From Candidatus Woesearchaeota archaeon (GTDB lineage: Archaea; Nanobdellota; Nanobdellia; Woesearchaeales; UBA9989): a DNA stretch of 64,000 nucleotides. Of this stretch, positions 1 through 64,000 are shown piece by piece. Numbering within the stretch: position 1 is the stretch's first letter; the number at the start of each line of letters is the position of its first letter. A program made the position numbers and the translations under genes. Location of the stretch: assembly GCA_013329045.1 (NCBI GenBank), contig DUKZ01000020.1:33489-97488 (forward strand). Direction: 5' to 3'. The notes under the pieces are model-generated. The model saw nothing but the letters and a program-made list of their open reading frames with translations, was not told where the DNA came from and made no database searches.

Positions 1-875
1 TCCTTGGCGCCCTTCTCATCGAGATTATGAGACGATACCGCATCCTGACTATCGAAGATACCCTCGAGCTTCCAACCAGCGCACTTCGGAAGATGGGGTA
101 TAATATCCAGGCGATGAAAGTGGCTTCCGCTTTGAGGGCTTCTTCTTCAGAGGTTCCAGCTGATGAGGGCATCAGGACAACATTGAGGCTTGGCGATTCC
201 TGCCTGATAGTAGGCGAAGTGCGATCAACTGAGGCATCAGCCCTGTATGAGGCAATGAGGGTTGGCGCCCTCGCAAATGTTGTTGCAGGAACAATCCACG
301 GCGATTCACCCTATGGGGTCTTTGATAGGGTAGTGAATGATTTAAAGGTTCCAAGGACGAGCTTTAAGGCAACAGATGTGATCATTGTGGCAAATCCCAT
401 TCGTTCAGCAGATGGCTTGCATTCATGGAGGAGAGTCTTTTCAATAACTGAGATAAGGAAGCAATGGGAAGATGATCCCTTGCTCGAGAACGGATTTGTT
501 GACCTCATGAAGTACAATTCAACAACTGACCAACTAGAGCCCAGCGATGACCTCATCAACGGTGATTCTGACATCCTCAAGTCCATTGCTGGAAAAGTAA
601 AAGACTGGGTGGGGAATTGGGATGCAGTCTGGGAGAATATCCAGCTTCGTGCCGACTGCAAGCAGCTCATTGTTGATACAGCTGCAAAGCTCAAGAATGA
701 TGATCTTCTCGAAGCGCCCTTTGTGATTCAGGCAAATGACGAGTTCCACAAGGCAACTGACCGGGTCAAAGAGGAATTTGGATCATTGGATACAAAAAGG
801 ATTTTTGCTGAATACACTGATTGGGTAAAGAAAGCATCAGTGGAGTGGGGAAAAAAGCAGCAGCCAAAGAGATGA
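1..875 (+). CDS. Type IV pilus/archaellum assembly ATPase (FlaI/PilB/GspE-like), C-terminal part; 5' end lies outside the window
   Basis: The reading frame is open from the window edge. ILTIEDTLEL and LIVGEVRSTEA match the Asp-box/His-box region of secretion-superfamily ATPases. Ends with a roughly 110-aa acidic C-terminal extension. Confidence 0.6.
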   Translation, partial: LGALLIEIMRRYRILTIEDTLELPTSALRKMGYNIQAMKVASALRASSSEVPADEGIRTTLRLGDSCLIVGEVRSTEASALYEAMRVGALANVVAGTIHGDSPYGVFDRVVNDLKVPRTSFKATDVIIVANPIRSADGLHSWRRVFSITEIRKQWEDDPLLENGFVDLMKYNSTTDQLEPSDDLINGDSDILKSIAGKVKDWVGNWDAVWENIQLRADCKQLIVDTAAKLKNDDLLEAPFVIQANDEFHKATDRVKEEFGSLDTKRIFAEYTDWVKKASVEWGKKQQPKR

Positions 876-905
876 TCTGAGAAGAAGATGATGTGAGAAG
901 AGCAG

Positions 906-1253
906 ATGCCAATGAAGAGAAAAAAAATGTCGGCAGAAAATGTTGTCATCGCGGACAATTTTTTATCAAGAGCAAGGGGATTGATGTTTTCTTTCCCAAA
1001 GAAGGTGATGATCCTTTCATTTCCAAAGCCAGGAAAGTATGCGATTCATATGTGGTTTGTTTTTTATCCCATAACCATTCTGTGGCTTGACGAAAAGAAG
1101 CGCATCGTCCAGATGAACGAAAACGTCAAACCATTCACGTGCTGCGTGAAGCCAAAACATCCAATAGCATATATTGTTGAGATCCCGCAAAGCCTTGTGA
1201 GAAGAAGGTATAAAGAAAAAGGCACATTTGTGTTCTATAATAACAGCCGTTAG
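906..1253 (+). CDS. DUF192 family protein
   Basis: ADNFLSRARGLMF and the downstream hydrophobic core resemble the DUF192/COG1430 consensus. Confidence 0.5.
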   Translation: MPMKRKKMSAENVVIADNFLSRARGLMFSFPKKVMILSFPKPGKYAIHMWFVFYPITILWLDEKKRIVQMNENVKPFTCCVKPKHPIAYIVEIPQSLVRRRYKEKGTFVFYNNSR

Positions 1254-1406
1254 TTTTTAATAATAATCTGCAGGTATTATATTCAGAGGCCATAACCACT
1301 TTTTATTAAATAGGTATGGCCGATGGTATAATAGTCTAATATAACAGATAGAAATATCCTTTTTTATCCGGCATATGCTTTTAAATGGGCAAGCGTTCTT
1401 CTCTCT

Positions 1407-2975
1407 ATGAGTCAAATGTTCGAACGGGGGGCAGGCGTATTAGTGCATTATACATCATTGCCAGGTCCAGAAGGCATTGGCACATTCCGGGAGGGAGTAT
1501 CATTCGTCGAGACGCTTGCTTGCCAGGGTGCATTCAGGTATTATCAAGTTTTGCCAGGACATCCAACGGCCGGCAGTGACTCTCCTTTCGGCAGTTCTTC
1601 TGCATTCGCGCTCAATCCAAACCTCATCAGCCTTCAGTCACTTTGTGATAGCGGGGATTTGACAGAAGAGCAGCTTAGTGCATTTCTCCATGAATGGGAA
1701 GCATATAAGAGAGGCCATAGTGGAAGAAGTGATCAGTACATGGAGTCAGGATTTTTATGGGCGAGGAAGCTCGGGTTTGACTCCAGAGATCCATCTCACA
1801 ATTCAGCAAGTCTTCGCCTCGCATATGATAATTTTCAAAGGACTCCAGAAAGTGACCGCCAGCATCAATTTGAACAATTCTGCGCTGCTGCAGGATGGTT
1901 GGATGATTACGCAGTGTTCATGGCAGCAAAGGAAACATTCGGTTTTGAGAACATGTGGTGTGAGTGGCCGGACCGATTAAGGTTCAGAGAGGATGGATAT
2001 CAAGAGGATATTCCTGAGGAGAGGATTAAATTCTATAGGTATGTGCAATTTGTCGCTGATGAGCAGCAGCAGGCTGTAAAATCCATCGCAGAAAGATGCG
2101 GAATTGCTCTTATAGGGGATTTACCGATGTATCCTGCATATGACAGCGCTGATGTGTGGAGTAATCCCCATCTCTTCCAGCTGGATGAAAGGAGGAAGAT
2201 GCAATATGTCGCAGGCGTTCCTCCTGATGATTTCAATGATGATGGCCAGCGGTGGGGAAATCCATTATACAAATGGGGCATCTTTGGGTCAGGGCATGAT
2301 CACGAATTGCTTTATCAATGGTGGCAGCAACGTTTCGATCGTGAAGCGCAGCTAGCAGATATCATCAGGATCGACCATTTTAGAGGATTTACTGCATATG
2401 GACAAGTGCCGGCAGATGAGCCAACAGCAAAGAATGCTAAATGGATTCGCGGCCCTGGCAATGAAGTATTTGAGAGAGTGGACCTTAATGGGGTAAGGAT
2501 CATTGCAGAGAATCTTGGGGTGATAACACCTCCAGTTGAAAGAAATTTAAGACGCTCAGGATTTCCTGGTATGGGAGTATTGCAGTTCGCCACCTTTAGC
2601 GATCCAGATAATAATTATCTTCCCAAAAACGCTCCAGTAAATAGCGTGTATTATACCGGCACCCATGATAATGACACATTTATGGGATGGCTCGGGGAAT
2701 TATCAGGGAAAAAAGAAGCGCAGCTCCACAATTTCTTATCACAATCACCCTTTTTTGGCCCGAATATGCAAGCAATAGACCTGTCCTTGAGCTCTCCTGC
2801 AGTGTTGGCTATTGTTCCCATCCAAGATATCCTTGGGAGGGGCACCGATGCAAGGATGAATTATCCTGGCATACCGGGAGGATGGTGGCGCTGGAGGATG
2901 ACACCAGCAGAGATGGCTGCTTTCATAGATGATAAGACGTTGGAGCAAATAGCCCGTGCACATCGAAGGGCATAA
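1407..2975 (+). CDS. malQ: 4-alpha-glucanotransferase (amylomaltase, GH77)
   Basis: The N-terminal RGAGVLVHYTSLPGPEGIGTF is the typical GH77 start. 522 aa, with conserved catalytic-region blocks. Confidence 0.85.
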   Translation: MSQMFERGAGVLVHYTSLPGPEGIGTFREGVSFVETLACQGAFRYYQVLPGHPTAGSDSPFGSSSAFALNPNLISLQSLCDSGDLTEEQLSAFLHEWEAYKRGHSGRSDQYMESGFLWARKLGFDSRDPSHNSASLRLAYDNFQRTPESDRQHQFEQFCAAAGWLDDYAVFMAAKETFGFENMWCEWPDRLRFREDGYQEDIPEERIKFYRYVQFVADEQQQAVKSIAERCGIALIGDLPMYPAYDSADVWSNPHLFQLDERRKMQYVAGVPPDDFNDDGQRWGNPLYKWGIFGSGHDHELLYQWWQQRFDREAQLADIIRIDHFRGFTAYGQVPADEPTAKNAKWIRGPGNEVFERVDLNGVRIIAENLGVITPPVERNLRRSGFPGMGVLQFATFSDPDNNYLPKNAPVNSVYYTGTHDNDTFMGWLGELSGKKEAQLHNFLSQSPFFGPNMQAIDLSLSSPAVLAIVPIQDILGRGTDARMNYPGIPGGWWRWRMTPAEMAAFIDDKTLEQIARAHRRA

Positions 2976-2983
2976 AGAGCAGG

Positions 2984-2995
2984 TTTTATAAATAA
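2984..2995 (+). promoter_or_regulatory. TATA-box-like element (TTTTATAAATA) about 30 nt upstream of the tRNA-Trp 5' end
   Basis: AT-rich octamer at archaeal promoter spacing relative to the tRNA start at 3020. Confidence 0.4.
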
Positions 2996-3019
2996 CTTCT
3001 TCCCTCCCTTCTCGTTAAA

Positions 3020-3137
3020 GGGGACATAGTATAACCCGGCTAGTATAGCCGGCTCCAGCTATGGAGCGTTGAGCTGAAAAGCGATGATAAACCCTAGGTG
3101 ATACCGGCCGATCTGGGTTCAAATCCCAGTGTCCCCA
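3020..3137 (+). tRNA. tRNA-Trp (anticodon CCA) with a 44-nt intron at the canonical 37/38 position
   Basis: Acceptor GGGGACA pairs with TGTCCCC; discriminator A. T-arm is CTGGG-TTCAAAT-CCCAG. Anticodon stem GCCGG/CCGGC. Anticodon loop is CT-CCA-G, then the intron, then A. The D-stem is weak, with G-U pairs. No encoded CCA. A T-run follows. Confidence 0.75.
3059..3102 (+). other. tRNA-Trp intron, BHB-type with a relaxed central helix
   Basis: The anticodon region pairs with the intron 3' end: C34-G81, C36-G79, C37-G78. Three-nucleotide bulges hold both splice sites. A CTGA followed 5 nt later by GATGATA resembles box D'/C' motifs. Confidence 0.6.
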
Positions 3138-3257
3138 TTTATTTGCCAAAGGGATTTGAACAAAGTTCCCACAAGCAAAGCAAAGTGGGTACTAAGAACT
3201 GAAAGATTCACAAGAAAAGTTTTAGTATTGTCACCAAATGCATAAAGAAGGCTGCAG

Positions 3258-3908
3258 ATGAAAACAAAAAAAGAGCTCACCGAAAAAGAGAACAATCTTA
3301 TCCCGGCTTTTTTCACACTTGCTGGTCTTGTCCTTATCATTGCAATCATTTTCCAACAACCGATGTCAATTCAGCCAGGTAACAAAACTCCGTTTGAGCA
3401 AGGATTCGATAAGGTTCTCAGTTTAGACAAAAAATATGGTGGGGATTACCGCAATGAGCGCCTCAATCATACCATGGTCAATATCAGCGTTATTCCCATG
3501 ATGATCAATGACTTAGAGACAATGAAGCAAGACCTTGCTGGAAAGGATGATAATGGTTCCATTGCCCTTTCACGGTTTATTGATGTTAGGATTGGCATGC
3601 TCAACACGCAGCGCTTATACCAGCAGGCAGCACTCATAGGGCCTATTGGCACTGCTTTTGACGGGTTTAGATGCTCAGAAGCGCCTTATCTGATTAAAGT
3701 GATTGATCTGTATAATGAAACAAGGCAGCAATTTTTGGACACCATGCTCGGGGACCTGGATGCTTTGTTCTACGATTATCCCGAGTACCGTTCTGTTATC
3801 GGCTTTGAGGGCAATAAGACAAAGTTTTATGGTTCAAACATCAGGGCTCTAAACCAGATTGCCGAAGAGAACGATTTTGTTTTGAAGAGATACTGCCAGG
3901 TTGGATGA
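3258..3908 (+). CDS. Hypothetical protein with an N-terminal TM anchor
   Basis: 216-aa ORF. A GAAGG sits before the ATG. A single N-terminal hydrophobic helix is followed by a soluble domain of unknown function. Confidence 0.5.
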   Translation: MKTKKELTEKENNLIPAFFTLAGLVLIIAIIFQQPMSIQPGNKTPFEQGFDKVLSLDKKYGGDYRNERLNHTMVNISVIPMMINDLETMKQDLAGKDDNGSIALSRFIDVRIGMLNTQRLYQQAALIGPIGTAFDGFRCSEAPYLIKVIDLYNETRQQFLDTMLGDLDALFYDYPEYRSVIGFEGNKTKFYGSNIRALNQIAEENDFVLKRYCQVG

Positions 3909-3960
3909 TTGCTCTATCTGATAATTACTCTATCTTTTACTCTATCTATTTCTGATTATT

Positions 3961-6900
3961 CTATTTCTGATTATCTTCCTTTCCTTCTTCTTCTAAAAAG
4001 AACTCGACGATCCCTTTTCGATAGCGAAAGAAGATGAGGAGGAGGACAATGATCACAACGCCAACAACAATATATGCATAGTAGTCAGCAAGCCTCTTCC
4101 CAAGGAAATCAAGGAACCCGGTTATCCCTTCAGGGCCAAGGACAGGGAGATCTTCTCCTCCTCTGACCTCAAGCATGACCGTTTCAGAGGAGATGATTCC
4201 TCCCCTGCCATCATCCGCATTAAAGACGATATAGTCTGTTCCTTCCCAATTCTTTTCTGGTTGAAGGGTCACAATGCCTCCGGAGACATCGACACTGATG
4301 TGTTTTGGCTTTGAATGCGTAAATGATAAAGGGTCATAGTCAGCATCAAAAAAGTGGGTAGTGAGGTCTATTGTGTGAGGGGTGTTTTTCTCCCATACCT
4401 GCGCCGTAAAGTTTTGGATGATTACAGGATAGTTATCGTTTGCAGGAACCTTTGGGACAAGGTAATAGCCAATTGTCCCGATGAGCAAGAGCACAAGGAC
4501 GATAAGGGGTATGACCCACCATCGCTTCTTCTCTTCCCTTTCCTCTTCCTTTTCCTTTTCTCCAGCGCCTACTGCATATTCTCCTGGGGGAACAAGTGGG
4601 CTTTCATAATACACAAGAGTATCATCGCTTCCGATGCGAAGGAGGTCATTGGATTTCCACTCCTGCACCCCATTCGTAAAGAACATCATATCATCATCAG
4701 CTAGTCCGTGCTTGTCTAGCCATCGTTTTTCTACCCGTACCCTGATCTTTGCCTCTTTGAGCTTGTTTCTCGAGAGATTTTCGAGTGAGACTGAGAAATA
4801 ATCATAGACATGTTCTGCGGGTGGCAGGAGTGATGGATTGTTTATTTGGCCAACTTCTGCAGAGACGCCAAAGGCTTTCTCTTTTGGGATGATGATAAGC
4901 TCAGCAGCACAGCCCTTCTCGAGCAGCAAAACGCCAGGCTTGCGGCTGGTGATCTCTTCCCACGTGATCGAGGAGGAATACTTCCGTCCCCGGATCCATC
5001 TGACGATCAGTACAAGGATGAGCAGCAGCGCAAATCCTGTAACAATGTAAGCGATGACATATAATGCATAGGTAATGAGGAAATAGATAAGACTCGTGAA
5101 GAAGAGGAACAATAACAGCACCCCAACCATTCCGAGGATGAACGATCGTTTTGTTTCATACTCTTCTTGGGCGGTCTCATCTTTTTTCTTATCCTTATCT
5201 TTCAAGGCGTCTTTTGCCTCTTGAACAATCTCTTCATCACCCATACTCTTCCTTTTGGCGATCCAAAGGATAGTTATGAAGAGGGCAAGGAGCACAACCC
5301 CAATGATGATAGAGAGGAGGTAGGGAAAAATATTGTTGATATACCAGGTGTTCTCGATGGAGTCCCAATAATGGTAGGGATACTGCGAGACAATAAGTGC
5401 GAAAACAACAATCCACATCAGGAGGAGTACCCAGGGAAATTGTCTCTTTCCTGCCTGCTTCTCTTCTTTTTTCCTTTGCGCTGATTCACCATCCTGTTTT
5501 CTCTTCCTGATGAAGTAGGCAAGGAGGAGGATGACTATGATTAGTACCGCAAGGATAACATACTGGTAAGCAGGTATCCCTTCTCCCTCTTCAGCTGTTC
5601 CTTGTGTCTGATCGACAATCATAAAGATGACCCATCCAAGCAGGATAACAACAAACAGGATAAAGAGTATCTTTCTGAAGTCCTTAAACCGCTCAAGGGC
5701 TGCAAGCTTCTTCTCTTTAAAGAGAGAGATAAGAGGAACAGGTTGTTTCTCTTCTTTTTCCTTGCCCATTAATTTTCTCTTCGACCGGATAAAAAGGAAG
5801 ATAATGATGAGGACCAATAAGAGGATGAGCGATCCGATCATGATCATAAGAGTGCTGAAATACTCGCTGAGGAACACGATCACTCCAGAACTGCTCTCAG
5901 CACCAAGGAGTTTGATGAGGTAGAGGCCGAGGGCAACAATGACAAGGACAAGGATCAGCACAATGGGAATGACCCAAAAAGGCCTGCCGGCTTTGTCTTT
6001 CCCTGCTGCTTTCTCAGCACGTTTGAACTCTCGTTCCTTCTCTTTTTCAGCCTTCTTTCGTTCTCGTTCTGCCCGTGCTTTTTCCTTCGCAGCTTCTTTT
6101 TCTTTTCTCTTGGCTTCCAGTTCATCCTCCTTGTCAGGAAGAGGCATTGTGGCAAGATAATAGAGGAAAGCGACAAAGAGCAAGAAGAGGAGCAGCATCC
6201 ACCACCAGTTTGCTGACAAGAAATCAGCCACGAGGTAGCGGCTTCCCTGCGATTTTCTGAGTTTGATGGTTGCTTGGATTGATTGTGATACTGATTGGTC
6301 ATCGCTCAGCGCACTGACGACAAAATTATAGTTCCCTTCAGCGGTCTGGCCGGTTGGAGAGAAGACGACCGTGACTGATTGCTGTGTTCCAGGGTCAAGA
6401 GTGACTTGTGAGGGAGCAAAGCTCACCCATGGAAGGTTCGTGAGCAAGGAAACATTTCTTGATTGCCTTCCTTTATTGCCAAGGGTCAATGCCAGGCTTC
6501 GCGGTTGATAATCGATCTTGATATCTTTTTGGTTGATTGCAAGGCTCAGTTCTTCACAAGTGATTGCCTTGATGGTGACGGGCGACTCGAGTAGGACATC
6601 ATCCCTCAAACTTTTGGCACTGATTTTTCCGGTGAACACCCCTGGCTTTGGTGCCCTGACAGAGATATCTACCAATCCATTTGAGGATGGGCCAATCTGC
6701 ACCGTTCGGGCAGGAAGCACAACCCATGGATCAAATGTTGATGTCAGAGTGTACACATTTGTGTACGATGCGATATTGTTTAAGAGGAATGGGATGGTGA
6801 AAGGAGCGCCTGCACAGACCGTATATGCCCCAGATGAAGAAGCAAATACTTGTTTCCCATCTTCAATGACATAACTGCCGGGGGTAAAGAGTGTCGATGG

Positions 6901-7581
6901 GCAAAGGCCCGAGGCCAACTGGAGGGCAAGCTTGTTGTGGGTCTGGGTCTTGATTGCGAATGCATCTAGGGTAAAATGATATCTCCCAGGCTTTGCACAG
7001 GGCGGCCGTATGTTGATGTAAACAGCCCGTTCCTCGCCAGCTTGGAGAGGTAATGCCTGCTCTGAAAAGACAGCAGAGTCTTCAAAGGTATCAAGTGAGA
7101 GGGAATACGTCTCTTCATATGTTCCGGTATTTTTCAGGACAATTTCGTATTGGACAGGACCGCAATCGCATGATGCTGTTGCATCCTGCTTTCCAGACAT
7201 TGTGAGGGTGGAACAAGAAGAGACACTAATGCCCTGCCCAAGGGCTTGTGGCTCACCGAATGTTGAAGTGACCTTTGTTTCAAGAATATAATCCCCTTCA
7301 GCATCGCATGGGACAGTGAGGAATGTGTATACATGTTCTATCTCATCAGGATCCAATTTGAGGACTGCTGGGGCATAGACAGCCCAAGGTGATGCTGTCC
7401 CATCAACTTGCACAAGCGCAGTGTCCTGGGGGCCTATATTCACTGCCTGAATCTTATTTTCGACAGATGAACACGCACAGACATCAAGATGCTCTGGACC
7501 TGAAAGGATGACACTTGCGGAGGCGAGGGGCAAGAGGAAAACTAGGAAGAGAACCAATACAATCTGTCGATTATTCCCCAT
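3961..7581 (-). CDS. Large envelope protein: signal peptide, Cys-containing extracellular beta-domain repeats, then at least 5 modules of paired TM helices separated by K/E-rich charged linkers
   Basis: The ORF is open to 7665. The likely start is the ATG at 7581 (MGNNRQIVLVLF...), which has GGGGGTATCC 4 nt upstream. About 1206 aa. Extracellular cadherin/Ig-like segments occur between the TM blocks. Confidence 0.65.
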   Translation of the reverse strand: MGNNRQIVLVLFLVFLLPLASASVILSGPEHLDVCACSSVENKIQAVNIGPQDTALVQVDGTASPWAVYAPAVLKLDPDEIEHVYTFLTVPCDAEGDYILETKVTSTFGEPQALGQGISVSSCSTLTMSGKQDATASCDCGPVQYEIVLKNTGTYEETYSLSLDTFEDSAVFSEQALPLQAGEERAVYINIRPPCAKPGRYHFTLDAFAIKTQTHNKLALQLASGLCPSTLFTPGSYVIEDGKQVFASSSGAYTVCAGAPFTIPFLLNNIASYTNVYTLTSTFDPWVVLPARTVQIGPSSNGLVDISVRAPKPGVFTGKISAKSLRDDVLLESPVTIKAITCEELSLAINQKDIKIDYQPRSLALTLGNKGRQSRNVSLLTNLPWVSFAPSQVTLDPGTQQSVTVVFSPTGQTAEGNYNFVVSALSDDQSVSQSIQATIKLRKSQGSRYLVADFLSANWWWMLLLFLLFVAFLYYLATMPLPDKEDELEAKRKEKEAAKEKARAERERKKAEKEKEREFKRAEKAAGKDKAGRPFWVIPIVLILVLVIVALGLYLIKLLGAESSSGVIVFLSEYFSTLMIMIGSLILLLVLIIIFLFIRSKRKLMGKEKEEKQPVPLISLFKEKKLAALERFKDFRKILFILFVVILLGWVIFMIVDQTQGTAEEGEGIPAYQYVILAVLIIVILLLAYFIRKRKQDGESAQRKKEEKQAGKRQFPWVLLLMWIVVFALIVSQYPYHYWDSIENTWYINNIFPYLLSIIIGVVLLALFITILWIAKRKSMGDEEIVQEAKDALKDKDKKKDETAQEEYETKRSFILGMVGVLLLFLFFTSLIYFLITYALYVIAYIVTGFALLLILVLIVRWIRGRKYSSSITWEEITSRKPGVLLLEKGCAAELIIIPKEKAFGVSAEVGQINNPSLLPPAEHVYDYFSVSLENLSRNKLKEAKIRVRVEKRWLDKHGLADDDMMFFTNGVQEWKSNDLLRIGSDDTLVYYESPLVPPGEYAVGAGEKEKEEEREEKKRWWVIPLIVLVLLLIGTIGYYLVPKVPANDNYPVIIQNFTAQVWEKNTPHTIDLTTHFFDADYDPLSFTHSKPKHISVDVSGGIVTLQPEKNWEGTDYIVFNADDGRGGIISSETVMLEVRGGEDLPVLGPEGITGFLDFLGKRLADYYAYIVVGVVIIVLLLIFFRYRKGIVEFFLEEEGKEDNQK

Positions 7582-7724
7582 AAGGATACCCCCACTATTT
7601 TGATACCATTCAAGAATGGATACTTTATATACTTTTATATCTCTCAATGGATAGGATAAAAACAACTAAACGTGAACGTAATTCAGGACCAAAAGATAAA
7701 AAAAAGGAGAAAAAAATGAAAAAA

Positions 7725-9125
7725 TTAATAGTAGGTTTGTGATCCTTCCCCTTCATCCTCATCTTCACCCTTCAGCTTGTTAAAGCCGATGATGAGAGCA
7801 AGGATGACAAGGAGAACCACAAGCACTACAAAGCCGATTTCAAGCCCCTTCTTGAGGCTGCCCCATTGAGCAGTTGTTGTAGTAGACTGTGCAGGCCCAA
7901 CAACATTCCCTTTGAGGATGACCTGTTTGAGGGTCTCGCCATCTGACATGATACTGACCAAGAGTGCCTGTTCGCCGGCAGCAGCTGTATCTTTTGGGGT
8001 GACAAAGATAAACAATGCCTTCGATTCGCCAGCTTGAGCAACGACAGTGCTAGAGGGGCTCACTTTTGTATCTGCCCAGCCGCCAACTGCTTCTGTGGTG
8101 ATAGTATAAGTCTTTGCAGACCTTCCCTGGTTCATGAGGGTCACTGGATACACTGCGCCTTTGTCCCTGGCAACATCCTGTGCTTCAGGGCCAATGGAGA
8201 TGATTGTTTTTGCTGCGCCAGAAGGAGAAGAGCCGCTGTCAGATGATGATCCGCTGTCCGTTTCTGATGCACTAGTATCAGCAGCAGGGGTGACAAAGAT
8301 GCTTGTCTCCTCGATAACAGTCTCATCACCATCATCATAGGTAGCTTCAATGATAACCCTGTATTCGCCTTTTCTTGCATCTTCAGGGATCCTCATATAG
8401 AGTTCTTCAGAGGTAGTTGACTCATCTTCAGAAAGCTCATCAATATAATCAGAAGCGCTAATACCTAGTTCTGGTATGCTCACGCGTACCTTTATGCCGT
8501 TGTTCTCATCTTTGTTGCCAACATTCTGAACGCGTACAGTTGCAAGGAATGCTCGGCCAGCCATGACTGTTCGTTCGGGGGAAAAGACTGCATCCTTGAT
8601 GATGACAGAATGGCTTTGAGCTTCAACCTCTATATTGTATGTTTCAGTTAGGGTAAACTGTCTTCCGCTGACTCGAACCTGCAATGAATACCTGTCCTGG
8701 ACAAGCCTATAAGGCAATTGCAGTTTAAGATCCTCGACATAAGAGACTCCTTCTTGGGCATTGAATGCATCAGAGACATCTTGGATGAAATCATTGCCGT
8801 CATATCCCCTGATAACTGCCTCAACCTGGAGATCCTCTAGTTCCCGGATCAGGTCAGGGTTGTCATTTCCCCTGATATTAAGGTGGGAATCAGAGTAAGC
8901 AGAAAGATTTTGTGAAACCTCAACTTCTACGAGCACACTAATCTCATCGCCGCGATCAACGCTTCTGATAAGTGCGGTTCCTCCTGTCTTTACTTCCCTG
9001 TCATTGACTTCGACAGAGGTTATGCACACAGGACCGCTGGTGCAAGCAGCACTAACAGCTCCAGCGAGAGCTAGTGCCAGAAGTGCAAAGATGAATGCAC
9101 TCATGAACATCTTTGTGGTTTTCAT
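7725..9125 (-). CDS. Secreted/anchored surface protein (signal peptide, Ser-rich linker, C-terminal TM anchor)
   Basis: N-terminal signal MKTTKMFMSAFIFALLALALAGAVSAAC. SASETDSGSSSDSGSSPSG linker. C-terminal hydrophobic helix plus an acidic tail. GGGGGTATATAAC lies 4 nt upstream of the ATG. Confidence 0.6.
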   Translation of the reverse strand: MKTTKMFMSAFIFALLALALAGAVSAACTSGPVCITSVEVNDREVKTGGTALIRSVDRGDEISVLVEVEVSQNLSAYSDSHLNIRGNDNPDLIRELEDLQVEAVIRGYDGNDFIQDVSDAFNAQEGVSYVEDLKLQLPYRLVQDRYSLQVRVSGRQFTLTETYNIEVEAQSHSVIIKDAVFSPERTVMAGRAFLATVRVQNVGNKDENNGIKVRVSIPELGISASDYIDELSEDESTTSEELYMRIPEDARKGEYRVIIEATYDDGDETVIEETSIFVTPAADTSASETDSGSSSDSGSSPSGAAKTIISIGPEAQDVARDKGAVYPVTLMNQGRSAKTYTITTEAVGGWADTKVSPSSTVVAQAGESKALFIFVTPKDTAAAGEQALLVSIMSDGETLKQVILKGNVVGPAQSTTTTAQWGSLKKGLEIGFVVLVVLLVILALIIGFNKLKGEDEDEGEGSQTYY

Positions 9126-9270
9126 AGTTATATACCCCCCAAACTCTTGTTTATCTTTAAATTTGGTACACTGTTATTATTTTCATATTGTAACAGCGTA
9201 TTGTATTTAAACTTTTCGGTGTTTTAGTATACCTCAGTAGTTAAATTATTTAACTACTCGATAGTGTTAT

Positions 9271-12200
9271 CTAAGACACTATCAATTCGCGATGTTTTAC
9301 ACGCCGAATGAAGTCATCGCTGATGACAAAGCGCACATCATACACGCCAGGTGGTGCGTATTCTGGAACATTGAGGGAAAGCGTCCTTGTCACGACTTTT
9401 CCAGAGCTCACGTCAAAAGGTCCAATCTTCCTATAGACGCCAAGTTCTGGTATGACCATCGTGACATGCACATCATTCATCTTGATGTATCCCTCATTGC
9501 CAAAAGAGATGGCAACGGGCACGCTCTCACCTGCATCGACAGTGTCCCCCTCGATGAAGACGATGCTTCCGACCTCAACTTTTCGTTGAGAATAGGTATC
9601 ATCAAAGGAATATCTGGTCCTGATGGCATATTCCTGGTCGGTGACCATGTTTTCACTCATCGCCCGTATAGTCACAGGGTTCTGGCCGATCTGTGATTCT
9701 GTTGGGACCCAAAGGACTATGCCAGAGTCGCTGTCGATGGTCATGCCAAGCGGTGCAGCAACCAGTGAATAGGTGATGTGGCCACCATCTGGATCGATAG
9801 CGTTTGCATCATACATGTACACTTCGCCGACAAATGCAACACCGATGGGCGTTGAGATGAATCGTGCGCCATCCGCAATAGATTGGATGGTGATTGTTGC
9901 ATCATCATAATCCGACAAGCCATCAGGATCTGTTGCAATGAATCGGAATGCTTCTGCTCCATTAAAATCCTGTGCTCCTCGGATATGCGCAATGTTTTGT
10001 GAGTCTATAGTGATAGAGATTTCACCAGTGCCAGACAGGCGTTGGGTTGTCCAGGCGATCTCATCATCGCTGTTGTCTTCATCAGTGACATAGCTATTAA
10101 GGTCTAGGGATACCTCTTGATCTTCGTCAAGGAACTGGTCTGGGATATCACTGACAACTGGTGCATCTGCAACGGGTGTGATAGTGACAACAAAGGATGC
10201 CTCACTGAACAAGCCCGTGGAATCTGTTGCTCGCACGGTCGCTTCGCAGACACCATTGAAGTTAGAAACAGGAGTAATATCAATGTTCTTTGAGGGATCA
10301 AGGATAATGCCGCAAAGATTGTTATGAGTAACAGAGACCAGGTTAAATGTTAAGGAGGCATCTGGATCATCAGCATCTGTCACATAGTTGAGCAATGAAA
10401 ATGCGTCATTCCGGACAGTATCTTCAGTGAGTGTCTGGTCTGGAAGAGTACTCCAGACAGGCCCATCATTCACTGGCGTGATGGTCAAGGAAAATTGTGC
10501 TGATATGTTGTTACAGGATAATTGTACGTTTTCAGTTCCAGTAAAGTCATGTTCGAGTGAATTGATGACCAGATCATTCCCGGTAAAGTTGAGTGAATAA
10601 TGGGTGTGCGCGGAGACAACATTCACAGCTTCAGTATCATCTGGATCGGTGCAAAGAAGCTTTAATCCCCCATACACAAGGGTCCCGCTGGGACTATCTT
10701 CAGGAACGCTCTTGTCAGTGAGTGTCTGCCACACGGCAGGTTCATCCTCATCATCATCTCCAGGGGTAGTGCAGCCTGGATCATTCCTGTCAATGAGCCC
10801 ATCGCCATCATTATCAAGGCCGTCAGTGCATTGTGTTGGGCCATTGTTTGTTTCATCATTGTCAATCCTGCTCGTGCATCCCCAATCTGCTGGATAATCA
10901 ATCCAGCCATCACCATCATTATCAATGCCATCCTGGCACTGCGTCGTGCCATCTGATTCATCATCATCCATCGGAGAAGAACAGCCAGGGTCTTGCATGT
11001 CGATGACCCCATCATTATCATTATCAAGGGTGTCTGAACACTGGGTCCTGCCTGGATTGAATGGGCCTTCATCATTATCCTGCAAAGAAAAACAGCCGGG
11101 ATCATCAGGAGAATCAACAAACAAGTCGCCATCATTATCGATACTGTCCTGGCACTGCGCTCGTGGCAACAACTCATCGTCGTCATTCACGTGTGAACAG
11201 CTAAAATCAGCAGGGTAATCTGTTGCCCCGTCAGCATCATTGTCAACATGATCATTGCACTGGCCATATTCAGAATCATCTCCAGGGTCTGTGCAGAGTG
11301 GATCATTCCTGTCAATGAGCCCATCGCCATCATTATCAAGGCCGTCAGTGCATTGTGTTGGGCCATTGTTCGTCTCATCATCATCAGTAGGAGAAGTGCA
11401 TCCCCAATCAGCAGGATAATCAATCCAGCCATCACCATCATTATCGATGCCATCACTGCAGGCAAAGGTTGTTTGAGTGACCGTCAAGGTAACAGAATTG
11501 CTCTGGGCACTTCCCCCCCGCCCATCATTCGCGGTAAAGACGACATGCTCAACACCATGGAAGGATGCTGGTTGATTGAAGGAAACAACATTCCCTGAGC
11601 CAATAACAACAGTAATGTTAGGATTATCAGCAGCAGAAGCAGTATAAGTCAAAACATCTCCATCTACATCGCTGAAATAATTATCAAGATCAAAAGCATT
11701 ATTCCGAGAAGTGCCCTGATTCCATGTTTGGGCAGGGATGGGATTAGCATTTGGATCAAAATTAGGATTATCATTGACAGGAACAACACTCACCCTGAAT
11801 ATGTCGCTTCCAGTAAGACCTTGGCTATCATGGACGATCACAGTAGCATCACACACACCATGGAAATTTGCAGCAGGTGTGATATCAATATTATCCAGTG
11901 CATCAATGCTAACACCGCAAAAGTTGCTGTTGGAAACAGAGATGGTGTATATCAATGTGCTGTCAGGATCCTCATGATCTGATGCAAAATCATTCAGGTT
12001 GAATGTATTTAGGAGTTGTGTGTCCTCATTTAGTATCCGGTCAGGAAGATTGGTTATGATAGGAGCCTCATTTTCATCATCATCTCCAGGGGTAGTGCAT
12101 CCTGGATCATTCCTGTCAATGAGCCCATCGCCATCATTATCAAGGCCGTCAGTGCATTGTGTTGGGCCATTGTTCGTTTCATCATCATCAGTAGGAGAAG

Positions 12201-15200
12201 TGCATCCCCAATCAGCAGGATAATCAATCCAGCCATCACCATCATTATCGATGTTATCACTACACTGCGCTGCAGTCTGGGTTAGGTGAACTGCCATGCT
12301 GTCCTGGCCGGTGGCGCCATGAGGATCCCTCACCTGCACAGTAACACCGCAGGTGATTGACTGGCCTTGAGGGATTGTTGCTGTAAAGAGCAGCTCTTCT
12401 TGCGCATTTATCTCAAAATGGCACTCTGGGATGCCGCTGCTGGTGATAGCAAAACTAAGTTCCGTATCATCCGGATCGAATGACTCGGCATTAAGATCAT
12501 GGAGAACTACTAATCCTTGGATGTCCTGCAAGGTCACATCTGCAAGAGAGATGGTAGGAGGACCGTTTTCATCATTATCATTACGGTCATCGCACTGTGG
12601 ATCATCCTGGTCAATGGCAATATCAGCATCGTTGTCAATGCCATCAGAACATTGTGTATTCCCGTTGTTTGTCTCATCATCATCCCGGGGGCTGGTGCAA
12701 CCAAAATCTGCTGGATAATCTATCGCGCCATCATTATCATTATCTAGCCCATCAGAACATTGAGGGATCGCTGCCACCTGGAACTGGAAGGTAAACAGAT
12801 TGTTTGCTTCATTCGTCTCATGATAGACATTGTTTGGATCAACCTGGATGGCAAAAAAATGCGTTCCAGCACTCAAATGGCCAAGGTTCACTGAGGTCAT
12901 AAAAGAAGCTGAAGGAAATGGCAGTGTTGGAATGGAGGTAATAACATTCGAATCAAGCGTTACTCTCACCGGTAGGTTTGTTGGAATGCCGGCATTTGCG
13001 GGGATCTTATGAGTGTTAAACTGGACTATGGCATTCTGATTTATAGTAATAGGACTATTTTGGAGAAACCCATTATCAATCAAGAGATCAAAGGTATTGG
13101 ACTCATCATCATCTGCAGTGCTGGTGCATCCAGGATCAGCAGGGTAGTCTATGAGCGTATCGCCATCATTGTCTAGCCCATCAGAGCACTGGGTCCTGCC
13201 TGGATTGAACGGTCCTTCATCATTGTCCTGTAAAGAAAAACAGCCAGGATCATCGGGATAATCAACAAACAAGTCGCCATCATTATCTATGCTGTCCTGG
13301 CACTGCGCTCGTGGCAACAGCTCATCGTCGTCGAAATAAGATGAACAGCTAAAATCATTTGGGAAATCGACTGCGCCGTCTTGATCATTGTCTTGGCTGT
13401 CTGAACATTGCGTATAATCACATCCCTGGACAGGTGAACAGATAAACGAGCATTGGTCGATGGTAGTGCTCACAACATTTTCACAGAAGCTAGAGTCTGT
13501 TCCTCCATTTCGGCATGTTGGGGTAGTGGTAGTGGTCACAAACCCGTTATTCACATTACAGGAGTTAGAGCTAGAGATACTGCCGCAATCATTATTCACA
13601 TAGCAGATGATAGGTCCATCAGACTCATCATCATCTATTGGAGAGGAACATCCAGGATCGGCAGGATAATCAATTCTAGTATCACCATCATTATCGATGC
13701 CATCATTGCATTGGAATACTTGGCGAACAACAGTCAACACGACAGAATTACTCTGAGCAGAACCGCCAAGACCATCACGAGCAGTAAAAACAACACGCTC
13801 AACACCAAAAAAAGAAGCGGCCTGAGTAAAAGAAACAACATTCCCTGAGCCAATAACAACAGTAATGTTAGGATTATCAGCAGCAGAAGCAGTATAAGTC
13901 AAAACATCACCATCAACATCAACAAAAAAGTTATCAAGATCAAAAGCATTATTCCGAGAAGTACCCTGAGTCCACGTCTGATCAGGAATAGGATTAGCAA
14001 GAGGATCAAAATTAGGATTATCATTAACAGGAACAACAATCACACGAAAAACATCACTGCTGGAAAGACCAGAAGGATCACGAACAGTAACAGTAACATC
14101 ACAAAAACCATTAAAATTATTTTGAGGCGTGAGATCAACATTCTTACCTGAATCAACAACAACACCACACTGATTACTAGTAGTAACAGCAAGAACATAA
14201 TTCAATTGTGAATCAACATTATCAGGATCAGAAGAAAAATCATTAAGATTAAAAGCATTATCCCTCGAAGTATCCTCATTCAATGTTTGATCAGGAAGAC
14301 CAGCAATAACAGGAGGCTGATTCGGAACGGGTATGACAAAGACCTGTGCACTCCCAACACCATTCGTTGGTATGTCCCTTGCCTGAACAACGCAATTTCC
14401 TGCTGCAATGCCTGTCAGCAGCCCATTTTGGTTTACTGTGCAGAATGCAGTTCCCTGGCTAATGCTCCATGCATAGCTCGTCCCGCCAGTTGCAGTGAAT
14501 TGCTGTGTCTGTCCAACAGTGATTGTCGCAGGGTTTGGTAAAACAACAACAGATGCAGGGTCTGGAAACTCTGATGGATCATCTGGCCCTGTACAGTCCG
14601 GATCATCCTGGTCGATAAATCCATCACCGTCATTGTCTATGCCATCAGAACATTGTGTTGGGCCATTGTTTGTTTCATTGTTATCTTCTGGGCTGGTACA
14701 GCCAAAATCTGCCGGATAGTCTATTTCCCCATCGCCATCATTATCAATGAAATCTGAGCATTGTGGTGTTGATGGGCCTTGAACGTGGATTGAGATTATC
14801 GAGGACATGGGCGTTATAGTCAGCCCATTGCATCGTGGATCAGTGGGAAATCCTTCAACAGTAACAAAATGATCACCAGGTACTGTTGGTATATAAGTGA
14901 ATGATGCAGGTCTTGGTGTAACAGCGTCAGGATTTGCTGCTAAGGTCTCTTGTTGAGAGAATACCTGTGTTCCGGTCACAATCCCAGTTTCAGTTACTCG
15001 TGTTTGTACAGGGAACAGATTGTGATTGTTGTCAGCATAGTTGCTGATTCTATTATAAGAGAACGTCACTGTTTGCCCAACCTGAGGCTGAGCATTTGAC
15101 GCGACAAGATTGTTGATTATAGTGTAGCACTCGTTTGTTGGCCTGGCTTCCAGGACAACAAGATTTTCGTAGGCGTTATCTGCTACTTTATTATTTTGAT

Positions 15201-15948
15201 TGCATTGTGAATCTGTAACATCAGTGTCTATATGGATTTGGTAATTTCCCGGTGTGGCAGGCGTCCAGACAAACCGGACTGTTTCTGTGCTGTCCATGAA
15301 GATGTTAACATCACGAGAATCTGTATAGATAACCTGCCCTGTTCCAAGCTGCTCTACTTGAAGGGTAATCCTGGTCATCGCTGAATAGTACTCATCCTTC
15401 AATGCCAGCAGTGCAGGATCATCTGGAGGAAGCCAGTTTGGAAAGCCATTATTGAGCCTATAGAAAGGAGAGTTTGCATCCGCAGCGATGTTTGCGGGTA
15501 CATCAATGACCAATGGTTCATTTGCATAGACAGAGTTTTCTGTCACGAGATTGCCGATCTCTGCCCTGCAGAAATCGCCTTTGAAGAATTCTACTTTTTG
15601 GGAAAAATCTCCAGTGGTAGGCGTTGTTGTGTACGTTTGCTTGAGCGGCATGTATCCTTGCTTATGATAATAGAGCCCATACCACCACGAACCGGAATCC
15701 GGCCGGGCTATGTTGAAGACTGATACTGCATCACCTGAATTTCCTTGAAGATAACCATAGATAGAATTGCAGGGTTGGTCTTGGCATTGCGCCAGCAGAA
15801 CATCAACACCCGTCACAAGATTCTGGGTTACCTTATCAGCAAACGTTACTGTATATCGCGACGTTCCCGCCGCTGAAACTGGAATGATTGATGTCACCAA
15901 AAAGATGGTAACAAACAAGGTTAGGAATTGTTTAGAGTTCATGATCAT
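9271..15948 (-). CDS. Giant (2225 aa) secreted adhesin-like protein with Asp-rich Cys-bounded DNDGDG repeats (thrombospondin-type-3-like Ca-binding), cadherin-like modules and He_PIG-type Ig-like modules
   Basis: Signal peptide MIMNSKQFLTLFVTIFLVTSIIPVSAAG. About 20 repeats of C-[ST]-D-G-[IL]-D-N-D-G-D-G-x-I-D-Y-P-A-D-x-G-C. VVPVNDNPNF cadherin-type motifs. A C-terminal HITYSLVAAPLGMTIDSDSGIVLWVPT motif. GGGGGAAC lies 3 nt upstream of the ATG. Confidence 0.75.
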   Translation of the reverse strand: MIMNSKQFLTLFVTIFLVTSIIPVSAAGTSRYTVTFADKVTQNLVTGVDVLLAQCQDQPCNSIYGYLQGNSGDAVSVFNIARPDSGSWWYGLYYHKQGYMPLKQTYTTTPTTGDFSQKVEFFKGDFCRAEIGNLVTENSVYANEPLVIDVPANIAADANSPFYRLNNGFPNWLPPDDPALLALKDEYYSAMTRITLQVEQLGTGQVIYTDSRDVNIFMDSTETVRFVWTPATPGNYQIHIDTDVTDSQCNQNNKVADNAYENLVVLEARPTNECYTIINNLVASNAQPQVGQTVTFSYNRISNYADNNHNLFPVQTRVTETGIVTGTQVFSQQETLAANPDAVTPRPASFTYIPTVPGDHFVTVEGFPTDPRCNGLTITPMSSIISIHVQGPSTPQCSDFIDNDGDGEIDYPADFGCTSPEDNNETNNGPTQCSDGIDNDGDGFIDQDDPDCTGPDDPSEFPDPASVVVLPNPATITVGQTQQFTATGGTSYAWSISQGTAFCTVNQNGLLTGIAAGNCVVQARDIPTNGVGSAQVFVIPVPNQPPVIAGLPDQTLNEDTSRDNAFNLNDFSSDPDNVDSQLNYVLAVTTSNQCGVVVDSGKNVDLTPQNNFNGFCDVTVTVRDPSGLSSSDVFRVIVVPVNDNPNFDPLANPIPDQTWTQGTSRNNAFDLDNFFVDVDGDVLTYTASAADNPNITVVIGSGNVVSFTQAASFFGVERVVFTARDGLGGSAQSNSVVLTVVRQVFQCNDGIDNDGDTRIDYPADPGCSSPIDDDESDGPIICYVNNDCGSISSSNSCNVNNGFVTTTTTPTCRNGGTDSSFCENVVSTTIDQCSFICSPVQGCDYTQCSDSQDNDQDGAVDFPNDFSCSSYFDDDELLPRAQCQDSIDNDGDLFVDYPDDPGCFSLQDNDEGPFNPGRTQCSDGLDNDGDTLIDYPADPGCTSTADDDESNTFDLLIDNGFLQNSPITINQNAIVQFNTHKIPANAGIPTNLPVRVTLDSNVITSIPTLPFPSASFMTSVNLGHLSAGTHFFAIQVDPNNVYHETNEANNLFTFQFQVAAIPQCSDGLDNDNDGAIDYPADFGCTSPRDDDETNNGNTQCSDGIDNDADIAIDQDDPQCDDRNDNDENGPPTISLADVTLQDIQGLVVLHDLNAESFDPDDTELSFAITSSGIPECHFEINAQEELLFTATIPQGQSITCGVTVQVRDPHGATGQDSMAVHLTQTAAQCSDNIDNDGDGWIDYPADWGCTSPTDDDETNNGPTQCTDGLDNDGDGLIDRNDPGCTTPGDDDENEAPIITNLPDRILNEDTQLLNTFNLNDFASDHEDPDSTLIYTISVSNSNFCGVSIDALDNIDITPAANFHGVCDATVIVHDSQGLTGSDIFRVSVVPVNDNPNFDPNANPIPAQTWNQGTSRNNAFDLDNYFSDVDGDVLTYTASAADNPNITVVIGSGNVVSFNQPASFHGVEHVVFTANDGRGGSAQSNSVTLTVTQTTFACSDGIDNDGDGWIDYPADWGCTSPTDDDETNNGPTQCTDGLDNDGDGLIDRNDPLCTDPGDDSEYGQCNDHVDNDADGATDYPADFSCSHVNDDDELLPRAQCQDSIDNDGDLFVDSPDDPGCFSLQDNDEGPFNPGRTQCSDTLDNDNDGVIDMQDPGCSSPMDDDESDGTTQCQDGIDNDGDGWIDYPADWGCTSRIDNDETNNGPTQCTDGLDNDGDGLIDRNDPGCTTPGDDDEDEPAVWQTLTDKSVPEDSPSGTLVYGGLKLLCTDPDDTEAVNVVSAHTHYSLNFTGNDLVINSLEHDFTGTENVQLSCNNISAQFSLTITPVNDGPVWSTLPDQTLTEDTVRNDAFSLLNYVTDADDPDASLTFNLVSVTHNNLCGIILDPSKNIDITPVSNFNGVCEATVRATDSTGLFSEASFVVTITPVADAPVVSDIPDQFLDEDQEVSLDLNSYVTDEDNSDDEIAWTTQRLSGTGEISITIDSQNIAHIRGAQDFNGAEAFRFIATDPDGLSDYDDATITIQSIADGARFISTPIGVAFVGEVYMYDANAIDPDGGHITYSLVAAPLGMTIDSDSGIVLWVPTESQIGQNPVTIRAMSENMVTDQEYAIRTRYSFDDTYSQRKVEVGSIVFIEGDTVDAGESVPVAISFGNEGYIKMNDVHVTMVIPELGVYRKIGPFDVSSGKVVTRTLSLNVPEYAPPGVYDVRFVISDDFIRRVKHRELIVS
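11538..12093. repeat. Intragenic long repeat copy 1 (cadherin-like module duplication within the giant adhesin gene)
   Basis: A 77-nt block is identical at 11581-11657 and 13839-13915, with flanking high similarity. The encoded peptides are about 190 aa and nearly identical. Confidence 0.8.
13728..14298. repeat. Intragenic long repeat copy 2
   Basis: Partner of 11538..12093. Several shorter DNDGDG-unit nucleotide repeats recur at about 10790, 11305 and 12110. Confidence 0.8.
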
Positions 15949-15960
15949 GTTCCCCCGATT

Positions 15961-18570
15961 TTATTCGATCGTTGAGCCTCCAATGCCGCCGCTTCCTCCT
16001 CCAGATCCACCGCCGCCAATGCCTCCAGTGCCAACTGATGGGATGATGGGTCCTGGTCCGCCATTGCCGCCAATTCCTGGCGGCCCCTGTGGTCCAGCGG
16101 GTCCTTGTGGTCCAGAACCTCCATTAGCGCCAGGTGGGCCTTGTTGTCCCTGAGGGCCTCTCTCTGGTCCATCAAAAAGATCGATGAGCTGTGTCACTGT
16201 TGAGATGAATGAAGCGATACCATACAACCCATCCAGGAAGACACCAAATGAGGCAGGTCCAACAACCCTGCTTCTCCTGAGAGGAGAAAATCCTCTAGCT
16301 TCAAAATTAAGGTCTGCTGCCCCATCAAAGCCAAGATTATGCCATTCTCCACCAGAAAGACGTTCTTGGCCAGTTAAGATAAGATCGCCATAATGTCCTT
16401 CTCCAACTCCATACGATGTTTGAACAGGATCCTTGAATACAATGAGACCAAGAAGAGGTATACCAGAAAAAGGCCGAGACTCATGGAGGTGGTTCATTGC
16501 AGGCATGACAGGACCCCACATTTGGTCATCGAGACCAACATAGGGGAATAGTCCATGTGTATTTTGAAATCGAACAGCACCAATACGATAATGTTCAGGT
16601 TCATTGATGGTTGATAGGAGTTGTTGTCTTGTCGCTTCTGGCAGTGCATCACCAGCAGCAAAATCAATGTTGCCTATGCCATTCCATGCATCTCGCACCC
16701 AATTTATTTGATCTCTGCTGCTCACTCTATCAGGTCGCTGACGGATTCTTTGTGCCCTAAACCGATGGAAATTAGCATTCACCTGATAATCGCTTCCTTT
16801 AAGTGCTAAGCGTTTATCAACAAGTGCTAATACTAATGTATCATACGGTTTGTTCAGGACTAACGTATCCAGGTCGACCGGTGGATTATTCACCCAATCA
16901 GCCCTTCTGTTCTCTTCTGTCGTGATGGGTTGAACATAGGTAGTGAGGAATTTATCTTCCTCACCTGGTAAGATGATTGGTACCATCCCGGTATACGGGT
17001 CAGTACTCATAGGAATACGAGCTTGTTCGCCATGTCGGACAGCAACAGCAAGAAGCAACGGGCTAACCCTATCACGTAAAAGATATCCTGTGGGCCGCTG
17101 TTCTAGCAGGGTTATTCGCAACTCATGATCCGCAATAGTCTCGCCATGTTCACTCACAGCGCTTTCAAGACTGCTCACCCTCCTTTCTAGTCTTGTGTAT
17201 AAGCTGCCAAGCTGCTCTATTTGCCCCGCTACCCAACCCCTGAAAGTTGGATATCCCTCAAGGATCGTATGCCATTCATTCCACCATACCCTGATGGACC
17301 CGCAAAGGTCATCTAAGACTGGTGGTTCAATATGAGAGGTTTCTCTTTGTTCTTCAAGGCCTCTCCCGACAGCATATAGGGTTTCCAGCATTGTCCTAAT
17401 CTCGGTTGTCCTGACAACAAAGTAAGGGGTGTTAGTATCCGGATTAGTGGTAGTGCGGCCCCATTCATACACAGCAGCGAGGGCTTCAAGGCTCCTGCCT
17501 GTCAGTCGGACAAGTCCTGGCCTTCGTTCTGTTGTCTCATCGAGGTATATCTCTGCCGGGAAGATGATATCTCCTGATTGCCCGTGACCAAACGCGTATG
17601 ATCCATGGCCTCTGGCTCTTCCGTTCGCAAAGACATAATAGGTTCCATCATCATTAACCCTGAACGTGACAGTTTGGTTTCTTGTGACATAATCTACAAG
17701 ACCTGCCTGGTCATTGTCAAACATATGGGTTAATTCCCTAACGACAGAATCACCCGCTCCATGGGTAGTAACATAATCTGCAATTGCATCGCTCCAGGCT
17801 TGCCCTGGTTCTGATCGTAAAGTCAGGCTTCTTCCTTGTCCAATGCTTTGGAAGCCTTCAAACTCGTTTGTAGTGACGGTGGATCGTGGATCCCTAGCTT
17901 CTGTTCGAACAACGCTCGCATGACTATACCCCATTTGGCCGAATTCAAAATAACGGAGCATAGAGGCAACTAATGTCTGTTGAACATCATCGACAGTGGT
18001 CATATCATTTGGAACGCCGGTGATATGGAGCGATGCGCGGGTGCTGGCAGTGTTCAGCCATACTTCCATCTCTCTGACCATTCCAGGCAGGTCGATTCTT
18101 TCTTCTTGGTAGTCATACCATATCTGCGCTCTTTTTGAGTCATCTCGGATATCAAAGAACACATAGCGCTCTCCTGCATCGGTAAGATGCATATTCCGGG
18201 GGACTGTTCCAGCCCATAATTGAAGATCAGGGGTCTCCATTCCATAGTGTGAGAGGAGGGATGGAAGGGCAATTTGCTGTCCTTGGCCTCCGTCAGCTGC
18301 AGGTGCGTCTGCTGCCGGTGCTGTTGTTGCAGCAGAGACTGGTGCTGCCATGCCGGTAAAGAGAGTGAGTGCGCCAAGGGCAAGAATTGCTGAATTGGGG
18401 ATAGTTCTTCCATGATAAACTTCAGGATTTCCTTCATGTCCTCCAAGGCGAAGGCTCAGCCCTTCTAACGTTTCTAAACCGCCTGTTTTTTGCAGAGCTC
18501 GAGAAGCATAATCTGAAAGGTGGTCAAGCCCATAGTGTTTCCCACCAAGTCCCCGTGATTGATCTGTCAT
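15961..18570 (-). CDS. Secreted protein with a C-terminal collagen-like G-X-Y repeat tail
   Basis: The ORF is open to 18624. The probable start is the ATG at 18570 (MTDQSRG...), with AAGGGGGTACC upstream. A hydrophobic signal-like segment AILALGALTLFTGMAAPVSA. The C-terminus is GPQGQQGPPGANGGSGPQGPAGPQGPPGIGGNGGPGP, then Gly-rich. Only 12 nt separate it from the downstream giant gene. Confidence 0.6.
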   Translation of the reverse strand: MTDQSRGLGGKHYGLDHLSDYASRALQKTGGLETLEGLSLRLGGHEGNPEVYHGRTIPNSAILALGALTLFTGMAAPVSAATTAPAADAPAADGGQGQQIALPSLLSHYGMETPDLQLWAGTVPRNMHLTDAGERYVFFDIRDDSKRAQIWYDYQEERIDLPGMVREMEVWLNTASTRASLHITGVPNDMTTVDDVQQTLVASMLRYFEFGQMGYSHASVVRTEARDPRSTVTTNEFEGFQSIGQGRSLTLRSEPGQAWSDAIADYVTTHGAGDSVVRELTHMFDNDQAGLVDYVTRNQTVTFRVNDDGTYYVFANGRARGHGSYAFGHGQSGDIIFPAEIYLDETTERRPGLVRLTGRSLEALAAVYEWGRTTTNPDTNTPYFVVRTTEIRTMLETLYAVGRGLEEQRETSHIEPPVLDDLCGSIRVWWNEWHTILEGYPTFRGWVAGQIEQLGSLYTRLERRVSSLESAVSEHGETIADHELRITLLEQRPTGYLLRDRVSPLLLAVAVRHGEQARIPMSTDPYTGMVPIILPGEEDKFLTTYVQPITTEENRRADWVNNPPVDLDTLVLNKPYDTLVLALVDKRLALKGSDYQVNANFHRFRAQRIRQRPDRVSSRDQINWVRDAWNGIGNIDFAAGDALPEATRQQLLSTINEPEHYRIGAVRFQNTHGLFPYVGLDDQMWGPVMPAMNHLHESRPFSGIPLLGLIVFKDPVQTSYGVGEGHYGDLILTGQERLSGGEWHNLGFDGAADLNFEARGFSPLRRSRVVGPASFGVFLDGLYGIASFISTVTQLIDLFDGPERGPQGQQGPPGANGGSGPQGPAGPQGPPGIGGNGGPGPIIPSVGTGGIGGGGSGGGSGGIGGSTIE

Positions 18571-18776
18571 TCTAAGGTACCCCCTTATCGATCTCTCACC
18601 CCATTTTAGAATGCCCCCAGGCAAACTTAATAGGCAAAAAACATACTCATTATTTAAAGCTTGTGGTTTATTACTATTATAAAATAGTAAATATATAATA
18701 GAATAATATGGTAACGACCATCAAGTGACAAGAATCAAAGGTAATGTTTTAATAAAGGAATAATTAGCCTTCTCCC

Positions 18777-19859
18777 ATGATAGCGATAATTGGTGCTGGG
18801 CCAGTCGGGAATTATGTGGCATATCTTTTGGCATCAAATAATATCGCTGTTGAGGTGTTCGAAGAACACGGTGAAGTGGGGATCCCCTGGCAGTGCACAG
18901 GGATCACGACGGCCAGCTTCGAAAAAATTGTCGAGCTTCCACCAAAGCTGATTATCAATCGGCTAAGAAAGCTCAAGATTGTTTCAAGACGTCATTCTGT
19001 GCGAATGCCAATCGAAGAGATCGTTCTAGACCGCGTCGGGCTGGATAAGCATTGGTATGAAGAAGCAAAAAAGAGTGGGGCAAAGTACCATCTCAATTGC
19101 CGTTTCGAAAGGAAAGAAGGAAAGAGCGTCATAGTGCTAGACAAGAAGGCAGGAAAAGAAATGATGATACAGCCGGACCTGCTCATAGGTGCTGATGGGC
19201 CAAGCTCAAAAGTATCTGCGCTGATCAATCCAAAGCCGGCAAGGACATTCTTTGGGTATCAGGTGAGGATCAAGGGGGAATATGATGCGGAATGTTTTGA
19301 GACTCATTTCATTGATGATCATTTGTTTTACTGGGTTGTCCCAGAATCAGCAACAGTTGCCAGGATCGGCACTTTTTGCACCAGTTTTGACAGCAGAGCA
19401 TGGGAAGCATTTTTGCAGAGGAGATGTGGAAAAAAGGCAAAAGGGCTAATCATCAACGCTCAGCCAGGAAAGATCCCTTGGTATTCGGGAGAAAAGATTA
19501 TAGAGAAGGATGGCATCAGGATTGTTGGGGATGCTGCTGGGCAGGTGAAAGCAACTACAGGAGGAGGCCTAGTCCCAGGGTTTTTGGCAGCAAAGGCGCT
19601 GGCACGATCAATCATAAAAAATACTTCTTATGCAAAGGAAGTGGGGGAAGTGCACCGGCAGCTTTCAGTGAGTTTATATCTCCGGAATATCCTTTCTCGC
19701 TGTTCAGTTGAGGATTATGATGCGCTGGTGAGATATCTTGACCAGGGAAGGATCAAGAGGCTGCTCTACAAGATTGATAGGGATCATCCAATCCAGCTCG
19801 CCTGGAGGGCAGCAGTGCTCGAGCCAAGGCTTCTTCGTTTCTTGCCCAAACTTTTATAA
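18777..19859 (+). CDS. FAD-dependent oxidoreductase, geranylgeranyl reductase family
   Basis: N-terminal IAIIGAGPVGNYVAYLL Rossmann motif. About 360 aa, matching the GGR-family length and pattern. Confidence 0.55.
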   Translation: MIAIIGAGPVGNYVAYLLASNNIAVEVFEEHGEVGIPWQCTGITTASFEKIVELPPKLIINRLRKLKIVSRRHSVRMPIEEIVLDRVGLDKHWYEEAKKSGAKYHLNCRFERKEGKSVIVLDKKAGKEMMIQPDLLIGADGPSSKVSALINPKPARTFFGYQVRIKGEYDAECFETHFIDDHLFYWVVPESATVARIGTFCTSFDSRAWEAFLQRRCGKKAKGLIINAQPGKIPWYSGEKIIEKDGIRIVGDAAGQVKATTGGGLVPGFLAAKALARSIIKNTSYAKEVGEVHRQLSVSLYLRNILSRCSVEDYDALVRYLDQGRIKRLLYKIDRDHPIQLAWRAAVLEPRLLRFLPKLL

Positions 19860-19874
19860 AGGCTATCCTGTTCC

Positions 19875-22800
19875 TTGGGCGTGGGTTGTTTCATGGGAGA
19901 AGATGATATTGAGATTGATTTTGGCAAGATCACGAAGTTCTTTAAGAGAGACAAGAAAAAGGCAGAGCAAAAAGAAGCGGCTGATGATCAGGTGCAGGGG
20001 AGTTCTGCTGAGGAAACACCAAAGAGTGGGTCTCCTGAAATAAAAGAGGGAATAAAAGAGGGCGCAAATAAGAGTGCAAAGGGCGATCATGACGATGGAA
20101 AGAATGAAGCAGGCAGCGCTCAGCAATCAGGAGAAGATGCTCAGAAGGATAAAGAGTCTGCAGTAAAAAAGAAACAAAATGGTGCGCACGAGACCAAAGA
20201 TGATAAGGAAGAACAAGATGGTGATGAGAAAGGACAAAGTGATGACGAGATTGCAATTGACTTTTCAAAGATAACAGGCATATTCAGAAAGAAAGAAGCA
20301 AGAGAGAAGGAAAAATCAGAGGCGCAGAAAAAGCAGAGGGTGAGCGAGGAACGAAAAAAGAAACCCGAGTCTGCTGATCTTGAAAAGAAACAAAATGAAA
20401 AGGAACAGGACAGCGAGGATGCTGAGGAAGAGATTTCATTTGACTTTTCAAAGGTAAAAGGGTTGTTCAAGGCAAAAGGCAGAAAGGAAGACGCTGAAGA
20501 AAAAGTTGATGTTCAACCAGTTGTTCATTTTGTCAAGAAGAACAGCAAAGTGCTGATTATGCTCATATTGCTCCTCATCCCGCTATATATAGGGATGGAA
20601 GTGAGGACTTATCCAAACCACCTGCCAATAGCAGACGATATGGCAAAGGAGGTTGTCCAAAGATCGATCCAGGCGCAGATCATAGATCAGGTCAACAACC
20701 AGTATCCAAACCTTCCAGCTGCGCAAAGGCAAAAGATTCTCGAGAAGGAATACCAAAGGGTCGTGAAAGAGAACCAGGCAGGAATTGATCAGCAGGTTCA
20801 GCTGTATGGTAATTATATTCGTGCCCAGATGAAAGTGGGAGAGGAAGATTCACAGACATATCTTCTCGCCATTGATCCGTATCATTGGGCGCGGTATGCG
20901 CGGAACATTGCTGATCATGGATATCCTGGCGATGATCTGCGCGAGGGGCAGAGTTATGATACCTTGATGCACGCACCCTTGGGGAGGTATGTTTCTGGTG
21001 ACAGGTTCCACGCATATTTCGAGGCATACCTGTATAAGTTTGTCCGTCTCTTCGATAAGGATGCTGATTTTCAGGGAGTCATCTTCACCACCCCTATTAT
21101 TATTATAGTGCTCGGGATCATCCCGACCTTCTTCTTGGCAAGGATGATTGCAGGGGACATTGCAGGGTTTGTTGCAGCTCTTATCATTGCAGTCCATCCT
21201 GCGGTAATGTCAAGAACGGTTGGAGGGTTTGCGGATACGGATCCATACCAGATCCTTTTTCCGTTGCTCATCTCATTATTATTCATGTGGGCATATGAGC
21301 TCAAGAAGGTGCAGGGAAAGATCCTGCTCGTGACATTCGCCGGTCTGCTTGTCGGATTATATGCCTCTGCATGGAGGGGCTATTGGCACATCCTTGATTT
21401 TTTAATGGTCGTTGCCATCACACAGCTCTCATTTTATCTCCTTGTACACTGGTCGGAGGTAAAGAAAGGTCTCTTTTCAAAGGAGGCAGTAACCCATGGA
21501 GCGATCATCCTCATCACGTTCATCTTGGCATCTGGCATGTTTATAGGTGTTTTTAGTGAGCATGCTCCGCTCGATATCTTCAGGGAGGCAACAGGTCAGC
21601 CGGTAAAGTTCTCAACAGCAAAGGATGTTGGGATCACCTCAATCTGGCCAAACGTCCTAACAACCGTCGCAGAGCAGAATGAAGCAAGCAGGTCAGAGAT
21701 CATTAGTACGGTCGGTTTTGGCGGGAAGAGCGCCGGAAAATTCCTTTTCTTTTTATGCTTTTTTGGCATTGCTGTTGCGGTCACGGAGAGGTCATGGAAA
21801 AGGAAAAAGGATATGGTTTTCCTTGGTGCAAGTGCCATCTATTATCTGGTGATAATCAGCATGAATGATCGCATCGAAAACACACTCACGCTGTTTTTCC
21901 TCCTTGCAGTTCCATTGATCATCAAGGCATATTTGGCCATTGACGAGAAGGATGAGCATATCAGGATGAGATATGCAGCGCTTATCTTTGTCTGGATTAT
22001 TGCTACTATGTATGCCAGCCAAAAAGGCATCAGGTTTACTTTGATGATGGTTCCAGCTCTCGCAATTGGGCTTGGTGTTGCTGTTGCATTCCTCTTTGAA
22101 CTCATTGACCGGTATGCATCAAGGGAGATGAAGGTTGAAAAGTATCTGATTACCGGGTTCTTGTTCTTGCTTCTTTTCCTCGCATTGTATAAAGGGCCAG
22201 TTGCTGCAGGAAAGGAAGTGGCAAAGAACCAGATTCCAGGGATGAATGATGCGTGGTGGTCTGCACTAGAAAGGATTGATGGTGCAGCCAGCCAGGATGC
22301 GATCATCACCTCCTGGTGGGATTATGGCCATTGGTTTAAGTTTGTTGCAAAGCGTGGAGTGACCTTTGATGGGGCATCACAGAACCTCGAGCCCGCCCAT
22401 TGGGTCGGATTGGTGCTGCTTACAGAAAATGAGACAGAAGCGAAGGATATCTTGAGGTTCTTGACATGCGGCAACTTTTACACGCATGAGTTTCTGCTCA
22501 GGTCAAACTGGTCCAGTGACCCCTATGACCAGGTGATGCTGCTCAAGGAGATCATCCCCCAGAGCCGGGAGGAAGCACGCCAAACCTTGATTAAAAAAGG
22601 GTTCCCGGAGGGCAGCATCACTCAGCTTCTTGATTACACCCATTGTGATCCTCCAGAGGACTATTTTATCGCATCAGATGATATGGTGTCAAAATCTGGG
22701 GTGTGGGCTCATTTTGGCATCTGGGATTTCAAAAGGGCATATATCTATAATACCTTGATAAAGCAGGAATATGCAAGCAAGGAGAAGGCAATAGCATGGC

Positions 22801-23492
22801 TCGGGGAGCGTTTTGATATGCCACCAGCTGATGCTGAGAAGATGTATAATGATGTGCGCACGCTTGCAAAGGCTGACGCAAACTCCTGGATTTCCCCCTG
22901 GCCAAGCTATGTGCAGGGAGTGCAACAATGTAATCAGGGAGGGGATATTCTCCAGTGCCCGCAGGGGATCATGTTCAATCTCACCTCAGAGGAGGCATAC
23001 ATTATTAATCCTGACAAGAGTGTTACTCATCCAAAAGCTGTTGCTTTCGCGGCAACGAATGATACCATAGTCAAGAAATATTCTGAGAACATCCATTCAC
23101 CAGAGTTTGGTATTGCGATCATACCTGCTGACGGAAAATATTATGCTGTGCTAATGGACCCCCGATTGACAGGATCATTGTTCACCAGGATGTTTTTCTT
23201 TCAGGGACACGGCCTTCGCTACTTTGATGCTTTTAGCGTTGAGCGAAATCAGGTTCTTGGCACCCAGGTGTATACATACAAGGTTGATTGGAACGGGACA
23301 GATCCAAACATTGCCCCACTGTTCCCAGAGGATAGCTCAATAGAAGAGAACTCGCGTATTGATGCATCAAAAGCAAGCAATGAAACGGCTGGATTGGGTA
23401 ATGACACTAGGATAATAGACAGTGATAAAGGGAATGAATCTAAAGGAAGCAGAAATAGTTCAGCCCGCTCAAAGAACATTTCCAGTAAATAG
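19875..23492 (+). CDS. aglB: Oligosaccharyltransferase AglB/STT3 family with an unusual roughly 230-aa charged repeat-containing N-terminal extension
   Basis: WWDYGHWFKF (WWDYG motif). About 13 TM helices followed by a large C-terminal soluble domain. The N-terminus holds three copies of I-[EAS]-[IF]-DF-[GS]-K-[IV]-[TK]-x-[FIL]-F-[KR], spaced by KE-rich low-complexity sequence. Confidence 0.85.
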   Translation: MGVGCFMGEDDIEIDFGKITKFFKRDKKKAEQKEAADDQVQGSSAEETPKSGSPEIKEGIKEGANKSAKGDHDDGKNEAGSAQQSGEDAQKDKESAVKKKQNGAHETKDDKEEQDGDEKGQSDDEIAIDFSKITGIFRKKEAREKEKSEAQKKQRVSEERKKKPESADLEKKQNEKEQDSEDAEEEISFDFSKVKGLFKAKGRKEDAEEKVDVQPVVHFVKKNSKVLIMLILLLIPLYIGMEVRTYPNHLPIADDMAKEVVQRSIQAQIIDQVNNQYPNLPAAQRQKILEKEYQRVVKENQAGIDQQVQLYGNYIRAQMKVGEEDSQTYLLAIDPYHWARYARNIADHGYPGDDLREGQSYDTLMHAPLGRYVSGDRFHAYFEAYLYKFVRLFDKDADFQGVIFTTPIIIIVLGIIPTFFLARMIAGDIAGFVAALIIAVHPAVMSRTVGGFADTDPYQILFPLLISLLFMWAYELKKVQGKILLVTFAGLLVGLYASAWRGYWHILDFLMVVAITQLSFYLLVHWSEVKKGLFSKEAVTHGAIILITFILASGMFIGVFSEHAPLDIFREATGQPVKFSTAKDVGITSIWPNVLTTVAEQNEASRSEIISTVGFGGKSAGKFLFFLCFFGIAVAVTERSWKRKKDMVFLGASAIYYLVIISMNDRIENTLTLFFLLAVPLIIKAYLAIDEKDEHIRMRYAALIFVWIIATMYASQKGIRFTLMMVPALAIGLGVAVAFLFELIDRYASREMKVEKYLITGFLFLLLFLALYKGPVAAGKEVAKNQIPGMNDAWWSALERIDGAASQDAIITSWWDYGHWFKFVAKRGVTFDGASQNLEPAHWVGLVLLTENETEAKDILRFLTCGNFYTHEFLLRSNWSSDPYDQVMLLKEIIPQSREEARQTLIKKGFPEGSITQLLDYTHCDPPEDYFIASDDMVSKSGVWAHFGIWDFKRAYIYNTLIKQEYASKEKAIAWLGERFDMPPADAEKMYNDVRTLAKADANSWISPWPSYVQGVQQCNQGGDILQCPQGIMFNLTSEEAYIINPDKSVTHPKAVAFAATNDTIVKKYSENIHSPEFGIAIIPADGKYYAVLMDPRLTGSLFTRMFFFQGHGLRYFDAFSVERNQVLGTQVYTYKVDWNGTDPNIAPLFPEDSSIEENSRIDASKASNETAGLGNDTRIIDSDKGNESKGSRNSSARSKNISSK

Positions 23493-23546
23493 AAGGGAGC
23501 ATTCATTTCCGCTGCCTTTAAATAATGCTCATTTCTACCATGCACC

Positions 23547-24212
23547 ATGAAGAAAAAGATAATTGCGGTCATTCCTGCATACAATGAGGCTCAAAGGATC
23601 GAGCCGGTCATCCAAGAGACAAAAAGGTATGTTGATGAGGTTATTGTCGTTGATGATGGAAGCCAGGATGACACAGCTCAAATCGCAGCTAAGGCTGGGG
23701 CCCATGTCCTCCAGCACCTTATTAACCTCGGCAAGGGTGCAGGGCTCAAGACCGGGTGTGAATGCGCAGTGCTTCATCACGCTGATATTATCATCATGCT
23801 TGATGCAGATGGCCAGCATGAGCCAGTGGATATCAAGCGTTTTATTGAGAAGGTAAAGGAAGGGTATGATATTGTCTTTGGGGTGAGGGAATTACAGAAG
23901 GGAAGCCCCTTCATTCTCCGCCTGGGCAATGAGATCATCTCCACCATGATCTTCCTCCTCTTCCACATCCACATCAAAGATTCTCAATGTGGGTTTCGCG
24001 CATTTACTGCAAAGGCATATGAAAGCATCAAATGGCGCTCCACTGATTATGCTTTAGAGTCTGAAATGATTGTGAATGCAAAACAGCACAAACTCTCCTG
24101 TACCCAACTAAAGATTAAGAACATTTACAATGACAGGTTTAAGGGAACAGGGGTCATTGATGGAATGAAGATTGTGGCAAACCTTTTGTGGTGGCGTATC
24201 AGGGGGGTTTGA
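23547..24212 (+). CDS. GT2 glycosyltransferase, polyprenyl-phosphate sugar synthase type (DPM1/GtrB/AglJ-like)
   Basis: IIAVIPAYNEA...VVDDGSQDDT...DADGQHEP motifs. It is followed by a DUF2304 partner. Confidence 0.8.
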   Translation: MKKKIIAVIPAYNEAQRIEPVIQETKRYVDEVIVVDDGSQDDTAQIAAKAGAHVLQHLINLGKGAGLKTGCECAVLHHADIIIMLDADGQHEPVDIKRFIEKVKEGYDIVFGVRELQKGSPFILRLGNEIISTMIFLLFHIHIKDSQCGFRAFTAKAYESIKWRSTDYALESEMIVNAKQHKLSCTQLKIKNIYNDRFKGTGVIDGMKIVANLLWWRIRGV

Positions 24213-24323
24213 AAAAGCAGTGAATGATCATTGGAGGGGCATTGACAAGGTAGGGGAGAAGATTGTGGGAGGCAAGGACGGGAAAGAATATATTTAAAAA
24301 TCCCATTCTGTTCTCCTCCCGAT

Positions 24324-24656
24324 ATGGTACTTGGCATTCAGGTTGCAGGCGTCTGTTTCGCCTTGTTCATGCTCTACATCACGTACACGAGCTCAAAGAA
24401 AAAGCAGTTTACCGCAAAGGAATGGGTGTTTTGGAGCCTGATTTGGGTCATGATCGGTCTCATCTCCCTATTCCCAGAACTGCTCGACAGTGTTGTAAAG
24501 CGCTTTCATTTTGCGCGGGCGCTCGATGTCATCATCATTGGAGGATTCATTTTTCTTCTGGGTATCATGTTCTACCAGTATACGGTTATTAGAAAGTGCC
24601 AGAGGAGCATTGAGGAATTGGTGAGGAAGGTTGCGCTGGAAAAGGAGCAGCGATGA
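24324..24656 (+). CDS. DUF2304 small membrane protein (typical partner of GtrB-like GT2)
   Basis: 110 aa with three hydrophobic helices. ATGA overlap with the next gene. Confidence 0.55.
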   Translation: MVLGIQVAGVCFALFMLYITYTSSKKKQFTAKEWVFWSLIWVMIGLISLFPELLDSVVKRFHFARALDVIIIGGFIFLLGIMFYQYTVIRKCQRSIEELVRKVALEKEQR

Positions 24657-25780
24657 CAAGAGTTGGGACGATTAAGGCCATAGACAAGGTTCTTGGCACG
24701 CTCGGTGTTGTTCTTTTGGGATTGAAAAAAAAGAGTCCGCTGCCAAAGTCATTTTCTTCTATCTTATGCATCCAGTTGTGGGGGATGGGAGAGTCGATCT
24801 TGACGTTGCCTGCAATAATCGCAGTGAAGAAAGCAAATCCAAAGGCGACTATTTCAGTGCTGGCAACTGCAAGGAACAAGGATGTGTTTTTTGGTCAAAA
24901 GGATATTGACAACGTCATTGAGCTTGGCATGTCTCCAGGGATGATTCTTTCATTTATGAGGAAAAACAAGGATATGTTTGACCTTGTCATCGACTTTGAG
25001 GAGTACCTCAATATTTCGGCAATCATCGCGGCGAGGGTTGGAAAGCATACAATCGGGTTTTCAGGGCAGCCAAGATCCAGGGTATACGATGAGTCCATCC
25101 CATACAATGATGCACAGCATGTGGTGGTGACATGCATGGACCTGGCAAGGCTCGCTGGTGCAAAGGGGGTGCCAACAGAATTGCCAACGCTTGGTGCTGA
25201 TCTGTCTGATAAGAAGAGGGTTGATATATTCCTTAGAGAGAGTGGTGTTGGGAAACAGCCTTTTGTCGGCTTTGGAACAAGTGTTGCTGAATCATCAAAA
25301 TCTAGGATGTGGCCAAAAGAGAACTTTGCAAGACTTGCAGATTGGATGATAGGGAAAGAAAATGTCCATGTAGTCTTTGTTGGAACAAGAGGGGAGGTGG
25401 ACGCTATCCAGGAGATCATTGAGCTGATGCATCATAAAGATAAGGCAGTAAATGGGGCAGGAAGGCTGTCAATGAGGCAGCTGTTTGATTTTGTCGGTAG
25501 ATGCAGGATGTTTATTGGAAATGACTCTGGGCCAATGCATGTCGCAGCAGCAATGAGAGTTCCTACGATCGGTTTGTTTGGATGCAATCTCCCGGAAAGG
25601 TTTGGGCCATATGGAAAGAATGCTATGGGCATCAGAAAAGTCAAAGAAAGAAAGCCCTGCATCAACGTCCATCAGGGCGAGGTGAGGGAATGCCAGTTCG
25701 AGCAGACATGCGTCTCATTTATCTGGGTAGAAGATGTGCAGGAAGTGTGTGAGAGATTTTTTCGGAGGGAAAGAAAATAA
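24653..25780 (+). CDS. GT9 family glycosyltransferase (ADP-heptose:acceptor heptosyltransferase-like)
   Basis: GNDSGPMHVAAAMRVPTIGLFG C-terminal signature. N-terminal LWGMGESILTLPAI motif. Confidence 0.75.
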   Translation: MTRVGTIKAIDKVLGTLGVVLLGLKKKSPLPKSFSSILCIQLWGMGESILTLPAIIAVKKANPKATISVLATARNKDVFFGQKDIDNVIELGMSPGMILSFMRKNKDMFDLVIDFEEYLNISAIIAARVGKHTIGFSGQPRSRVYDESIPYNDAQHVVVTCMDLARLAGAKGVPTELPTLGADLSDKKRVDIFLRESGVGKQPFVGFGTSVAESSKSRMWPKENFARLADWMIGKENVHVVFVGTRGEVDAIQEIIELMHHKDKAVNGAGRLSMRQLFDFVGRCRMFIGNDSGPMHVAAAMRVPTIGLFGCNLPERFGPYGKNAMGIRKVKERKPCINVHQGEVRECQFEQTCVSFIWVEDVQEVCERFFRRERK

Positions 25781-26787
25781 TGGGAACAAGAAGAGAATTC
25801 CTCAGGGCTGCTGGAGGGATTGCTGCTCTCGCCCTCACGCATGGGTGCTCTGATCCAGTGTATAAGGGAAGGATTGCCTACCTGCTCCGCCAGCAAGGTC
25901 AGAATCTTGAATTATCTCTTGAGGTCGTTGATCTCGCAGCAGCAGGGACAAGATCATTAAGATCATTATATACAAGCCATATTGGTGATCTGGCTGTTAA
26001 TGGCAATGATCTGTACATAGCAGCATTCCCGGAGGAAATTCTCAAGAGGGTGAGCGTTGGCACAGGAGGGGTAGTTGATCTTCAAAGGGATCAACGATTC
26101 GCATATCGCTTCCCTTCCCCTTTAGGTGATGGCTTCTGTGCAGCATCTCTTCGTGAGAGCGGGAATGGTGGCGCTCATTTTCATATTGGTATTGTTGATG
26201 ACCAGCAAACAAGAGTGATCGTGGAGGATATTGCTCAGACGCAATACGCCGCAACCAGAAGAGGGCCAGATGTTGCTGTCGCTTACGCTAAACAAAGAGA
26301 GTCAATGTTGGAGATATGGAAAGGGATATGGACTCCTGAAAATGGCCAATTGAGAAACGATCAGCAGGTAGGTGATATTCCCATGGCGCCGCCAGATCCA
26401 TTCAAGCCCCAGCAATTGTTTCTTCGATTTGTGGGGGATGCATTAACAGTCTCTGATTCATCGATTGGATGTTTGTATTATGAGAAGGATGGATATCTCA
26501 GCCAGGCAGTCCTTGCCCAAGATGCCAGGATGATCAAACCCGGATCATACCTCTATGTCGATCAGGATGATCGCCGGGCAAGCCTTGTTTTGGATGATGG
26601 CTCGCCAAGAGAGATTTGGAGAACTGGTGGGATGATAAGGATTAGTGATATTCAGGACAGCGTAGCCCTTCTCACAAGAAGAGACGTGTATGGGACAGCG
26701 ATGATCATTGTGGATGTGTATTCTCAGGAGCGAATGATTGTTCCGCAAAAGAAGGGAATGCCGTTCATGCCATTGTTCCTGGATTAA
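25780..26787 (+). CDS. Secreted protein with a twin-arginine (Tat) signal and a Cys shortly after the h-region
   Basis: MGTRREFLRAAGGIAALALTHGCSDP. Unknown function; Gly/Asp-rich. Confidence 0.55.
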   Translation: MGTRREFLRAAGGIAALALTHGCSDPVYKGRIAYLLRQQGQNLELSLEVVDLAAAGTRSLRSLYTSHIGDLAVNGNDLYIAAFPEEILKRVSVGTGGVVDLQRDQRFAYRFPSPLGDGFCAASLRESGNGGAHFHIGIVDDQQTRVIVEDIAQTQYAATRRGPDVAVAYAKQRESMLEIWKGIWTPENGQLRNDQQVGDIPMAPPDPFKPQQLFLRFVGDALTVSDSSIGCLYYEKDGYLSQAVLAQDARMIKPGSYLYVDQDDRRASLVLDDGSPREIWRTGGMIRISDIQDSVALLTRRDVYGTAMIIVDVYSQERMIVPQKKGMPFMPLFLD

Positions 26788-27539
26788 GCGGCATGCACAT
26801 ATTCTCCGTGGGTAAAGAAGCCGACGAGCTGTTTGATCTTCGCAATCTTTGGAAAGAGGTGGTTTTCTAGGCTGGTTGTGTGTTCATCGAAGAGTGCAAA
26901 TACTTCTGGCTTGAGGAGATAGATGCCAGCATTCCCGACATGGGATGATATATGTTTTGGTTTTTCCTGGAAGTCGATGATAAGGTCTCCGTCAAGGATA
27001 GCATTGCCGAACCGTGAAGGTTCATTGATGCTCATGAGTCCCATCGTAGCCAGCTTGTCCTGCTGCATATGCTTTTTTTCCATCTGGTGGAGGTCAAAGT
27101 GGTTATAGACATCCCCGCTCATCACGATAAAATCCTGGTTGGACAGCTTGTCCTTGACAGCGAGCAATGCTTGTGCATTCCCTTTGACTGGCGCTTCGAT
27201 GATTTCTGCTGGAAGAATGCTTTGCTGGACTTCCGAATAGAGTTTCACGCTCTCTTTAGTATGCTGGGTCACGATGTATGCCTGCTTTATGCCATGAGAG
27301 TAAAAGAAATGCAATTGCTCAAGAATGAGGGATCGCTTGTGGAGTGATGAGAGGGAAGTGTGCTGGTGTTCACCTTTGAGCAGGAGCACAACTGTCTTGA
27401 TGGACTGCTCCTGGAGCCCTTTTTGGAGAAAGTATTCTATTGCCTGGCTTCTGCTCCTGATGATGGAGCCATCAACATGAGAATCTATCTGTCGGAGGAG
27501 TGGTTCATCGAGAGAGATGGCAATTTTAGCTTTGGTCAT
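26784..27539 (-). CDS. Ribbon-helix-helix (CopG/NikR-like) domain fused to a degenerate sugar-phosphate nucleotidyltransferase-like domain; putative regulator
   Basis: The ATG at 27539 gives MTKAKIAISLDEPLLRQIDSHV (RHH beta-strand plus helix pattern). The C-terminal GDVY...FGNAILDGDLIIDFQEKPK...NAGIYLLKPEVF matches the NTP_transferase core. The N-terminal GxGTRL nucleotide loop is replaced by KGEHQHTSLSS. Confidence 0.55.
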   Translation of the reverse strand: MTKAKIAISLDEPLLRQIDSHVDGSIIRSRSQAIEYFLQKGLQEQSIKTVVLLLKGEHQHTSLSSLHKRSLILEQLHFFYSHGIKQAYIVTQHTKESVKLYSEVQQSILPAEIIEAPVKGNAQALLAVKDKLSNQDFIVMSGDVYNHFDLHQMEKKHMQQDKLATMGLMSINEPSRFGNAILDGDLIIDFQEKPKHISSHVGNAGIYLLKPEVFALFDEHTTSLENHLFPKIAKIKQLVGFFTHGEYVHAA

Positions 27540-27544
27540 ACTAA

Positions 27545-27561
27545 GTATGAAATAGTATGAA
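27545..27561. promoter_or_regulatory. Direct repeat GTATGAA-ATA-GTATGAA adjacent to the regulator start
   Basis: Seen directly. It shares the half-site with the palindrome at 27649. Confidence 0.35.
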
Positions 27562-27648
27562 CTATTTAAACATTGCGTAATTATCCTCATGAAAGAGAAA
27601 GACTTTTGAGATGATAGGGAAAACCTTATAAAGAAGCGGTAAATAAAA

Positions 27649-27678
27649 GTATGAAATATTCATACCTACAGGTGTAGG
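27649..27678. promoter_or_regulatory. Two perfect palindromes (GTATGAA-ATA-TTCATAC and CCTACA-GG-TGTAGG) 11-40 nt upstream of the gmhA ATG; candidate operator
   Basis: Seen directly. They lie between the divergent RHH gene and the heptose operon. A GGAGGGG SD follows. Confidence 0.4.
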
Positions 27679-27688
27679 AGGGGTTCAC

Positions 27689-28303
27689 ATGGAAAACGTG
27701 ATTACGGAAAAAGAGATAGATGAGAAGATCCATCACTGGTTCTTGGAGAGCGCGCGGGTAAAAGAAGAGCTCGCAAGGACGCAGAGGAAGAACATGGCAA
27801 AGATTGCAGCTATCGTTATTGATGCGATCAGGAACGGCAATACCATCTTTGCCTGCGGCAATGGCGGATCGATGTGTGATGCACTGCATTTGACCGAGGA
27901 GCTCACCGGAAGATACAAGAAGAACAGAAAACCTCTCCCGGGACTCTGCCTTGGTGCAAATCAGGGGAGTGTCAGCTGCATCGGGAATGATTTTGGGTAT
28001 GATGATATCTTTTGCCGTGAGGTGCAGGCATTTGGAAAGAAAGGGGATGTTCTCATAGGGTTTAGTACATCAGGAAATTCGCTGAATGTGATAAAAGCGA
28101 TGGGATGTGCAAAAGCGCAGGGGTTAAAAACAATCGCATTGCTGGGAAAAGATGGGGGCAAGATGAAAGGCATGTGCGATGTTGAGATTATCGTTCCCAG
28201 TAATGAATCATCCAGGATCCAGGAGAGCCATATGCTTATCTATCATTCACTAATAGAGCTCGTTGATGATACATTATTTCCGGAGGGTGGAAAACATGAG
28301 TAA
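27689..28303 (+). CDS. gmhA: Sedoheptulose-7-phosphate isomerase (SIS domain)
   Basis: IFACGNGGSMCDALHLTEELTGRY...IGNDFGYDDIF...GDVLIGFSTSGNS...LLGKDGGKM is near-identical in pattern to bacterial GmhA. Confidence 0.85.
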   Translation: MENVITEKEIDEKIHHWFLESARVKEELARTQRKNMAKIAAIVIDAIRNGNTIFACGNGGSMCDALHLTEELTGRYKKNRKPLPGLCLGANQGSVSCIGNDFGYDDIFCREVQAFGKKGDVLIGFSTSGNSLNVIKAMGCAKAQGLKTIALLGKDGGKMKGMCDVEIIVPSNESSRIQESHMLIYHSLIELVDDTLFPEGGKHE

Positions 28304-29768
28304 GCAGTTGCAGGATGCATTAAAGAATGTCGTTGGAAAAAGGATTCTCGTCATTGGCGATGTGATGCTTGATAGGTATGTGTGGGGAAGCGTGGAAAGG
28401 ATTTCCCCTGAAGCGCCAATTCCCATCTGCCTGGTAAAGAGAGAAACAAATGTCCCGGGGGGCGCTGGGAACACAGCTGCAAACATTACAGCAATGAAGG
28501 GAAAATGCACTCTCCTGAGCGTTGTTGGTGATGATGAGGCAAGGAGGATGCTAAACAGCGAACTGGAATCTCGCGGGATTGATGTATCCGCAATGGTCGC
28601 TGAGCAGGAAAGGCCAACGACAAGAAAAACAAGGGTGATGGGCGGCCAGCAGCAGCTGCTCCGGCTGGACTTTGAGGACTCTTCACCGATTAAGGAAGAA
28701 AGCAGGCAAAAGATTATTGGGTATATCAAGAAGAATGTTTCCCTGTTTGACTGCGTGGTCATTTCTGATTATGCGAAGGGGGTCATTGATAGGGAGTTGG
28801 CAGAGGCAGTCGTCCAGGAAGCAGCAAGGGCAAGAAAGCCTTTGCTTGTCGATCCAAAGCCAAAGCATGCAAAATATTTCAAGGGTGCAACATTGATCAC
28901 CCCAAACCATAAGGAGGCTTCTGAGATCGCAGGTATCAGGGAGGAAAAGGAAGCAGACCATATCATCATAGGTAATCATCTCGTGAAGCTGATGGGTTCA
29001 GATATCCTGATCACAAGAGGGGAGAAGGGTATGACCTTGTTTCAGTTGAAGGAGAACGCAATTTCTGTTAATGAGTTCATGACGACGGCAAGGGAAGTGT
29101 ATGATGTGAGCGGTGCTGGGGATACGGTAGTAGCAGCACTTGCCTTATCGATGGCAGCTGGAAATCCCTTAGAGCTGGGGATCATGCTGGCAAATATTGC
29201 TGCAGGGATTAAGGTAGGAAAACTCGGAACTGCTGCTGTCACCTACCATGAGGTAGAGGATAAGATCATGAACATTGACGAGAAGATCAAGTCAAGAGAA
29301 CAAATCACCCTCGTAGCAAAGCAGGTAAGAGCAGAAGGCAAAAAGATAGTCACGACGAATGGCAGCTTTGACCTTCTGCACGCAGGCCACCTGAAATATC
29401 TTAATGAGGCAAAGGCGCAAGGCGACGTTTTGATCGTCGGGCTGAATAGTGATGACTCGGTCAGGCGCTGGAAGAAGACAGTTGGGTATGAGGATTGGAA
29501 AAACAGGCCGATCATTCCAGAGCAGTACCGCGCACGGATGCTTGCTGCATTGAAGAGTGTTGATTATGTGACTATCTTCGATGAGACAGAACCATTTGAG
29601 TTTCTAAACTCAGTCCATCCGGATGTCCATGTCAACGGCTCAGAATACGGGGAAAAGTGTATCGAAGCGGATCTCATCAAGTCGATGGGTGGCAGGATCC
29701 ACATTGTTGAGAAGGAAGCTGGCCTTTCCACATCAGAAGTGATCAAGAAGATCAAGGAGTCAAAGTGA
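28296..29768 (+). CDS. hldE: Bifunctional D-beta-D-heptose 7-phosphate kinase / D-beta-D-heptose 1-phosphate adenylyltransferase
   Basis: The ATG at 28296 follows GGAGGGTGG. The N-terminal PfkB kinase domain has VIGDVMLDRYVWG and DVSGAGDTVVAALA. The C-terminal cytidylyltransferase-fold domain has TNGSFDLLHAGHLKYL. Confidence 0.9.
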   Translation: MSKQLQDALKNVVGKRILVIGDVMLDRYVWGSVERISPEAPIPICLVKRETNVPGGAGNTAANITAMKGKCTLLSVVGDDEARRMLNSELESRGIDVSAMVAEQERPTTRKTRVMGGQQQLLRLDFEDSSPIKEESRQKIIGYIKKNVSLFDCVVISDYAKGVIDRELAEAVVQEAARARKPLLVDPKPKHAKYFKGATLITPNHKEASEIAGIREEKEADHIIIGNHLVKLMGSDILITRGEKGMTLFQLKENAISVNEFMTTAREVYDVSGAGDTVVAALALSMAAGNPLELGIMLANIAAGIKVGKLGTAAVTYHEVEDKIMNIDEKIKSREQITLVAKQVRAEGKKIVTTNGSFDLLHAGHLKYLNEAKAQGDVLIVGLNSDDSVRRWKKTVGYEDWKNRPIIPEQYRARMLAALKSVDYVTIFDETEPFEFLNSVHPDVHVNGSEYGEKCIEADLIKSMGGRIHIVEKEAGLSTSEVIKKIKESK

Positions 29769-30373
29769 TGATAAGCTCTGATGCAGGCAGTAGTAGAAGA
29801 GATGAATTCATCAAGAAGCACATAGAGGAAGTGCAAAAAAGCCTCAGTCGCCTTGATCAGGGAGAGATCAACAGATGCGTGTCCATCTTTTTCGATGCAT
29901 GGAAGCAGAAAAAGACCATCTTTTTCATGGGCAATGGCGGCTCGGGAAGCACGGCCAGCCATTTTGTTGCCGACATGAGCAAGTGGACAATCATTGAGGG
30001 CAGGCCGCGAGTAAGGGCAATTGCCCTAACAGACAATATGCCAAACATTCTTGCCTGGGGAAATGATGATGGATATGAGGCTATCTTTGTGGAGCAGCTA
30101 AAGAACCTGATGGGAAAAGGTGATGTTGTTGTGGGAATTAGCGGCTCTGGAAATTCAAGGAATGTCATTGAGGCGCTAAGATATGCGAATGATAATAATG
30201 CAGCAACCATTGCTTTCCTTGGTTTTGACGGCGGGAAGATGAAAGCAATTGCATCCCATAGCGTCCATGTGAAGAATGATCATATGGGGCAAGTTGAGGG
30301 GATCCATGCAGTGCTCCAGCACATAATTGTTGATGCGTTAAAGAAAGAGATAAAGGACGCAAACGTTCCATAG
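29765..30373 (+). CDS. Second SIS-domain GmhA-family isomerase paralog
   Basis: IFFMGNGGSGSTASHF...GDVVVGISGSGNSRNVIEAL...FLGFDGGKM. ATGA overlap with hldE. Confidence 0.7.
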   Translation: MMISSDAGSSRRDEFIKKHIEEVQKSLSRLDQGEINRCVSIFFDAWKQKKTIFFMGNGGSGSTASHFVADMSKWTIIEGRPRVRAIALTDNMPNILAWGNDDGYEAIFVEQLKNLMGKGDVVVGISGSGNSRNVIEALRYANDNNAATIAFLGFDGGKMKAIASHSVHVKNDHMGQVEGIHAVLQHIIVDALKKEIKDANVP

Positions 30374-30412
30374 GCATCCAGGAGAACATTTATTCGGCGA
30401 GAAAAGGAGGGA

Positions 30413-31276
30413 ATGATGAAAAAGATTGAGAGTATCGAGGAATTGGAAGGGAAGGCAAGAGAATTGCGCATCACTACACTAAAGATGATTCATGCAGCTG
30501 GCTCTGGCCATCCCGGGGGATCATTATCAGCAGCTGATCTGCTCACAGCGATCTATTATCGGTTTATGAGGTTTAAGGCAGACCAGCCAAATTGGCCAGA
30601 GCGAGACAGGCTTATACTTTCAAAGGGCCATTGTTGCCCCATCTTATATGCAATCCTTGCGGATCAGGGATATTTTGAGAAGGAAAAACTCATGACTCTC
30701 AGAAAGATGGGAAGCATCCTCCAGGGCCATCCTGACAGGAATAAAACACCAGGAATAGAAGTTTCATCCGGTAGCCTTGGCCAGGGCCTCAGTGTTGCTG
30801 CGGGTATGGCATTAGCAGGGAAAATAGACAAAAAGCCCTACAAGACATACTGCATCCTTGGCGATGGAGAATTCCAGGAAGGAAGCAACTACGAGGCTTT
30901 GATGGCAGCAGCTCATTTCCGCATTCCAAACCTTGTGGCGATTCTTGATTATAACCAGATCCAACAGTGCGGGATGGTAAAGGATATCATGCATATTGAT
31001 CCAGTCGGTGAGAAAGTGAAAGCTTTTGGATGGAAGGTGTATGAGATTGATGGTCATGATATGGGAGAGATCGTAATGACACTCGAGAAGGCGCAAAAGG
31101 ACACTCAGCCAGTATTTATTGTTGCTCACACGGTGAAAGGGAAAGGTGTCTCGTTCATGGAGCTCAATAAGGATTTCCATGGAAGGGCGCCATCCGACGC
31201 AGAGTTGCATGCTGCGTTGCAGGAACTAGGCACGGTGACCAGCACCCAGCATCCGGCCCAAGGGGGGGTGGCATGA
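30413..31276 (+). CDS. Transketolase, N-terminal (TPP-binding) subunit
   Basis: GSGHPGGSLSAADLLTAIYY and LGDGEFQEG motifs. Split-type tkt. Confidence 0.85.
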   Translation: MMKKIESIEELEGKARELRITTLKMIHAAGSGHPGGSLSAADLLTAIYYRFMRFKADQPNWPERDRLILSKGHCCPILYAILADQGYFEKEKLMTLRKMGSILQGHPDRNKTPGIEVSSGSLGQGLSVAAGMALAGKIDKKPYKTYCILGDGEFQEGSNYEALMAAAHFRIPNLVAILDYNQIQQCGMVKDIMHIDPVGEKVKAFGWKVYEIDGHDMGEIVMTLEKAQKDTQPVFIVAHTVKGKGVSFMELNKDFHGRAPSDAELHAALQELGTVTSTQHPAQGGVA

Positions 31277-32253
31277 TGGCAGAATCGGTCAAGCTTAATC
31301 TTTCTTTCGACACAAGCAAACCAGAGGCGACAAGGGATGGTTTTGGAAAAGGCCTTGTCATCGAAGGTAAAAAGAACAAGGACATTATTGCCCTTGATGG
31401 TGATCTTGCAAACTCTACAAGGTCGGAATGGTTCGGGCAGGAATTTCCTGACCGGTTCTTCAATGTGGGGATTGCTGAGCAAAACCTTGTTGGCATGGCA
31501 GCTGGCCTAGCCCTTGCAGGAAAGATTCCTTTTGCGTGCTCGTTTGCAGGATTCCTTGTCAATAGGGGCCATGACATCATCAGGATTAGTGTTGCCTATT
31601 CAAATGCAAATGTCAAGCTCATTGGCACCCATGGAGGCATCCAGATCGGAGAGGATGGCCCGTCCAACCAGTCGATGAGTGATATTGCCTCTCTCAGGGC
31701 GCTTCCAAGGATGGTTATTGTTAATCCCTGTGACGCTCTCGAAGCGGCAAAGGCTGTTGAGGCATTCGTGAAGACAAAAGGACCGATGTATATGAGGCTC
31801 ACACGCAATAAGCTGCCATATTTTCATAAGGAAGACTACAAGTTCCAGCTCGGAAAGGCAGATATTATAAAGGAAGGCAAGGACGCAACAATCCTGGCAA
31901 CAGGCGCGCTTGTTGCTGAAGCGATGAAGGCAGCAAAAGAATTAGAGAACGAGGGCATTTCGACAAGGGTGATCAACATCCACACGATAAAACCGCTCGA
32001 CGCTGAGGCTGTCCTTCAGGCTGCAAGATCAACGAAGGTGATGATCACTGCTGAGGACCACAATGTCATCGGCGGCCTTGGGGGCGGGGTAGCAGAAGTC
32101 ATCGCTCAGCAGCAGATAAGCATCCCCTTCAGGATCATTGGTGTGAAGGACTCATTCGCAGAGTCTGCAACGCCAGATCAGCTCTTTGAGAAATACGGGC
32201 TGTCCTATCCCCATCTGGTAACCGCAGTAAAGGATCTGATGAAGAGGAAGTAA
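31273..32253 (+). CDS. Transketolase, C-terminal (pyrimidine-binding) subunit
   Basis: Overlaps the N-terminal subunit by ATGA. GIAEQNLVGMAAGLA motif. Confidence 0.85.
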   Translation: MMAESVKLNLSFDTSKPEATRDGFGKGLVIEGKKNKDIIALDGDLANSTRSEWFGQEFPDRFFNVGIAEQNLVGMAAGLALAGKIPFACSFAGFLVNRGHDIIRISVAYSNANVKLIGTHGGIQIGEDGPSNQSMSDIASLRALPRMVIVNPCDALEAAKAVEAFVKTKGPMYMRLTRNKLPYFHKEDYKFQLGKADIIKEGKDATILATGALVAEAMKAAKELENEGISTRVINIHTIKPLDAEAVLQAARSTKVMITAEDHNVIGGLGGGVAEVIAQQQISIPFRIIGVKDSFAESATPDQLFEKYGLSYPHLVTAVKDLMKRK

Positions 32254-32255
32254 GC

Positions 32256-32756
32256 ATGAAAAAAACGATTTATCTTGGTTTTGACCACGGCGCCTTTCAA
32301 GTAAGGGGGTTTGTGAGAAGATACCTTGGGGAAAAACAGGTAGCATACAAAGATTTTTCAAAAGAGAAGCTGGATCCATCAGATGATTATCCGGATGCGG
32401 TAGTGCCAGCAGCAAAGGCCGCTGCAAAAGATGGCTCCTTTGCGATTGTTGGGTGCTCAAGTGGCACGGGAAGCTCGATTGCTGCAAACAAGGTCAAAGG
32501 GATCAGGGCAGCCCCGCTGCATGATGAGACCCTTGTGTATCTGGCAAGGCTTCACAATGACCTGAATTGTCTTGCTCTTCGGGGGATGATTTTTTCCTCA
32601 GATATCCAGATGCAAACAGCAGGTTCATACATTAATTTATTGTCGATCAAGCACACCTCAGTGACAGAACAGGAAGTGAGAAAATTGGTGAAGGTATTCC
32701 TTGAAACCGAGTTTGAAGGCGGCCGTCATCAGAAAAGGATTGAGAAGATCGAATGA
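32256..32756 (+). CDS. rpiB: Ribose-5-phosphate isomerase B
   Basis: LGFDHGAF...GCSSGTGSSIAANKVKGIRAA...EGGRHQKRIEKI matches RpiB/LacAB. Confidence 0.8.
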   Translation: MKKTIYLGFDHGAFQVRGFVRRYLGEKQVAYKDFSKEKLDPSDDYPDAVVPAAKAAAKDGSFAIVGCSSGTGSSIAANKVKGIRAAPLHDETLVYLARLHNDLNCLALRGMIFSSDIQMQTAGSYINLLSIKHTSVTEQEVRKLVKVFLETEFEGGRHQKRIEKIE

Positions 32757-32780
32757 AAGAAGAAGTGAGTTGAAAGAAGG

Positions 32781-33416
32781 ATGAACAAAAAAAAGTCTAT
32801 CATTTCCGTATCATTCCTCTCAGCAGACCAAGGAATGCTCAAAGAGGAGCTCGAATCAGTTGGTACTGCTGATTATTTCCACGTTGATGTGATGGACGGT
32901 AGGTTTGTTCCAAGAAAGACGTACTGCCCGGAAGATATCATCAGCCTCGAACTCACTGTTCCGCTCGATGTGCACCTGATGGTTGATAAGCCGGAAAATA
33001 TGATTGATGATTGGCTAAGAACAGGACCATCTATTGTGGTATTCCATTATGAAGCAACAACAAAGCACAAAGAGATTATTGCAATGCTCCACAAGCAGGA
33101 GGTCAAAGCCGGCATCTCGGTAAAACCGGGAACGCCGGCAAAAGTCCTCTTCCCATTCCTCGCGACAATCGACCTTGTTTTGGTCATGACTGTTGAGCCT
33201 GGCGCTGCGGGCCAATCATTTATGCCAGAAATGCTGGAAAAAGTAAGAGGTTTAAGGAAAGCTGGCTTCAAGGGAATCATCGAGGTCGATGGCGGGATCA
33301 CGCTGGAGAACCAGAAGAAGGCAAAGCTTGCAGGAGCGGACATGTTTGTTTCCGCATCATTCATATTCAAACACAAGGACAGGAAAGCCATTATTCGGCA
33401 GATGCAGGAGGTATGA
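32781..33416 (+). CDS. rpe: Ribulose-phosphate 3-epimerase
   Basis: HVDVMDGRFVP, DVHLMV and EVDGGI motifs. Confidence 0.8.
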   Translation: MNKKKSIISVSFLSADQGMLKEELESVGTADYFHVDVMDGRFVPRKTYCPEDIISLELTVPLDVHLMVDKPENMIDDWLRTGPSIVVFHYEATTKHKEIIAMLHKQEVKAGISVKPGTPAKVLFPFLATIDLVLVMTVEPGAAGQSFMPEMLEKVRGLRKAGFKGIIEVDGGITLENQKKAKLAGADMFVSASFIFKHKDRKAIIRQMQEV

Positions 33417-34075
33417 AGATGGAAATTTGGGCAGATACAGCAAATACAGCGGAGATCGAGAAGATCAATGCGCTTGGAATCCTAGATGGTGTGACAACTA
33501 ATCCAAGCTTGATTGCAAAAGAGGCTGGCGATCCAATCGCGATTTTAAAGAGGATAACATCAGTTGTTAAAGGGCCTGTTTCTGCAGAGGTGATTAGCGT
33601 TGAAGCTGATGGGATGATAAAGGAAGGAACTAAGCTGGCAGGCATTGCTCCAAACATTGTTGTAAAGATCCCAATGGGCATAGAAGGGTTAAAAGCAATT
33701 AAAGTGCTGCATCAGAAAGGTATTCGCACGAACTGCACGTTGACTTTTTCTGCTAACCAGGCACTTCTTGCAGCAAAGGCTGGCGCATCGTATGTCAACG
33801 CTTTTGTTGGAAGAATTGATGATGAGGGTGATGATGGCTTTCGCCTCGTCCAGGATATCCTGGTGATGCTGGAGAACTATAAGCTCCAGTCAGAGCTCAT
33901 CGTCGCATCAATCAGGCATCCCTGGCATGTCCATCTCTCAGCCCAAGCAGGAGCGCATGTTGCAACGATTCCAACAGCAGTCATCGAGAAGATGGCCAGC
34001 CACATAAGGACAACTGAGGGGATCAATAAGTTTCTTGCAGATTGGAACAAGGCAGGAAAGGAATACAAGATTTGA
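33413..34075 (+). CDS. tal: Transaldolase, short Fsa/TalC subfamily
   Basis: WADTANTAEIEK...GVTTNPSL...VVKIPMG...TNCTLTFS...FVGRIDD resembles MJ0960-type transaldolase. Confidence 0.85.
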   Translation: MKMEIWADTANTAEIEKINALGILDGVTTNPSLIAKEAGDPIAILKRITSVVKGPVSAEVISVEADGMIKEGTKLAGIAPNIVVKIPMGIEGLKAIKVLHQKGIRTNCTLTFSANQALLAAKAGASYVNAFVGRIDDEGDDGFRLVQDILVMLENYKLQSELIVASIRHPWHVHLSAQAGAHVATIPTAVIEKMASHIRTTEGINKFLADWNKAGKEYKI

Positions 34076-34110
34076 TAGTGTAAAGTGGAGTTGCGCTGGA
34101 AAAGGTTTGA

Positions 34111-34192
34111 AGCAACAACAATGGCACAAATCGCGTAGGCTCTACGCGAAGGTTTTCAAAGAAAACCGGTTTGTCGCCAGTATTGTTGTTGC
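34111..34192. repeat. Double-hairpin palindromic element, copy B
   Basis: Outer 11-bp perfect stem GCAACAACAAT/ATTGTTGTTGC, extended imperfectly. Inner hairpins CGCGTAG-gct-CTACGCG and GGTTTT-caaag-AAAACC. Confidence 0.6.
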
Positions 34193-34235
34193 CCAATGAA
34201 ATGAAAGGTAGAGTGAGTCAATAATTAAAGAGGGC

Positions 34236-35219
34236 ATGATGTACAAAAATCTGGCATTGGAATTTGTCCGGGCAACCGAAGCAGCAGCGCTAGCCAGCGC
34301 TAAGTGGATGGGCAAGGGCAATGAGAAGATGGCTGATCACGCAGCAGTTGAGGCAATGAGGAAGCATTTCAACTTCATGGATATTGATGGAACGGTGGTT
34401 ATTGGTGAGGGTGAGCGTGATGAAGCTCCCATGCTCTACATTGGAGAGAAGCTTGGCAACGGAAAAGGGCCAAAAGTTGATATCGCTGTTGATCCATTGG
34501 AAGGAACAACAATTACGGCAAGGGGGGATCCAAACGCAATAACCGTTCTGGCTTCCGCACCAAAGGGCCATTTGCTCCATTCACCGGACACCTATATGGA
34601 CAAGATCGCTGTGGGGAAAGATGCTGTTGGTGTCATTGATCTTGATGCATCAGTAAAAGATAACATTCTCGCTGTCGCAGATAAGCTTGGGAAGGATTGT
34701 GATGAGATAACCGTGATTATTCTTGATCGTGACCGCCATATTGAACTCATCAAGCAGGTGAGGGAGTGTGGCTGCAGGATCAGGCTTATTCGTGATGGTG
34801 ATGTTGCAGGCGCTCTCGCCCCAGCTCTTCCAGACTCTGGTATTGACATTTTGATGGGTATTGGCGGTGCCCCGGAAGGTGTTCTTGGCGCTGCTGGCTT
34901 GAAATGTCTTGGTGGTGAGATTCAAGGAAGGCTCAAGTTCAGGAACCCCTCAGAGAAAGAGCGGGCGATTGGTATGGGGTTGAGCGATCCAGAAAAGATT
35001 TTCACCATGAAGGAGATGGTGGGAGGGGAAGATGTGATGTTTGCAGCAACGGGCGTGACTGACGGCACCATCCTGAAGGGGGTGAGATTTATTCATAACG
35101 GCGCATCGACCCATTCATTGGTGATGCGGTCAGCTTCTGGCACAGTAAGATTCATTGAGGCAAATCATAAGTTTGGAGATGAAAGAGGTGATATCCATGA
35201 AAAAAATGAAAGAAAGTGA
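34236..35219 (+). CDS. glpX: Fructose-1,6-bisphosphatase class II / sedoheptulose-1,7-bisphosphatase (GlpX family)
   Basis: ALEFVRATEAAALASAKWMGKG...DGTVVIGEGERDEAPMLYIGEKLG...DIAVDPLEGTT aligns closely with E. coli GlpX. Confidence 0.85.
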   Translation: MMYKNLALEFVRATEAAALASAKWMGKGNEKMADHAAVEAMRKHFNFMDIDGTVVIGEGERDEAPMLYIGEKLGNGKGPKVDIAVDPLEGTTITARGDPNAITVLASAPKGHLLHSPDTYMDKIAVGKDAVGVIDLDASVKDNILAVADKLGKDCDEITVIILDRDRHIELIKQVRECGCRIRLIRDGDVAGALAPALPDSGIDILMGIGGAPEGVLGAAGLKCLGGEIQGRLKFRNPSEKERAIGMGLSDPEKIFTMKEMVGGEDVMFAATGVTDGTILKGVRFIHNGASTHSLVMRSASGTVRFIEANHKFGDERGDIHEKNERK

Positions 35220-36138
35220 CGTAGGAGTTCCAGGGGATGTTCCAGCAGGTGCAAAGAAAACATACATCAAAAATTTCCTGAAGGTGACCCATAACACTAG
35301 GAGAGTTATGCTGTTTGCGGGCGACCAAAAGATTGAGCATCTCAATGATGATTTTTATGGCACTGTTAAGATGGAAGGAAAAGAAGTGTCGATCTCAAAA
35401 GATGATGCCGATCCAGAGCACCTTTTTAGGATTGCATCAAAGGCAAATATTGGTGTCTTTGCAGGCCAGCTAGGCCTCATCGCCCGGTATGGAAAGTCAT
35501 ACAAGAACATTCCTTACCTGATTAAGCTTAATTCAAAATCCCACTTGGTAAAGACAGAACTCCAGGATCCGTTGAGCAAGGCTTTGTGGGATATTGAGCG
35601 TATTGTAAAATTCAGGAAAGACTCAGGCTTGAATGTTGTTGGTGTTGGCTATACTGTTTATGTTGGCAGCATGTATGAGCCAAAAATGCTCAAGGAGGCA
35701 GCAAGGATCGCTTTTGATGCGCATCAAGCTGGCCTTTTGGCAATTTTCTGGATGTATCCGAGGGGAAAAGCAATTCTTGATGAGAAAGATCCTCATTTGA
35801 TTGCCGGGGCAGCCGGCACAGGTGCCTGTCTTGGTGCTGACTTTGTGAAGGTAAATTATCCAAAGCCAAAGGAAGGAAAAGCCGCAGAATCATTCAAGGA
35901 AGCAGTGCTCGCTGCCGGAAGGACTGGGGTGATTACTGCTGGCGGCTCTTCTAAGCCTCCAAGGGAGTTTTTACAGGAAACTTGGGATCAGATCCACATC
36001 GCTGGCTGTCGGGGAAATGCTACCGGAAGAAATATCCATCAGCGGTCTCTCAGTGAAGCAGTAAAGCTGGCTAATGCCATTGCCTCAATCACGTATGAGG
36101 ACAAGAGTGTTGATGAAGCGATGAAGATGATGGGGTGA
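35197..36138 (+). CDS. fbaB: Class I fructose-bisphosphate aldolase, DhnA/FbaB archaeal type
   Basis: The ATG at 35197 follows GAGGTGAT. YLIKLNSKSHL, VGYTVYVGS, LAIFWMYPRG, GADFVKVNYPK and GRNIHQ blocks. Confidence 0.75.
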   Translation: MKKMKESDVGVPGDVPAGAKKTYIKNFLKVTHNTRRVMLFAGDQKIEHLNDDFYGTVKMEGKEVSISKDDADPEHLFRIASKANIGVFAGQLGLIARYGKSYKNIPYLIKLNSKSHLVKTELQDPLSKALWDIERIVKFRKDSGLNVVGVGYTVYVGSMYEPKMLKEAARIAFDAHQAGLLAIFWMYPRGKAILDEKDPHLIAGAAGTGACLGADFVKVNYPKPKEGKAAESFKEAVLAAGRTGVITAGGSSKPPREFLQETWDQIHIAGCRGNATGRNIHQRSLSEAVKLANAIASITYEDKSVDEAMKMMG

Positions 36139-36169
36139 GATATGTTTTTTCTTTATTTATTATCTTCAG

Positions 36170-36720
36170 CAATGAATGGCCCAATCGGGGCAGAGCCCCG
36201 GGGTATCTCCTCAAAAACTTATGAGCTTTAACTGATTGGGGTCACCGCCTTGCTTCCTAATATATTCTTTCATCTGCTCTTCTCCATAGCCATCGCCAAC
36301 AGTATCAATGTGTCCTCCCTCTGTCCAGAAGTGACCTCCCCACAATTCCTCACGGAGCTTAGGAAACCTCTTGAACGTTTCTTTTGCAGTAATGCTTTTA
36401 CAAATCATCATCACTTGCGATGGAGAGTATCGAGGCGCTGCCTCGACAAGAATATGTAAATGATCCTCATCAGTCCCCATCGCATGAAACTGCAAATAAT
36501 ACCGCTTACCAATGCCAAGTAAGATTTCTTTCAAATATTTGCTCACCTCATCGGTGAGTAAATCCTTACGATACTTGACAACAAATACCACATGATATCG
36601 GATGCGATAACTACAATAAGAAGCATAACGCACTTCCATAAAAAGAAAAAAAGCGTCATGTATTCATAAAATGAGAGGCACTACGGGGCAGAGCCCCGGG
36701 GTATTTACCCAAATAGGAAT
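36170..36720. mobile_element. IS200/IS605-family element (tnpA only), with the same hairpin motif at both ends
   Basis: CGGGGCAGAGCCCCGGGGTAT at 36186-36206 and 36684-36704, in direct orientation. They flank a Y1-transposase gene. Confidence 0.65.
36211..36639 (-). CDS. tnpA: IS200-like HUH/Y1 transposase
   Basis: YHVVFVVKYRK...HLHILVEAAPRYSPSQV is the classical IS200 TnpA pattern. 142 aa. Confidence 0.85.
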   Translation of the reverse strand: MEVRYASYCSYRIRYHVVFVVKYRKDLLTDEVSKYLKEILLGIGKRYYLQFHAMGTDEDHLHILVEAAPRYSPSQVMMICKSITAKETFKRFPKLREELWGGHFWTEGGHIDTVGDGYGEEQMKEYIRKQGGDPNQLKLISF

Positions 36721-36758
36721 AAACAACCTTTTTAAACCCCACCGCTCTTCATCCTTGT

Positions 36759-37439
36759 ATGAAACTTTCCATCATCATCCCCGCCTACAACGAGGAGAAA
36801 TTCATCAAGAAAGTTGTGGGCATCGTAAAAAAAGTTGATTTGGGAAAAATCGAGAAGGAAATCATCATCGTCAATGACGCTTCAAAGGATAACACAGGTA
36901 ATATTATCCAAAAAATCAAAGGGGTAAAGATTCTGAACCACAAGGTAAATCAAGGCAAGGGCGCGGCCATCAGGACTGGCCTCCAGCATGCGACAGGCGA
37001 CATCGTCCTCATCCAGGACGCTGATCTCGAATACGACCCGAACGAATACCCAAAATTAATTCAGCCAATTATCCAGGGTCATGCTGATATTGTCTATGGC
37101 TCAAGGTTCACAGCATCGCACAATCCCAAATACAGATTGTATTATCTTGGTAATAAGTTTCTCACTCTTCTCACCAATATCCTCTACGGCGCAAGAATTA
37201 CTGACATGGAAACCTGTTATAAAGTGATGAAAAAGGATGTCATCAAGGGGATGAAGTTGAGGGCAAATAGGTTTGATTTCGAGCCGGAAATTACCGCAAA
37301 ACTCCTCAAACAAAAAAAGAAGATTATAGAAGTCCCAATCACCTATCACTGCCGTGATTTTGCTGAAGGAAAAAAGATCACGTGGAAAGACGGCATGCTC
37401 GCTGTTTGGTATTTGATAAAATATAGGTTTGTTGATTAG
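36759..37439 (+). CDS. GT2 glycosyltransferase (DPM1-like)
   Basis: LSIIIPAYNEE...IVNDASKDNT...DADLEYDP motifs. Confidence 0.8.
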   Translation: MKLSIIIPAYNEEKFIKKVVGIVKKVDLGKIEKEIIIVNDASKDNTGNIIQKIKGVKILNHKVNQGKGAAIRTGLQHATGDIVLIQDADLEYDPNEYPKLIQPIIQGHADIVYGSRFTASHNPKYRLYYLGNKFLTLLTNILYGARITDMETCYKVMKKDVIKGMKLRANRFDFEPEITAKLLKQKKKIIEVPITYHCRDFAEGKKITWKDGMLAVWYLIKYRFVD

Positions 37440-37442
37440 AAT

Positions 37443-37560
37443 CAGAAATCCGCTGCTCAACACTAACCCCGACCTGAAGGTAGGGGTATGACGTGCCTCG
37501 CTTCTACACGCGGATTTCTGGTGTAGAATTGGGCACTCGCCCTAAAGGGCGGGGTATGAC
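37443..37560. repeat. Cluster of hairpins: 11-bp inverted repeat CAGAAATCCGC/GCGGATTTCTG enclosing hairpin CCCCGACC..GGTAGGGG, plus hairpin CGCCC-TAAA-GGGCG. Each inner hairpin is followed by GGGGTATGAC
   Basis: Seen directly. The GGGGTAT tail is shared with the IS200 end motif. An alternative pairing is TTCTACAC/GTGTAGAA (37503-37528). It lies in the convergent gap between GT2 and the methyltransferase. Confidence 0.5.
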
Positions 37561-37590
37561 ACCCAATTCAACAATCAAAAAGTTATGTTT

Positions 37591-38250
37591 TCACTTCTTC
37601 GCCACAACCACAAAGTCCCCCCATAAGTTCCGTGCGGGAAAACTGACCTTTACAGAATGGAAATGCTCTCCGACAATGCTCCTTAGTTTTCCCTTCGTCC
37701 AGGGGCGGGTGATCTCGCCGGGGTATGCATCAAACTTTTTCCCGATGATTCGCACAAGCAAGCCAAATCCCCGCAGTATCGTGCCATTGAGGCTGAACAT
37801 TGGCGGCCAGAACGTATAGAAACCCCCGCCTTTCTTGAGCACGCGTGCGCACTCGCTCATGAGCTGGTGGATTTCTTCTTCAGTAAAATGCTCATACAAT
37901 CCATGGTTCCATATCCCGTCAAGTGATTCATCCTTAAAGGGCAGCCGGAAAGCATCCCCTTTCACGCGCACATCAAATTGCTTGATTGCATGGGACTGCT
38001 TGAGGGCATCAAAAGAAATGTCAAGGGCAATAAGAGTCCGGTTCTTTTTTCGAATAAGAGTAGATGCCTGTGCCGTGCCGCAGCCAACTTCACAATAGAT
38101 TCCATCAGGTTTGGGAAATGCTTTCTCAAACACCCGCCGGTGCGTTGGGGCAATCACATGTTTTCTGTAATATTGGACAGCGCTTTCATAGAATGTTCCT
38201 TTCATCCCAACATAATGGCTTTCCCAGTCCTGCTCCACTTCTTTTGGCAT
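37591..38250 (-). CDS. Class I SAM-dependent methyltransferase
   Basis: YCEVGCGTAQ motif I. ALDIS and LKKGG motifs. The ORF is open to 38376, but the upstream part overlaps the structured element. The ATG at 38250 (MPKEVEQ) is preferred, weakly. Confidence 0.65.
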   Translation of the reverse strand: MPKEVEQDWESHYVGMKGTFYESAVQYYRKHVIAPTHRRVFEKAFPKPDGIYCEVGCGTAQASTLIRKKNRTLIALDISFDALKQSHAIKQFDVRVKGDAFRLPFKDESLDGIWNHGLYEHFTEEEIHQLMSECARVLKKGGGFYTFWPPMFSLNGTILRGFGLLVRIIGKKFDAYPGEITRPWTKGKLRSIVGEHFHSVKVSFPARNLWGDFVVVAKK

Positions 38251-38366
38251 AAGAGAAGAAAAAAGAACGGTGTTTTTAAGGGTTTTGTTCAAAGAGGGCG
38301 AAAAGAAAAAGGCAATGGGCAAATGGTACTGGAAGATGCAGCACCATAACTGGCAGGCAGAACAAG

Positions 38367-38452
38367 TTGGCAACAATACTGCGCAAACGGCCTAGTTTCT
38401 AGGCTGAGCCTTGCGGAGCAAGGCGGTTTGCTGCCATTGGTATTGTTGCCAA
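38367..38452. repeat. Double-hairpin palindromic element, copy A (inverted relative to copy B)
   Basis: Outer 13-bp perfect stem TTGGCAACAATAC/GTATTGTTGCCAA with imperfect extension. Inner hairpins CCTAG-ttt-CTAGG and GCCTTGC-gga-GCAAGGC. Confidence 0.6.
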
Positions 38453-38547
38453 ACACAAATTCACAGAATACTTCCCTTTAATGTGCGAGTAACCTTATAA
38501 TAAGAACTTTTTTAAAGAAAAACAATATCGACGTCAGTGGGGGAAAG

Positions 38548-40878
38548 ATGTGTCTCAAAAGGATTAAGGGTGTATGGAAAGAGCATTGGATTCCAATTAG
38601 TATCTTAGCTTTGCTCATCATCATCTTTTGTTATCCTTATTTTAGCTCTGATACCATGCCTGTGCGTGCCGGTCCAGGGCTAGGGCTTCCAGCTGGCGAT
38701 GCCCATTACAACGCGGCAAATGCCATGATTGCCCAAAATGCTGCAAGGGAATTTGATCTTCCTCTCTGGAGCCCCTACACGATGTCGGGCACCCCCTTCT
38801 ACGCAAAGCCCCAAGTCCCTTTCTTCTATATCACATATCCGTTATATTTCCTGGCTCCAACCCCCTGGGCATTCCTGAAGTGGAGCCTCATTATCCATCT
38901 TCTGATTGCAGGCATTGCAATGTACTCATTATTCTGGTACATGAGAAAAGACAAGTACGCATCATTCATTGCAGCTCTTTGTTATATGTTCTCAGGCTAC
39001 ATAACGGCTGACTTATTCGGTGGCCATCCAAATATCGTATTCAATTATGCCTGGGTTCCCCTCATAGTCTTATTTTCCATAAAGGCAATGAAAGAGGATC
39101 ACATTAAAAATGCCATTTGGACAGGAATCTTTCTTTCATTGCAGGTGATGGGCGGCGGTCCGGAAATGTTCCTCTACACCCTGCTGTTTGTCGGGATTAT
39201 CTTCCTTTTTTACCTCATCACTTCAGACCCATCAAAGATGCTAAAAAAAGTTCTCATTGCAGGCATCATCATTATTCTTGTCTTCGCCGGCCTCACTGCC
39301 CATAAGTTTCTCCCATTAAAAGAGCTCATGAAAATATCTGTCAGGAACCAGGGTTACAGCATGGAGAACAGCTTGGGTGATCCAACAGAATTCCGTGAGT
39401 TCTGGCATGACCTCGTGAGGCCTGGACCGAGAAATATTGGTTTTATCCCTTTCCTGCTCCTCCTCTTTGCCCTTCCGTTGTGGAAGAAGAAAGACGTCTC
39501 CTTGTTCATGATCATGGCAATTTTTGCTCTCCTCATGCTTTCCGGGTCGTTTGTGTATTTCCTTGTCTGGAAATTTATCCCGTATTATAATAAGATGGAT
39601 GATATCTTTAAGGGAATTTTCCTCTTCATTCTCCCAGCTTGCTATCTTGCAGGTGTTGGAATACAGCAAATCCTCCATCATACAGACAAAAAACTTAAGA
39701 TAAAAAAAGGAGTCATCGTTGGCGTCCTTGCCTTCCTCATCATTCTTGACCTGCTCGTTTTTGTTCCCGATTGGATGGGTTCTGCCGACAGGAAAACCAT
39801 GCAGGAAAACGGCATCATCTACCCAGCAAGATTCGCCCAGAGGACAAGCCCCCCCTATGTCTCTATGCAAGAAACGCTGGAAAGAAATACAATTTTGCAA
39901 AGGATTAGTGAAGACAAGTCATTATATAGGATCCATGTCCAGGAAACAAACGGCATTGATTGGGGAACAGACACAAGCACGATCCCATTGGGGCTCCAGG
40001 ATGTGTATGGGACAGAGAATATTTGGCTCGTGGATTATATGCCAATGTTCCTCAGCGTTGCAAACAGTGATCCGGCTAAATTGTTTGGCATCCTCAACAC
40101 AAAGTATATCACAAGCACCACGCCATTGAATATCTCAGGGTATCGCTTTATTGGAAAAGCCTCTGAATGCGGCCCTCTCTGCCAGCCGATAAAAATTGGC
40201 GGGCCATACTTATACCAAAACGATCTCTGGCTTCCACGATATTACCATGCCCCTAATGCAGTTCTTGTTATCGGGTCAAGGGATAACAAGCTCCAGGCGA
40301 TGTATTTTCTCCTCACCAATCCAAACCTGAATCCTGCAAAGACAATCATCATCTACGGAAAAGATTCTATCAATGAGTACACTCCAGATGACCTGGGCAG
40401 GTTCTCTATGATCCTATTGACCCCGGGGTCAATTGATGAGAAAAGCGGGTTTATCCTGGAGCAATATGCAAAATCAGGGGGGATGCTCATGCCAGACATT
40501 CTCTCTGGAGAACAGCAGATATTTGTAGCAGGGATGGGAGAGGCCCTCCAAAATCTCAGTAGGGAGGGTGGTTTTGAGGAATTGTCTTATTCATTCTCTT
40601 CTGGTTTTGATACCCTCACCCTCGATGTCCATAAGAGTAATGGCTGGGTGTTCCTCTCAGAACAATACAGCATGTATCAAGGATGGGAAGCGAGGGTTGA
40701 TGGAAAGGAAACAGCCATCGAAAGAGCTGATGGTGTTCTTTCAGCAGTATATGTGCCAAAAGGAGCATCATCTCTTGTCATGACATACCATCCAAGATAC
40801 CTGACAGAAGGGATCATCATCTCTCTCATCTCAATAAGTATCATCAGTGGAGCATTATTCTATGGAAAAAAAGAATAG
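38548..40878 (+). CDS. Large polytopic membrane protein with a C-terminal extracytoplasmic domain; YfhO-like / GT-C-fold glycosyltransferase candidate
   Basis: 776 aa. About 12 TM helices in the N-terminal 450 aa, then a soluble domain and a terminal TM. The architecture resembles YfhO. Confidence 0.45.
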   Translation: MCLKRIKGVWKEHWIPISILALLIIIFCYPYFSSDTMPVRAGPGLGLPAGDAHYNAANAMIAQNAAREFDLPLWSPYTMSGTPFYAKPQVPFFYITYPLYFLAPTPWAFLKWSLIIHLLIAGIAMYSLFWYMRKDKYASFIAALCYMFSGYITADLFGGHPNIVFNYAWVPLIVLFSIKAMKEDHIKNAIWTGIFLSLQVMGGGPEMFLYTLLFVGIIFLFYLITSDPSKMLKKVLIAGIIIILVFAGLTAHKFLPLKELMKISVRNQGYSMENSLGDPTEFREFWHDLVRPGPRNIGFIPFLLLLFALPLWKKKDVSLFMIMAIFALLMLSGSFVYFLVWKFIPYYNKMDDIFKGIFLFILPACYLAGVGIQQILHHTDKKLKIKKGVIVGVLAFLIILDLLVFVPDWMGSADRKTMQENGIIYPARFAQRTSPPYVSMQETLERNTILQRISEDKSLYRIHVQETNGIDWGTDTSTIPLGLQDVYGTENIWLVDYMPMFLSVANSDPAKLFGILNTKYITSTTPLNISGYRFIGKASECGPLCQPIKIGGPYLYQNDLWLPRYYHAPNAVLVIGSRDNKLQAMYFLLTNPNLNPAKTIIIYGKDSINEYTPDDLGRFSMILLTPGSIDEKSGFILEQYAKSGGMLMPDILSGEQQIFVAGMGEALQNLSREGGFEELSYSFSSGFDTLTLDVHKSNGWVFLSEQYSMYQGWEARVDGKETAIERADGVLSAVYVPKGASSLVMTYHPRYLTEGIIISLISISIISGALFYGKKE

Positions 40879-42511
40879 CATGGACATTGCCGCAATAATT
40901 CTTATTGCAGCAATCGTGCTCTATCATCTCTCTCCTTTGTTTGATCATCAGCTAAAGCATGATTTTCCCTACGGGATGATGGCCTCGGACACATTCCAGC
41001 ATCAGACAAGGGCTGAATCAATTAAGCTCATGGACAATTACAAATGGGAAGCTCCCTGGATCGTCGCTGGCTTTACCGACAATCCTGGCTTTTACCAACC
41101 GATTATGTATCATCTTGGTGTGCTCCTCTCCCACTTAGCCGGCCTTGAGACATATGACACCGCCTATTACGTGATAATCTTTCTGTTGATGCTTGGGATG
41201 ATTGGTATGTATGTCTTGATAAGAAAGTTCCATCCGCTCGTTGCATTCCTTTCTATTCCTTTGATGTCACTTGTGTTCATGCAGCAGCCAACTATCGGCC
41301 TTACCTGGGGGCATTGGCCAAGCATTGCTGCCCAAGGCTTCTTGATAGGATTCTTATTCAGCATCATGTTCCATAAGGAGAAAGGGTGGTGGGTTATAGA
41401 GGGTATACTGCTGGTTGGCATTTTTCTGGCTCATAGTTCAGAAGCGATCTTTGCAGTGATTGTACTGGTAATAGCAGCAGTGATCCTTCTTGTAAAAGGG
41501 GAGTGGAACAAAGATGATATCGCAAGTCTAGCGAAGGCGGCTCTGCTTGCAGGGGTCATCTCGTTTTGGTATGGTATTATTTTCTGGAACACCTGGCGGT
41601 TAATGGAGCCCTTACGTTTTATTCCTCTTCCTGCTTGGAACAACCCAATATCGCTGTATCTGAAGGATTTTGGCATCATTTTGATAGTGCTTGTCATTGG
41701 CATGGCTCTTGCTGCCATAACTGCAAAGAAAAAGCTCCATGTCCCCCTCCTGTTCTCCTATATCTTCATCGTGCTGGGGTACACAAATTATATTGGATTT
41801 GGTAAGCGGTCATTCCAGTTCCGCATGCTCTGGCCAGTCTACCTCTCATTGTTCTTTGGGATCGCATTGTACTCGCTGATTCAGGCGCTTGACAAGAAGG
41901 CAAGGCCAATTGCAGCAATAGGCATATCACTTCTGTTTATCTTCCTCTTCATAGGGCCGGTTCATGCAAAGGCTCTGCCCCATACAGTCATCTTCAACGG
42001 CCCAGGCCTGATGGATCAGCAGCACTGGGACGCTTTCGAGTTCATCCAGGAAAATACCCCAAAGGATGCATCAATCTATTTCCTGTATGGGGACATGTAT
42101 AGCCAGAATGCGGTCCTAAGAAATGCAGAAAGGACGCATTATCAAATTGACAATGATGACTACATTGCATCAATCCAGAATGCCACCTTGAGAGGTGATT
42201 TTCTGGGTATTATCAGGGGGGATTCCCATGGTGTTTCTTACACATACAGAAAAGGCCTCTTAGAGTTTGGCCATTATAAGACAGAGCTTGGGGATGATTA
42301 TTTTTATAAGAATTATGATATCTGCACAATGGATTATGTTGTATTGGACACAGCAAGCCGCCAGCCAGTCATTGCCCAGTATAACACACTGATCGCAAAT
42401 GAGATGGTGCAGCATGGAACACATCAGATTGTCTTTAACAATGGCATAGTAGCGATCCTAAAGAACATCAAAAAGGGGGAAACGTGCATTGAACCAAAAA
42501 AGCTTGCTTGA
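40847..42511 (+). CDS. Polytopic membrane protein, GT-C-like (ArnT/PMT-like) candidate with a C-terminal soluble domain
   Basis: The start is probably at ATG 40862 or 40880, just after the upstream stop. The C-terminal domain shares the motif pattern IYFL.GD...DYVVLD...I..FNNGI with 53936..55492 and 58968..60512. Confidence 0.45.
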   Translation: MEHYSMEKKNSMDIAAIILIAAIVLYHLSPLFDHQLKHDFPYGMMASDTFQHQTRAESIKLMDNYKWEAPWIVAGFTDNPGFYQPIMYHLGVLLSHLAGLETYDTAYYVIIFLLMLGMIGMYVLIRKFHPLVAFLSIPLMSLVFMQQPTIGLTWGHWPSIAAQGFLIGFLFSIMFHKEKGWWVIEGILLVGIFLAHSSEAIFAVIVLVIAAVILLVKGEWNKDDIASLAKAALLAGVISFWYGIIFWNTWRLMEPLRFIPLPAWNNPISLYLKDFGIILIVLVIGMALAAITAKKKLHVPLLFSYIFIVLGYTNYIGFGKRSFQFRMLWPVYLSLFFGIALYSLIQALDKKARPIAAIGISLLFIFLFIGPVHAKALPHTVIFNGPGLMDQQHWDAFEFIQENTPKDASIYFLYGDMYSQNAVLRNAERTHYQIDNDDYIASIQNATLRGDFLGIIRGDSHGVSYTYRKGLLEFGHYKTELGDDYFYKNYDICTMDYVVLDTASRQPVIAQYNTLIANEMVQHGTHQIVFNNGIVAILKNIKKGETCIEPKKLA

Positions 42512-42869
42512 GGACATAAAGAATCTGGGAGGGCTAGTAACCATAGCAGTAGTCATTGTTCAAGTGTTCTTTAGCAAGACAAACATCTTGATAACCGCAA
42601 GGCTTGTTATTTCTCTCGTATGGATTTCCCTCATTCCAGGGTATGGTCTTTTGCTGACATGGCGAGAGAGGCTGACCTTCTTGGAGTATAGTGTTCTTGC
42701 AGCATTTGTTGGTGCCTCAGTAACAGGAATCCTCAGTTATCACCTGGGCCTCATTGGAGTTAATTTGTCATCACAACCAATCCTTCTTCCGTTAATCTTA
42801 TTAATGATTGGCATTGCCATCGAGTGGAAGGTGAAAAAACATGAAACCGCAAACCCATCTCACCGTTAG
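42489..42869 (+). CDS. Small hypothetical membrane protein
   Basis: 126 aa with 3-4 TM helices. Overlaps its neighbours. Confidence 0.4.
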   Translation: MNQKSLLEDIKNLGGLVTIAVVIVQVFFSKTNILITARLVISLVWISLIPGYGLLLTWRERLTFLEYSVLAAFVGASVTGILSYHLGLIGVNLSSQPILLPLILLMIGIAIEWKVKKHETANPSHR

Positions 42870-43263
42870 CACGCTCCTCGCAGCCCTTTTCTACCCATTG
42901 ATCGGCTGGAATGCCCTATGGGTATTCATGACAGGATTTCTGGTGGATCTGGACCATTTTATCTATTATTATGCAATAAAGAGAGATCTTAGCATTAAAG
43001 GTTTTTTTGAGTTTTTTGGGCCAGAAAACCAGGAGTTCCACCAGGGGTGCATGTGTATCTTCCACAGTTTTGAGATTCTCGTCATTTTTATCGTCGCAAG
43101 TTTCTTTTCGATGGTCATCTTTGCAGCAACAGCCTCCCTTGCCATCCATTACTTGATGGATTATATTTATGAAAAGGGTATTTCTGGAGAGGGGTATGTA
43201 AAATCCATGTCCCATATTGCGTATGCAAAAAGAAAGCGCATGAAGCAAAATCAAAAGAAATAG
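42841..43263 (+). CDS. Hypothetical membrane protein
   Basis: 140 aa with 3 TM helices and an LVDLDHF motif. Its last 7 codons are part of the 108-nt repeat. Confidence 0.45.
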   Translation: MKPQTHLTVSTLLAALFYPLIGWNALWVFMTGFLVDLDHFIYYYAIKRDLSIKGFFEFFGPENQEFHQGCMCIFHSFEILVIFIVASFFSMVIFAATASLAIHYLMDYIYEKGISGEGYVKSMSHIAYAKRKRMKQNQKK

Positions 43264-43346
43264 CTTTTCGCATCATTTTTTTCCAAGGAGGAAATAATTG
43301 GCGATGTGGTCTGGACCGCTATTCCCTTTGATAGAGATGATTTTTG
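43239..43346. repeat. Direct repeat copy 1 (about 108 nt, about 95 percent identical to 51849..51957)
   Basis: atgaagcaaaatcaaaagaaata ... tttttttccaaggaggaaataattggcgatgtggtctggaccgctattccctttgatagagatgatttttg. Confidence 0.85.
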
Positions 43347-43459
43347 ATGCAATGACTTTTCTCATCCTTCGCCACCGTATCATCTTGAACTTCGAGGCAG
43401 AGCGTCAGGGAATGAAGGAAGATGATGTGATTCAGAAGTTAATAGATAAGATAAAATAA
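43304..43459 (+). CDS. Small ORF (51 aa) with a strong AAGGAGG SD inside repeat copy 1
   Basis: MWSGPLFPLIEMIFDAMTFLILRHRIILNFEAERQGMKEDDVIQKLIDKIK. The first 14 codons are duplicated at 51915. Confidence 0.3.
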   Translation: MWSGPLFPLIEMIFDAMTFLILRHRIILNFEAERQGMKEDDVIQKLIDKIK

Positions 43460-43622
43460 GAAAGGACAAGACGAGAAAGAGAGCAATCTCTCTTCTAGTG
43501 CGGTATTCGAATGAATATATAGTATTAATAGGTTATATTACAAAGATTATTATGAGGAGAATAGACACGCTTATATAGTTTGAAGTTTCAAATAAAGTTT
43601 CAAGGGTTATTTATTAAAAGAG

Positions 43623-46600
43623 GTGGGAATAATAAGCAATCATCCACAGCTTAACTTGATAATTGGATTATTTTTGCTTATAGGCGTGGTTATAGTAGTT
43701 GCTTCTGATGAAATATCAGGGAAAGGGGGCCTTGAGGTAAATCATTCTGACAGGGTATCAGGACATTTAGAAGATATGATAACAGGTATTGATGATGAGA
43801 AAGTTGAGAGACTGATCATTAAGTTTAAAAGTTCCGATGATCACAACTTATCTGCGTTTGATACCATAAAAGAGATTCCAGGTAGGAATCTTGTCACAGT
43901 TAAAGGTAGTATCAAGCATATTTCGCAATTGTTGGATGACCCTAATGTTGAGTTTATTGAGATTGACCAGAATGCCTCTTTGCTGGGTGATTCGTTGGGT
44001 TATGGTGTTGTGTTAACAAAGGCTCCTTTTGTGTGGAACCAATCGATGGGCTTGGGTGTCAAGGTGGCAGTGTTGGATTCTGGCATTGGAGTACATGATG
44101 ATTTAAGCATTTCTGGGGGGTATTCTGCTGTGAGTGATGATTATTTTGATTCTTATGGCCATGGTACGATGGTTGCTGGTGTTGTTGGTTCTTTGTTTGA
44201 TGACGAGGGCATTGTTGGCGTTTCCCCTTCTGTTGAATTATATGCTGTGAAGATTACTAATTCTTCCAAGGGGTTTATCTCAGATGCTATCCAGGGCTTG
44301 GAATGGGCTATTGATAATCATATGGATGTTGTGGTCATGAGTTTTGGCTTTCCTGAATATTCTCAGTTATTTAAGGAGGCTGTCCAGGATGCGTATGCTG
44401 AAGGTATTGTGTTGGTCGCAGCTGCCGGGAATGATGATAATGCTGAGATTCTTTATCCTGCTAAGTATACTGATGTAATCAGTGTTGGAGCAGTTGATGA
44501 GTATTTCCAACGATGGCCACAAAGCAATCATGGTGTTGATTTGGAGTTGGTCGCTGCTGGCGTTGACGTTAACACTACGGTTTTGGGTGATGGATATGCA
44601 TTGGGCACTGGCACCTCGCTTGCTGCCCCTCATGTTGCAGGCATTGCTGCCTTGCTAAAATCATACAACAATTCATTGTCAAATGAGGAGATTCGGGCAA
44701 AGCTGCGCAGTGATACGCGTGATTTAGGCGAACCTGGCAGGGATGATTATTTTGGTTATGGACTAGCTCAGGTGAACTTGAGCTTTGGATCAATGATTAT
44801 CAATGATTCTTATTTTTATGAAGTGTTTAATGTCACCGGTTATGGTACCGAAGAACAGGGAGAAATCTTTTGGCTGAATGGCACGGGAACAATTGATGAT
44901 GTTGAGTTTGCACCGGGCGTGTTTAAAGTTGTAAAATATCTCGATCCGATTGAAGAAAAAATAATTGTGGTTGAAGAAGGAGGGGAATTTCAGTTACTGG
45001 TTTCTGCAAATCTCGAAGATGATTTTAATAAAGAGGGGTCTACATTTTTTGACAACATAGTCTGGTACAATGGAAGTATGAAGATGTACCTGAGTGGAGA
45101 CATTGAATATGTTGATGCAATTTGTGTCAATATATACAAGTTAGATAACCAGTATGACTATTGTATTTATAAGACTGGAAAGAAAACTAGCTGTGACACT
45201 TATTCATCAGGAAGCTCTAATTATGATAGAATTTCCTTCCATGATGTGTGCGCGAATTATCCTCAAAATTGCACAGAAGGTGATGTTTTACAATTCCTCA
45301 ATATGAGGACAAATAAAACCGGAAGAATCTCAGATGAAGTGACTGCTTTCCTGAATTGTGAGAGCTCACCTAATTATGATAATGAACCAATTGATTTCGA
45401 TGTTATCAATACAAAAAAGGCACGATGTACATCAAGCACAACATATGATACTGAAGGATACAAAAACGCCCCAAGTTGGCTGATTATTTCAAGCTATTCA
45501 TGCACCCAAGGTCGTCTATGTAGCTCTTCTTTAGATGAGATCAACATCACAGACCCGAATAGTCCTGTAGCAAACCCCTGTGGTTGCAACGGCACTATTG
45601 AAGTGAACACTGTTGATAATAATGAGGATCCCATAGGGGATCTATCTGTTTACTTAAATGGTATTTTCCAAGATAGCGTAGATGAGATTGGACAAGTACG
45701 TATAGATTTTGGTTCTGTCCAATGCAATTCAAATCAAGAAGTCACGGTGAAATGTGCAAACCAGTCAAAAACTTGTGGTACGAAGTCCACACAGATAGAC
45801 ATGAATAATGACTATGATTCATTGAATTTTGACTGTACACTATGCAAAGAAGATGCACCTGACATCTGGATAGACAATACACATATTTACCTGGACATGG
45901 AAAGTAATACGGTAAAAGTGGGGGTGTTTTCCACAAGCATATCAGGCAGTACATCGGTAAGATTGCAACGAGTTGATGATGATGGGATTTTGCAGCCAGA
46001 ATTGAATGAGGAGGTGACCTTAGTTCCTGGTGGAGTAATGAATGTAACATTTTCTTTGCTTTCCATAGAGAAAGGGGATTATCTCCATATCTCTCTTGAT
46101 CCTGATAATGATATCGAACAGGAGGACAACACGAATAATTATTTGTTCCGTCCTGCCTTAAAGCCAATCAACGTCTATATAACGATGGATATTGACAGTT
46201 CATTTTCCGCAGCGCAACCGGTTATAGAAGAGTTCATAGGATCATTCGTTAACATGGTAGATACTGAAGGAGAGGCTGATGTGATTGTTGAGATTCGCGA
46301 ATCCTTTTCATTGACTGATGGGGCTCACACCATCTTTTCTGATGGCAAGGTAGTTGTCAATCCGTATGGAGCTGAAGTTTTCAAAACAAGTTCAGGATCA
46401 AAACCATTAGTGACTGTAACTGGAAACCGGATCGAAGGCATTATTGCAGGAGTAAAACGCATGATTAATGCCAGGAACATATTCTTGAACAAGGACATGT
46501 ATTTTTCTGATTCAATCATTGATGATTATGACCGGCTGGGCATCAGTGTCTTCGATGTGATGCACAACGAAGAACACCAACCAGTATTCTCTGCAAACAA

Positions 46601-47723
46601 CACACAATTCGCAGAAGTCGTCAGGAAAGTGTTGTTTGACAACAATTTTGAGGTCAGCATCAAACCAGTGAAAACGTTAAACACCACATCCTACAACAAA
46701 TCAACAATATTACGAGTCAAGCACGTCAACTCAGATTTCTCACAAGATTACAAAGACGCAATAGGAATAAACGACACGCCAGTGGTGATGGCAGGCGGCC
46801 TTTTTTCAGACCTTTTTACTTTCAATTCATTCGGCAAGGAACTTGCCGCAAAAGGGTATGATGTGTGGCTTATTGAGCTCACTGGGGGCCCCTATACTGA
46901 CCTTGAGACTAATGATGGTTGTGGAAGCCAGTGTCCAAACTATACGTATGATGATCTTGTGGATTTTTACTGGCCTGCATTGGTCGCAGGAGTGATAGAG
47001 TATTCAGACAAACAAAAAATTAACTATCTTGGTCATAGCAATGGAGGGCGAGTAGCGTTATCTTCGCTAAACAGTTACTCCCAGTCTGGAAAGAACAATG
47101 CAGGATATTATTTCGATTATGGAACCGGTAATTATGTTTATTCAGATTTGCCGGCATATCCAGTAGATAAGTTTTTCGGGATTGGGGTTCCGGCATCTCT
47201 AAATGATGAGACCCCCTTTACAGAGGCGGTAAGATACGAAGTGAATTATTCGTATCCACCAGGTCAGAAGACTGGTAACATTGCGATATCGAGAATTGAT
47301 AGTAACGGGTTGTCCCATATCAGAAAATATGACTACGCAAAAACATTAGCCACCTATGCTCCCATCGATCTATATAACCTTTTTAACCTAGCTTTCTCTT
47401 TAAGAGATCGGGGGATGATTTCAAGAAATTTAATGTATGATTATAATCAATTAGCACTAAACGAATCAAATGAGATTGACCTATCGACATTTGATGTTAG
47501 TAAGATTATACTCATAAACACAAAGCCTGATGATGTTATTCTTGGAATTCAGGATCAGGAAAGAGTTTTCAACAAGACAATTTTAATTGCAGACACAAAT
47601 AAAATCTCTTTAAATTTTACTAGAAATGTTTATCTTGGTGTATTCGGAGCAATTAATTCACATCATGGAGCTATAGCATCTAATAGTCATACAATCGAGT
47701 TCGTGATAGAGGAGTTATCATGA
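43623..47723 (+). CDS. Subtilisin-like serine protease (peptidase S8) with a very large Cys/Asn-rich C-terminal extension (1366 aa)
   Basis: VAVLDSGIGVHDDL (Asp), HGTMVAGVVG (His) and GTSLAAPHVAGIAALL (Ser) catalytic motifs. An N-terminal signal anchor. The start codon is uncertain (GTG at 43623). Confidence 0.8.
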   Translation: MGIISNHPQLNLIIGLFLLIGVVIVVASDEISGKGGLEVNHSDRVSGHLEDMITGIDDEKVERLIIKFKSSDDHNLSAFDTIKEIPGRNLVTVKGSIKHISQLLDDPNVEFIEIDQNASLLGDSLGYGVVLTKAPFVWNQSMGLGVKVAVLDSGIGVHDDLSISGGYSAVSDDYFDSYGHGTMVAGVVGSLFDDEGIVGVSPSVELYAVKITNSSKGFISDAIQGLEWAIDNHMDVVVMSFGFPEYSQLFKEAVQDAYAEGIVLVAAAGNDDNAEILYPAKYTDVISVGAVDEYFQRWPQSNHGVDLELVAAGVDVNTTVLGDGYALGTGTSLAAPHVAGIAALLKSYNNSLSNEEIRAKLRSDTRDLGEPGRDDYFGYGLAQVNLSFGSMIINDSYFYEVFNVTGYGTEEQGEIFWLNGTGTIDDVEFAPGVFKVVKYLDPIEEKIIVVEEGGEFQLLVSANLEDDFNKEGSTFFDNIVWYNGSMKMYLSGDIEYVDAICVNIYKLDNQYDYCIYKTGKKTSCDTYSSGSSNYDRISFHDVCANYPQNCTEGDVLQFLNMRTNKTGRISDEVTAFLNCESSPNYDNEPIDFDVINTKKARCTSSTTYDTEGYKNAPSWLIISSYSCTQGRLCSSSLDEINITDPNSPVANPCGCNGTIEVNTVDNNEDPIGDLSVYLNGIFQDSVDEIGQVRIDFGSVQCNSNQEVTVKCANQSKTCGTKSTQIDMNNDYDSLNFDCTLCKEDAPDIWIDNTHIYLDMESNTVKVGVFSTSISGSTSVRLQRVDDDGILQPELNEEVTLVPGGVMNVTFSLLSIEKGDYLHISLDPDNDIEQEDNTNNYLFRPALKPINVYITMDIDSSFSAAQPVIEEFIGSFVNMVDTEGEADVIVEIRESFSLTDGAHTIFSDGKVVVNPYGAEVFKTSSGSKPLVTVTGNRIEGIIAGVKRMINARNIFLNKDMYFSDSIIDDYDRLGISVFDVMHNEEHQPVFSANNTQFAEVVRKVLFDNNFEVSIKPVKTLNTTSYNKSTILRVKHVNSDFSQDYKDAIGINDTPVVMAGGLFSDLFTFNSFGKELAAKGYDVWLIELTGGPYTDLETNDGCGSQCPNYTYDDLVDFYWPALVAGVIEYSDKQKINYLGHSNGGRVALSSLNSYSQSGKNNAGYYFDYGTGNYVYSDLPAYPVDKFFGIGVPASLNDETPFTEAVRYEVNYSYPPGQKTGNIAISRIDSNGLSHIRKYDYAKTLATYAPIDLYNLFNLAFSLRDRGMISRNLMYDYNQLALNESNEIDLSTFDVSKIILINTKPDDVILGIQDQERVFNKTILIADTNKISLNFTRNVYLGVFGAINSHHGAIASNSHTIEFVIEELS

Positions 47724-48274
47724 AACAAGAGACTATTGGTAGCTCAGATATCATATTTTATATTGCTTTCGTTATTTATGGTCAATTTTTAGCATCATAC
47801 CAAACAATAACGACACCATTGTCTAATGATCAGGTGGTATTAAATTTAATAATGAGTCTACTTGTTAGCGTTTTAATACTTTATTTTACCCGACTAAATC
47901 CCATTAGAAAATATTTTAAAGGTATCAGATCACGACAAGTATTGTTTATCTCAATCATCTTGATTATAACATGTATTTTTCTGTTTTCATCGGTCTTCTC
48001 TTCAAAGAGAGTGTTAGATAACACTGTCGTTCAGATTCAAGAAAAAATTTATAGAGAACAGAGTTTCACGAATAAGATAACAGTTAGTCTTATGATAAGC
48101 TCCTTCTTATATTCAATTATATTTGCTTTTCAGCTATCAAAGAAATTTGATGAAAGAATCGACATTAATCTAACATATATCTATTGGTTTACCTTATTTT
48201 TTGTTCAATTTTTAATGATGCACACAATCGCATTGATAATAAGTGGACTTAGAAACATGGGGTTTGGATTATGA
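47720..48274 (+). CDS. Hypothetical polytopic membrane protein (AT-rich)
   Basis: 184 aa with 5-6 hydrophobic helices. ATGA overlap with the subtilase gene. Confidence 0.4.
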   Translation: MKQETIGSSDIIFYIAFVIYGQFLASYQTITTPLSNDQVVLNLIMSLLVSVLILYFTRLNPIRKYFKGIRSRQVLFISIILIITCIFLFSSVFSSKRVLDNTVVQIQEKIYREQSFTNKITVSLMISSFLYSIIFAFQLSKKFDERIDINLTYIYWFTLFFVQFLMMHTIALIISGLRNMGFGL

Positions 48275-48318
48275 TAGACGGCCATATAATAGAATGTTGG
48301 GATGTTTGGGAGATTGAA

Positions 48319-48439
48319 ATGAATGAAGGGTCTTATACTGACCTTGAGACTAATGATGGTTGTGGTTCTTCTTGCTGTGATTATACTTATCAAAGCCAGG
48401 TCGATTATTATTGGTCAATTTTAGCGAGGGGTACTAAAT
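48319..48439 (+). CDS. Small ORF (40 aa) that is a diverged duplicate of a subtilase C-terminal segment
   Basis: tatactgaccttgagactaatgatggttgtgg is identical at 46893-46924 and 48338-48369. MNEGSYTDLETNDGCGSSCCDYTYQSQVDYYW parallels YTDLETNDGCGSQCPNYTYDDLVDFYW. ATGA overlap with the next gene. Confidence 0.3.
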
Positions 48440-51400
48440 GAAAACCAAGAATCTACTGATTGTCTGTATCCTCCTCATCCCTTTTGTCTCTGCTTCGCTT
48501 GATCCGCTTATTGCTTCGTATAATTTTGATTTTTCTTCTGGTGTTTTGGATGTGACAAGCACCTCTCAATTCTTAACTGACTCGGACAATAATGGCGTCA
48601 ATGATACATTGACCTTTAATATCACGACTGCTGCCGGACCATCACAGGAGTATACTTTTCTTATTTCCCTGTTTGAGGGAACTGATCTTGTGCAGAATTA
48701 TTCTGTTATGAATGTTTCAACAATTTACCCTTCTGCACAGGTCTCTTTCCCAACCATACAACTTGTACGGGCCAAGTATAATTATTCTCTCATGGTTTAT
48801 GATGGGAACTCTCTTGTGTATATGGATTATGCTTCAGAAACAATACCTTTTGGAGATGTTGAACGGGGCAACAGTATAGACTTCCTGTCTGATGCTCCCC
48901 TAGGTGATACCGGCATACAGCTCAATGTGACATTTAATGTATCAGTCAATCAGACAGAGAATATTACAGCATTCTTGTCTTTGGGAAATTATTCTACAGA
49001 AGTGATATCTTCCGGTAATTTGCTAACACCCCAGTCTACCATCTCATTGACCATTGATAATTTAACCATAACAGCATCCCACTATAGCGGTGTTATCATA
49101 ATTGATGCAATTAAAGTCGGTGAGAAAGTGTATTTTACAAATTATTCCACGGTGGCCTATAATTATGAGGACTTTGCCCAATACTCTTACATCCAGTCGG
49201 TTACCACCTCTCAGGTTGACATAAATGACAACAATCTATCTGAAGTAGTACAACTCAATCTTACAGTACAAGCAGACTCAGGAGGTATATACACCCTCAG
49301 CTCATCATTATTCGATCCTGAAAAAGAACTGCTCATCTACGCTGAAATCAACGTTACGCTGACCACTGGCCAAAACCAGGTCTTCCTCAATTTTAGCGGT
49401 GAAAAAGTGTATTCATCATACCAATACGGTGATTTCACAATCCCCCTCATTGAACTCTCAAAAAATGGACAATCAATAGATTCATACCCATTTGGTATAA
49501 CACTAACAGACCTGATATATACGGAGTTTGAACCCCCGGACCTGCCGGATTTGCAGGTAAATCTTTCAACACACCTCGATCTTAGCTCAAATATCACTTT
49601 TATCAATATTACCGTAAGTAATAATGGCTCTGCCCCTGCATTTAATATTTTCCTAGATGTTTTTGATGATAGTAATTTTAGTTATACCTTAGTACAAGAC
49701 TCTCTGAATAGTTCCGAACAGAAACTGTTTAATTTAACTAAGCCCTTCTATTACACCAACAATAACATTATGGTGATTGTTGACATGGAAAATATCGTTG
49801 ATGAATCATACGAAGAGAATAATATCATCGATAATTTTGTGGGAAATCACCAACCTATAGCTTTACCTAGCCAACATCCTTCATATTTCTCTTGCACCGT
49901 TTACACCCCATGTGTATTTTATTGTGATTACAGCGATGAAGACAATGATACCAGGGATACTACAATAATAAAATGGTTTATTAATGATGAATTAGCGCTT
50001 ACTAATTATTCAGTAAATGGAATTTATGAGTTATATCTAGATCCTTTTTATTATAAGAAAGGAGATACCTTAAAATTCGAATGCCAACATTGGGATCAAC
50101 ATTTACTTGCTAGCCAAAAAGAAAATTTCAGCGTATATATCAATAATTCTCTCCCTTTTATCACCACAAACATATCTATTATGCAATTGTACGTCGATCA
50201 AAATTTCACGTTTGATTTTAATGCAAGCGATCCAGATGTGGAGGATGGAATTGACATATTGGTATGGAGCCAAAATTTGTCATTTATGTCACTCAACAGC
50301 TCTACAGGCCTCCTCTCAGGTATACCAAATGAGAGCAATATTGGCAATTACTCCATCCAAGTTAGTGTTTCTGATGGTGATGACATAGATTACAAGAATA
50401 TCAGCGTATGGGTAAGCTATCCCCCAAACATCACAATGAACATCAAGTCCTTACAGGATGATTTCTCCATTGGTGATGTAGTTGGTATCACAGATCCGCC
50501 ATCCATTAGCTCTAAAACAAACGAGGTTGCAACGTGTGTGGGTCATAAATGCTCACTCAGCATATTTAATGCTGGTTTACAAATGAAAGATACAAAGAAT
50601 AAATTAGTTGATTACGCTCAGGGAACTCGTGTGTATCCCGATGCAGATGATATTGTGATTGAATGGTCAGGCAACACTGTCGTACTGCAACCTTTTATAA
50701 TAAAATCCAAGAAGAAATTGCCTGTTTCTGACACTGGGTTCAGCACAAATATTACCTATGAACGTGGGACATATAAAACCGTGCATTATATTGAGGATTA
50801 CAAAGATATAAAGGTGTTTGGGTATGATATTATCTCGTCAGTTGACTGTACAAATAATGATCTTGAGTTACTCTGTGGTAACCAGGTAATTGGTTTTGAT
50901 ATTCTTGAAGAGTCTGGTTTTTCCCTTGATGTTTCACCTACGCGTGTCCTGATTTACGGAAGGAATTTTTCTATAATTGACCCGACAATGCAATTGAATT
51001 ATACAAGTGACATCCATGATGCGATGGTCAAGTATAACAACCCTGACACCAATTATGATGCTGCTAATCTTGAGTCTTCAGATAGGGTCGATAATCAAAG
51101 AGAGAGTATTTTGCGATGGAACTTATCTTCAATACCGCCTGGGTCGACGATCACCAATGCTTCGTTATATATGATGGTTAGACTTTCTTCCTCTTCTGAT
51201 ACAACATATGGGGTACGAGGAGTGGGTAATGATTCATGGATAGAAAGTTCTATCACGTGGAATACTAAGCCGAGCTATGAAACTACACCATATGATACTG
51301 TTGATACTACCCCTTTTGATAATGGGGATTGGATGAGATGGAATATAACATCTCTTGCTCAGGAAAGTGCGGACTCTGATAAGTCACTGTCTCTTGCGAT

Positions 51401-51824
51401 AATAGATGAGGTGAGTGGTGGTACTGCAGCCTGGGGGTGGTATGATTCTGAAACTACAACTGCCTCAAGAAGGCCATACCTTACTATTGATTATGAAGTA
51501 ACACCTGAGGAGAATCAATCCCGTATCAAGAATGAAGGCAATAGCCCTCTTTCAATATACCTTCTTATGAAAATGCAGTTTTTTAATGAGTCAGCGCAGC
51601 AGTGGGTGGATGTAATGACTACGTACTCTTCAAATAGTACAATATCATTAGAACCAGGAGAGATTATAAAATTAGATGAAAACTGGACACTTTGGAATAC
51701 ATCTACCATAAACTATGGATCGGGGACGTATCGTGCTTTTGTAGACGCTCATGATTCCTATGACAGTATTATTTATAACAACGAGGGCAATCCATATGAC
51801 TCATATAACTTCTCATTGTCCTAA
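48438..51824 (+). CDS. Very large secreted Asn/Ser/Thr-rich protein, dense in N-x-S/T sequons, with He_PIG-type Ig-like and a DNRLRE-like region
   Basis: Signal peptide MKTKNLLIVCILLIPFVSAS. Dozens of NxS/NxT sites. SSTGLLSGIPNESNIGNYSIQVSVSDG (He_PIG). VDNQRESILRWNLSSIPPGSTITNASLYM resembles the DNRLRE-domain motif. Confidence 0.7.
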   Translation: MKTKNLLIVCILLIPFVSASLDPLIASYNFDFSSGVLDVTSTSQFLTDSDNNGVNDTLTFNITTAAGPSQEYTFLISLFEGTDLVQNYSVMNVSTIYPSAQVSFPTIQLVRAKYNYSLMVYDGNSLVYMDYASETIPFGDVERGNSIDFLSDAPLGDTGIQLNVTFNVSVNQTENITAFLSLGNYSTEVISSGNLLTPQSTISLTIDNLTITASHYSGVIIIDAIKVGEKVYFTNYSTVAYNYEDFAQYSYIQSVTTSQVDINDNNLSEVVQLNLTVQADSGGIYTLSSSLFDPEKELLIYAEINVTLTTGQNQVFLNFSGEKVYSSYQYGDFTIPLIELSKNGQSIDSYPFGITLTDLIYTEFEPPDLPDLQVNLSTHLDLSSNITFINITVSNNGSAPAFNIFLDVFDDSNFSYTLVQDSLNSSEQKLFNLTKPFYYTNNNIMVIVDMENIVDESYEENNIIDNFVGNHQPIALPSQHPSYFSCTVYTPCVFYCDYSDEDNDTRDTTIIKWFINDELALTNYSVNGIYELYLDPFYYKKGDTLKFECQHWDQHLLASQKENFSVYINNSLPFITTNISIMQLYVDQNFTFDFNASDPDVEDGIDILVWSQNLSFMSLNSSTGLLSGIPNESNIGNYSIQVSVSDGDDIDYKNISVWVSYPPNITMNIKSLQDDFSIGDVVGITDPPSISSKTNEVATCVGHKCSLSIFNAGLQMKDTKNKLVDYAQGTRVYPDADDIVIEWSGNTVVLQPFIIKSKKKLPVSDTGFSTNITYERGTYKTVHYIEDYKDIKVFGYDIISSVDCTNNDLELLCGNQVIGFDILEESGFSLDVSPTRVLIYGRNFSIIDPTMQLNYTSDIHDAMVKYNNPDTNYDAANLESSDRVDNQRESILRWNLSSIPPGSTITNASLYMMVRLSSSSDTTYGVRGVGNDSWIESSITWNTKPSYETTPYDTVDTTPFDNGDWMRWNITSLAQESADSDKSLSLAIIDEVSGGTAAWGWYDSETTTASRRPYLTIDYEVTPEENQSRIKNEGNSPLSIYLLMKMQFFNESAQQWVDVMTTYSSNSTISLEPGEIIKLDENWTLWNTSTINYGSGTYRAFVDAHDSYDSIIYNNEGNPYDSYNFSLS

Positions 51825-51848
51825 AATAGTGAAGAGTTAAGGGAAGCC

Positions 51849-51957
51849 GATGAAGCAAAATCAAAAGAAATAATTTTTGGCGTCACTTTTTTTCCAAGGA
51901 GGAAATAATTGGCGATGTGGTCTGGACCGCTATTCCCTTTGATAGAGATGATTTTTG
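51849..51957. repeat. Direct repeat copy 2
   Basis: It contains the remnant ATG AAG CAA AAT CAA AAG AAA TAA and the same SD plus ATGTGGTCTGGACCGCTATTCCCTTTGATAGAGATGATTTTTG. Confidence 0.85.
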
Positions 51958-52189
51958 GTGAGAGGATGGTAAAGTGTGGCAAAAAAAGAGCTTGCAGTTC
52001 CTCTTGTGTCGCATAATAGAAGGTTGTTCCTGTAGGGCTTTGCCTAATTTGGTGTTTGCCTCCCCCATACTCACTGCTATCGATATGAAAGGAAACAGAG
52101 AGGTACTTTCCCTTAGGTAAAAGGAGTTTTGAGTCCCGTTTGATGTGCTCATCCCACCTCTCCCAGGGGTATACAAAATAGAGTGTCCC

Positions 52190-52330
52190 AGCCAGGAAGC
52201 TTGCCTATTCCGACAAGGCGGCCATTATTATTGTTGAGGTTGTTGTTGCTGTTGGCATTGGAATTATTGCTGCCGACAGAGCCAAGCCACACGAGCCGCC
52301 CAGAGTAGCCATTCCACCTTTTTGTATGTC
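52190..52330 (-). pseudogene. Gene fragment paralogous to the C-terminal region of 52578..53342
   Basis: About 70 percent nucleotide identity over about 120 nt. Translated ...GRLVWLGSVGSNNSN...GRLVGIG versus MRLVWLGSVDNYSSD...GRLVGVV. No intact ORF. Confidence 0.5.
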
Positions 52331-52577
52331 ACCACCACTTCATTGCTATTGTGGTTGTATGCGAAAAAATCGAAGATTTTTTGCACACAAGAAATTTTCA
52401 ATTTCTTCGCGTTTTATAACGATATTTCATCATGGTGAAATGACGTGTAGTTCCAAGCTTACTATTGTAAGCTGGGACAATATGTAAGAGATATAATAAT
52501 TTAAAATATTATGGTTTAAGTTGCACTCCTGATGTTGGAACATAAACCTGACCATCATACTCAAATGGTCTTCCAAC

Positions 52578-53342
52578 TTAGAGTGCATCAATTACAGAAT
52601 TATCAAGATCAGATTTCGCTGCCGCAACGCCTCCGGCGCTGATTGCGACTCCGTCGCTAACTACCCCGACAAGGCGGCCAAAATAATAGCTGAGGCCAAG
52701 GTCGCTGCTGGCATCGGAACTATAGTTGTCGACAGAGCCAAGCCACACGAGCCGCATCCCTTCAGAGGTAGAAGGAAATACCCCCATACAGTCTTTTACT
52801 GATCCTCCTCTTGCTTCTTGAACAAGAGCAAGGGTTTCATCAAACAGATCGTCAGCATTATCCTCCCCTCGAAAGGCGAATTCCTTCCAAAATGCCTCAC
52901 GCCTCTCTGGAAGAGCATATCTGGTATTCCTTAATGCTGCAACTTCATCTTGGGTGAATATATACACACCATCCGATTCCCGGAAAGTTTCATAAACATC
53001 AGCATCAACGGGGAGTGACCAATTGACTAATTGATCAGTTGAACGAAGAGAATGTACTAAATCACGTCCCTGCTTATTTTCGTATGGAACAGCGAGCATG
53101 CTTCCGTCACTTCCAACAATAAACATGTCTGCAGTGGTGAAGTAATTATCACGGAATCGCTGTCTGTCAAAATGAACAGCTGCAGCATCGGATTCATCAA
53201 CATCACGAACACGCGCAATGAGAAAATCATAGAGAGTCATTGGTGTTCTGTTTTCACCTAACAGCACAGATATCTGTTCGACCGGTTCGCCTGGGAAAAG
53301 TTTATACAATGAAAGACTTTCTGTAAGTTTTTGTTGAAACAT
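52578..53342 (-). CDS. Hypothetical cytoplasmic protein
   Basis: ATG at 53342 with AGGTG 9 nt upstream. 254 aa. No recognised motif. Confidence 0.5.
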   Translation of the reverse strand: MFQQKLTESLSLYKLFPGEPVEQISVLLGENRTPMTLYDFLIARVRDVDESDAAAVHFDRQRFRDNYFTTADMFIVGSDGSMLAVPYENKQGRDLVHSLRSTDQLVNWSLPVDADVYETFRESDGVYIFTQDEVAALRNTRYALPERREAFWKEFAFRGEDNADDLFDETLALVQEARGGSVKDCMGVFPSTSEGMRLVWLGSVDNYSSDASSDLGLSYYFGRLVGVVSDGVAISAGGVAAAKSDLDNSVIDAL

Positions 53343-53439
53343 AGTGAGCACCTGCTTATTGGAGACAAGTAATAATTACCCATATATAAACCTTTCGCAT
53401 TAATTACTACTCTTAAGTAAGAATAAATTTGATCTTTAA

Positions 53440-53617
53440 TGTTTATAAAAACATGACAACCGCCACCTTTCCAGCATGCTCGCCCCCCCCGAAAATCGAA
53501 AAGATCTGTACGAGACCCTCTGTTCTTATACCGCTCTTCTGCTTCTTTTGGAGGGAACCCTCTTGTCCATACTGCGCCTGGCTTTTCATAGATGGATTCA
53601 AAGAGTTCTTTGCTCAT
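53440..53617 (-). CDS. Small ORF (about 45-58 aa) translationally coupled (ATGA) to the upstream gene; contains a G8 homopolymer near its 3' end
   Basis: MSKELFESIYEKPGAVWTRGFPPKEAEERYKNRGSRTDLFDF... All three frames terminate within about 20 codons after the poly-G. The annotated 119-aa continuation reads through the next promoter region and is unlikely to be real. Confidence 0.3.
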
Positions 53618-53991
53618 GATGTTTTCTCTTTCTTATGAGAAGATTGGTAAGAGATGTGCACAAAATAAGCTGCTATGGCAAGAATCACAAAGCAAACCAC
53701 AAGTGCCTGCCACAATCCGATGTAGGCTCCAGCATAAAATGCGAAGGTGGGAATTACTCCAAGCCCAAGGAAAACGGAAATAATGATCCGTTCTATCTTC
53801 TCGAGCATCGGGAGCATGTAATAGAAGGGAACGATATAGAAAATACTAAATCCAAGGACTGTCCGAAGCCCTGTAAGGTGGAACTTCAAGAGGAAGAAAA
53901 GACCAATGATGCCGATCAATGCCCATGATAATTTTTTATCTTTCAAGTTTGTACACCCGTATATTCTCTTGATTATAGAGCAGCGTGTCAT
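53614..53991 (-). CDS. Small membrane protein
   Basis: Hydrophobic 125-aa ORF. Its 5' part overlaps the end of 53936..55492, so the real start may be internal (MLPMLEK...). Confidence 0.35.
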   Translation of the reverse strand: MTRCSIIKRIYGCTNLKDKKLSWALIGIIGLFFLLKFHLTGLRTVLGFSIFYIVPFYYMLPMLEKIERIIISVFLGLGVIPTFAFYAGAYIGLWQALVVCFVILAIAAYFVHISYQSSHKKEKTS

Positions 53992-55492
53992 TCTGGAGGG
54001 TTTGTTGTTCCCACCCTATCAGCTGCTGGGCTACATCCTGCCGTCCAAGCATGACAAGCTGGGAATAGTCCACAACAACATACGAGCTCAAATTCGCGAA
54101 TTCATGCTCTGTTCCGATAAGGTTGCTGTCATATGCAGCGCTTCGCTGTGCCAGGATATACATCCATTTCTTCACGGGATACACAGCAGTTCCGGCAGAC
54201 AAGTAAACAGCATCCTCTGGAATGTTCATTTGAAGATAGTTCATGGCATCATATTCCGCTGGATTTACCCGGGATAAGGGATCATTTGCAGATTGCAGTC
54301 TGGCGAGTGCCGGTTGTGCATTCCATACCCAGAACATCCCGGCAAAGAGGAGTATGATAATACCAGTTACCACTCTCCTTTCTGCTGACACGAGTGATGA
54401 GATAAAGGTGATCAAAAACATGATTCCCAGCACGATCAGGGGATAGAACAGGTGGGACTCGGCTGCAAGCATCCGATGGGTTCGATAATCAAGGATGCCA
54501 AACAGTTTGAGGTGGAACAGGATATACAAGGACAGCATCCAGGAGAGCATGAGGAGGTGCTTTGTGTCCCGTTTCATGAAAAGAAACACAACCCCAAGAA
54601 GGATAAAAGGAATCAGCCAATACCCATACATATCCTTGAAAGAAAAGTAGGTTTCTGGGGTTCCATGGAAATTATCCTGTGGGATGAACCAAGAGAAGAA
54701 TCCTCCAACGTTTGAGAGTCCAAGCTTGATGCCTGCTTGTTGTTCGGAGAGTTCCCCTGTATACTTGAGCGTCGGGAGGAAGAGGACAAGAAAGATTACC
54801 CCTGCAACCGCAATATGTATCCAGTCAAATGGCATCTTGCGCTCTTTGATGATCATTACAAGACTAAATATTCCAAGTGCAGCGGCGCTGTGCAATAATC
54901 CTTGGGGGTGCTGGAAATACTGGAAGACGCAAAGGAGAGCTGTCAGATAGAGATACACAAGTTTTGGCTTTCCTTCAAAAGCACTGGTAAGATATCGGTA
55001 AGCGGTATAAAGGATTACCGGAAGATAAAAGTAGCTGATCTGTTGTGGCCACTGGCTCCATAAGTACACGTTGATGTCCCGCATCGAAAAAAGGGAAAGG
55101 ATACCGGCAAGAAAGCCAGCCCACATGCCAAATAAATGCCTAATCAGGAGAAAAACAGCAGTCCCGATGAGCATCCCTTCAAATGCTATCAGGAGGTATG
55201 GCCCAATGATCCGCTCCCCGCTGATGATCTGCAGCAAAGCAATGTTATGGTGGTATTGCGGCGGGTACCAGATTTTGTGATTATTCACATGCCCTTTTGC
55301 CCGGTCAAGGTAGGGGGGAAGCGTCTCGACAGGCATATTCGTCGTTCCTGCATAGTCCCCAATGCCAAAATGCGTGGCAGCATCCACATCTCCAAAGGGC
55401 ATGTCATTGACGGGGATAAGGTACATGCTCATACCGATAAGAAGAAGGGCAAAGAGCAAGAGCAGTTCAATGTGGTGTTTTGCCAGCTTCAT
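53936..55492 (-). CDS. GT-C-like polytopic membrane protein (ArnT/PMT/GT39-GT83-like candidate) with a C-terminal soluble domain
   Basis: 518 aa, about 11 TM helices. The C-terminus is AVYLSAG...YVVVDYSQL...IRVYKL, paralogous in pattern to 40847 and 58968. 4-nt overlap with the GT9 gene. Confidence 0.5.
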   Translation of the reverse strand: MKLAKHHIELLLLFALLLIGMSMYLIPVNDMPFGDVDAATHFGIGDYAGTTNMPVETLPPYLDRAKGHVNNHKIWYPPQYHHNIALLQIISGERIIGPYLLIAFEGMLIGTAVFLLIRHLFGMWAGFLAGILSLFSMRDINVYLWSQWPQQISYFYLPVILYTAYRYLTSAFEGKPKLVYLYLTALLCVFQYFQHPQGLLHSAAALGIFSLVMIIKERKMPFDWIHIAVAGVIFLVLFLPTLKYTGELSEQQAGIKLGLSNVGGFFSWFIPQDNFHGTPETYFSFKDMYGYWLIPFILLGVVFLFMKRDTKHLLMLSWMLSLYILFHLKLFGILDYRTHRMLAAESHLFYPLIVLGIMFLITFISSLVSAERRVVTGIIILLFAGMFWVWNAQPALARLQSANDPLSRVNPAEYDAMNYLQMNIPEDAVYLSAGTAVYPVKKWMYILAQRSAAYDSNLIGTEHEFANLSSYVVVDYSQLVMLGRQDVAQQLIGWEQQTLQNDTLLYNQENIRVYKLER

Positions 55493-56748
55493 TGTCTTTT
55501 TGTTCCTTGTTTCTGATGATGGGAAGCCTGATGATGGATATTCTCGAGCTGTTCCTCAACGATCTTATACACGTATTCAACAGATATTGATTTCAAGCAT
55601 TCATTAGACCCGCAGAGTGTCTTTCGGTGATTAAATGCTGAGACGCAAGGAGAGCACGCAAATTGGGAATCAATAATCACTGCAGTATCACTGATTGGCC
55701 CATACAGTTTTGGCGTTTCTGGCCCAAAAAAAGCTATGATGTTTATTGGGGTGAGCGGGGCAAAATGAACCGGCCCTGAATCATTAGTAATGAGCAGATG
55801 ACAGCTGTTATAGATATCTATCAATTCCCGAAAGCTTGTTTTGTTGACAAGGTTGATGCAATGCTCCTCGCCAACAGTCTCAATGATCACTTCAGCATCA
55901 TGTGCTGCATCCTTCACCCCGGTAATGACAAAGAGCACGTCTTTATGGTGGGTAAGGATTTTTTTGCAGAGCGCTGCATACGATTCAAGCGGCCATGCCC
56001 GTATCGGCAATAACCCTGCATTGGAATTAATGATGATGAGGATGTGTTTTTTTGTGAGTGCTGGATTGCAGGACAGCATTTTTTCCCAGATTGCATCAAG
56101 CTTTTCTTTGCTAGAGGAGATCCGGGGGATATGGAGTTCTTTTTCGCTGATATGCCTTTTTGTAAGAGGCCATTCCCCATCAGGGGATTTGAGCGCATAC
56201 ACGAGGGATAAGAAATTCACTCCAACGTGGCGATGGGGGTTATAGCTAACCTTGTGGGTTTGCATATTTCCCCGGTATAATCCTTCCATTGTGTGCTGAT
56301 AAAACCCAACCCTGTTGGAGGCTCCAGAAAGATAAGAGATGATTGCTGTCACCCGGGAGAATAATTCAAGATCAATGATTGTATCAATGCCTTCTTTCTT
56401 CATCCGGATGAGGGCTTTGAAGACGGTAATCTTGAAGCGAAAGAGGGAGGAATTATCAATGAGGATGAGGTTTTTTTCAGGAATAATTTCGAGCAGTTTA
56501 ACGCTTTCCTGGTTCTGCTTAAAGATCATGAAATACAGTTCAGATGAAGGCCAAAGTTCTTTTGTCTTGCTCATCGCTGCATATGCAAGGACAGTGCTTC
56601 CCATCTCAGAAAGTTCCAGAAAAAGTACCTTTTTTGGCTCCTTTTTTTTTCTTGGAAACACCCGCCCAAGGATATGCAGGCAACTCAGTGAAAAGCAAAG
56701 AGGATTACCAATCCAATAATCCATTTTCCTCATGAAATCTACTTTCAT
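55489..56748 (-). CDS. GT9 family glycosyltransferase (heptosyltransferase-like)
   Basis: ITNDSGPVHFAPLTPINIIAFFGPETP and N-terminal KKVLFLELSEMGSTVL motifs. Confidence 0.75.
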   Translation of the reverse strand: MKVDFMRKMDYWIGNPLCFSLSCLHILGRVFPRKKKEPKKVLFLELSEMGSTVLAYAAMSKTKELWPSSELYFMIFKQNQESVKLLEIIPEKNLILIDNSSLFRFKITVFKALIRMKKEGIDTIIDLELFSRVTAIISYLSGASNRVGFYQHTMEGLYRGNMQTHKVSYNPHRHVGVNFLSLVYALKSPDGEWPLTKRHISEKELHIPRISSSKEKLDAIWEKMLSCNPALTKKHILIIINSNAGLLPIRAWPLESYAALCKKILTHHKDVLFVITGVKDAAHDAEVIIETVGEEHCINLVNKTSFRELIDIYNSCHLLITNDSGPVHFAPLTPINIIAFFGPETPKLYGPISDTAVIIDSQFACSPCVSAFNHRKTLCGSNECLKSISVEYVYKIVEEQLENIHHQASHHQKQGTKRQ

Positions 56749-56836
56749 TGTTTCCCCCTAGGAGGATAGACTTGTTTTCTGTTTATATGTCTTTCGACAA
56801 AAATGTTCTCGTGAAAAACAAAGAGGAAATGAGCAA

Positions 56837-56916
56837 CATCACCACTGGCGCAGATGGCCAAGTCTCTTGGCCAAGGTTTCTGTAAGAAACCGGTCTGCCT
56901 GCCAGTTGTGGTGATG
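56837..56916. repeat. Double-hairpin palindromic element, copy C
   Basis: Outer arms CATCACCACTGGCGCAGAT / GGTCTGCCTGCCAGTTGTGGTGATG. Inner hairpins GGCCAAG-tct-CTTGGCC and GGTTTC-tgtaa-GAAACC. It lies in the divergent promoter region between the GT9 and methyltransferase genes. Confidence 0.55.
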
Positions 56917-57003
56917 TTGCTGACCTTGAATCACACAATTTACTCAGCTCCATAAAGGAGGCATGACCAAACCTTTTTATATGGGCCACCTCCCCCTTCT
57001 CCC

Positions 57004-57855
57004 ATGAAAAAGATTGCTGTCAGGTGCGGCATTTGCGGGGCAAATGACTATAAGGAAAAGCTCAGGAAGAATGGGTATAAGGTGGTAACGTGCAATAAGT
57101 GCGGCCATATCTATGTCAATCCACGGCTCGATTTTTCCACCCTAAATGAGCTCTATAACGAGAACAAGATCTCGCCCATGCCCTATTATGTTGAGAATTT
57201 AGCCCAAGACAAGAAGACATTTGAGCAGCGCCTCAAATTGGTAGAAAAATACAAGAAAAAAGGCAAGCTCCTGGATGTTGGCTGTGCCATTGGCACCTTC
57301 ATGAATGTGGCAAAAGAGAGGGGTTGGGAAGTCAAGGGCATAGATTTGAATAGGTCATCTGTCCAGAAATGCAAGGAAGCCGGCCTGGATGTCATGTGTT
57401 CAGCGTTCGAGAAGCATTCTTTCGAGAAAGGATCGTTCGATGCGATCATCATGAACGATTTTTTAGAGCACGTTCCAGACCCAAAAGAAGTCCTGAAGAC
57501 TGCAAATGGCCTGCTGAAGAAAGGGGGCGTCATCCTGATTGTCACTCCAAAGATCGATTCATTCATGGGAAAGATTTCAGGGAAGAAATGGCTTCACCTA
57601 AAGCCTGATGAGCATATCCATTTCTATAATAAGAAAAACCTGGGAAGAATACTCAAAGATGCAGGTTTTTCCCCGATTGTTATGAAGGATATGGGAAGGG
57701 TGCGAAGCTTGAAAATAATAGTAGAAAAAGCATCAACGTATGGGAAGGCAATCACCAGGATATTGAAGGTGTTCCTTCCAGACTCGATATCAAAGAAGGT
57801 GTGGATCAATCTGAATCTGCATGATGAGTTTGGTGTGGTGGCAAGGAAGGAATAA
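57004..57855 (+). CDS. Class I SAM-dependent methyltransferase with an N-terminal CxxC...CxxC zinc ribbon
   Basis: CGICGANDY...CNKCGH; LDVGCAIGTF motif I; LKKGGVILI. TTTTATAT is about 30 nt upstream. Confidence 0.75.
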   Translation: MKKIAVRCGICGANDYKEKLRKNGYKVVTCNKCGHIYVNPRLDFSTLNELYNENKISPMPYYVENLAQDKKTFEQRLKLVEKYKKKGKLLDVGCAIGTFMNVAKERGWEVKGIDLNRSSVQKCKEAGLDVMCSAFEKHSFEKGSFDAIIMNDFLEHVPDPKEVLKTANGLLKKGGVILIVTPKIDSFMGKISGKKWLHLKPDEHIHFYNKKNLGRILKDAGFSPIVMKDMGRVRSLKIIVEKASTYGKAITRILKVFLPDSISKKVWINLNLHDEFGVVARKE

Positions 57856-57856
57856 G

Positions 57857-58930
57857 ATGTTGCGTTTGTTCTTGTCTGGAAAAAAGTGCCCTCTTCCCAA
57901 AAGCCCAGGCACTGTATTGATCAGCCGTTCTGGAGGCCTCGGGGATATTATCATGACAACCCCTCTTGTTCGGGCTATCCGCAACCATTACCCAAAGGCT
58001 CATATTGTGTATCTTGTTGGCCTGGAAGCAGCTCCTGCATTGAAGAATAATAAGGATATAAACAAGATCATCGCGTTTGATGAGAAGATCATTTTTGGCA
58101 AGAAGATCGGAAAAATTCTGGAGCTAAAACAAAAGATCATGGCTCTTGATGCTGATATGTGTTTTATCCTTGATAAGTCAAAGTGGTGGAATGTGCTCAT
58201 GAAGCTTTCAGGGATTCCTGTTAGGGTTGGATTTGACAGGAAAGGGGAGGGCTTTTCCAACACGCATAATATCGCGTTTGATGGGGAAAAAAGCGAGCTG
58301 GAATATTATCTCGAAATGGCAGACCTCATTGGTGCAAGGATCCCGTCAAAAGCAACCGTCTTCAATCTCAAAGAGGATGATCATCGTTATGCGCGGTCTT
58401 TTCTTCATGAGCACTCGCTGGACAGGAAGAAGGTGCTCGCTATTTGCCCGGGAGGGGCAAAGAATTGCGGCCACGCATTCCCGCTGAAGCGCTGGCTTGT
58501 AGAGAGATACGCTGAACTCATCAACGAGCTCCCAACTGCAATTGAGGTGGTCATTATCGGCGGCCCGATGGATAAGGAGATTATTGATGAAATGAAAGGT
58601 ATGCTTAAGCGAAGGGCATATATCAGCTATGATGCATCGCTCAGCGAGAATGCAGCGCTCCTTGCTCACTGCCGTTTGGTCCTCACGCACGATTCTGGCT
58701 TGATGCACATCGCAGCAGCACTGAATGATAATGTCATTGCGCTCTTTGGCCCAACGCCAGCACTCAGGTTCGCTCCGTCAAATGTCAAAGTGATCGATAA
58801 GCATGAGGAGTACCCGCCTTGTTATGACATATTTGGCAACACCTCTGCATGCCAGGGATATGAGGGGATGAATGCGCTATCAGCAGGTGAAGTGCAAAAA
58901 GTTGTTCTCAAGAAGCTAGACACCCAATAA
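57857..58930 (+). CDS. GT9 family glycosyltransferase (heptosyltransferase-like)
   Basis: The ATG at 57857 is right after the upstream stop. GGLGDIIMTTPLVRAI and THDSGLMHIAAALNDNVIALFGPT motifs. Confidence 0.75.
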   Translation: MLRLFLSGKKCPLPKSPGTVLISRSGGLGDIIMTTPLVRAIRNHYPKAHIVYLVGLEAAPALKNNKDINKIIAFDEKIIFGKKIGKILELKQKIMALDADMCFILDKSKWWNVLMKLSGIPVRVGFDRKGEGFSNTHNIAFDGEKSELEYYLEMADLIGARIPSKATVFNLKEDDHRYARSFLHEHSLDRKKVLAICPGGAKNCGHAFPLKRWLVERYAELINELPTAIEVVIIGGPMDKEIIDEMKGMLKRRAYISYDASLSENAALLAHCRLVLTHDSGLMHIAAALNDNVIALFGPTPALRFAPSNVKVIDKHEEYPPCYDIFGNTSACQGYEGMNALSAGEVQKVVLKKLDTQ

Positions 58931-58967
58931 TTGGTGCACAACAATCTTTTTATACACTTCCTCCATT

Positions 58968-60512
58968 ATGAGGCATATGAAGAAGGAGGGGTCATTTCAG
59001 GAAAAAGCGCTCATTGTCCTCGCCATTGCTCTAGTCCTCAGGCTCATCATCGCGGGCCTCTCCCATGTCAGTGGAGATGCATGCTGGCATATCAGCGTTG
59101 GAAAGTTCATAGCAAGAACAGGCCATATTCCTCTTTACGAGCCTCTTGGCAGGCCTGTCTTTTGGTCTCCTCCATTGTTTAACTGGTTTATTGCCTTCTT
59201 TTTCAAGGTCGGATCCTGGTTTTCCCCGCTCTTTGCGAGCGGCGGTATCATGCTCATATCAGTCCTGTTTGGCCTTGGAACCCTCATTTACACATACAAG
59301 CTTGCAAAGGAAGTGGCAAATGAAAAGGCTGCCTTCCTCGCAGTAGTGTTCCTCAGCTTCCTGCCGATTCATATCTATCTCTCAGCAATACCGTATAATG
59401 ATACGATGATCTCTTTTTTTGCGATCGCTGCTGTCTATCATGCGATAAGAAGGCAATACATCATCGCCAGCATCTTGACAGGCCTTGGCCTTTTGACAAA
59501 GTACACAGGCTTTTTCATCCTCCCGGTGATCATCCTGATCGCTCTCATCAATGAATCAAAGAAGATCAGGGCAATCGAGCGCTCGGTCATGATGACAGTC
59601 ATTAGCCTGGCAATTGGCCTTCCTTGGTACCTGCGAAACCAGATCCTTCTTGGCAATCCGTTATGGCCAAAGCTCACGAGGATTTTTGGTGATAAGACCG
59701 GTTTTGTCGAGACAGTCTTCCCATCAACAAGGTTATCATTTGAAAACTTATTTCATGGGAAACACCTTGTGAGAACATATCTTGAGCTCTTTGGCGTTCC
59801 AGCAGGCCATGTGAGGAATCTGTACTTTCTCAAGATTCCATTCATTGACGTTCTAATTGCCCTTTGGCTTCTTGGTACTTTCATATACCTGTTTCCGGCA
59901 ATCATTGGCCTGTTCAAGACAAAATGGTATAAGAAGAAGAATCTTTACTTGGTGATGGTTCTCTTGTCTTTTTCCGTTTTTTTCTTCGTGAGTATCCTCT
60001 TCAATGACCTGACCTTGACAAGGTATCTGCTCCCAGCTCTTCCTGTGCTGGCCATTGTCTGGGCGAGTGGCTTTGAATCCATGCCAAAGCCATGGAAAGT
60101 ATGGTACGTGGGTCTCTTTGTCATTCTCATCATCGGGTTTTCAGGAATAGAGATTGTCAAGGCAAAGATCGTCGAGCATGCCTGGGGCCAGTATGACAAT
60201 GACTTTGCATGGATCGGGGAGAACACACCCCAGAATGCCATTTTCCTTTCACAGGGGGATAACTGTTACGCATATAATTTTGACCGCTTGACTGAACAGT
60301 ATAATGGCGTCTATGATATTGATACCATATTCCGGGCGCGGGCAAGAAATATCACGTATGTCTATGTCAACCAGAAGTGGACCCTGACAGGTGATTATGA
60401 TGGCAATCCATTGCTCTACGATAAGGATTTCTTAGAAGAGCTAGATCACTATGCGACAAAGGTGTATGATAATCAAGAGACTGGGTCGATGGTGTATCAG
60501 CTTAAAAAATAA
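58968..60512 (+). CDS. GT-C-like polytopic membrane glycosyltransferase candidate (GT39/GT83/ArnT-like)
   Basis: 514 aa with 11-13 TM helices. The periplasmic-loop acidic/His residues are near the N-terminus. The C-terminal soluble domain is NAIFLSQGD...TYVYVN...MVYQLK. Confidence 0.5.
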   Translation: MRHMKKEGSFQEKALIVLAIALVLRLIIAGLSHVSGDACWHISVGKFIARTGHIPLYEPLGRPVFWSPPLFNWFIAFFFKVGSWFSPLFASGGIMLISVLFGLGTLIYTYKLAKEVANEKAAFLAVVFLSFLPIHIYLSAIPYNDTMISFFAIAAVYHAIRRQYIIASILTGLGLLTKYTGFFILPVIILIALINESKKIRAIERSVMMTVISLAIGLPWYLRNQILLGNPLWPKLTRIFGDKTGFVETVFPSTRLSFENLFHGKHLVRTYLELFGVPAGHVRNLYFLKIPFIDVLIALWLLGTFIYLFPAIIGLFKTKWYKKKNLYLVMVLLSFSVFFFVSILFNDLTLTRYLLPALPVLAIVWASGFESMPKPWKVWYVGLFVILIIGFSGIEIVKAKIVEHAWGQYDNDFAWIGENTPQNAIFLSQGDNCYAYNFDRLTEQYNGVYDIDTIFRARARNITYVYVNQKWTLTGDYDGNPLLYDKDFLEELDHYATKVYDNQETGSMVYQLKK

Positions 60513-60583
60513 CGAAAGTGTGGGGCTATGTCCAGCGCAATTTCTTTTGGTCAAGAAGCAGTTTCAAAGAAAAAAGAGAAATA

Positions 60584-60591
60584 TTTATATA
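60584..60591 (+). promoter_or_regulatory. TATA-box-like TTTATATA about 30 nt upstream of the 60618 ATG
   Basis: AT-rich spacer. Spacing is consistent with a leaderless archaeal transcript. Confidence 0.35.
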
Positions 60592-60617
60592 GGTGTTATT
60601 ATATATAGTTATATAAG

Positions 60618-60884
60618 ATGATAAAATCAACAATTTTGCATAGCCCAACACTGGAATCAGTTATCATGGTAGAAAAAACAATCCAAAAGTATAGCCAGGA
60701 ATGCGGCAAATACCAGCTTTGGAAAAAATTACCTAAAAAGATGATGTATCAGACTTTTCAAGTAATCCTAGATTATCTAGAGCAATCTGGAAAGATTATG
60801 ATTGATACGGAGGGCTGCATTATTTGGACATATGATCCAGAAGGCATAAAGAAAATATTAACAAAGGGTGTAAGATTGCGTTGA
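60618..60884 (+). CDS. Putative antitoxin partner (unknown family)
   Basis: 88-aa ORF. Its stop overlaps the ATG of the RelE-like gene (ATGA). Confidence 0.35.
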   Translation: MIKSTILHSPTLESVIMVEKTIQKYSQECGKYQLWKKLPKKMMYQTFQVILDYLEQSGKIMIDTEGCIIWTYDPEGIKKILTKGVRLR

Positions 60885-61222
60885 ACGGCAGAAAACCAGT
60901 CTACGTAACATTTGGAGAAAAGAAGATAGAGCAAGAATTTGAACTTCTTAAAGAAGGCAAGTTTCAGGACAAGCAACTTTATGCATTTGTTGAGAGAGCT
61001 ATAAAGGACATGAAAAATAACCCTACTTGCGGCATAAAGGTCCCTAAAAGATTATGGCCTAAACTGTATATCGATAAATTTGGCGTGACAAACTTATGGA
61101 AGTATGATTTGCCAAACGGCTGGCGATTAATTTACACAATCAAGGAAGATGAAGTGACGATATTAAATGTCATCTTGGAATGGTTTGACCATAGAAAGTA
61201 TGAGAGAAGGTTTAAGTATTAA
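60881..61222 (+). CDS. RelE/ParE-superfamily toxin-like protein
   Basis: The C-terminus NLWKYDLPNGWRLIYTIKEDEVTILNVILEWFDHRKYERRF parallels the RelE GYRLVY..D..V.V..VG.R...Y pattern. Confidence 0.5.
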   Translation: MNGRKPVYVTFGEKKIEQEFELLKEGKFQDKQLYAFVERAIKDMKNNPTCGIKVPKRLWPKLYIDKFGVTNLWKYDLPNGWRLIYTIKEDEVTILNVILEWFDHRKYERRFKY

Positions 61223-61293
61223 CAGGATCACTTCGTTACGAAACTAGCCAAGAGTTAATAAACCGCTAGCTTTTTAAACAAGAAATCCTAAGA

Positions 61294-61902
61294 ATGATGA
61301 AAATGGCCTTTGGGCTAAAAAAGAGGGATGCAGAGATTTCTTTAGAGCATATTGAATCTATCAATGTTGTCCAGATTAACAAGGAAGAAGTCAGCATTGA
61401 AGATCTCCACAACGACCTCGAGAAGAAGCTTCAGGAGCAAGGCTTCATTTTTGACAAGAAAAAATTCATCACCCAGGATGAGCACTGGACGATCGGGCAG
61501 AGGATTGCTGATCGTGTCGCAAATTTTGGTGGTTCCTGGCCGTTTATCATACTGTTTGTGGTCTTTTTTATCGTGTGGATCGCCCTTAACATCATCATCC
61601 TGAAAAAAGAGCCTTTCGACCCATTCCCCTTTATCCTCTTGAACCTCCTGCTCTCTTGCTTGGCATCATTGCAGGCACCAATCATCATGATGAGCCAGAA
61701 TCGCCAGGCAGAAAAGGACAGGAAGCAGGCAGAGATCAATCTGGAAAAGGATATTGTTGATTTCAAGCAGGACCGTCTGGATCTTATTCTCGACCAGAAA
61801 CAGTGGGATATTCTTCTTGATATGGACAAGCGCATAAAAAGTATTGAAGATGCCCTAAGGGTAAACAACAAAGTGAAAGGAAAGCAAAAAAAGAAACGCT
61901 AA
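61294..61902 (+). CDS. DUF1003 family membrane protein
   Basis: GSWPFIILFVV...PFDPFPFILLNLLLSCLASLQAPIIMMSQNRQAEKDRKQAE matches the DUF1003 consensus, including SQNRQ. Confidence 0.75.
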   Translation: MMKMAFGLKKRDAEISLEHIESINVVQINKEEVSIEDLHNDLEKKLQEQGFIFDKKKFITQDEHWTIGQRIADRVANFGGSWPFIILFVVFFIVWIALNIIILKKEPFDPFPFILLNLLLSCLASLQAPIIMMSQNRQAEKDRKQAEINLEKDIVDFKQDRLDLILDQKQWDILLDMDKRIKSIEDALRVNNKVKGKQKKKR

Positions 61903-61933
61903 GTTTTTAAATTAGTCCAAGGCCCAATAGCCA

Positions 61934-62155
61934 ATGGCAAAAGTTATTGTTGAGCACCACCCAGAGGACTGTATCGGATGTGCTGCTTGCACAGCAGCGG
62001 CTCCGGACCTGTTTGAGATGGAGGGAGATAAGGCAAAGCTCAAGGATGGAAAATCAAAAGGTTCTATCATGAGAAAAATGACAGAACATGATCAGCAGGC
62101 AAAAGACGCTGCCGATTGCTGCCCTGTCGAAGCGATAAAAGTAAAGGACAATTAG
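61934..62155 (+). CDS. Ferredoxin, single [4Fe-4S]/[3Fe-4S] cluster type
   Basis: CIGCAACTAAAP ... CCPVEAI. 73 aa. Confidence 0.75.
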   Translation: MAKVIVEHHPEDCIGCAACTAAAPDLFEMEGDKAKLKDGKSKGSIMRKMTEHDQQAKDAADCCPVEAIKVKDN

Positions 62156-62215
62156 GTGCAAAAGAGAGATAAGAGGTCAGGATAGGGGAAAAATAGTCAG
62201 GAATGAAGATAAGTC

Positions 62216-63157
62216 CTACCTCATCAACGCTTCAAATTCTTTTGTGCTAATCTTCAAATGTTTTTGGATATTTTTTCTCTTCTTGATCAGTTGCGGGAGT
62301 GCTCTCAGCGTTTCCCATTTTGACTTGATGATGGGAAGAGGTTTTCCTTTGAAGGCCCATTTAAGGAGGGTCGCAGCCTGCATCAGGATAAAGGAAGGCA
62401 ATTTCTTGATAAGCACGGGCATTGGATAATTCTTTATGATGGTAAAATTCCTGTTGCGATCACCAAGGTATACCTGTTTGTCAGAATAGTGGTTCATGGT
62501 TGCTCCATGGAGGTGGTGCAGCTCTGCCCCATCAGCATACAAGCATTCCCATCCGGCAATTCTTGCTCGAAGACCAAGGTCAAAGTCCTCAGCGTAGATG
62601 AAATAGTCGCTGTCAAAATAATCCTGTTGCCCGTCAGGTCTGGAAAAAGAGATGTCATCGAGCATTTTTTTTCGGTAGAAAGCGTCCCCTCCGCAGGGGG
62701 CAAGGGGAACCTCATGTGGCAGCAATTCCTTGATGTCTGTCGTGTATCCCTGCTTCTTGAAGCGAAGTCCAAGGGTGTCTATGCCTTCCTCCCAAAAGTA
62801 CATCTTAGGACACCCCATTCCCACGTTTTTCTTCCCTTCGACCGCTTTTGCCAATGCTTCGATGCATCGGGGCTTTAGCTTTGTATCATTATTGAGCACA
62901 AATATCCACTCCCCGGCCGCAGCTCGGATGCCGGCATTATTGCCTTCAGCAAACCCTGCATTTTGTGGAAGGGTAATCAGCCGGGTTTTGGGGTATGTTT
63001 TCTGGACAAACGCGCTGGTGCCATCATGGGAGCCATTGTCAACAACGATGATTTCTAATTGTTTATAGGTTTGGGAAAAGCAGGAGTCAAGGCAGTTCTT
63101 GAGATATTGCTTCCCGTTCCACGTGAGCACGATGATGCTGACGAGCGGCTTTTTCAT
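62216..63157 (-). CDS. GT2 glycosyltransferase
   Basis: VSIIVLTWNG...VVDNGSHDGT...VLNND motifs. Confidence 0.8.
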   Translation of the reverse strand: MKKPLVSIIVLTWNGKQYLKNCLDSCFSQTYKQLEIIVVDNGSHDGTSAFVQKTYPKTRLITLPQNAGFAEGNNAGIRAAAGEWIFVLNNDTKLKPRCIEALAKAVEGKKNVGMGCPKMYFWEEGIDTLGLRFKKQGYTTDIKELLPHEVPLAPCGGDAFYRKKMLDDISFSRPDGQQDYFDSDYFIYAEDFDLGLRARIAGWECLYADGAELHHLHGATMNHYSDKQVYLGDRNRNFTIIKNYPMPVLIKKLPSFILMQAATLLKWAFKGKPLPIIKSKWETLRALPQLIKKRKNIQKHLKISTKEFEALMR

Positions 63158-63180
63158 TGGAAGAAAAAAAGGAAGTTGTT

Positions 63181-64000
63181 TTAAATAAGTTTCCTCTTCG
63201 AGAGTTCCAGCTGGGCTTTCTCAAAAGAATCAGTTGCCTCTTGATGTTCGCTCCAGGCGGCTAGCTCTTTCATCCCTTCCCTGAAGGTGATGTTTGCGCA
63301 AAATCCGAGTTTCTCTTTGATCAGGGAGACATCAGCAAAGCAGTGGCGAACATCGCCATTCCTGAATGTTCCAGTAATTTCAGGGGATATCTTCTTGCTA
63401 AGTGTTGCAGCGAGGATCTCAGCTACCTGCTTGATGGTTATTCGCTCGCCAGACCCAACATTCAGGGCAAGCCCATTTCCACCATCTTTCTCATACGCAA
63501 GGACAATGGCCCGAGCCACATCCTTGACATTGATAAAGTCCCTGCTCTGCTCTCCATCTTCGAAGATGACAGGGGCGTGGTCATTCTTGAGCCTGGACAT
63601 GAAAATGGCAGCAACCCCCGTGTACGGGTTGTTCAGGGACTGTCTTGGCCCATACACATTGAAGAATCGCAGGGCAACTGAGGGGATCTTATAGGCCATA
63701 CCGATGGTCAGCACAAGGTCTTCCTGGTCTTTTTTTGAGATGGCATAAACGGATGTGCAGTCCTGTTTTTTTGATTCTGATGTGGGGATTGGTGTTGCTT
63801 GCTTGTGGCAGGTTGGGCAGTGGAGCTCCCAGTCTCCTGCTGCCATCTGGGATTCTGTTCGAAGGGGCGGCATGACCTTCCCGCAATCATTGCAGCGGTA
63901 GGATCCTTCGCCATAAGTTGACATCGAGCTTGCAACGACGATCTTCTTGATCATGTCTTTTTTTGTGATAATATGGTCAAGAAGTTTTGCCGTGCCAAGA
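63181..64000 (-). CDS. NAD-dependent epimerase/dehydratase (SDR) with a Cys4 insertion; N-terminus lies beyond the window
   Basis: The frame is open to the window edge: ...LGTAKLLDHIITKKDMIKKIVVASSMSTYG. Catalytic YAISK. A 50-aa insert with CNDCG...CPTC lies between the Ser and YxxxK. The C-terminal RHCFADVSLIKEKLGF is typical of the family. Confidence 0.7.
   Translation of the reverse strand, partial: LGTAKLLDHIITKKDMIKKIVVASSMSTYGEGSYRCNDCGKVMPPLRTESQMAAGDWELHCPTCHKQATPIPTSESKKQDCTSVYAISKKDQEDLVLTIGMAYKIPSVALRFFNVYGPRQSLNNPYTGVAAIFMSRLKNDHAPVIFEDGEQSRDFINVKDVARAIVLAYEKDGGNGLALNVGSGERITIKQVAEILAATLSKKISPEITGTFRNGDVRHCFADVSLIKEKLGFCANITFREGMKELAAWSEHQEATDSFEKAQLELSKRKLI

Follow-up and report, generated by a model that had tools for sequence, protein, structure and literature searches.

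Four neighbouring genes in the genome of the Woesearchaeota archaeon GW2011_AR4, a DPANN archaeon, encode envelope proteins, and they raise the question of whether these proteins work as one apparatus. An earlier note had proposed that the set could serve adhesion or tethering rather than a conventional S-layer. The window, that is, the whole stretch of DNA that was analysed, spans 64,000 nucleotides, and the four genes, referred to as g1 to g4, lie in it together with the following spacers and neighbours:

15961..18570, minus strand: g1, an open reading frame of 869 aa that starts with a 57-aa N-terminal region and a signal-peptide-like stretch of hydrophobic residues, continues with a large domain of unassigned fold and a short helix resembling a coiled coil, and has a Gly-rich tail at the C-terminus
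9271..15948, minus strand: g2, 2225 aa (or 2223), secreted, with a signal peptide, no transmembrane (TM) anchor and a pI of 4.05
9126..9270, minus strand: g2-g3 spacer, by direct sequence reading, with an inverted repeat just past the g2 stop, two TATA-like boxes (AAAGTTTAAATA and AAATTTAAAGATA) and GGGGGG 9 nt before the g3 ATG
7725..9125, minus strand: g3, 466 aa with a signal peptide, beta-sandwich domains D1 (33-168), D2 (174-279) and D3 (307-408), a linker rich in S/T between D2 and D3 (283-305), and after D3 a TM helix and an acidic tail with TYY at its end
7582..7724, minus strand: g3-g4 spacer, by direct sequence reading, with a long oligo-T that immediately follows the g3 stop, the TATA-like ATATAAAAGTATATAAAG and, 7 nt ahead of the g4 ATG, GGGGG
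3961..7581, minus strand: g4, a polytopic membrane protein of 1206 aa, counted from the ATG
18777-19859, plus strand: geranylgeranyl-reductase-like FAD enzyme (Pfam), divergent neighbour
19875-23492, plus strand: STT3/AglB oligosaccharyltransferase (Pfam), divergent neighbour
18777..23492, plus strand: both divergent neighbours together, recurrent neighbours of related loci

The open reading frames bear out the layout given in the earlier note. All four genes run in the same direction, with spacers of 12 nt (g1-g2), 145 nt (g2-g3) and 143 nt (g3-g4), and their products, all envelope proteins as had been claimed, add up to 4766 aa (869 + 2225 + 466 + 1206), close to the estimated 4,800. The GGGGG run that had been reported before every ATG is also present, 3 to 9 nt ahead of the ATG in all four genes. 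In other assemblies, the second ATG of g2 is called as the start, resulting in a protein of 2223 aa and in GGGGG 9 nt upstream, as in g1, g3 and g4. Within the window, 7 of the 32 genes have GGGGG at most 18 nt upstream, with g1 to g4 all included (hypergeometric p ~0.001). The run looks like a strong Shine-Dalgarno variant serving a subset of genes; a regulatory motif private to the g1-g4 cluster was rejected, since three further window genes have GGGGG upstream. The TATA-like boxes before g3 and g4 may function as promoters, and the oligo-T tract after g3 is terminator-like in the archaeal sense and may function accordingly. These intergenic sequences suggest separate transcription units within g1 to g4, and g3, flanked by TATA-like boxes upstream and oligo-T downstream, looks like a unit of its own.

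Next, we followed the advice of the note to check by comparative genomics whether the four genes stay together, using 82 related loci (80 species-level loci and 2 others), on which the distribution of the g2 C-terminal domain also rests. A gene with this domain was found directly upstream of g3 in 45 of 62 evaluable loci, and g3 was directly followed by a g4-like gene in 61 of 68 species loci. No g2-like gene was present in 13 of the 62 and no g4 was detectable in 7 of the 68, and the g3-g4 pair was kept even in the 13 loci that lack a g2-like gene. Divergently upstream of the locus, the FAD enzyme recurred in 36 of 82 loci and AglB in 30 of 82. A homologue of g1 was found in none of the 82 loci. 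Since g1 is missing from these loci and from 1.84 billion representative proteins, g1 to g4 do not stay together; g2, g3 and g4 are a neighbourhood common to many Woesearchaeota, and g1 is a species-specific orphan. The notion of one four-gene unit is not supported, given this absence, the persistence of the g3-g4 pair without g2 and the intergenic signals that suggest separate units. We do not read the locus as a four-part tethering machine; rather, it is probably, if by no means certainly, a conserved Woesearchaeota cell-envelope (putative S-layer) locus with a variable adhesin, to which one lineage-specific gene has been added.

The candidate wall protein is g3, and its membrane attachment was examined together with its ectodomains:

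7767..7859, minus strand: aa 423-453 of g3, the TM anchor, where conservation within the g3 family is highest

The earlier note had taken g3 as simply secreted, but the C-terminal TM helix anchors it in the membrane. An AF2 model (pLDDT 81.5) predicts three Ig-like beta-sandwich domains and this helix. More than 370 full-length homologues of ~430 aa, sharing ~40-50% identity, were found in Woesearchaeota/Nanoarchaeota. Column identity in the family reaches 0.85 in the TM helix versus 0.48-0.67 in the ectodomains, the tail ends in TYY in 25 of 25 sequences, and within the related loci the motif GFNKLKG-acidic-TYY occurs on g3-family ORFs only. Several homologues (40-46% identical) carry the NCBI name 'putative S-layer protein', which tells against the phrase 'rather than a conventional S-layer', although 'S-layer' would here be a database name only. 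The note had also named assignment to S-layer families with known operon partners as a result that would speak against its proposal; for g3 and g4 we found such a family, with the same reservation about its label, and recurrent partners.

Against the NCBIfam model NF033506 (PACE-CTERM-PROT), g3 scored 77.6 bits (E 8.4e-22, profile positions 264-620 of 627), below the cut-off of 110 bits. The alignment extends to position 620 of 627 and covers the conserved C-terminal TM anchor and tail that g3 shares with this family. As judged by these scores, g3 is a relative of NF033506 and not a member by the NCBI rule. A literature search found no paper that uses the PACE-CTERM name, nor anything specific on Woesearchaeota surface proteins or on the acidic double-disulfide repeat. 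The combination of a Sec signal peptide, extracellular beta-rich domains and membrane attachment, which serves as a criterion for archaeal S-layer proteins, was found in g3. N-x-S/T sequons are few, with 1 in g3 and 5 in g2. A heavily N-glycosylated S-layer glycoprotein was rejected on this count, and the adjacency of AglB may therefore be positional only; the S/T-rich linker of g3 (283-305) could be an O-glycan carrier. Archaeal S-layer proteins are also expected to be very highly expressed, on which the TATA-like boxes, the strong Shine-Dalgarno-like GGGGGG and the oligo-T after g3 bear indirectly. A field metatranscriptome study places S-layer protein genes in the top ten of Woesearchaeota genes by expression (PMC11606122), which bears on g3 indirectly because the protein family was not identified there.

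The gene downstream of g3 encodes its membrane-embedded paralogue, with the following parts:

6223..7494, minus strand: g4 ectodomain, aa 30-453, a paralogue of the ectodomain of g3, made of Ig-like domains in tandem that contain paired Cys
4987..6222, minus strand: g4 membrane region, aa 454-865, ~9 TM segments (hydropathy scan) alternating with K/E-rich loops, presumed cytoplasmic
4096..4446, minus strand: aa 1046-1162 of g4, an additional Big_9/cadherin-like domain enclosed by the last two TM segments (Pfam Big_9 and Cadherin_5, NCBIfam tandem-95)

The family of the g4 ectodomain (A3) aligned with the g3 family (A1) in hhalign at 97.9% (E 3.3e-13, 273 columns), with reciprocal HMM matches. 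As for the alternation of TM hairpins and long K/E-rich helices described in the earlier note, TM segments do alternate with K/E-rich stretches, the loops being 47, 28, 18 and 32 aa. The plan was seen in 51 complete orthologues, with a signal peptide, the ectodomain and 2-9 TM segments, often with K/E-rich loops. The extra domain gave tblastn matches in 28 loci. The sequence of the TM region shows poor conservation (3 tblastn matches), which argues against a specific helix-helix fit with the conserved g3 anchor. A scan with NCBIfam found no PGF-CTERM match in g1 to g4; aa 899-994 of g4, a segment between TMs on the predicted cytoplasmic side, scored 28.8 bits against PGF-pre-PGF, whose cut-off is 28 bits.

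The giant protein g2 is built of three regions that differ in their conservation:

14809..15948, minus strand: g2 N-terminal domain, ~380 aa, kept in a subset of positional orthologues, without a Pfam family
10771..14760, minus strand: g2 variable middle, 17 acidic double-disulfide repeats (C..DNDGDG..D..C) interleaved with Big_9/tandem-95/Cadherin_5 modules
9274..9633, minus strand: g2 C-terminal domain, about 105-120 aa, 'VIPELG ... RVKHRELIV' at the C-terminus, homologous to g3 D2, proposed docking module

The N-terminal domain gave tblastn matches in 12 loci and BLASTP identities of 29-33% to proteins of loci L016, L055, L057, L066, L072 and L075. In the middle region, DNA repeats are 83-95% identical, indicating recent intragenic duplications. 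As a whole, the g2 protein of another assembly (L083) differs by 1 substitution and is otherwise identical. Pfam assigned Big_9 (seven copies, E 5e-43, 146 bits), Cadherin_5 (four copies, 59 bits), He_PIG and Big_2, in agreement with the cadherin-like and He_PIG modules reported before. The Ca-loop repeats of the note also exist, in that the Cys-bounded DNDGDG repeat matches NCBIfam NF033662, 'acidic double-disulfide repeat' (15 stretches, E 4e-81, 266.3 bits, above the 41-bit cut-off), but a regular expression counted 17 copies and not about 20, and Pfam TSP_3 (PF02412) had no match at E <= 0.01. The score against the tandem-95 model NF012211, 140 bits, likewise exceeds its cut-off of 90. No solved structure resembling the acidic repeat was found by sequence. 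This composition of cadherin-like and Big_9 modules with DxDxDG-type acidic repeats supports the make-up of a calcium-dependent adhesin.

The genes upstream of g3 are hypervariable across loci, encoding from 142 to at least 2451 aa, with unrelated middles and a conserved C-terminus, and the complete products mostly begin with a signal-peptide-like N-terminus. The conserved end follows the pattern …IPELG…SNDxxxRVxHRxIxI. In hhalign, the family of this domain (A2) matched the g3 family (A1) at 98.7% (E 3.6e-16), aligned to g3 residues 168-265, that is, to D2; within the window, the A2 HMM matches the g2 C-terminus and g3 D2 only.

The remaining gene, g1, was searched for relatives and for its collagen-like tail:

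16051..16158, minus strand: g1 collagen-like stretch, 12 uninterrupted G-X-Y triplets (regular expression), aa 805-840, followed by the Gly-rich tail

The collagen-like tail that the earlier note had described stands as these triplets, but Pfam Collagen (PF01391, a model of 20 G-X-Y triplets) had no match in g1 at E <= 0.01. The Gly-rich tail differs in length by 12 aa between assemblies, and among public assemblies, only those of the same species contain the exact protein. Searches of Pfam, NCBIfam and PDB (by sequence) gave no match. An exhaustive phmmer search of the 1.84 billion representative proteins, with the tail removed, returned no homologue other than g1 itself and P0152, which was discarded as spurious, having only a short helical repeat in common. 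Relaxed phmmer and tblastn searches found no relatives among the genes that fill the same slot in other species, where 0-5 unrelated genes, orphan secreted proteins, are found. No viral relatives were found among viral contigs, and a PHROG tail-fibre match was marginal (E 0.0046) and confined to the G-X-Y stretch. By Pfam, no integrase or other mobile-element genes lie beside g1. The AF2 single-sequence model was unusable (pLDDT 32).

The gene structures, domain content, homologies and synteny are observed in the sequences, and from here on lattice formation, docking, calcium binding, the adhesin role and the transcription units are inferred. Taking these properties together, g3 would be the main wall protein, a putative S-layer protomer exposing three Ig-like domains and held by its conserved C-terminal helix and acidic TYY tail. 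Its paralogue g4, with a related ectodomain on a many-pass membrane body, would most likely be the membrane-embedded partner or base of a g3 layer. The exposed adhesin would be g2, exported through its signal peptide and lacking any membrane anchor; the C-terminal domain of g2, which duplicates g3 D2, may dock into or onto the g3 layer and so keep g2 on the cell, although the D2-like domain could also be an ordinary duplicated Ig module without a docking role. The acidic middle, with its 17 DxDxDG-type loops and cadherin-like/Big_9 modules, would bind a surface or a partner cell and gain stiffness from calcium; it is freely swapped between species. As for g1, a membrane-anchored protein that is specific to the species and has a short collagen-like tail, presumably co-transcribed with g2, it would sit in a variable slot of unrelated orphan secreted proteins and is probably an accessory surface fibre. 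A bolder version of this scheme, which we find rather doubtful, is that the g2-type C-terminal domain (~105 aa) is a dedicated docking module derived from D2 of the protomer, by which interchangeable, fast-evolving adhesins plug into a conserved wall lattice. The upstream slot would then be a cassette site setting host or surface specificity, and g4 would couple the lattice to the cytoplasm through its K/E-rich loops.

The same proteins could also be arranged as a dedicated host-attachment apparatus, as the earlier note had suggested. Instead of building a wall, g3 and g4 would then serve an adhesion complex as its base in the membrane, and this complex would display g2 (and g1) to a host cell. 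The cadherin-like and Ca-loop modules of g2 would suit such a role, as would the mostly host-attached life that published abstracts attribute to DPANN archaea; however, the g3-g4 pair is conserved in the 13 of 62 loci without a g2-like gene, and g1 is not conserved at all. While g3 falls below the NF033506 cut-off under a name that comes from a database, has few sequons and is smaller than usual among archaeal S-layer proteins, its conservation across species (~40-50% identity) is far above that of usual adhesins. The invariant TM helix and TYY tail of g3 suggest a specific membrane or cytoplasmic partner, consistent with a base, but g3 also appears to have its own promoter and terminator. Overall, we regard this arrangement as unlikely.

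A looser association, with g1 as an unrelated recent acquisition such as a viral fibre remnant and g2 as a calcium-binding matrix or biofilm protein released from the cell and unattached to g3, seems distinctly improbable to us. The absence of homologues, the weak PHROG tail-fibre match on the G-X-Y stretch and the unrelated genes in the same slot elsewhere would fit a stray g1, but this gene ends 12 nt before g2, has the same GGGGG signal and shows neither viral relatives nor integrase or mobile-element genes alongside. Similarly, the lack of a membrane anchor would allow g2 to be released, but its C-terminal domain is conserved and always encoded beside g3, which is hard to square with a diffusing protein.

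Read as a putative S-layer locus with a variable adhesin, the region gives the candidate wall protein g3 a fixed genomic partner, g4, and in about three quarters of species the gene immediately upstream of g3 encodes a variable surface protein that has its own copy of a domain from the wall protein. The collagen-tailed g1 would belong to a variable orphan-gene slot and not to a conserved machine. Few uncultivated archaea are as widespread as Woesearchaeota, and g2, g3 and g4 are testable candidates for the host attachment of their small cells. In addition, the g2 C-terminal domain offers a simple sequence handle to find Woesearchaeota adhesins in metagenomes.

Several known systems resemble parts of the locus. 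Like prokaryotic and phage collagen-like proteins (Scl, BclA, tail fibres), g1 has an uninterrupted Pro/Gln-rich G-X-Y run near the C-terminus, but with only 12 triplets, no Pfam Collagen match and a remainder that matches nothing. With the giant repeat adhesins, g2 shares scores above both NCBIfam cut-offs (tandem-95 NF012211 and NF033662) and the Pfam modules Big_9, Cadherin_5 and He_PIG, to which it adds N- and C-terminal domains that are specific to its family and linked with the g3 locus of Woesearchaeota. As in thrombospondin type-3 repeats, Cys residues bound the DNDGDG core of g2, which conforms to the DxDxDG motif for calcium binding, but Pfam TSP_3 gave no match at E <= 0.01. The NF033506 family of DPANN archaea aligns with g3 and has the C-terminal anchor in common, but the first ~260 profile positions are absent from g3.

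As a whole, the locus follows a scheme already known from S-layers to which accessory proteins are attached. Bacillus anthracis BslA shares SLH domains, which bind cell-wall polysaccharide, with the S-layer proteins Sap and EA1. An accessory adhesin carrying a module copied from the main S-layer protein is the logic that we propose, by analogy, for the D2-like domain of g2; unlike SLH, the module shared by g2 and g3 is a beta-sandwich of Ig/CARDB-like type that stems from the middle domain of the protomer, and its binding is putative. For g3 and g4, the S-layer genes SlaA/SlaB of Sulfolobales (PMC11329633) differ in that no sequence relationship exists, g3 and g4 are both membrane-anchored and mutual paralogues, and g4 is polytopic with K/E-rich loops and not a single-pass coiled-coil stalk. 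Nevertheless, the SlaA/SlaB operon likewise consists of two adjacent co-directional envelope genes, one of which gives membrane attachment, and it may serve as the working analogy for the g3-g4 pair.

The four minus-strand genes proposed in the earlier note are real, co-directional open reading frames (ORFs), and exact sequence matches assign g1, g3, g4, and the genes around them to “archaeon GW2011_AR4/Candidatus Woesearchaeota archaeon,” a member of the DPANN archaea:

15961-18570, minus strand, g1, ORF of 869 aa
9271-15948, minus strand, g2, ORF of 2225 aa
7725-9125, minus strand, g3, ORF of 466 aa
3961-7581, minus strand, g4, ORF of 1206 aa counted from the ATG

As that note stated, the spacers span 12 to 145 nt (12, 145, and 143 nt for g1-g2, g2-g3, and g3-g4), and GGGGG precedes the ATG in all four genes. 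In other assemblies of the same species, g1 to g4 are contiguous, and g2 starts at a second ATG (2223 aa) with GGGGG 9 nt upstream, like g1, g3, and g4. Seven of the 32 window genes have GGGGG no more than 18 nt upstream of the start, g1 to g4 among them (hypergeometric P of about 0.001 from these counts); to us it looks like a strong variant of the ribosome-binding site rather than a private signal of the cluster. Many same-species contigs end within g2, consistent with the DNA repeats inside this gene (83 to 95% identity). In the original AR4 records, the locus tags of g3 and g4 come from contig C0003 and that of g1 from contig C0007. The g4 of two same-species assemblies (L085, 6303-9803; L087, 3091-6690) measures 1166 or 1199 aa versus 1206 aa, differing solely in the last transmembrane (TM) segment and tail by a 40-aa C-terminal truncation or a 7-aa deletion (YAYIVVG); strain variation or misassembly could explain the differences.

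The 466-aa g3 matched NF033506, “putative S-layer protein,” with an E value of 8e-22 and 77.6 bits, under the 110-bit cutoff. At least 370 homologues were found, and the best 120, from Woesearchaeota/Nanoarchaeota, are about 410 to 460 aa long with about 40 to 50% identity over most of g3; several carry the same NCBI name, a database label that leaves the S-layer assignment of the family putative. The most conserved part in the family alignment is the TM helix (window positions 7767-7859), with a column identity of 0.85 versus 0.48 to 0.67 in the ectodomains. The TM motif, GLEIGLVVLVVLLVILGLIIGFNKLKG followed by an acidic stretch and a C-terminal TYY, was confined to g3-family ORFs in the loci examined. 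Conservation of the helix and terminal TYY above that of the extracellular domains is unusual for a simple anchor and hints at a conserved membrane partner or processing enzyme.

One genome per GTDB species was scanned, yielding 80 loci with a g3 relative, to which 2 were added; these were compared with the window proteins by tblastn and with profile hidden Markov models (HMMs). In 45/62 evaluable loci, the gene immediately upstream of g3, on the same strand, encodes a protein that ends in the g2 C-terminal domain, and in 13/62 a divergent FAD reductase gene abuts g3 with no g2-like gene. Directly downstream, a g4-like gene was found in 51/68 loci by tblastn and 61/68 by HMM. The FAD reductase (36 loci) and the oligosaccharyltransferase AglB (30 loci) recur upstream on the opposite strand, and DUF192 recurs downstream (39 loci). 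Since N-glycosylation sequons are few, the AglB adjacency is maybe only positional. Many public metagenome-assembled genome records with a Woesearchaeota-type locus, including L005 to L008, L011, L014, L018, L049, and L077, bear the title “uncultured Methanosarcinales,” “Aminicenantes bacterium,” or “Saccharibacteria bacterium,” apparently through wrong taxonomic labeling or contaminated bins.

The conserved genes are also related by domain content. Forty-two C-terminal domains encoded by g2-like upstream genes were aligned, and this alignment matched the g3-family profile (hhalign probability, 98.7%; E value, 3.6e-16) over g3 residues 168 to 265, that is, the middle beta-sandwich domain D2, including a common IPELG motif. 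Over the 64-kb window, the HMM of these domains matched only the g2 C terminus (E value, 1e-40) and D2 of g3 (E value, 3e-13), and it found no D2-like domain in other large surface proteins. Likewise, 36 g4 ectodomain-family sequences aligned to the g3 family (hhalign, 97.9%; E value, 3.3e-13) over 273 columns, and HMM matches between the g4 ectodomain and g3 were reciprocal.

The g4 protein opens with a signal peptide and an ectodomain of 424 aa. About nine TM segments come next and, in line with the earlier note, alternate with K/E-rich loops (47, 28, 18, and 32 aa). Beyond them, a stretch of 153 aa leads to a further TM segment, which a Big_9/cadherin-like domain separates from the final TM segment and its short tail. 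Its 51 complete orthologues (median, 740 aa; range, 452 to 1378 aa) keep the signal peptide, the ectodomain, and 2 to 9 TM segments, often with K/E-rich loops; the TM region is poorly conserved in sequence (tblastn across related loci).

The earlier note described g2 as a calcium-binding, cadherin-like giant with thrombospondin type-3-like repeats. The cadherin-like part agrees with its Pfam domains (seven Big_9, four Cadherin_5, He_PIG, and Big_2) and NCBIfam tandem-95 repeats, but Pfam TSP_3 had no match, and the repeats, 17 Cys-bounded C..DNDGDG..D..C units by regular expression, fall under NF033662, “acidic double-disulfide repeat” (15 stretches; E value, 4e-81). The DNDGDG core fits the DxDxDG calcium-loop motif, and g2 may bind calcium. 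A sequence search of solved structures found no match to the acidic repeat. Across loci, g2-like genes encode 142 to at least 2451 aa, mostly with a signal-peptide-like N terminus when complete, and their proteins end in a conserved ...SNDxxxRVxHRxIxI. Their middles (Cys-rich, PKD, or cadherin-like, or made of acidic repeats) are unrelated, and the g2 N-terminal domain of about 350 aa recurs in a subset (tblastn/BLASTP among loci).

The expectation that the four genes form one unit did not hold, because g1 has no counterpart in any of the 80 species-level and 2 further loci. Its collagen-like run consists of 12 G-X-Y triplets. For g1, Pfam, NCBIfam, and PDB gave no match, and a search run exhaustively over 1.84 billion representative proteins yielded nothing beyond g1 and one spurious match to a helical repeat. 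The slot between reductase and g3 holds 0 to 5 genes in the 29 loci with the reductase upstream on the opposite strand. The additional genes are mutually unrelated, and several have signal-anchor-like N termini. Orphans between the FAD reductase and the g2-like gene are as follows:

L016, 3108-5369, slot orphan ending in a Gly-rich tail resembling that of g1
L055, 2811-4190, slot orphan
L075, 3344-6570, slot orphan
L066, 2395-5839, slot orphan
L069, 3673-6741, slot orphan

A Pfam scan of five slot genes gave no significant domain, one marginal LysM match aside, and none for the proteins at L016 3108-5369, L055 2811-4190, and L066 2395-4077. The slot looks like a hotspot of fast-evolving or de novo surface genes.

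From their spacing, g1 and g2 are probably cotranscribed. The g2-g3 spacer reads as an inverted repeat after the g2 stop and then two TATA-like boxes before g3; the g3-g4 spacer has a long oligo-T tract directly after the g3 stop and a TATA-like element before g4. If these elements act as transcription signals, they fit a separately and strongly expressed g3. S-layer protein genes were within the ten most expressed Woesearchaeota genes in a field metatranscriptome, where the family was not identified (PMC11606122).

Several other features were observed in the window. A T2SSE-like ORF at its edge (27-875, plus strand) corresponds to the 3' portion of an ATPase gene whose complete 767-aa product is seen in locus L083; since T2SSF-like genes come next in relatives, a pilus or archaellum assembly cluster probably flanks the envelope locus. 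Rfam placed a tRNA at 3020-3137 (plus strand; 47.5 bits), probably intron containing because it spans 118 nt for a 71-position model; ARAGORN found no tRNA over the whole window. AglB/STT3 (19875-23492, plus strand) is very long, at 1205 aa from a TTG start, with the STT3 domain at residues 325-769, and its counterpart in a related locus, L002 (14253-17645), is a fusion with rotamase (PPIase) domains. Adjoining AglB and GT2 genes, 24653-30373 and 55489-56748 hold bacterial-type heptose pathway genes in this archaeon (two SIS/GmhA-like, an HldE-like PfkB+cytidylyltransferase fusion, and two GT9 heptosyltransferase-like), which suggests heptose-containing glycans on the envelope. A low-GC island at 42000-52000 (36 to 40% versus about 46% elsewhere in the window), perhaps a set of surface-protein genes gained by horizontal transfer, encodes two large proteins, neither with the D2-like domain by HMM:

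43623-47723, subtilase, 1366 aa
48438-51824, CARDB/He_PIG/CBM96 surface protein, 1128 aa

These results are best read as a conserved envelope locus of Woesearchaeota. In it, g3 would be the putative wall protomer, presumably forming a lattice, and g4 its membrane-embedded paralogue; g2 would be the local form of an exchangeable surface adhesin, docked through a domain borrowed from the g3 protomer, and g1 a species-specific addition in the variable slot. Against this reading stand the database origin of the S-layer label, the g3 score under the cutoff, the few sequons, and the poorly conserved TM region of g4. Hence, the earlier proposal of an adhesion apparatus rather than an S-layer has partial support: an adhesin role is plausible for g2, but the putative S-layer pair forms the conserved core, and g1 to g4 do not stay together. 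A literature search found no published description of the fixed three-gene arrangement, of a C-terminal domain derived from the S-layer protein on the hypervariable proteins encoded upstream, or of a polytopic K/E-loop paralogue. The components themselves belong to known kinds, namely, S-layer-like Ig-domain proteins and giant repeat adhesins.

What the first reader, a model, noticed from the sequence alone, without database searches (positions are those of the whole stretch)
19875..20580. AglB/STT3 with a roughly 230-aa charged N-terminal extension containing three copies of an I-x-I-DF-S-K-I-T-G-I-F-[KR] motif
STT3/AglB proteins normally begin with their first TM helix. Here the ORF, which has no in-frame stop from 19875, encodes three amphipathic 15-aa repeats (at about 19902, 20247, 20463) separated by KE/D-rich low-complexity linkers before the first TM at about 20540. 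This may be a cytoplasmic regulatory or tethering module, or a mis-called start. If it is real it is an unusual OST architecture.
Basis: seen in the sequence. Interest (0 to 1): 0.55.

Follow-up and report, generated by a model that had tools for sequence, protein, structure and literature searches.

The report
Repeat-bearing cytoplasmic tail on archaeal oligosaccharyltransferase
The N-glycosylation enzyme (AglB) of this groundwater Woesearchaeote really carries a roughly 220-residue disordered cytoplasmic tail with three to four copies of a short helix-forming motif; the tail is conserved across this DPANN lineage, almost exclusive to AglB, and I found no description of it in the literature I could search.

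Summary
ORF 19893-23492 (+) encodes an intact STT3/AglB oligosaccharyltransferase. Its first 219 residues precede TM1, are 49% charged, and are predicted to be disordered. They contain three canonical copies of a 20-residue motif ([DE]3-I-x-I-D-F-S-K-I-K-n-F-F-K-K-K) and a fourth, degenerate copy that abuts TM1.

This is not a mis-called start. 113 of 120 orthologs (about 38% identical) carry 1-6 copies, and the first copy usually starts at residue 8-12. A back-translated motif pattern scanned over 185,579 species genomes gave 47 in-frame hits, all in AglB N-termini of Woesearchaeota/Nanoarchaeia. A profile search of 1.84 billion proteins found only 138 matches, which were AglBs or their fragments apart from about nine exceptions, among them one SecF.

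AlphaFold2 on the aligned motif predicts an Asp-capped amphipathic helix. Its core, FSKIKNFF, closely matches the B. subtilis MinD membrane-targeting helix (MAKIKSFF). Distant AglB relatives keep only the juxtamembrane copy, so the array probably grew by duplication of an interfacial helix.

Best reading (about 0.4): multivalent helices that bind the membrane surface and pin a disordered tail around the enzyme. Main rival (about 0.35): a docking array for a cytosolic partner. The function has not been tested. I rate it a new variant of a known enzyme.

The parts
19893..23492 (+). aglB/STT3 gene, 1199 aa (alternative TTG start at 19875 adds 6 aa)
   Evidence: ORF. Pfam STT3 126 bits against a cut-off of 24.5. 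AF2 core pLDDT >90. Foldseek matches PglB, AglB and STT3. The identical protein P0001 occurs in a groundwater metagenome.
19893..20549 (+). Cytoplasmic, disordered, polyampholyte N-terminal extension (res 1-219)
   Evidence: pLDDT <50 for res 1-185 and 193-204. 49% charged, net charge -10. No Pfam or NCBIfam family. Conserved as an architecture in 113 of 120 orthologs.
19899..19958 (+). Motif copy 1: EDD-IEIDFGKITKFF-KRDKK (res 3-22)
   Evidence: 20.8 bits, E 6.5e-6 with the ortholog-only HMM. D9, K12 and F17 are at least 90% conserved. AF2 helix at res 13-18.
19959..20240 (+). K/E/D-rich spacer 1 (res 23-116), not conserved in sequence
   Evidence: The consensus is 'x' throughout the ortholog alignment. 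Spacer lengths vary widely between orthologs.
20241..20297 (+). Motif copy 2: DDE-IAIDFSKITGIF-RKKE (res 117-135)
   Evidence: 32.6 bits, E 1.3e-9. D123 is at least 90% conserved. AF2 on the motif alignment puts the helix start at the residue after the Asp, with pLDDT about 91.
20298..20423 (+). K/E-rich spacer 2 (res 136-177)
   Evidence: Short DNA repeats shared with spacer 1 (D2-D4) point to an old segmental duplication.
20424..20477 (+). Motif copy 3: EEE-ISFDFSKVKGLF-KAK (res 178-195)
   Evidence: 30.2 bits, E 7.3e-9. D184, K187 and K189 are at least 90% conserved. AF2 helix at res 186-192. 81% nucleotide identity to copy 2 over 47 nt.
20496..20549 (+). Degenerate juxtamembrane copy: EEK-VDVQPVVHFVKKNSK (res 202-219), directly before TM1
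   Evidence: It aligns with the ortholog consensus EExSxDxKKxxxFFxK that precedes TM1. D206 is at least 90% conserved. AF2 helix at res 208-216 with rising pLDDT.
20550..20612 (+). TM1 (res 220-240)
   Evidence: Hydropathy. AF2 helix at res 218-238, pLDDT 87-96.
20613..23492 (+). Catalytic OST body: EL1 with a lineage-specific helical insertion (res about 246-312, invariant QYPNLP), invariant D328 (DPYHW), D448/D450, E594 (TVAEQN), WWDYG at 808-812, and the external C-terminal domain
   Evidence: Invariant columns in the 98-sequence alignment, motif positions, fold match.
18777..19859 (+). Geranylgeranyl-reductase-family flavoprotein gene 33 nt upstream; conserved operon partner of aglB
   Evidence: TIGR02032, 128 bits (below the curated 158.8-bit cut-off; a family-level resemblance only). 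A homolog lies directly upstream on the same strand in 35 of 35 loci that hold the upstream DNA.

Best explanation
SHOWN. The first about 219 residues of this Woesearchaeal AglB are a translated, lineage-conserved tail, predicted to be disordered. The tail carries three canonical copies and one TM1-abutting degenerate copy of a 20-residue motif. The motif consists of an acidic triplet, I-x-I, an almost invariant Asp, a two-to-four-turn Lys/Phe helix and a basic tail. The motif array is almost exclusive to AglB. The rest of the enzyme has all the sequence hallmarks of an oligosaccharyltransferase.

INFERRED from established OST topology. The tail is cytoplasmic.

INFERRED mechanism. The Asp caps the helix, and the flanking Ile residues form a hydrophobic staple. 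Each copy folds into a short amphipathic helix that lies in the interface of the cytoplasmic leaflet, in the way MinD/FtsA-type membrane-targeting sequences do. The ancestral copy is the juxtamembrane helix just before TM1. Duplication of that helix, with K/E-rich spacers between copies, produced a multivalent and individually weak membrane-surface tether. This tether would keep a long polyampholyte tail looped on the membrane around the enzyme. It would then set the enzyme's surroundings (lateral organisation, local anionic or polyprenyl-phosphate lipids, access of cytosolic factors) rather than take part in catalysis.
For: The extension is real. 113 of 120 orthologs at about 38% identity carry 1-6 copies, and the first usually sits at res 8-12. 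The ORFs are continuous from motif to catalytic core in genome loci. Motifs are conserved while linkers are not.

The motif is specific to AglB. 47 of 47 in-frame pattern hits in 185,579 species genomes lie in AglB N-termini. Only 138 of 1.84e9 representative proteins match the profile. No other ORF matches in 442 kb of related DNA. The other GT-C membrane enzymes in the window have no extension.

Helix. AF2 on 78 aligned motif instances gives pLDDT 81, with the helix starting exactly after the Asp. The full-length model shows helical segments in the same half of each copy.

Membrane-helix analogy. The core FSKIKNFF matches the experimentally used B. subtilis MinD targeting helix KGMMAKIKSFFG, that is MAKIKSFF, at 5 of 8 identical positions and 3 conservative ones (bioRxiv 10.1101/2024.06.11.598461). 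The hydrophobic moment is 0.5-0.76, against 0.41-0.61 for MinD and FtsA sequences.

Interfacial origin. The last copy ends at TM1 in the window and in the orthologs. In a second AglB clade only 21% identical to this one, near relatives have 1-2 copies, and more distant ones keep only the copy that abuts TM1.
Against: No experiment or direct computation shows membrane binding. Residue-level conservation is stronger than is usual for membrane-targeting helices (my own knowledge): Asp 98%, Lys 96%, and a near-obligatory acidic triplet. That pattern suits a stereospecific protein contact, and acidic flanks should be repelled by anionic archaeal lipids. The helical hydrophobic moment does not exceed that of shuffled sequences (p 0.07-0.4), although the same holds for the validated controls. 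An integral 13-TM enzyme has no obvious need for extra membrane anchors. Exclusivity to AglB is not explained by generic lipid binding, only by descent. In the full-length AF2 model the tail has pLDDT below 50 and docks nowhere.
Confidence: 0.4

Rival explanations
1. The copies are short linear motifs in a disordered tail that dock a conserved cytosolic or peripheral protein, or several molecules of it, onto the oligosaccharyltransferase. Candidates are the co-operonic geranylgeranyl-reductase-family prenyl reductase, glycan-assembly glycosyltransferases, the ribosome/SecYEG/SecDF translocon, or division proteins. The result would be a glycosylation 'metabolon', or localisation of the enzyme.
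For: The motif has near-invariant polar residues (D 98%, K 96%), an obligatory acidic flank and a fixed register. The first copy is more conserved between proteins (63%) than different copies are within one protein (54.5%), so individual copies have been maintained for a long time. 'Stickers in disordered spacers' is the usual architecture of a docking array. The motif follows AglB across two very divergent AglB clades. A GG-reductase-family gene is the immediate upstream neighbour in 35 of 35 loci. One SecF, a translocon accessory protein, carries a canonical copy in the same position.
Against: No partner was identified. No conserved small cytosolic gene other than the reductase and the glycosyltransferases accompanies aglB. 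The Asp is equally well explained as a helix N-cap. The juxtamembrane copy cannot reach far from the bilayer. The SecF case is a single 3.1-kb contig, and 120 other SecF homologs lack the motif.
Confidence: 0.35
2. The copies bind each other or the cytoplasmic face of AglB, in cis or in trans. The acidic N-flank would pair with the basic C-flank. This would cluster the enzyme or auto-regulate it.
For: Each motif is a charge dipole (acidic triplet, then basic tail) with a hydrophobic stripe. The modal copy number is 3-4. The juxtamembrane copy must contact the enzyme's cytoplasmic surface region.
Against: AF2 predicts no packing of the copies on each other or on the core. The tail has pLDDT below 50 even with a 98-sequence alignment. 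Spacer lengths vary from about 15 to more than 100 residues without constraint.
Confidence: 0.1
3. The extension is an annotation artefact: the real start is the Met near TM1 and the upstream in-frame sequence is untranslated. Alternatively it is neutral low-complexity expansion without function.
For: The window offers no direct proteomic or transcript evidence. K/E-rich N-terminal tails of variable length also occur on SecF in this lineage, so part of the tail may be compositional drift.
Against: The motifs are conserved at the protein level with synonymous and conservative DNA change. They are found in frame in 47 of 47 genome hits. They begin 8-12 residues after a Met in most orthologs. The upstream gene ends 33 nt before the ATG. 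Apparent 'short' orthologs are truncated calls.
Confidence: 0.03

Closest known systems
AglB / STT3 / PglB oligosaccharyltransferases (Pfam PF02516; solved structures such as A. fulgidus AglB 3WAJ/7E9S, C. lari PglB 3RCE/6GXC, yeast and human STT3)
   Same: It has the same GT-C fold and C-terminal domain (Foldseek E 2e-18 to 1e-11). It has the STT3 Pfam domain. The WWDYG motif, an EL1 Asp, D-x-D and an EL5 Glu are invariant. It sits in a glycosylation gene cluster.
   Different: It has a 219-residue disordered cytoplasmic N-terminal tail with repeated motifs, which has no counterpart in the matched solved structures. It has a helical insertion of about 70-90 residues in EL1, and a total length of 1199 aa. 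It scores far below the cut-offs of the curated archaeal and bacterial subfamilies (TIGR04154: 61 against 450 bits; PglB: 44 against 1300 bits).
MinD/FtsA-type membrane-targeting sequences (short C-terminal amphipathic helices; B. subtilis MinD KGMMAKIKSFFG)
   Same: Both are short Lys/Phe/Ile amphipathic helices. The 8-residue core is nearly the same (FSKIKNFF against MAKIKSFF). The hydrophobic moment is comparable. In both, a single copy would bind weakly and avidity comes from multiple copies (MinD dimer or tandem 2xAH construct).
   Different: Here the helix is repeated 3-6 times inside an N-terminal disordered tail of an integral membrane enzyme, not placed at the C-terminus of a soluble ATPase. 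It has an invariant Asp cap and an acidic triplet. There is no homology, only resemblance, and membrane binding is untested.
FtsY A-domain and dehydrin K-segments (disordered, highly charged regions with embedded lipid-binding amphipathic helices) - comparison from my own knowledge
   Same: The architecture is shared: a long charged disordered region with short basic amphipathic segments that fold on anionic membranes.
   Different: There is no sequence relationship. Pfam finds no dehydrin or FtsY family in the tail. The organisms and the host proteins are different.
Eukaryotic OST-translocon coupling through the accessory subunits DC2/KCP2 (PMC5674889, abstract seen)
   Same: The concept is shared: non-catalytic cytosolic or membrane elements decide where the oligosaccharyltransferase sits relative to the secretion machinery.
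   Different: In eukaryotes these are separate subunits. Here it is a fused repeat tail, with no sequence similarity and no evidence of translocon contact beyond one motif-bearing SecF.

Membership tests
STT3/AglB/PglB oligosaccharyltransferase (PF02516, GT-C) | STT3 domain above Pfam's gathering score | tested here: met
   126.1 bits against a cut-off of 24.5, res 319-763.
STT3/AglB/PglB oligosaccharyltransferase (PF02516, GT-C) | Multi-TM GT-C fold plus external C-terminal domain, as in solved OSTs | tested here: met
   AF2 core pLDDT >90, pTM 0.78. The top 19 Foldseek PDB hits are all PglB, AglB or STT3.
STT3/AglB/PglB oligosaccharyltransferase (PF02516, GT-C) | WWDYG motif in the C-terminal domain | tested here: met
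   WWDYG at res 808-812. W808, W809, D810 and G812 are invariant in 98 orthologs.
STT3/AglB/PglB oligosaccharyltransferase (PF02516, GT-C) | Conserved acidic residues in EL1/EL2 and the EL5 Glu (metal and acceptor binding) | tested here: met
   D328 (DPYHW), D448/D450 (GFADTD) and E594 (TVAEQN) are invariant columns. Assigning them to the catalytic roles is by analogy.
STT3/AglB/PglB oligosaccharyltransferase (PF02516, GT-C) | Transfer of lipid-linked glycan to Asn in N-x-S/T | not testable with these tools
   This needs an enzyme assay or complementation.
TIGR04154 archaeo_STT3 (archaeosortase-A-associated AglB subfamily) | Score above the curated cut-off | tested here: not met
   60.9 bits against a cut-off of 450. 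The protein belongs to a different AglB clade.
MinD/FtsA-type membrane-targeting sequence | Short amphipathic helix with a hydrophobic face flanked by basic residues | tested here: met
   AF2 helix from the residue after the Asp, pLDDT about 91. Hydrophobic moment 0.5-0.76 against 0.41-0.61 for controls.
MinD/FtsA-type membrane-targeting sequence | Terminal position on an otherwise soluble protein, which it brings to the membrane | tested here: not met
   The motif is internal and repeated in the N-terminal tail of a protein with at least 10 hydropathy-predicted TM segments and a GT-C fold (13 TM in solved OSTs, from my own knowledge).
MinD/FtsA-type membrane-targeting sequence | Sufficient for membrane or liposome binding | not testable with these tools
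   This needs peptide-liposome or GFP-fusion assays.
PCNA-interacting PIP box (Q-x-x-[ILM]-x-x-[FY]-[FY]) - considered because of I-K-N-F-F plus the basic flank | Gln at position 1 and two aromatic residues at positions 7-8 | tested here: not met
   Position 1 is Phe (80%), never a conserved Gln. Position 7 is F in 46% and I in 33%. This leaves only a non-canonical resemblance, and there is no biological rationale.
Dehydrin K-segment / LEA | Match to the dehydrin family profile | tested here: not met
   No Pfam family other than the STT3 families at E<=0.01. No NCBIfam hit in res 1-216.

The most novel reading that the evidence does not exclude
The repeat array is a multivalent docking platform. 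It would recruit a cytosolic or peripheral partner to the oligosaccharyltransferase. Candidates are the co-operonic GG-reductase-family polyprenol reductase, glycan-assembly transferases, or the ribosome/Sec translocon (one SecF carries the same motif). That would give a single-subunit archaeal OST a built-in equivalent of the eukaryotic accessory subunits, and would define a new peptide-recognition system specific to Woesearchaeota/Nanoarchaeia.
Probability: 0.3. Interest if true: 0.75.

Novelty: new variant of a known kind. Interest (0 to 1): 0.55.

Why it matters
Characterised oligosaccharyltransferases are described as starting essentially at TM1. How single-subunit archaeal enzymes are positioned relative to the translocon, the lipid-carrier cycle or the division site is largely unknown. 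Here a major uncultured DPANN lineage has fixed a conserved, multi-copy, 20-residue cytoplasmic motif on its only N-glycosylation enzyme. The motif's residue conservation rivals that of the catalytic motifs, so it is clearly under selection. The motif is short, well defined and easy to synthesise or fuse to reporters, which makes the question testable without culturing the organism. If it binds lipid, it is a new example of duplication of a juxtamembrane helix into a multivalent membrane tether. If it binds a protein, it reveals a new OST accessory interaction. It also serves as a sharp sequence marker for Woesearchaeal AglB in metagenomes.

Tried and rejected
1. Mis-called start: rejected on ortholog evidence.

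2. A general Woesearchaeal membrane-protein signal: rejected. No other ORF carries the motif in the 64-kb window or in 442 kb of related loci. The other GT-C enzymes in the window start at TM1. 120 SecF homologs lack the canonical motif, although they have K/E-rich tails and a loosely similar juxtamembrane 'IKNFYDKQYKK'.

3. A known domain in the tail: none in Pfam or NCBIfam. A PDB profile search gave only chance hits (caspase-3 helix DLKKITNFF, E 0.1).

4. A DNA-level or RNA-level element: rejected. The copies are 62-81% identical in DNA, and they differ largely at synonymous or conservative sites. Promoter and terminator scans were at background.

5. Whole-motif helical amphipathicity: the first test, on the 16-19-mers, was negative, with periodicity near 155-165 degrees. 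This led to splitting the motif into an extended half and a helical half, which AF2 then confirmed.

6. PIP box, LIR, SIM, FFxxBB and FtsZ-C-terminal-peptide resemblances, all recalled from memory: no defining feature could be met or tested. They are kept only as leads.

It was replaced by the genome pattern scan and the representative-library profile search.

8. The viral contig scan returned nothing.

9. Motif fused to ferredoxin (P0216): it sits on a 519-bp contig at 0.94x coverage, so it is not trusted.

10. No literature match for the motif strings or for an AglB N-terminal extension.
Full report
WHAT IS THERE.

The region lies at the 5' end of a 3.6-kb ORF (19875/19893-23492, + strand). 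The product has a Pfam STT3 domain (126 bits). Its AlphaFold2 model has a high-confidence core (pLDDT >90 from about residue 220 to 1150, pTM 0.78). The best PDB matches of that model are bacterial PglB, archaeal AglB and eukaryotic STT3 (E 2e-18 to 1e-9).

The hallmark residues are present and invariant among 98 orthologs: WWDYG at 808-812, D328, D448/D450 and E594. So this is an apparently functional oligosaccharyltransferase.

It sits in a large cell-surface and glycosylation island. That island contains GT2 and GT9 transferases, a heptose-nucleotide pathway, other GT-C enzymes and giant Ig-domain surface proteins. An identical protein occurs on a groundwater-metagenome contig. All close homologs come from Woesearchaeota / 'Nanoarchaeota' MAGs.

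CHECK OF THE OBSERVATION.

The three repeats exist, at nt 19899-19958, 20241-20297 and 20424-20477.

An HMM built only from ortholog instances scores the three copies at 20.8, 32.6 and 30.2 bits. The next best of the 524 ORFs in all six frames of the window scores 6.3 bits.

A fourth, degenerate copy (EEKVDVQPVVHFVKKNSK, res 202-219) abuts TM1 (res 220-240). Its Asp206 is at least 90% conserved, like D9, D123 and D184 of the other copies.

The first 216 residues are 49% charged, with net charge -10. The full-length model predicts them to be disordered (pLDDT <50), with short helices only in the second half of each copy.

The ATG at 19893 is the likelier start. Ortholog N-termini read M-(acidic)5-10-motif, and the upstream gene ends 33 nt earlier.

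IS IT REAL?

Yes. Among the 120 best homologs (about 38% identical), 113 have 1-6 copies upstream of TM1. The commonest number is 3, and the first copy usually starts at residue 8-12. The exceptions are N-terminally truncated gene calls or a regex miss.

From 345 instances the motif is [DE][DE][DE]-I-S-I-D(98%)-F-S-K(96%)-I-K-N-[FI]-F(84%)-K-K-K-K. The linkers between copies are not conserved at all.

In DNA the window's copies are 62-81% identical, and they differ largely at synonymous or conservative sites. Selection therefore acts on the peptide.

The first copy is more similar between proteins (63%) than different copies are within one protein (54.5%). The duplications are therefore old, and the copies have been kept individually.

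HOW SPECIFIC IS IT?

I back-translated I-D-F-x-K-I-K-N-x-F-K and scanned one genome from each of 185,579 bacterial and archaeal species. This gave 54 loci. Forty-seven hits are in frame, and every one lies in the N-terminus of an AglB ORF, or of a fragment of one cut by a contig end. All 47 come from Woesearchaeota/Nanoarchaeia MAGs. The other 7 are out-of-context matches in ORFs of 5-69 codons in bacteria and a Methanobrevibacter.

One of the 47 (L018) is a 948-aa AglB that is only 21% identical to the window's enzyme. The module therefore accompanies AglB across very divergent clades.

A 30-column motif profile searched against 1.84 billion representative proteins found only 138 matches at E<=0.001. 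Fifty-six contain an AglB core. Most of the rest are short N-terminal fragments with the same K/E-rich context.

The exceptions are few:
- a SecF with a canonical copy plus a juxtamembrane variant, on one 3.1-kb contig;
- a ferredoxin on an unreliable 519-bp contig;
- three short proteins in which the motif precedes an unidentified soluble sequence;
- unrelated repeat proteins that match part of the profile.

No other protein matches in the window or in 442 kb of related loci. The four other GT-C-type membrane enzymes in the window begin directly with TM1.

120 Woesearchaeal SecF homologs lack the canonical motif. They do, however, have K/E-rich N-terminal tails and a loosely similar juxtamembrane 'IKNFYDKQYKK'. 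Charged tails are therefore common in this lineage, while the motif array is specific to AglB.

STRUCTURE OF THE MOTIF.

AlphaFold2 run on 78 aligned natural instances gives mean pLDDT 81. The helix begins exactly at the residue after the invariant Asp, and the acidic/I-x-I part remains non-helical.

This fits a classical helix start: Asp as the N-cap, with the Ile before it and the Ile four residues after it forming a hydrophobic staple. That reading comes from established helix-capping rules and explains much of the residue-level conservation.

The helical half places F, I, F and F on one face, flanked by Lys. Its hydrophobic moment (0.5-0.76, HeliQuest scale) is in the range of validated membrane-targeting helices (0.41-0.61). 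For such short peptides neither the motif nor the controls exceed shuffles significantly.

The 8-residue core FSKIKNFF matches MAKIKSFF at five identical and three conservative positions. MAKIKSFF is the B. subtilis MinD targeting helix used experimentally as KGMMAKIKSFFG.

ORIGIN.

In the window and in the orthologs the last copy ends at TM1. In the second AglB clade, near relatives have one free copy plus one that abuts TM1 (for example FEIDFSGIKNFF ... FEIDFKGIKNWFVKNKK-TM1). More distant members keep only the TM1-abutting copy (MADDDIEIDLQKFVSFVKDNKK-TM1), or only its basic helix.

The simplest history is that an interfacial helix preceding TM1 was duplicated toward the N-terminus, with charged spacers inserted between copies.

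MECHANISM.

The tail is on the side of TM1 opposite EL1, which carries the invariant D328. By the topology of all solved oligosaccharyltransferases it is therefore cytoplasmic (inference).

My best-supported reading (about 0.4) is a multivalent membrane-surface tether. Each copy would be an Asp-capped amphipathic helix that partitions into the cytoplasmic leaflet, as MinD/FtsA sequences do. Each would bind weakly, and together they would bind strongly. They would hold a polyampholyte tail in loops on the membrane around the enzyme.

The main rival (about 0.35) is a docking array for a conserved partner. It is favoured by the near-invariant Asp and Lys, by the acidic triplet, and by the restriction to AglB. 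The immediately upstream, co-oriented GG-reductase-family gene is an obvious candidate, since it is the neighbour in 35 of 35 loci that hold the upstream DNA. Such a reductase saturates dolichol phosphate in Haloferax (Naparstek et al. 2012, as cited in PMC10821996). The single motif-bearing SecF hints at the translocon.

Self-association (about 0.1) is not supported by AF2. An artefact or neutral expansion (about 0.03) is excluded by the conservation. None of the functional readings was tested.

COMPARISON AND NOVELTY.

The enzyme is a member of the STT3/AglB family. It belongs to neither the archaeosortase-associated AglB subfamily nor PglB.

The tail matches no Pfam, NCBIfam or PDB entry. 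Full-text searches for the motif strings, for AglB with DPANN or Woesearchaeota, and for an AglB N-terminal extension found no description of it.

It works most like a MinD-type targeting helix embedded in an FtsY-A-domain-like charged tail. It fails the positional criterion of that class, and there is no homology.

I rate it a new variant of a known kind: a known enzyme with an undescribed, lineage-wide accessory module. Interest is moderate to high for specialists in archaeal glycosylation and DPANN cell biology, mainly because the motif is sharply defined and can be tested without cultivation.

Noticed in passing
window 18777-19859 (+) and loci L001-L054: A geranylgeranyl-reductase-family flavoprotein gene lies immediately upstream of aglB on the same strand in 35 of 35 related loci that hold the upstream DNA (gaps mostly 3-260 nt; 33 nt in the window). 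This looks like a conserved prenyl-reductase/OST operon, perhaps for dolichol saturation.
   Followed up: partly
window 20640-20870 (AglB res about 246-312): This AglB clade has a helical insertion of about 70-90 residues in external loop EL1, between TM1 and the invariant D328. It contains an invariant Q-Y-P-N-L-P (P272, L274, P275). AF2 models it as three confident helices. The second AglB clade (L018 type) lacks the insertion.
   Followed up: no
window 23340-23489 (AglB res about 1150-1199): The external C-terminal tail is predicted to be disordered (pLDDT <50). It carries five N-x-S/T sequons within about 45 residues (NET, NDT, NES, NSS, NIS), so the enzyme might glycosylate its own tail.
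   Followed up: no
orthologs P0090, P0110, P0087, P0109, P0117 (parvulin type) and P0053, P0077, P0102, P0115 (FKBP type): Some orthologous AglBs carry a peptidyl-prolyl isomerase domain. In the three examined it is at the external C-terminus (res about 1025-1190), which would make them OST-foldase fusions. The window's protein has none.
   Followed up: partly
window 24653-36138 and 55489-58930: The gene set downstream of aglB suggests a heptose-containing glycan fed from sedoheptulose-7-phosphate. It includes three GT9 'heptosyltransferase' genes, two SIS (GmhA-like) genes, a PfkB-cytidylyltransferase fusion (HldE-like) and an NTP-transferase. It also includes a full non-oxidative pentose-phosphate set: split transketolase, RpiB, Rpe, transaldolase, GlpX and DeoC.
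   Followed up: no
window 15961-18624 (-): An 887-aa protein with no Pfam or NCBIfam match ends in a collagen-like GPxG / poly-Gly-Ser stretch (GPQGQQGPPGANGGSGPQGPAGPQGPPG...GGGSGGGSGG). It lies next to a 2225-aa surface protein with Big_9 and Cadherin_5 domains (9271-15948, -).
   Followed up: no
P0241 / locus L057 (JGI 3300009034, 3.1-kb contig): One SecF carries a canonical motif (EEKDEISIDFSKIKNFFKKKKK) in a K/E-rich N-terminal tail, plus a juxtamembrane variant. In the gene call it is fused to an upstream MTS-type methyltransferase. 120 other Woesearchaeal SecF homologs lack the motif but have K/E-rich tails of 20-150 aa and a conserved 'IKNFYDKQYKK-LLIIP' before TM1.
   Followed up: partly
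P0240 (318 aa, representative library): A PIN_8-domain protein ends in eight head-to-tail copies of an 11-residue unit, SAIDFGKIAGL / SAIDFDKITGM. This resembles the I-D-F-x-K-I core but has no spacers or basic tail. The organism is unknown.
   Followed up: no
loci L002, L017, L019-L021, L023, L024, L027-L029, L035, L040-L042, L045, L046, L049, L054: MAGs titled 'uncultured Methanosarcinales archaeon' (binchicken assemblies), and one labelled Gammaproteobacteria (L005), carry typical Woesearchaeal-type AglB with the motif array. Their taxonomic labels look unreliable.
   Followed up: no
locus L023, ORF upstream of aglB (728 aa, cut by the locus end): In this locus the ORF that clusters with the GG-reductase family is twice the normal length and contains a LAGLIDADG-like stretch (LLGYYVAEGS). 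This may be an intein or a homing-endonuclease insertion.
   Followed up: no

What the first reader, a model, noticed from the sequence alone, without database searches (positions are those of the whole stretch)
26784..27688. RHH DNA-binding domain fused to a degenerate sugar-1-P nucleotidyltransferase domain, divergent from the heptose operon, with perfect palindromes in the shared spacer
The N-terminus has a CopG/NikR-like ribbon-helix-helix signature. The rest aligns with the NTP_transferase core, but the Gly-rich nucleotide loop is replaced (KGEHQHTSLSS), which suggests a ligand-sensing rather than a catalytic role. The 150-nt spacer to gmhA contains GTATGAA-ATA-GTATGAA near the regulator start, and the perfect palindromes GTATGAAATATTCATAC and CCTACAGGTGTAGG just upstream of the gmhA SD. 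RHH proteins typically bind such repeats. This could be a sugar-nucleotide-responsive repressor of heptose synthesis, an architecture I do not recognise as described.
Basis: partly seen in the sequence, partly recalled or inferred. Interest (0 to 1): 0.7.

Follow-up and report, generated by a model that had tools for sequence, protein, structure and literature searches.

The report
Archaeal heptose-operon regulator with dead-enzyme sensor
This gene from a tiny DPANN archaeon most likely encodes a DNA-binding switch, a NikR-like ribbon-helix-helix head fused to a catalytically eroded sugar-nucleotide enzyme domain, that sits on conserved GTATGAA repeats at the promoter of the heptose-sugar operon and at its own promoter; this kind of regulator does not appear to have been described.

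Summary
The minus-strand gene 26784..27539 (251 aa) has a NikR-like RHH N-terminus and an NTP_transferase core. In that core the GGxGTR...PK nucleotide loop is replaced by KGEHQ plus a 9-residue deletion, and the Mg-Asp motif by GEYxH. Both changes are conserved across the family. GTATGAA-ATA-GTATGAA and GTATGAAATATTCATAC are real. CCTACAGGTGTAGG is not a perfect palindrome and is not conserved.

The window is archaeal (Woesearchaeota-like), not bacterial. In about 80 species-level genomes the gene lies divergent from a heptose operon (GmhA, kinase, phosphatase, adenylyltransferase, epimerase) and next to GT9-DUF2304-GT2-AglB.

GTATGAA-N3-TTCATAC is perfect in 54 of 79 orthologous spacers. It never occurs elsewhere in 874 kb of flanks. 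It lies between the TATA box and the start of the operon's first gene, and it stays with the operon when insertions separate the two genes. Two or three half-sites at 10-bp phase lie between the regulator's own TATA box and its start codon, so its mRNA is probably leaderless. The half-site equals that of E. coli NikR.

Best reading: an autoregulated repressor of heptose supply for glycosylation, with a dead nucleotidyltransferase fold as metabolite sensor. The ligand and the sign of regulation are inferred. I found no published description.

The parts
26784..27539 (-). Regulator gene ('REG'), 251 aa including the stop codon; the start is ATG 27539, not the upstream ATG 27590
   Evidence: ORF list. 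The N-terminus M-x-K-x-K-I-A-I-S is conserved at the start codon in 80+ orthologs. 614 homologs were found, and the top 120 are about 250 aa and 59-65% identical.
27405..27539 (-). NikR-like ribbon-helix-helix DNA-binding domain (aa 1-45). Invariant residues K3, K5, A7, I8, S9 (beta-strand) and R28-S-R-S-Q-A33 (N-cap of helix 2)
   Evidence: Pfam RHH_1 at 18.7 bits, with 20 of 21 relatives hit and P0166 above GA. NCBIfam NikR E 1.4e-3. hhalign to NikR residues 3-41, probability 78.7%. Invariant columns.
26787..27401 (-). Sugar-1-phosphate nucleotidyltransferase-fold domain (aa 47-251), catalytically eroded and presumed to be the ligand sensor. It keeps GNA120-122, D143, EKP192-194, NAG203-205 and E225
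   Evidence: Pfam PF00483 E 4.6e-21. PDB GMPP/VTC1/RmlA matches, E down to 1e-13. Foldseek hits on GMPPA/B, VTC1 and RmlA. Conservation.
27336..27377 (-). Degenerate nucleotide loop K55-K68 (KGEHQHTSLSSLHK), which replaces GGxGTRLxPLTxxxPKPL and is 9 residues shorter
   Evidence: Alignment with in-family relatives that keep intact motifs. KGEHQ is near-invariant.
26787..26807 (-). C-terminal G245-E-Y-V-H249-A-A. The invariant His stands where the Mg-binding Asp of GxWxDxG lies, and the protein ends 2 residues later
   Evidence: H249 is invariant even in the deep clade.
27535..27561 (.). O_reg, the regulator-proximal operator: three half-sites at 10-bp phase (GTCATAC 27535-41, GTATGAA 27545-51, GTATGAA 27555-61). 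The first overlaps the start codon
   Evidence: Orthologs carry 2-3 phased half-site-like repeats that end 1-5 nt before the ATG.
27563..27570 (-). TATA box of the regulator gene (TTTAAATA on the minus strand), centred about 27 nt upstream of ATG 27539, which implies a leaderless mRNA
   Evidence: Read directly from the sequence. The conserved TATAWAAAG / TTTAAATAG element occupies the same position in orthologs. No TSS has been mapped.
27619..27633 (+). BRE/TATA of the heptose operon (GAAAACC-TTATAAAG)
   Evidence: Matches the ortholog consensus cgaaaNNtttaWata, which lies 2-16 nt upstream of the palindrome. Inferred; no TSS has been mapped.
27649..27665 (.). O_hep, the operon operator: perfect palindrome GTATGAA-ATA-TTCATAC, centred about 27 nt downstream of the TATA centre, at the predicted TSS
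27665..27678 (+). CCTAC-AGGT-GTAGG, a 5-bp inverted repeat in the 5' leader that overlaps the SD GGAGG (27677-27681). Probably not a functional part
   Evidence: Not conserved. Fold z = -0.67.
27689..30373 (+). Presumed target genes: gmhA (27689-28303, SIS_2), bifunctional hldE-like kinase/adenylyltransferase (28263-29768, PfkB + CTP_transf_like) and a second SIS protein (29765-30373)
   Evidence: Pfam. Divergent synteny conserved.
30413..36138 (+). Same-strand continuation, specific to this window: split transketolase, RpiB, Rpe, transaldolase, GlpX FBPase and DeoC-type aldolase (sedoheptulose-7-P supply). Co-transcription has not been shown
   Evidence: Pfam.

Best explanation
REG is a one-component transcription regulator of a DPANN (Woesearchaeota-like) archaeon.

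DNA binding. Its N-terminal NikR-type ribbon-helix-helix domain dimerises, and each dimer reads a 7-bp half-site GTATGAA. Two adjacent dimers occupy the 17-bp palindrome O_hep (27649-27665). O_hep lies between the TATA box and the start of gmhA, over the predicted transcription start. Bound protein there would keep RNA polymerase off the heptose operon, whose products convert sedoheptulose-7-P to ADP-heptose. Two or three dimers occupy the phased half-sites of O_reg (27535-27561), which lie between REG's own TATA box and its start codon. That gives negative autoregulation.

Sensing. The C-terminal domain has the sugar-1-phosphate nucleotidyltransferase fold. It has lost the triphosphate/Mg catalytic apparatus but keeps the sugar-phosphate and nucleotide contact motifs. 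It most likely binds a pathway metabolite, either NDP-heptose (the end product) or heptose-1-phosphate. It would set the oligomer geometry that allows DNA binding, so that heptose supply for GT9/AglB-dependent glycosylation is feedback-controlled.

Shown computationally: domain composition, loss of catalytic motifs, conserved synteny, and conserved position-specific operators.

Inferred: actual DNA binding, repression rather than activation, the existence and identity of a ligand, and co-repressor logic.
For: Domains.

Catalytic erosion. KGEHQ plus a 9-aa deletion replaces GGxGTR..PK, and GEYxH replaces GxWxDxG. Both are conserved in 116 members and contrast with intact relatives. Meanwhile GNA, D143, EKP, NAG and E225 stay invariant, which points to selection on a binding pocket.

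An authentic adenylyltransferase (CTP_transf_like) is already encoded in the operon.

Synteny. REG is divergent from the heptose operon in nearly all of 84 loci. It is also divergent in relatives about 30% identical that use the GHMP-kinase/HddC-type pathway.

Operators:
- The palindrome is perfect in 54 of 79 orthologous spacers and has at most 1 mismatch in 62 of 79.
- All 80 occurrences in 874 kb lie upstream of REG. The 12 distant ones abut the first heptose gene where an insertion separates the two genes.
- The palindrome sits 2-16 nt downstream of BRE/TATA and 1-30 nt upstream of the first ATG.
- The REG-proximal phased repeats end 1-5 nt before the ATG.
- In the window the matches are unique: 0.01 and 0.04 expected.

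The half-site hexamer is identical to that of the E. coli NikR operator GTATGA-N16-TCATAC (PMC7055735), and the RHH is most similar to NikR.

Concerted change. In L087 both operators read GTAGGAA/TTCCTAC and the RHH strand is KVSVSI instead of KIAISL.
Against: - There is no experimental DNA-binding or ligand data.
- RHH_1 is below Pfam's gathering score in the window protein itself.
- The AF2 models are poor (pLDDT 61-65) and the RHH is not confidently folded.
- The profile search of PDB with the N-terminus alone gives only E = 0.23, to an RHH antitoxin.
- Repression is inferred from operator position only. No TSS is mapped.
- In deep-clade members the EKP lysine is not conserved, so the ligand or binding mode may differ, or the domain may be a scaffold only.
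- The concerted operator/strand change rests on one locus.
- A minority of orthologs (L081, L083, L084 and others) lack the palindrome.
Confidence: 0.68

Rival explanations
1. REG binds the same operators but works as an activator or dual regulator. For example, it could recruit TBP/TFB when the precursor is abundant, rather than act as a repressor.
For: All the operator and synteny evidence is equally compatible with DNA binding of either sign. In some loci TATA and the palindrome are 12-16 nt apart, so the exact overlap with the TSS is uncertain.
Against: Both operators lie downstream of the TATA boxes and directly abut or overlap the start codons. In characterised archaeal systems that is the repressor position. 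This rule rests on established knowledge, not on a test made here.
Confidence: 0.12
2. The nucleotidyltransferase-like domain senses nothing. It is only an oligomerisation scaffold that spaces the RHH dimers, and REG is a constitutive autoregulated repressor whose level sets operon expression.
For: The catalytic loop is deleted. The EKP lysine is variable in the deep clade. NT-fold enzymes such as RmlA and GMPP are obligate oligomers (established knowledge; PDB hits).
Against: Residues that line the substrate cleft in NT enzymes (GNA, D143, EKP, NAG, E225) are invariant in 116 members, as are the replacement residues H58, Q59 and H249. That is more than a scaffold needs. The link to heptose genes persists across two different heptose pathways.
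Confidence: 0.12
3. REG is still an enzyme (a heptose-1-P nucleotidyltransferase) and also a regulator: a PutA-like bifunctional 'trigger enzyme'.
For: Distant fusion relatives (P0172, P0204, P0210, P0190) keep every catalytic motif. P0172 matches the whole PF00483 profile (E 5.8e-45) and is followed by a phosphoglucomutase/phosphomannomutase gene. The ancestral state was therefore probably enzyme plus RHH.
Against: In the window clade the Arg of GxGTR and the Lys of PKPL are gone, with a 9-aa deletion, and the Mg-Asp is His. The operon already encodes the pathway's adenylyltransferase.
Confidence: 0.05
4. The repeats are promoter or other-factor elements, and REG is not the protein that binds them. 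The N-terminal similarity to RHH would then be spurious, or would serve another role such as an antitoxin-like function.
For: The RHH statistics are individually modest. The metagenome-wide scan shows that the 14-base pattern also occurs by chance in many unrelated contigs.
Against: The repeats occur at both promoters of the REG/heptose pair and nowhere else in 874 kb. They change in concert with the RHH strand in L087. They match the half-site of the nearest characterised RHH relative, NikR. The RHH residues are the most invariant part of the protein.
Confidence: 0.03

Closest known systems
NikR (nickel-responsive RHH repressor, E. coli and H. pylori; PDB 1q5v, 2hzv)
   Same: It has an N-terminal RHH of the same sequence type (hhalign probability 78.7%, 33% identity over 39 residues). 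It is a ligand-sensing C-terminal domain fused to an RHH. Its operator is built from the same hexamer half-sites, GTATGA/TCATAC. It is a repressor whose operator overlaps the promoter.
   Different: Its sensor is an ACT-like Ni-binding tetramerisation domain, not an NT fold. The half-site spacing is N16 in NikR against N5 here, although some orthologs have N15 at O_reg. The beta-strand contact residues are R3/T5/T7 in NikR and K5/A7/S9 here. REG is archaeal and controls sugar-nucleotide synthesis, not metal uptake.
GMPPA (catalytically inactive paralog in the GMPPA/GMPPB complex; PDB 7d72-7d74)
   Same: It is a sugar-1-P nucleotidyltransferase fold that has lost catalysis and, by established knowledge, serves as a product (GDP-mannose) sensor for feedback control. 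These entries are among the top structural and sequence neighbours.
   Different: GMPPA acts allosterically on an enzyme partner through a C-terminal left-handed beta-helix domain. REG lacks that domain and has a DNA-binding RHH instead, so the feedback would be transcriptional.
PutA (RHH + proline dehydrogenase/P5C dehydrogenase)
   Same: It is an RHH fused to a metabolic enzyme module, and it autoregulates a divergent operon. The catalytically intact fusion relatives (P0172 type) may work this way.
   Different: PutA's enzyme domains are active and unrelated in fold. The enzyme domain of the window protein is eroded.
MetJ / Arc / CopG-type RHH repressors
   Same: Adjacent RHH dimers bind tandem or inverted short repeats about one helical turn apart. 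MetJ uses a pathway end product (SAM) as co-repressor.
   Different: These are single-domain proteins, and the ligand binds the RHH body itself. There is no enzyme-derived sensor.
TrmB-family archaeal sugar-sensing regulators
   Same: They are archaeal one-component regulators in which a sugar-binding domain controls a DNA-binding domain at TATA-proximal operators.
   Different: TrmB has a winged-helix DNA-binding domain and a different sugar-binding fold. There is no homology to REG.

Membership tests
Ribbon-helix-helix (CopG/NikR/MetJ/Arc) DNA-binding superfamily | N-terminal beta-alpha-alpha module detectable by family profiles | tested here: met
   RHH_1 hits 20 of 21 members at E 4e-4 to 2e-3 and passes the gathering score in relative P0166 (21.2 against 20.5). 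The NCBIfam NikR N-terminus gives E 1.4e-3. hhalign to the NikR RHH gives probability 78.7% and E 1.7e-5. The window protein alone is sub-threshold at 18.7 bits.
Ribbon-helix-helix (CopG/NikR/MetJ/Arc) DNA-binding superfamily | Predicted or solved fold with an intertwined dimer and a two-stranded antiparallel sheet | tested here: inconclusive
   The monomer AF2 models give two helices at residues 12-20 and 30-44 but pLDDT below 50 in this region. A dimer could not be modelled with these tools.
Ribbon-helix-helix (CopG/NikR/MetJ/Arc) DNA-binding superfamily | Binds repeated short operator half-sites about one helical turn apart | not testable with these tools
   Conserved half-sites at 10-bp phase at both promoters are consistent with this feature. 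Binding itself needs EMSA or footprinting.
NikR | C-terminal ACT-like nickel-binding domain (NikR_C) with His/Cys metal ligands | tested here: not met
   The C-terminal 205 aa are of the NTP_transferase fold. There is no NikR_C hit. The NCBIfam NikR match covers only aa 5-49.
NikR | Operator with GTATGA / TCATAC half-sites | tested here: met
   The half-site hexamers are identical, but the spacing is N5 instead of N16.
Sugar-1-phosphate nucleotidylyltransferases (PF00483; RmlA, GMPP, HddC, GlmU N-domain) | Homologous Rossmann-like NT fold | tested here: met
   PF00483 E 4.6e-21. PDB GMPP E 1e-13. Foldseek E 7e-10 to GMPPB, VTC1 and RmlA.
Sugar-1-phosphate nucleotidylyltransferases (PF00483; RmlA, GMPP, HddC, GlmU N-domain) | N-terminal signature G-G-x-G-T-R-L-x-P-L-T...P-K-P-L (Arg and Lys bind the NTP phosphates) | tested here: not met
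   The signature is replaced by L-L-K-G-E-H-Q, with a 9-residue deletion that removes the PK segment. The replacement is conserved in 116 members.
Sugar-1-phosphate nucleotidylyltransferases (PF00483; RmlA, GMPP, HddC, GlmU N-domain) | Mg-binding Asp in the C-terminal G-x-W-x-D-x-G motif | tested here: not met
   G-E-Y-V-H249 has an invariant His at the Asp position, and the protein ends 2 residues later.
Sugar-1-phosphate nucleotidylyltransferases (PF00483; RmlA, GMPP, HddC, GlmU N-domain) | Sugar-phosphate and nucleotide contact motifs (GxA, GD, EKP, NAG, E) | tested here: met
   G120-N-A, D143, E192-K-P, N203-A-G and E225 are invariant in the core family. EKP is variable in the deep clade.
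Catalytically dead NT-fold metabolite sensors (GMPPA-like) | Binds NDP-sugar without turnover and transmits feedback | not testable with these tools
   Only the eroded active site with a retained pocket is shown. Ligand binding needs ITC, DSF or a structure.
Catalytically dead NT-fold metabolite sensors (GMPPA-like) | C-terminal left-handed beta-helix domain that contacts a catalytic paralog | tested here: not met
   The protein ends at residue 251, directly after the NT core.

The most novel reading that the evidence does not exclude
RHH-nucleotidyltransferase fusions would form an unrecognised, DPANN-wide class of one-component regulators. There are at least 115 clusters at 50% identity, all currently annotated as 'NDP-sugar pyrophosphorylase'. 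The class captures a complete evolutionary series. At one end are catalytically intact moonlighting enzyme-repressors (P0172 type, next to phosphomannomutase). At the other are dead-enzyme sensors (the window clade) that read nucleotide-heptose or heptose-phosphate levels. They would give transcriptional feedback on cell-surface glycan precursor supply in organisms thought to have minimal regulation. This would be the first nucleotide-sugar-sensing transcription factor described in archaea, and it reuses the NikR half-site code.
Probability: 0.4. Interest if true: 0.78.

Novelty: new variant of a known kind. Interest (0 to 1): 0.66.

Why it matters
DPANN archaea have tiny genomes and almost no characterised regulation. 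Nothing is known about how any archaeon controls the supply of nucleotide-activated heptose for glycosylation.

This locus offers a compact system that can be tested directly. It comprises a 251-aa protein, two defined operators of 17 and 27 bp, and a short list of candidate ligands.

It would add a new sensor-domain type, a dead sugar nucleotidyltransferase, to the RHH regulator repertoire. It would correct the 'NDP-sugar pyrophosphorylase' annotation of hundreds of database entries. The series from intact to eroded enzyme is a clean case of an enzyme turning into a sensor.

ADP-heptose is also an innate-immune agonist and an antibiotic-target pathway product, so a natural heptose-metabolite-responsive DNA switch could serve as a biosensor.

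Tried and rejected
- AlphaFold2, two runs with 21-sequence and 116-sequence alignments. Mean pLDDT was 61.5 and 65.3. The RHH and residues 143-204 had low confidence, so the models were used only to confirm the NT fold by Foldseek. Dimer or tetramer modelling was not possible.
- Profile of the N-terminal 55 aa against PDB sequences. The only hit was E = 0.23, to the RHH antitoxin Rv0298. This is weak, and the hhalign comparison with NikR superseded it.
- Scan of metagenome contigs for distant relatives. Alignment A4 was too divergent to seed patterns. P0166 alone found nothing.
- Metagenome-wide scan for GTATGAANNNTTCATAC. Of 120 hits, only about 10 lie next to REG or heptose genes, and the rest are chance matches in unrelated contigs. 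No extra regulon members could be identified this way.
- Search for further operators in the window and in ±6 kb of 84 loci, for example upstream of the GT9/AglB genes. None was found.
- CCTAC/GTAGG as an operator or regulatory hairpin. Rejected: it is not conserved and does not fold better than shuffles.
- Bacterial reading (sigma-70 promoter, LPS heptose). Rejected: the tRNA carries an intron (ARAGORN found none), STT3/AglB lies next door, and all homologs come from Woesearchaeota or Nanoarchaeota.
- Literature. Seven full-text searches found no description of the fusion or of heptose regulation in archaea.
Full report
**What is in the sequence**

The flagged interval holds a minus-strand ORF, 26784..27590. 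Its real start is ATG 27539. The peptide M-x-K-x-K-I-A-I-S begins at a start codon in more than 80 orthologous loci, whereas the upstream 17 codons are not conserved as protein. The product is 251 aa. The spacer to gmhA (ATG 27689) is 149 nt.

- Pfam finds NTP_transferase (PF00483) at E 4.6e-21. The match covers only profile positions 25-188 of 245, so the N-terminal Gly-rich loop is not matched.
- Pfam finds RHH_1 at 18.7 bits, just under the gathering score of 20.5.
- NCBIfam gives a string of sugar-1-P nucleotidyltransferase models, all far below their cut-offs, and a weak NikR match confined to residues 5-49.
- The best solved relatives are GDP-mannose pyrophosphorylases (VTC1, GMPPB), which align from their residue ~31 onwards.

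**The host is an archaeon**

- Rfam finds a 118-nt tRNA, long enough to hold an intron, at 3020-3137. ARAGORN in bacterial mode finds no tRNA.
- An STT3/AglB oligosaccharyltransferase lies 4 kb away.
- All 120 listed homologs (59-65% identity, about 250 aa) that carry a name come from Woesearchaeota or Nanoarchaeota MAGs. The same holds for the 80 GTDB species loci, apart from record titles reading 'uncultured Methanosarcinales', which are probably mislabels.
- Promoters must therefore be read as BRE/TATA, not sigma-70.

**The RHH domain**

RHH_1 hits 20 of 21 family members and passes Pfam's gathering score in the distant relative P0166. A profile of the first 55 residues aligns to the RHH of E. 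coli NikR (residues 5-43 against 3-41, 33% identity, hhalign probability 78.7%, E 1.7e-5).

The strand residues K5, A7 and S9 correspond to the NikR base-contacting residues R3, T5 and T7. Their role in NikR is established knowledge, not something tested here. These residues and the helix-2 N-cap R-S-R-S-Q-A are invariant in 116 members.

The AF2 monomer models are poor in this region, as expected for an obligate dimer. A PDB profile search gave only a weak RHH antitoxin hit.

**The enzyme-like domain is eroded**

The representative search shows that the fusion is much broader than the core family: 115 clusters at E ≤ 1e-30, aligned full-length down to E ~1e-28. Some distant fusion proteins (P0172, P0204, P0210, P0190) keep every catalytic signature: GGxG(T/S)(R/K)LxPxT...PK and GQW(Y/F)D(T/V)G. 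P0172 matches the whole PF00483 profile (E 5.8e-45) and is followed by a phosphoglucomutase/phosphomannomutase gene.

Aligned against these, the window clade differs as follows:

- It has L-L-K-G-E-H-Q followed by a 9-residue deletion that removes the PK segment.
- It ends in G-E-Y-x-H, where the Mg-binding Asp motif would be.
- KGEHQ and H249 are (near-)invariant.
- The cleft motifs GNA, D143, EKP, NAG and E225 remain invariant in the core family.

Foldseek with the AF2 model returns GMPPA/GMPPB, VTC1 and RmlA.

**Conserved neighbourhood**

In the loci fetched for three homologs and in nearly all of the 80 GTDB loci, the gene is flanked in the same way.

- Upstream and divergent: a heptose operon with SIS/GmhA, or a cupin-epimerase as first gene, then an HldD-like epimerase, a PfkB kinase, a HAD phosphatase and a CTP_transf_like adenylyltransferase.
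- Downstream and convergent: GT9 heptosyltransferase, DUF2304, GT2 and STT3/AglB.

In the window, the upstream operon runs gmhA, bifunctional hldE, a second SIS protein, then split transketolase, RpiB, Rpe, transaldolase, GlpX and a DeoC-type aldolase. The downstream side runs AglB, GT2, DUF2304, GT9 and an unconserved 335-aa ORF.

Relatives about 30% identical (P0166, P0158, P0140, P0152) still sit divergent from heptose genes. Those are of the GHMP-kinase / HAD-NTP_transferase (GDP-heptose) type. The link to heptose synthesis is thus older than the pathway variant.

**The operators**

- *Operon side.* GTATGAA-N3-TTCATAC is perfect (14 of 14 specified bases) in 54 of 79 distinct orthologous upstream regions, and has at most 1 mismatch in 62. 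The N3 centre and the flanks vary.
- *Specificity.* In 874 kb of fetched loci, all 80 matches lie upstream of REG. The 12 that are more than 260 nt away sit directly at the start of the first heptose gene, in loci where an insertion separates the two genes. The palindrome therefore belongs to the operon promoter.
- *Geometry.* On the operon strand the palindrome lies 2-16 nt downstream of a BRE/TATA consensus (cgaaaNNtttaWata) and 1-30 nt upstream of the first ATG. It covers the expected transcription start.
- *Regulator side.* A TATA box (TATAWAAAG or TTTAAATAG) is followed by two or three half-site-like repeats at 10-nt phase, for example GTAATAC-ttt-TTACTAC-tta-TTCATAC. In some loci the arrangement is GTATGAA-N13-TTCATAC. 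The repeats end 1-5 nt before the ATG in most loci, which implies a leaderless or near-leaderless mRNA.
- *In the window.* The elements are GTCATAC / GTATGAA / GTATGAA at 27535, 27545 and 27555, TATA at 27563-27570, the operon BRE/TATA at 27619-27633, and the palindrome at 27649-27665 (1 match, 0.01 expected).
- *NikR parallel.* The half-site hexamers are those of the E. coli NikR operator GTATGA-N16-TCATAC (PMC7055735).
- *Concerted change.* In locus L087 both operators have changed together to GTAGGAA-N3-TTCCTAC and TTCCTAC-ctt-ATACTAC, and the RHH strand reads KVSVSI instead of KIAISL. This is a single case, but it is what direct readout predicts.
It is not conserved and does not fold better than shuffled sequence.

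**Mechanism**

The most economical model is an autoregulated repressor. RHH dimers bind half-sites one helical turn apart and sit over the transcription start of both the heptose operon and REG's own gene. The eroded nucleotidyltransferase fold serves as oligomerisation and sensor module for a heptose-pathway metabolite, either NDP-heptose as end product or heptose-1-P.

The operon already encodes the true adenylyltransferase, which argues against a catalytic role for REG. DNA binding, the sign of regulation and the ligand are inferences. The rivals are activation, a ligand-less scaffold, residual enzyme activity and a different binding protein. They are listed with the experiments that would separate them.

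**Comparison with known systems and novelty**

- REG works like NikR (RHH plus C-terminal sensor, same half-site). It fails NikR membership because it has no NikR_C domain and a different half-site spacing.
- Its sensor resembles GMPPA, the dead nucleotidyltransferase that senses GDP-mannose. It lacks GMPPA's beta-helix domain and would act on DNA, not on an enzyme.
- The intact relatives resemble PutA in logic.
- All database names for the family are 'NDP-sugar pyrophosphorylase / nucleotidyltransferase family protein'.
- Seven full-text searches found no description of the fusion or of heptose regulation in archaea.

I rate it a new variant of a known kind: an RHH one-component regulator with a new, enzyme-derived sensor domain and a new target pathway, in DPANN archaea.

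**Limits**

- Structure prediction was poor, and no oligomer or DNA complex could be modelled.
- The metagenome scans for distant relatives failed.
- The collection-wide pattern scan returned mostly chance hits, with about 10 of 120 next to REG or heptose genes.
- The regulon outside the ±6-kb flanks is unknown.

Noticed in passing
window 3020-3137 (+): An Rfam tRNA match of 118 nt (47.5 bits) that ARAGORN in bacterial mode does not call. It is most likely an intron-containing archaeal tRNA, and it was used here only as evidence for the domain of life.
   Followed up: partly
window 30413-36138 (+): Directly after the heptose genes, on the same strand, lies a full non-oxidative pentose-phosphate / gluconeogenic block: split transketolase, RpiB, Rpe, transaldolase, GlpX FBPase and a DeoC-type aldolase. 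It could supply sedoheptulose-7-P. This block is absent from the orthologous loci examined, and co-transcription with gmhA was not tested.
   Followed up: partly
window 25780-26787 (+): A 335-aa ORF between GT9 and REG with no Pfam hit and no tblastn match in the 84 loci examined at that point. Its N-terminus (MGTRREFLRAAGGIAALALTHGCSD) looks like a twin-arginine signal followed by a lipobox Cys. Its stop codon overlaps REG's stop codon (26784-26787).
   Followed up: no
window 42000-52000: G+C drops to 0.37-0.40 against about 0.46 elsewhere in the window. This may be an island or foreign segment. It was not examined.
   Followed up: no
L085 6001-6840 and L086 3394-4233 (protein P0172): A distant RHH-nucleotidyltransferase fusion with every catalytic motif intact (PF00483 positions 2-241, E 5.8e-45). 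It is followed by a phosphoglucomutase/phosphomannomutase gene and is not linked to heptose genes. It may be a bifunctional enzyme-repressor and the ancestral state of the family.
   Followed up: partly
L087 about 4860-5000: A variant operator pair in a distant relative (P0166): GTAGGAA-GTT-TTCCTAC at the operon side and TTCCTAC-ctt-ATACTAC before the regulator's ATG, together with the RHH strand KVSVSI. It is a candidate specificity switch, seen in one locus only.
   Followed up: partly
L190 185-830: An unrelated 1.3-kb metagenome contig carries eight exact copies of GTATGAANNNTTCATAC, most of them at a 42-nt period. This is some tandem-repeat array (iteron-like or CRISPR-like), and no REG homolog is present.
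   Followed up: no
window 36748-36763: A half-site pair, TTCATCC-tt-GTATGAA (9-nt phase, 1 mismatch), lies just upstream of ORF 36759-37439. It is probably chance. It is the only other near-pair in the 64 kb.
   Followed up: no
window 15961-18624 (-): An 887-aa ORF with no Pfam domain at E ≤ 1e-5, upstream of the glycosylation cluster.
   Followed up: no
L018 and L019 (contigs NZDH01000002.1 and NZDH01000019.1): The same MAG (ARS106) carries the REG-GT9-DUF2304-GT2 segment on two contigs, with identical upstream sequence. This is either a duplication or an assembly or binning redundancy.
   Followed up: no
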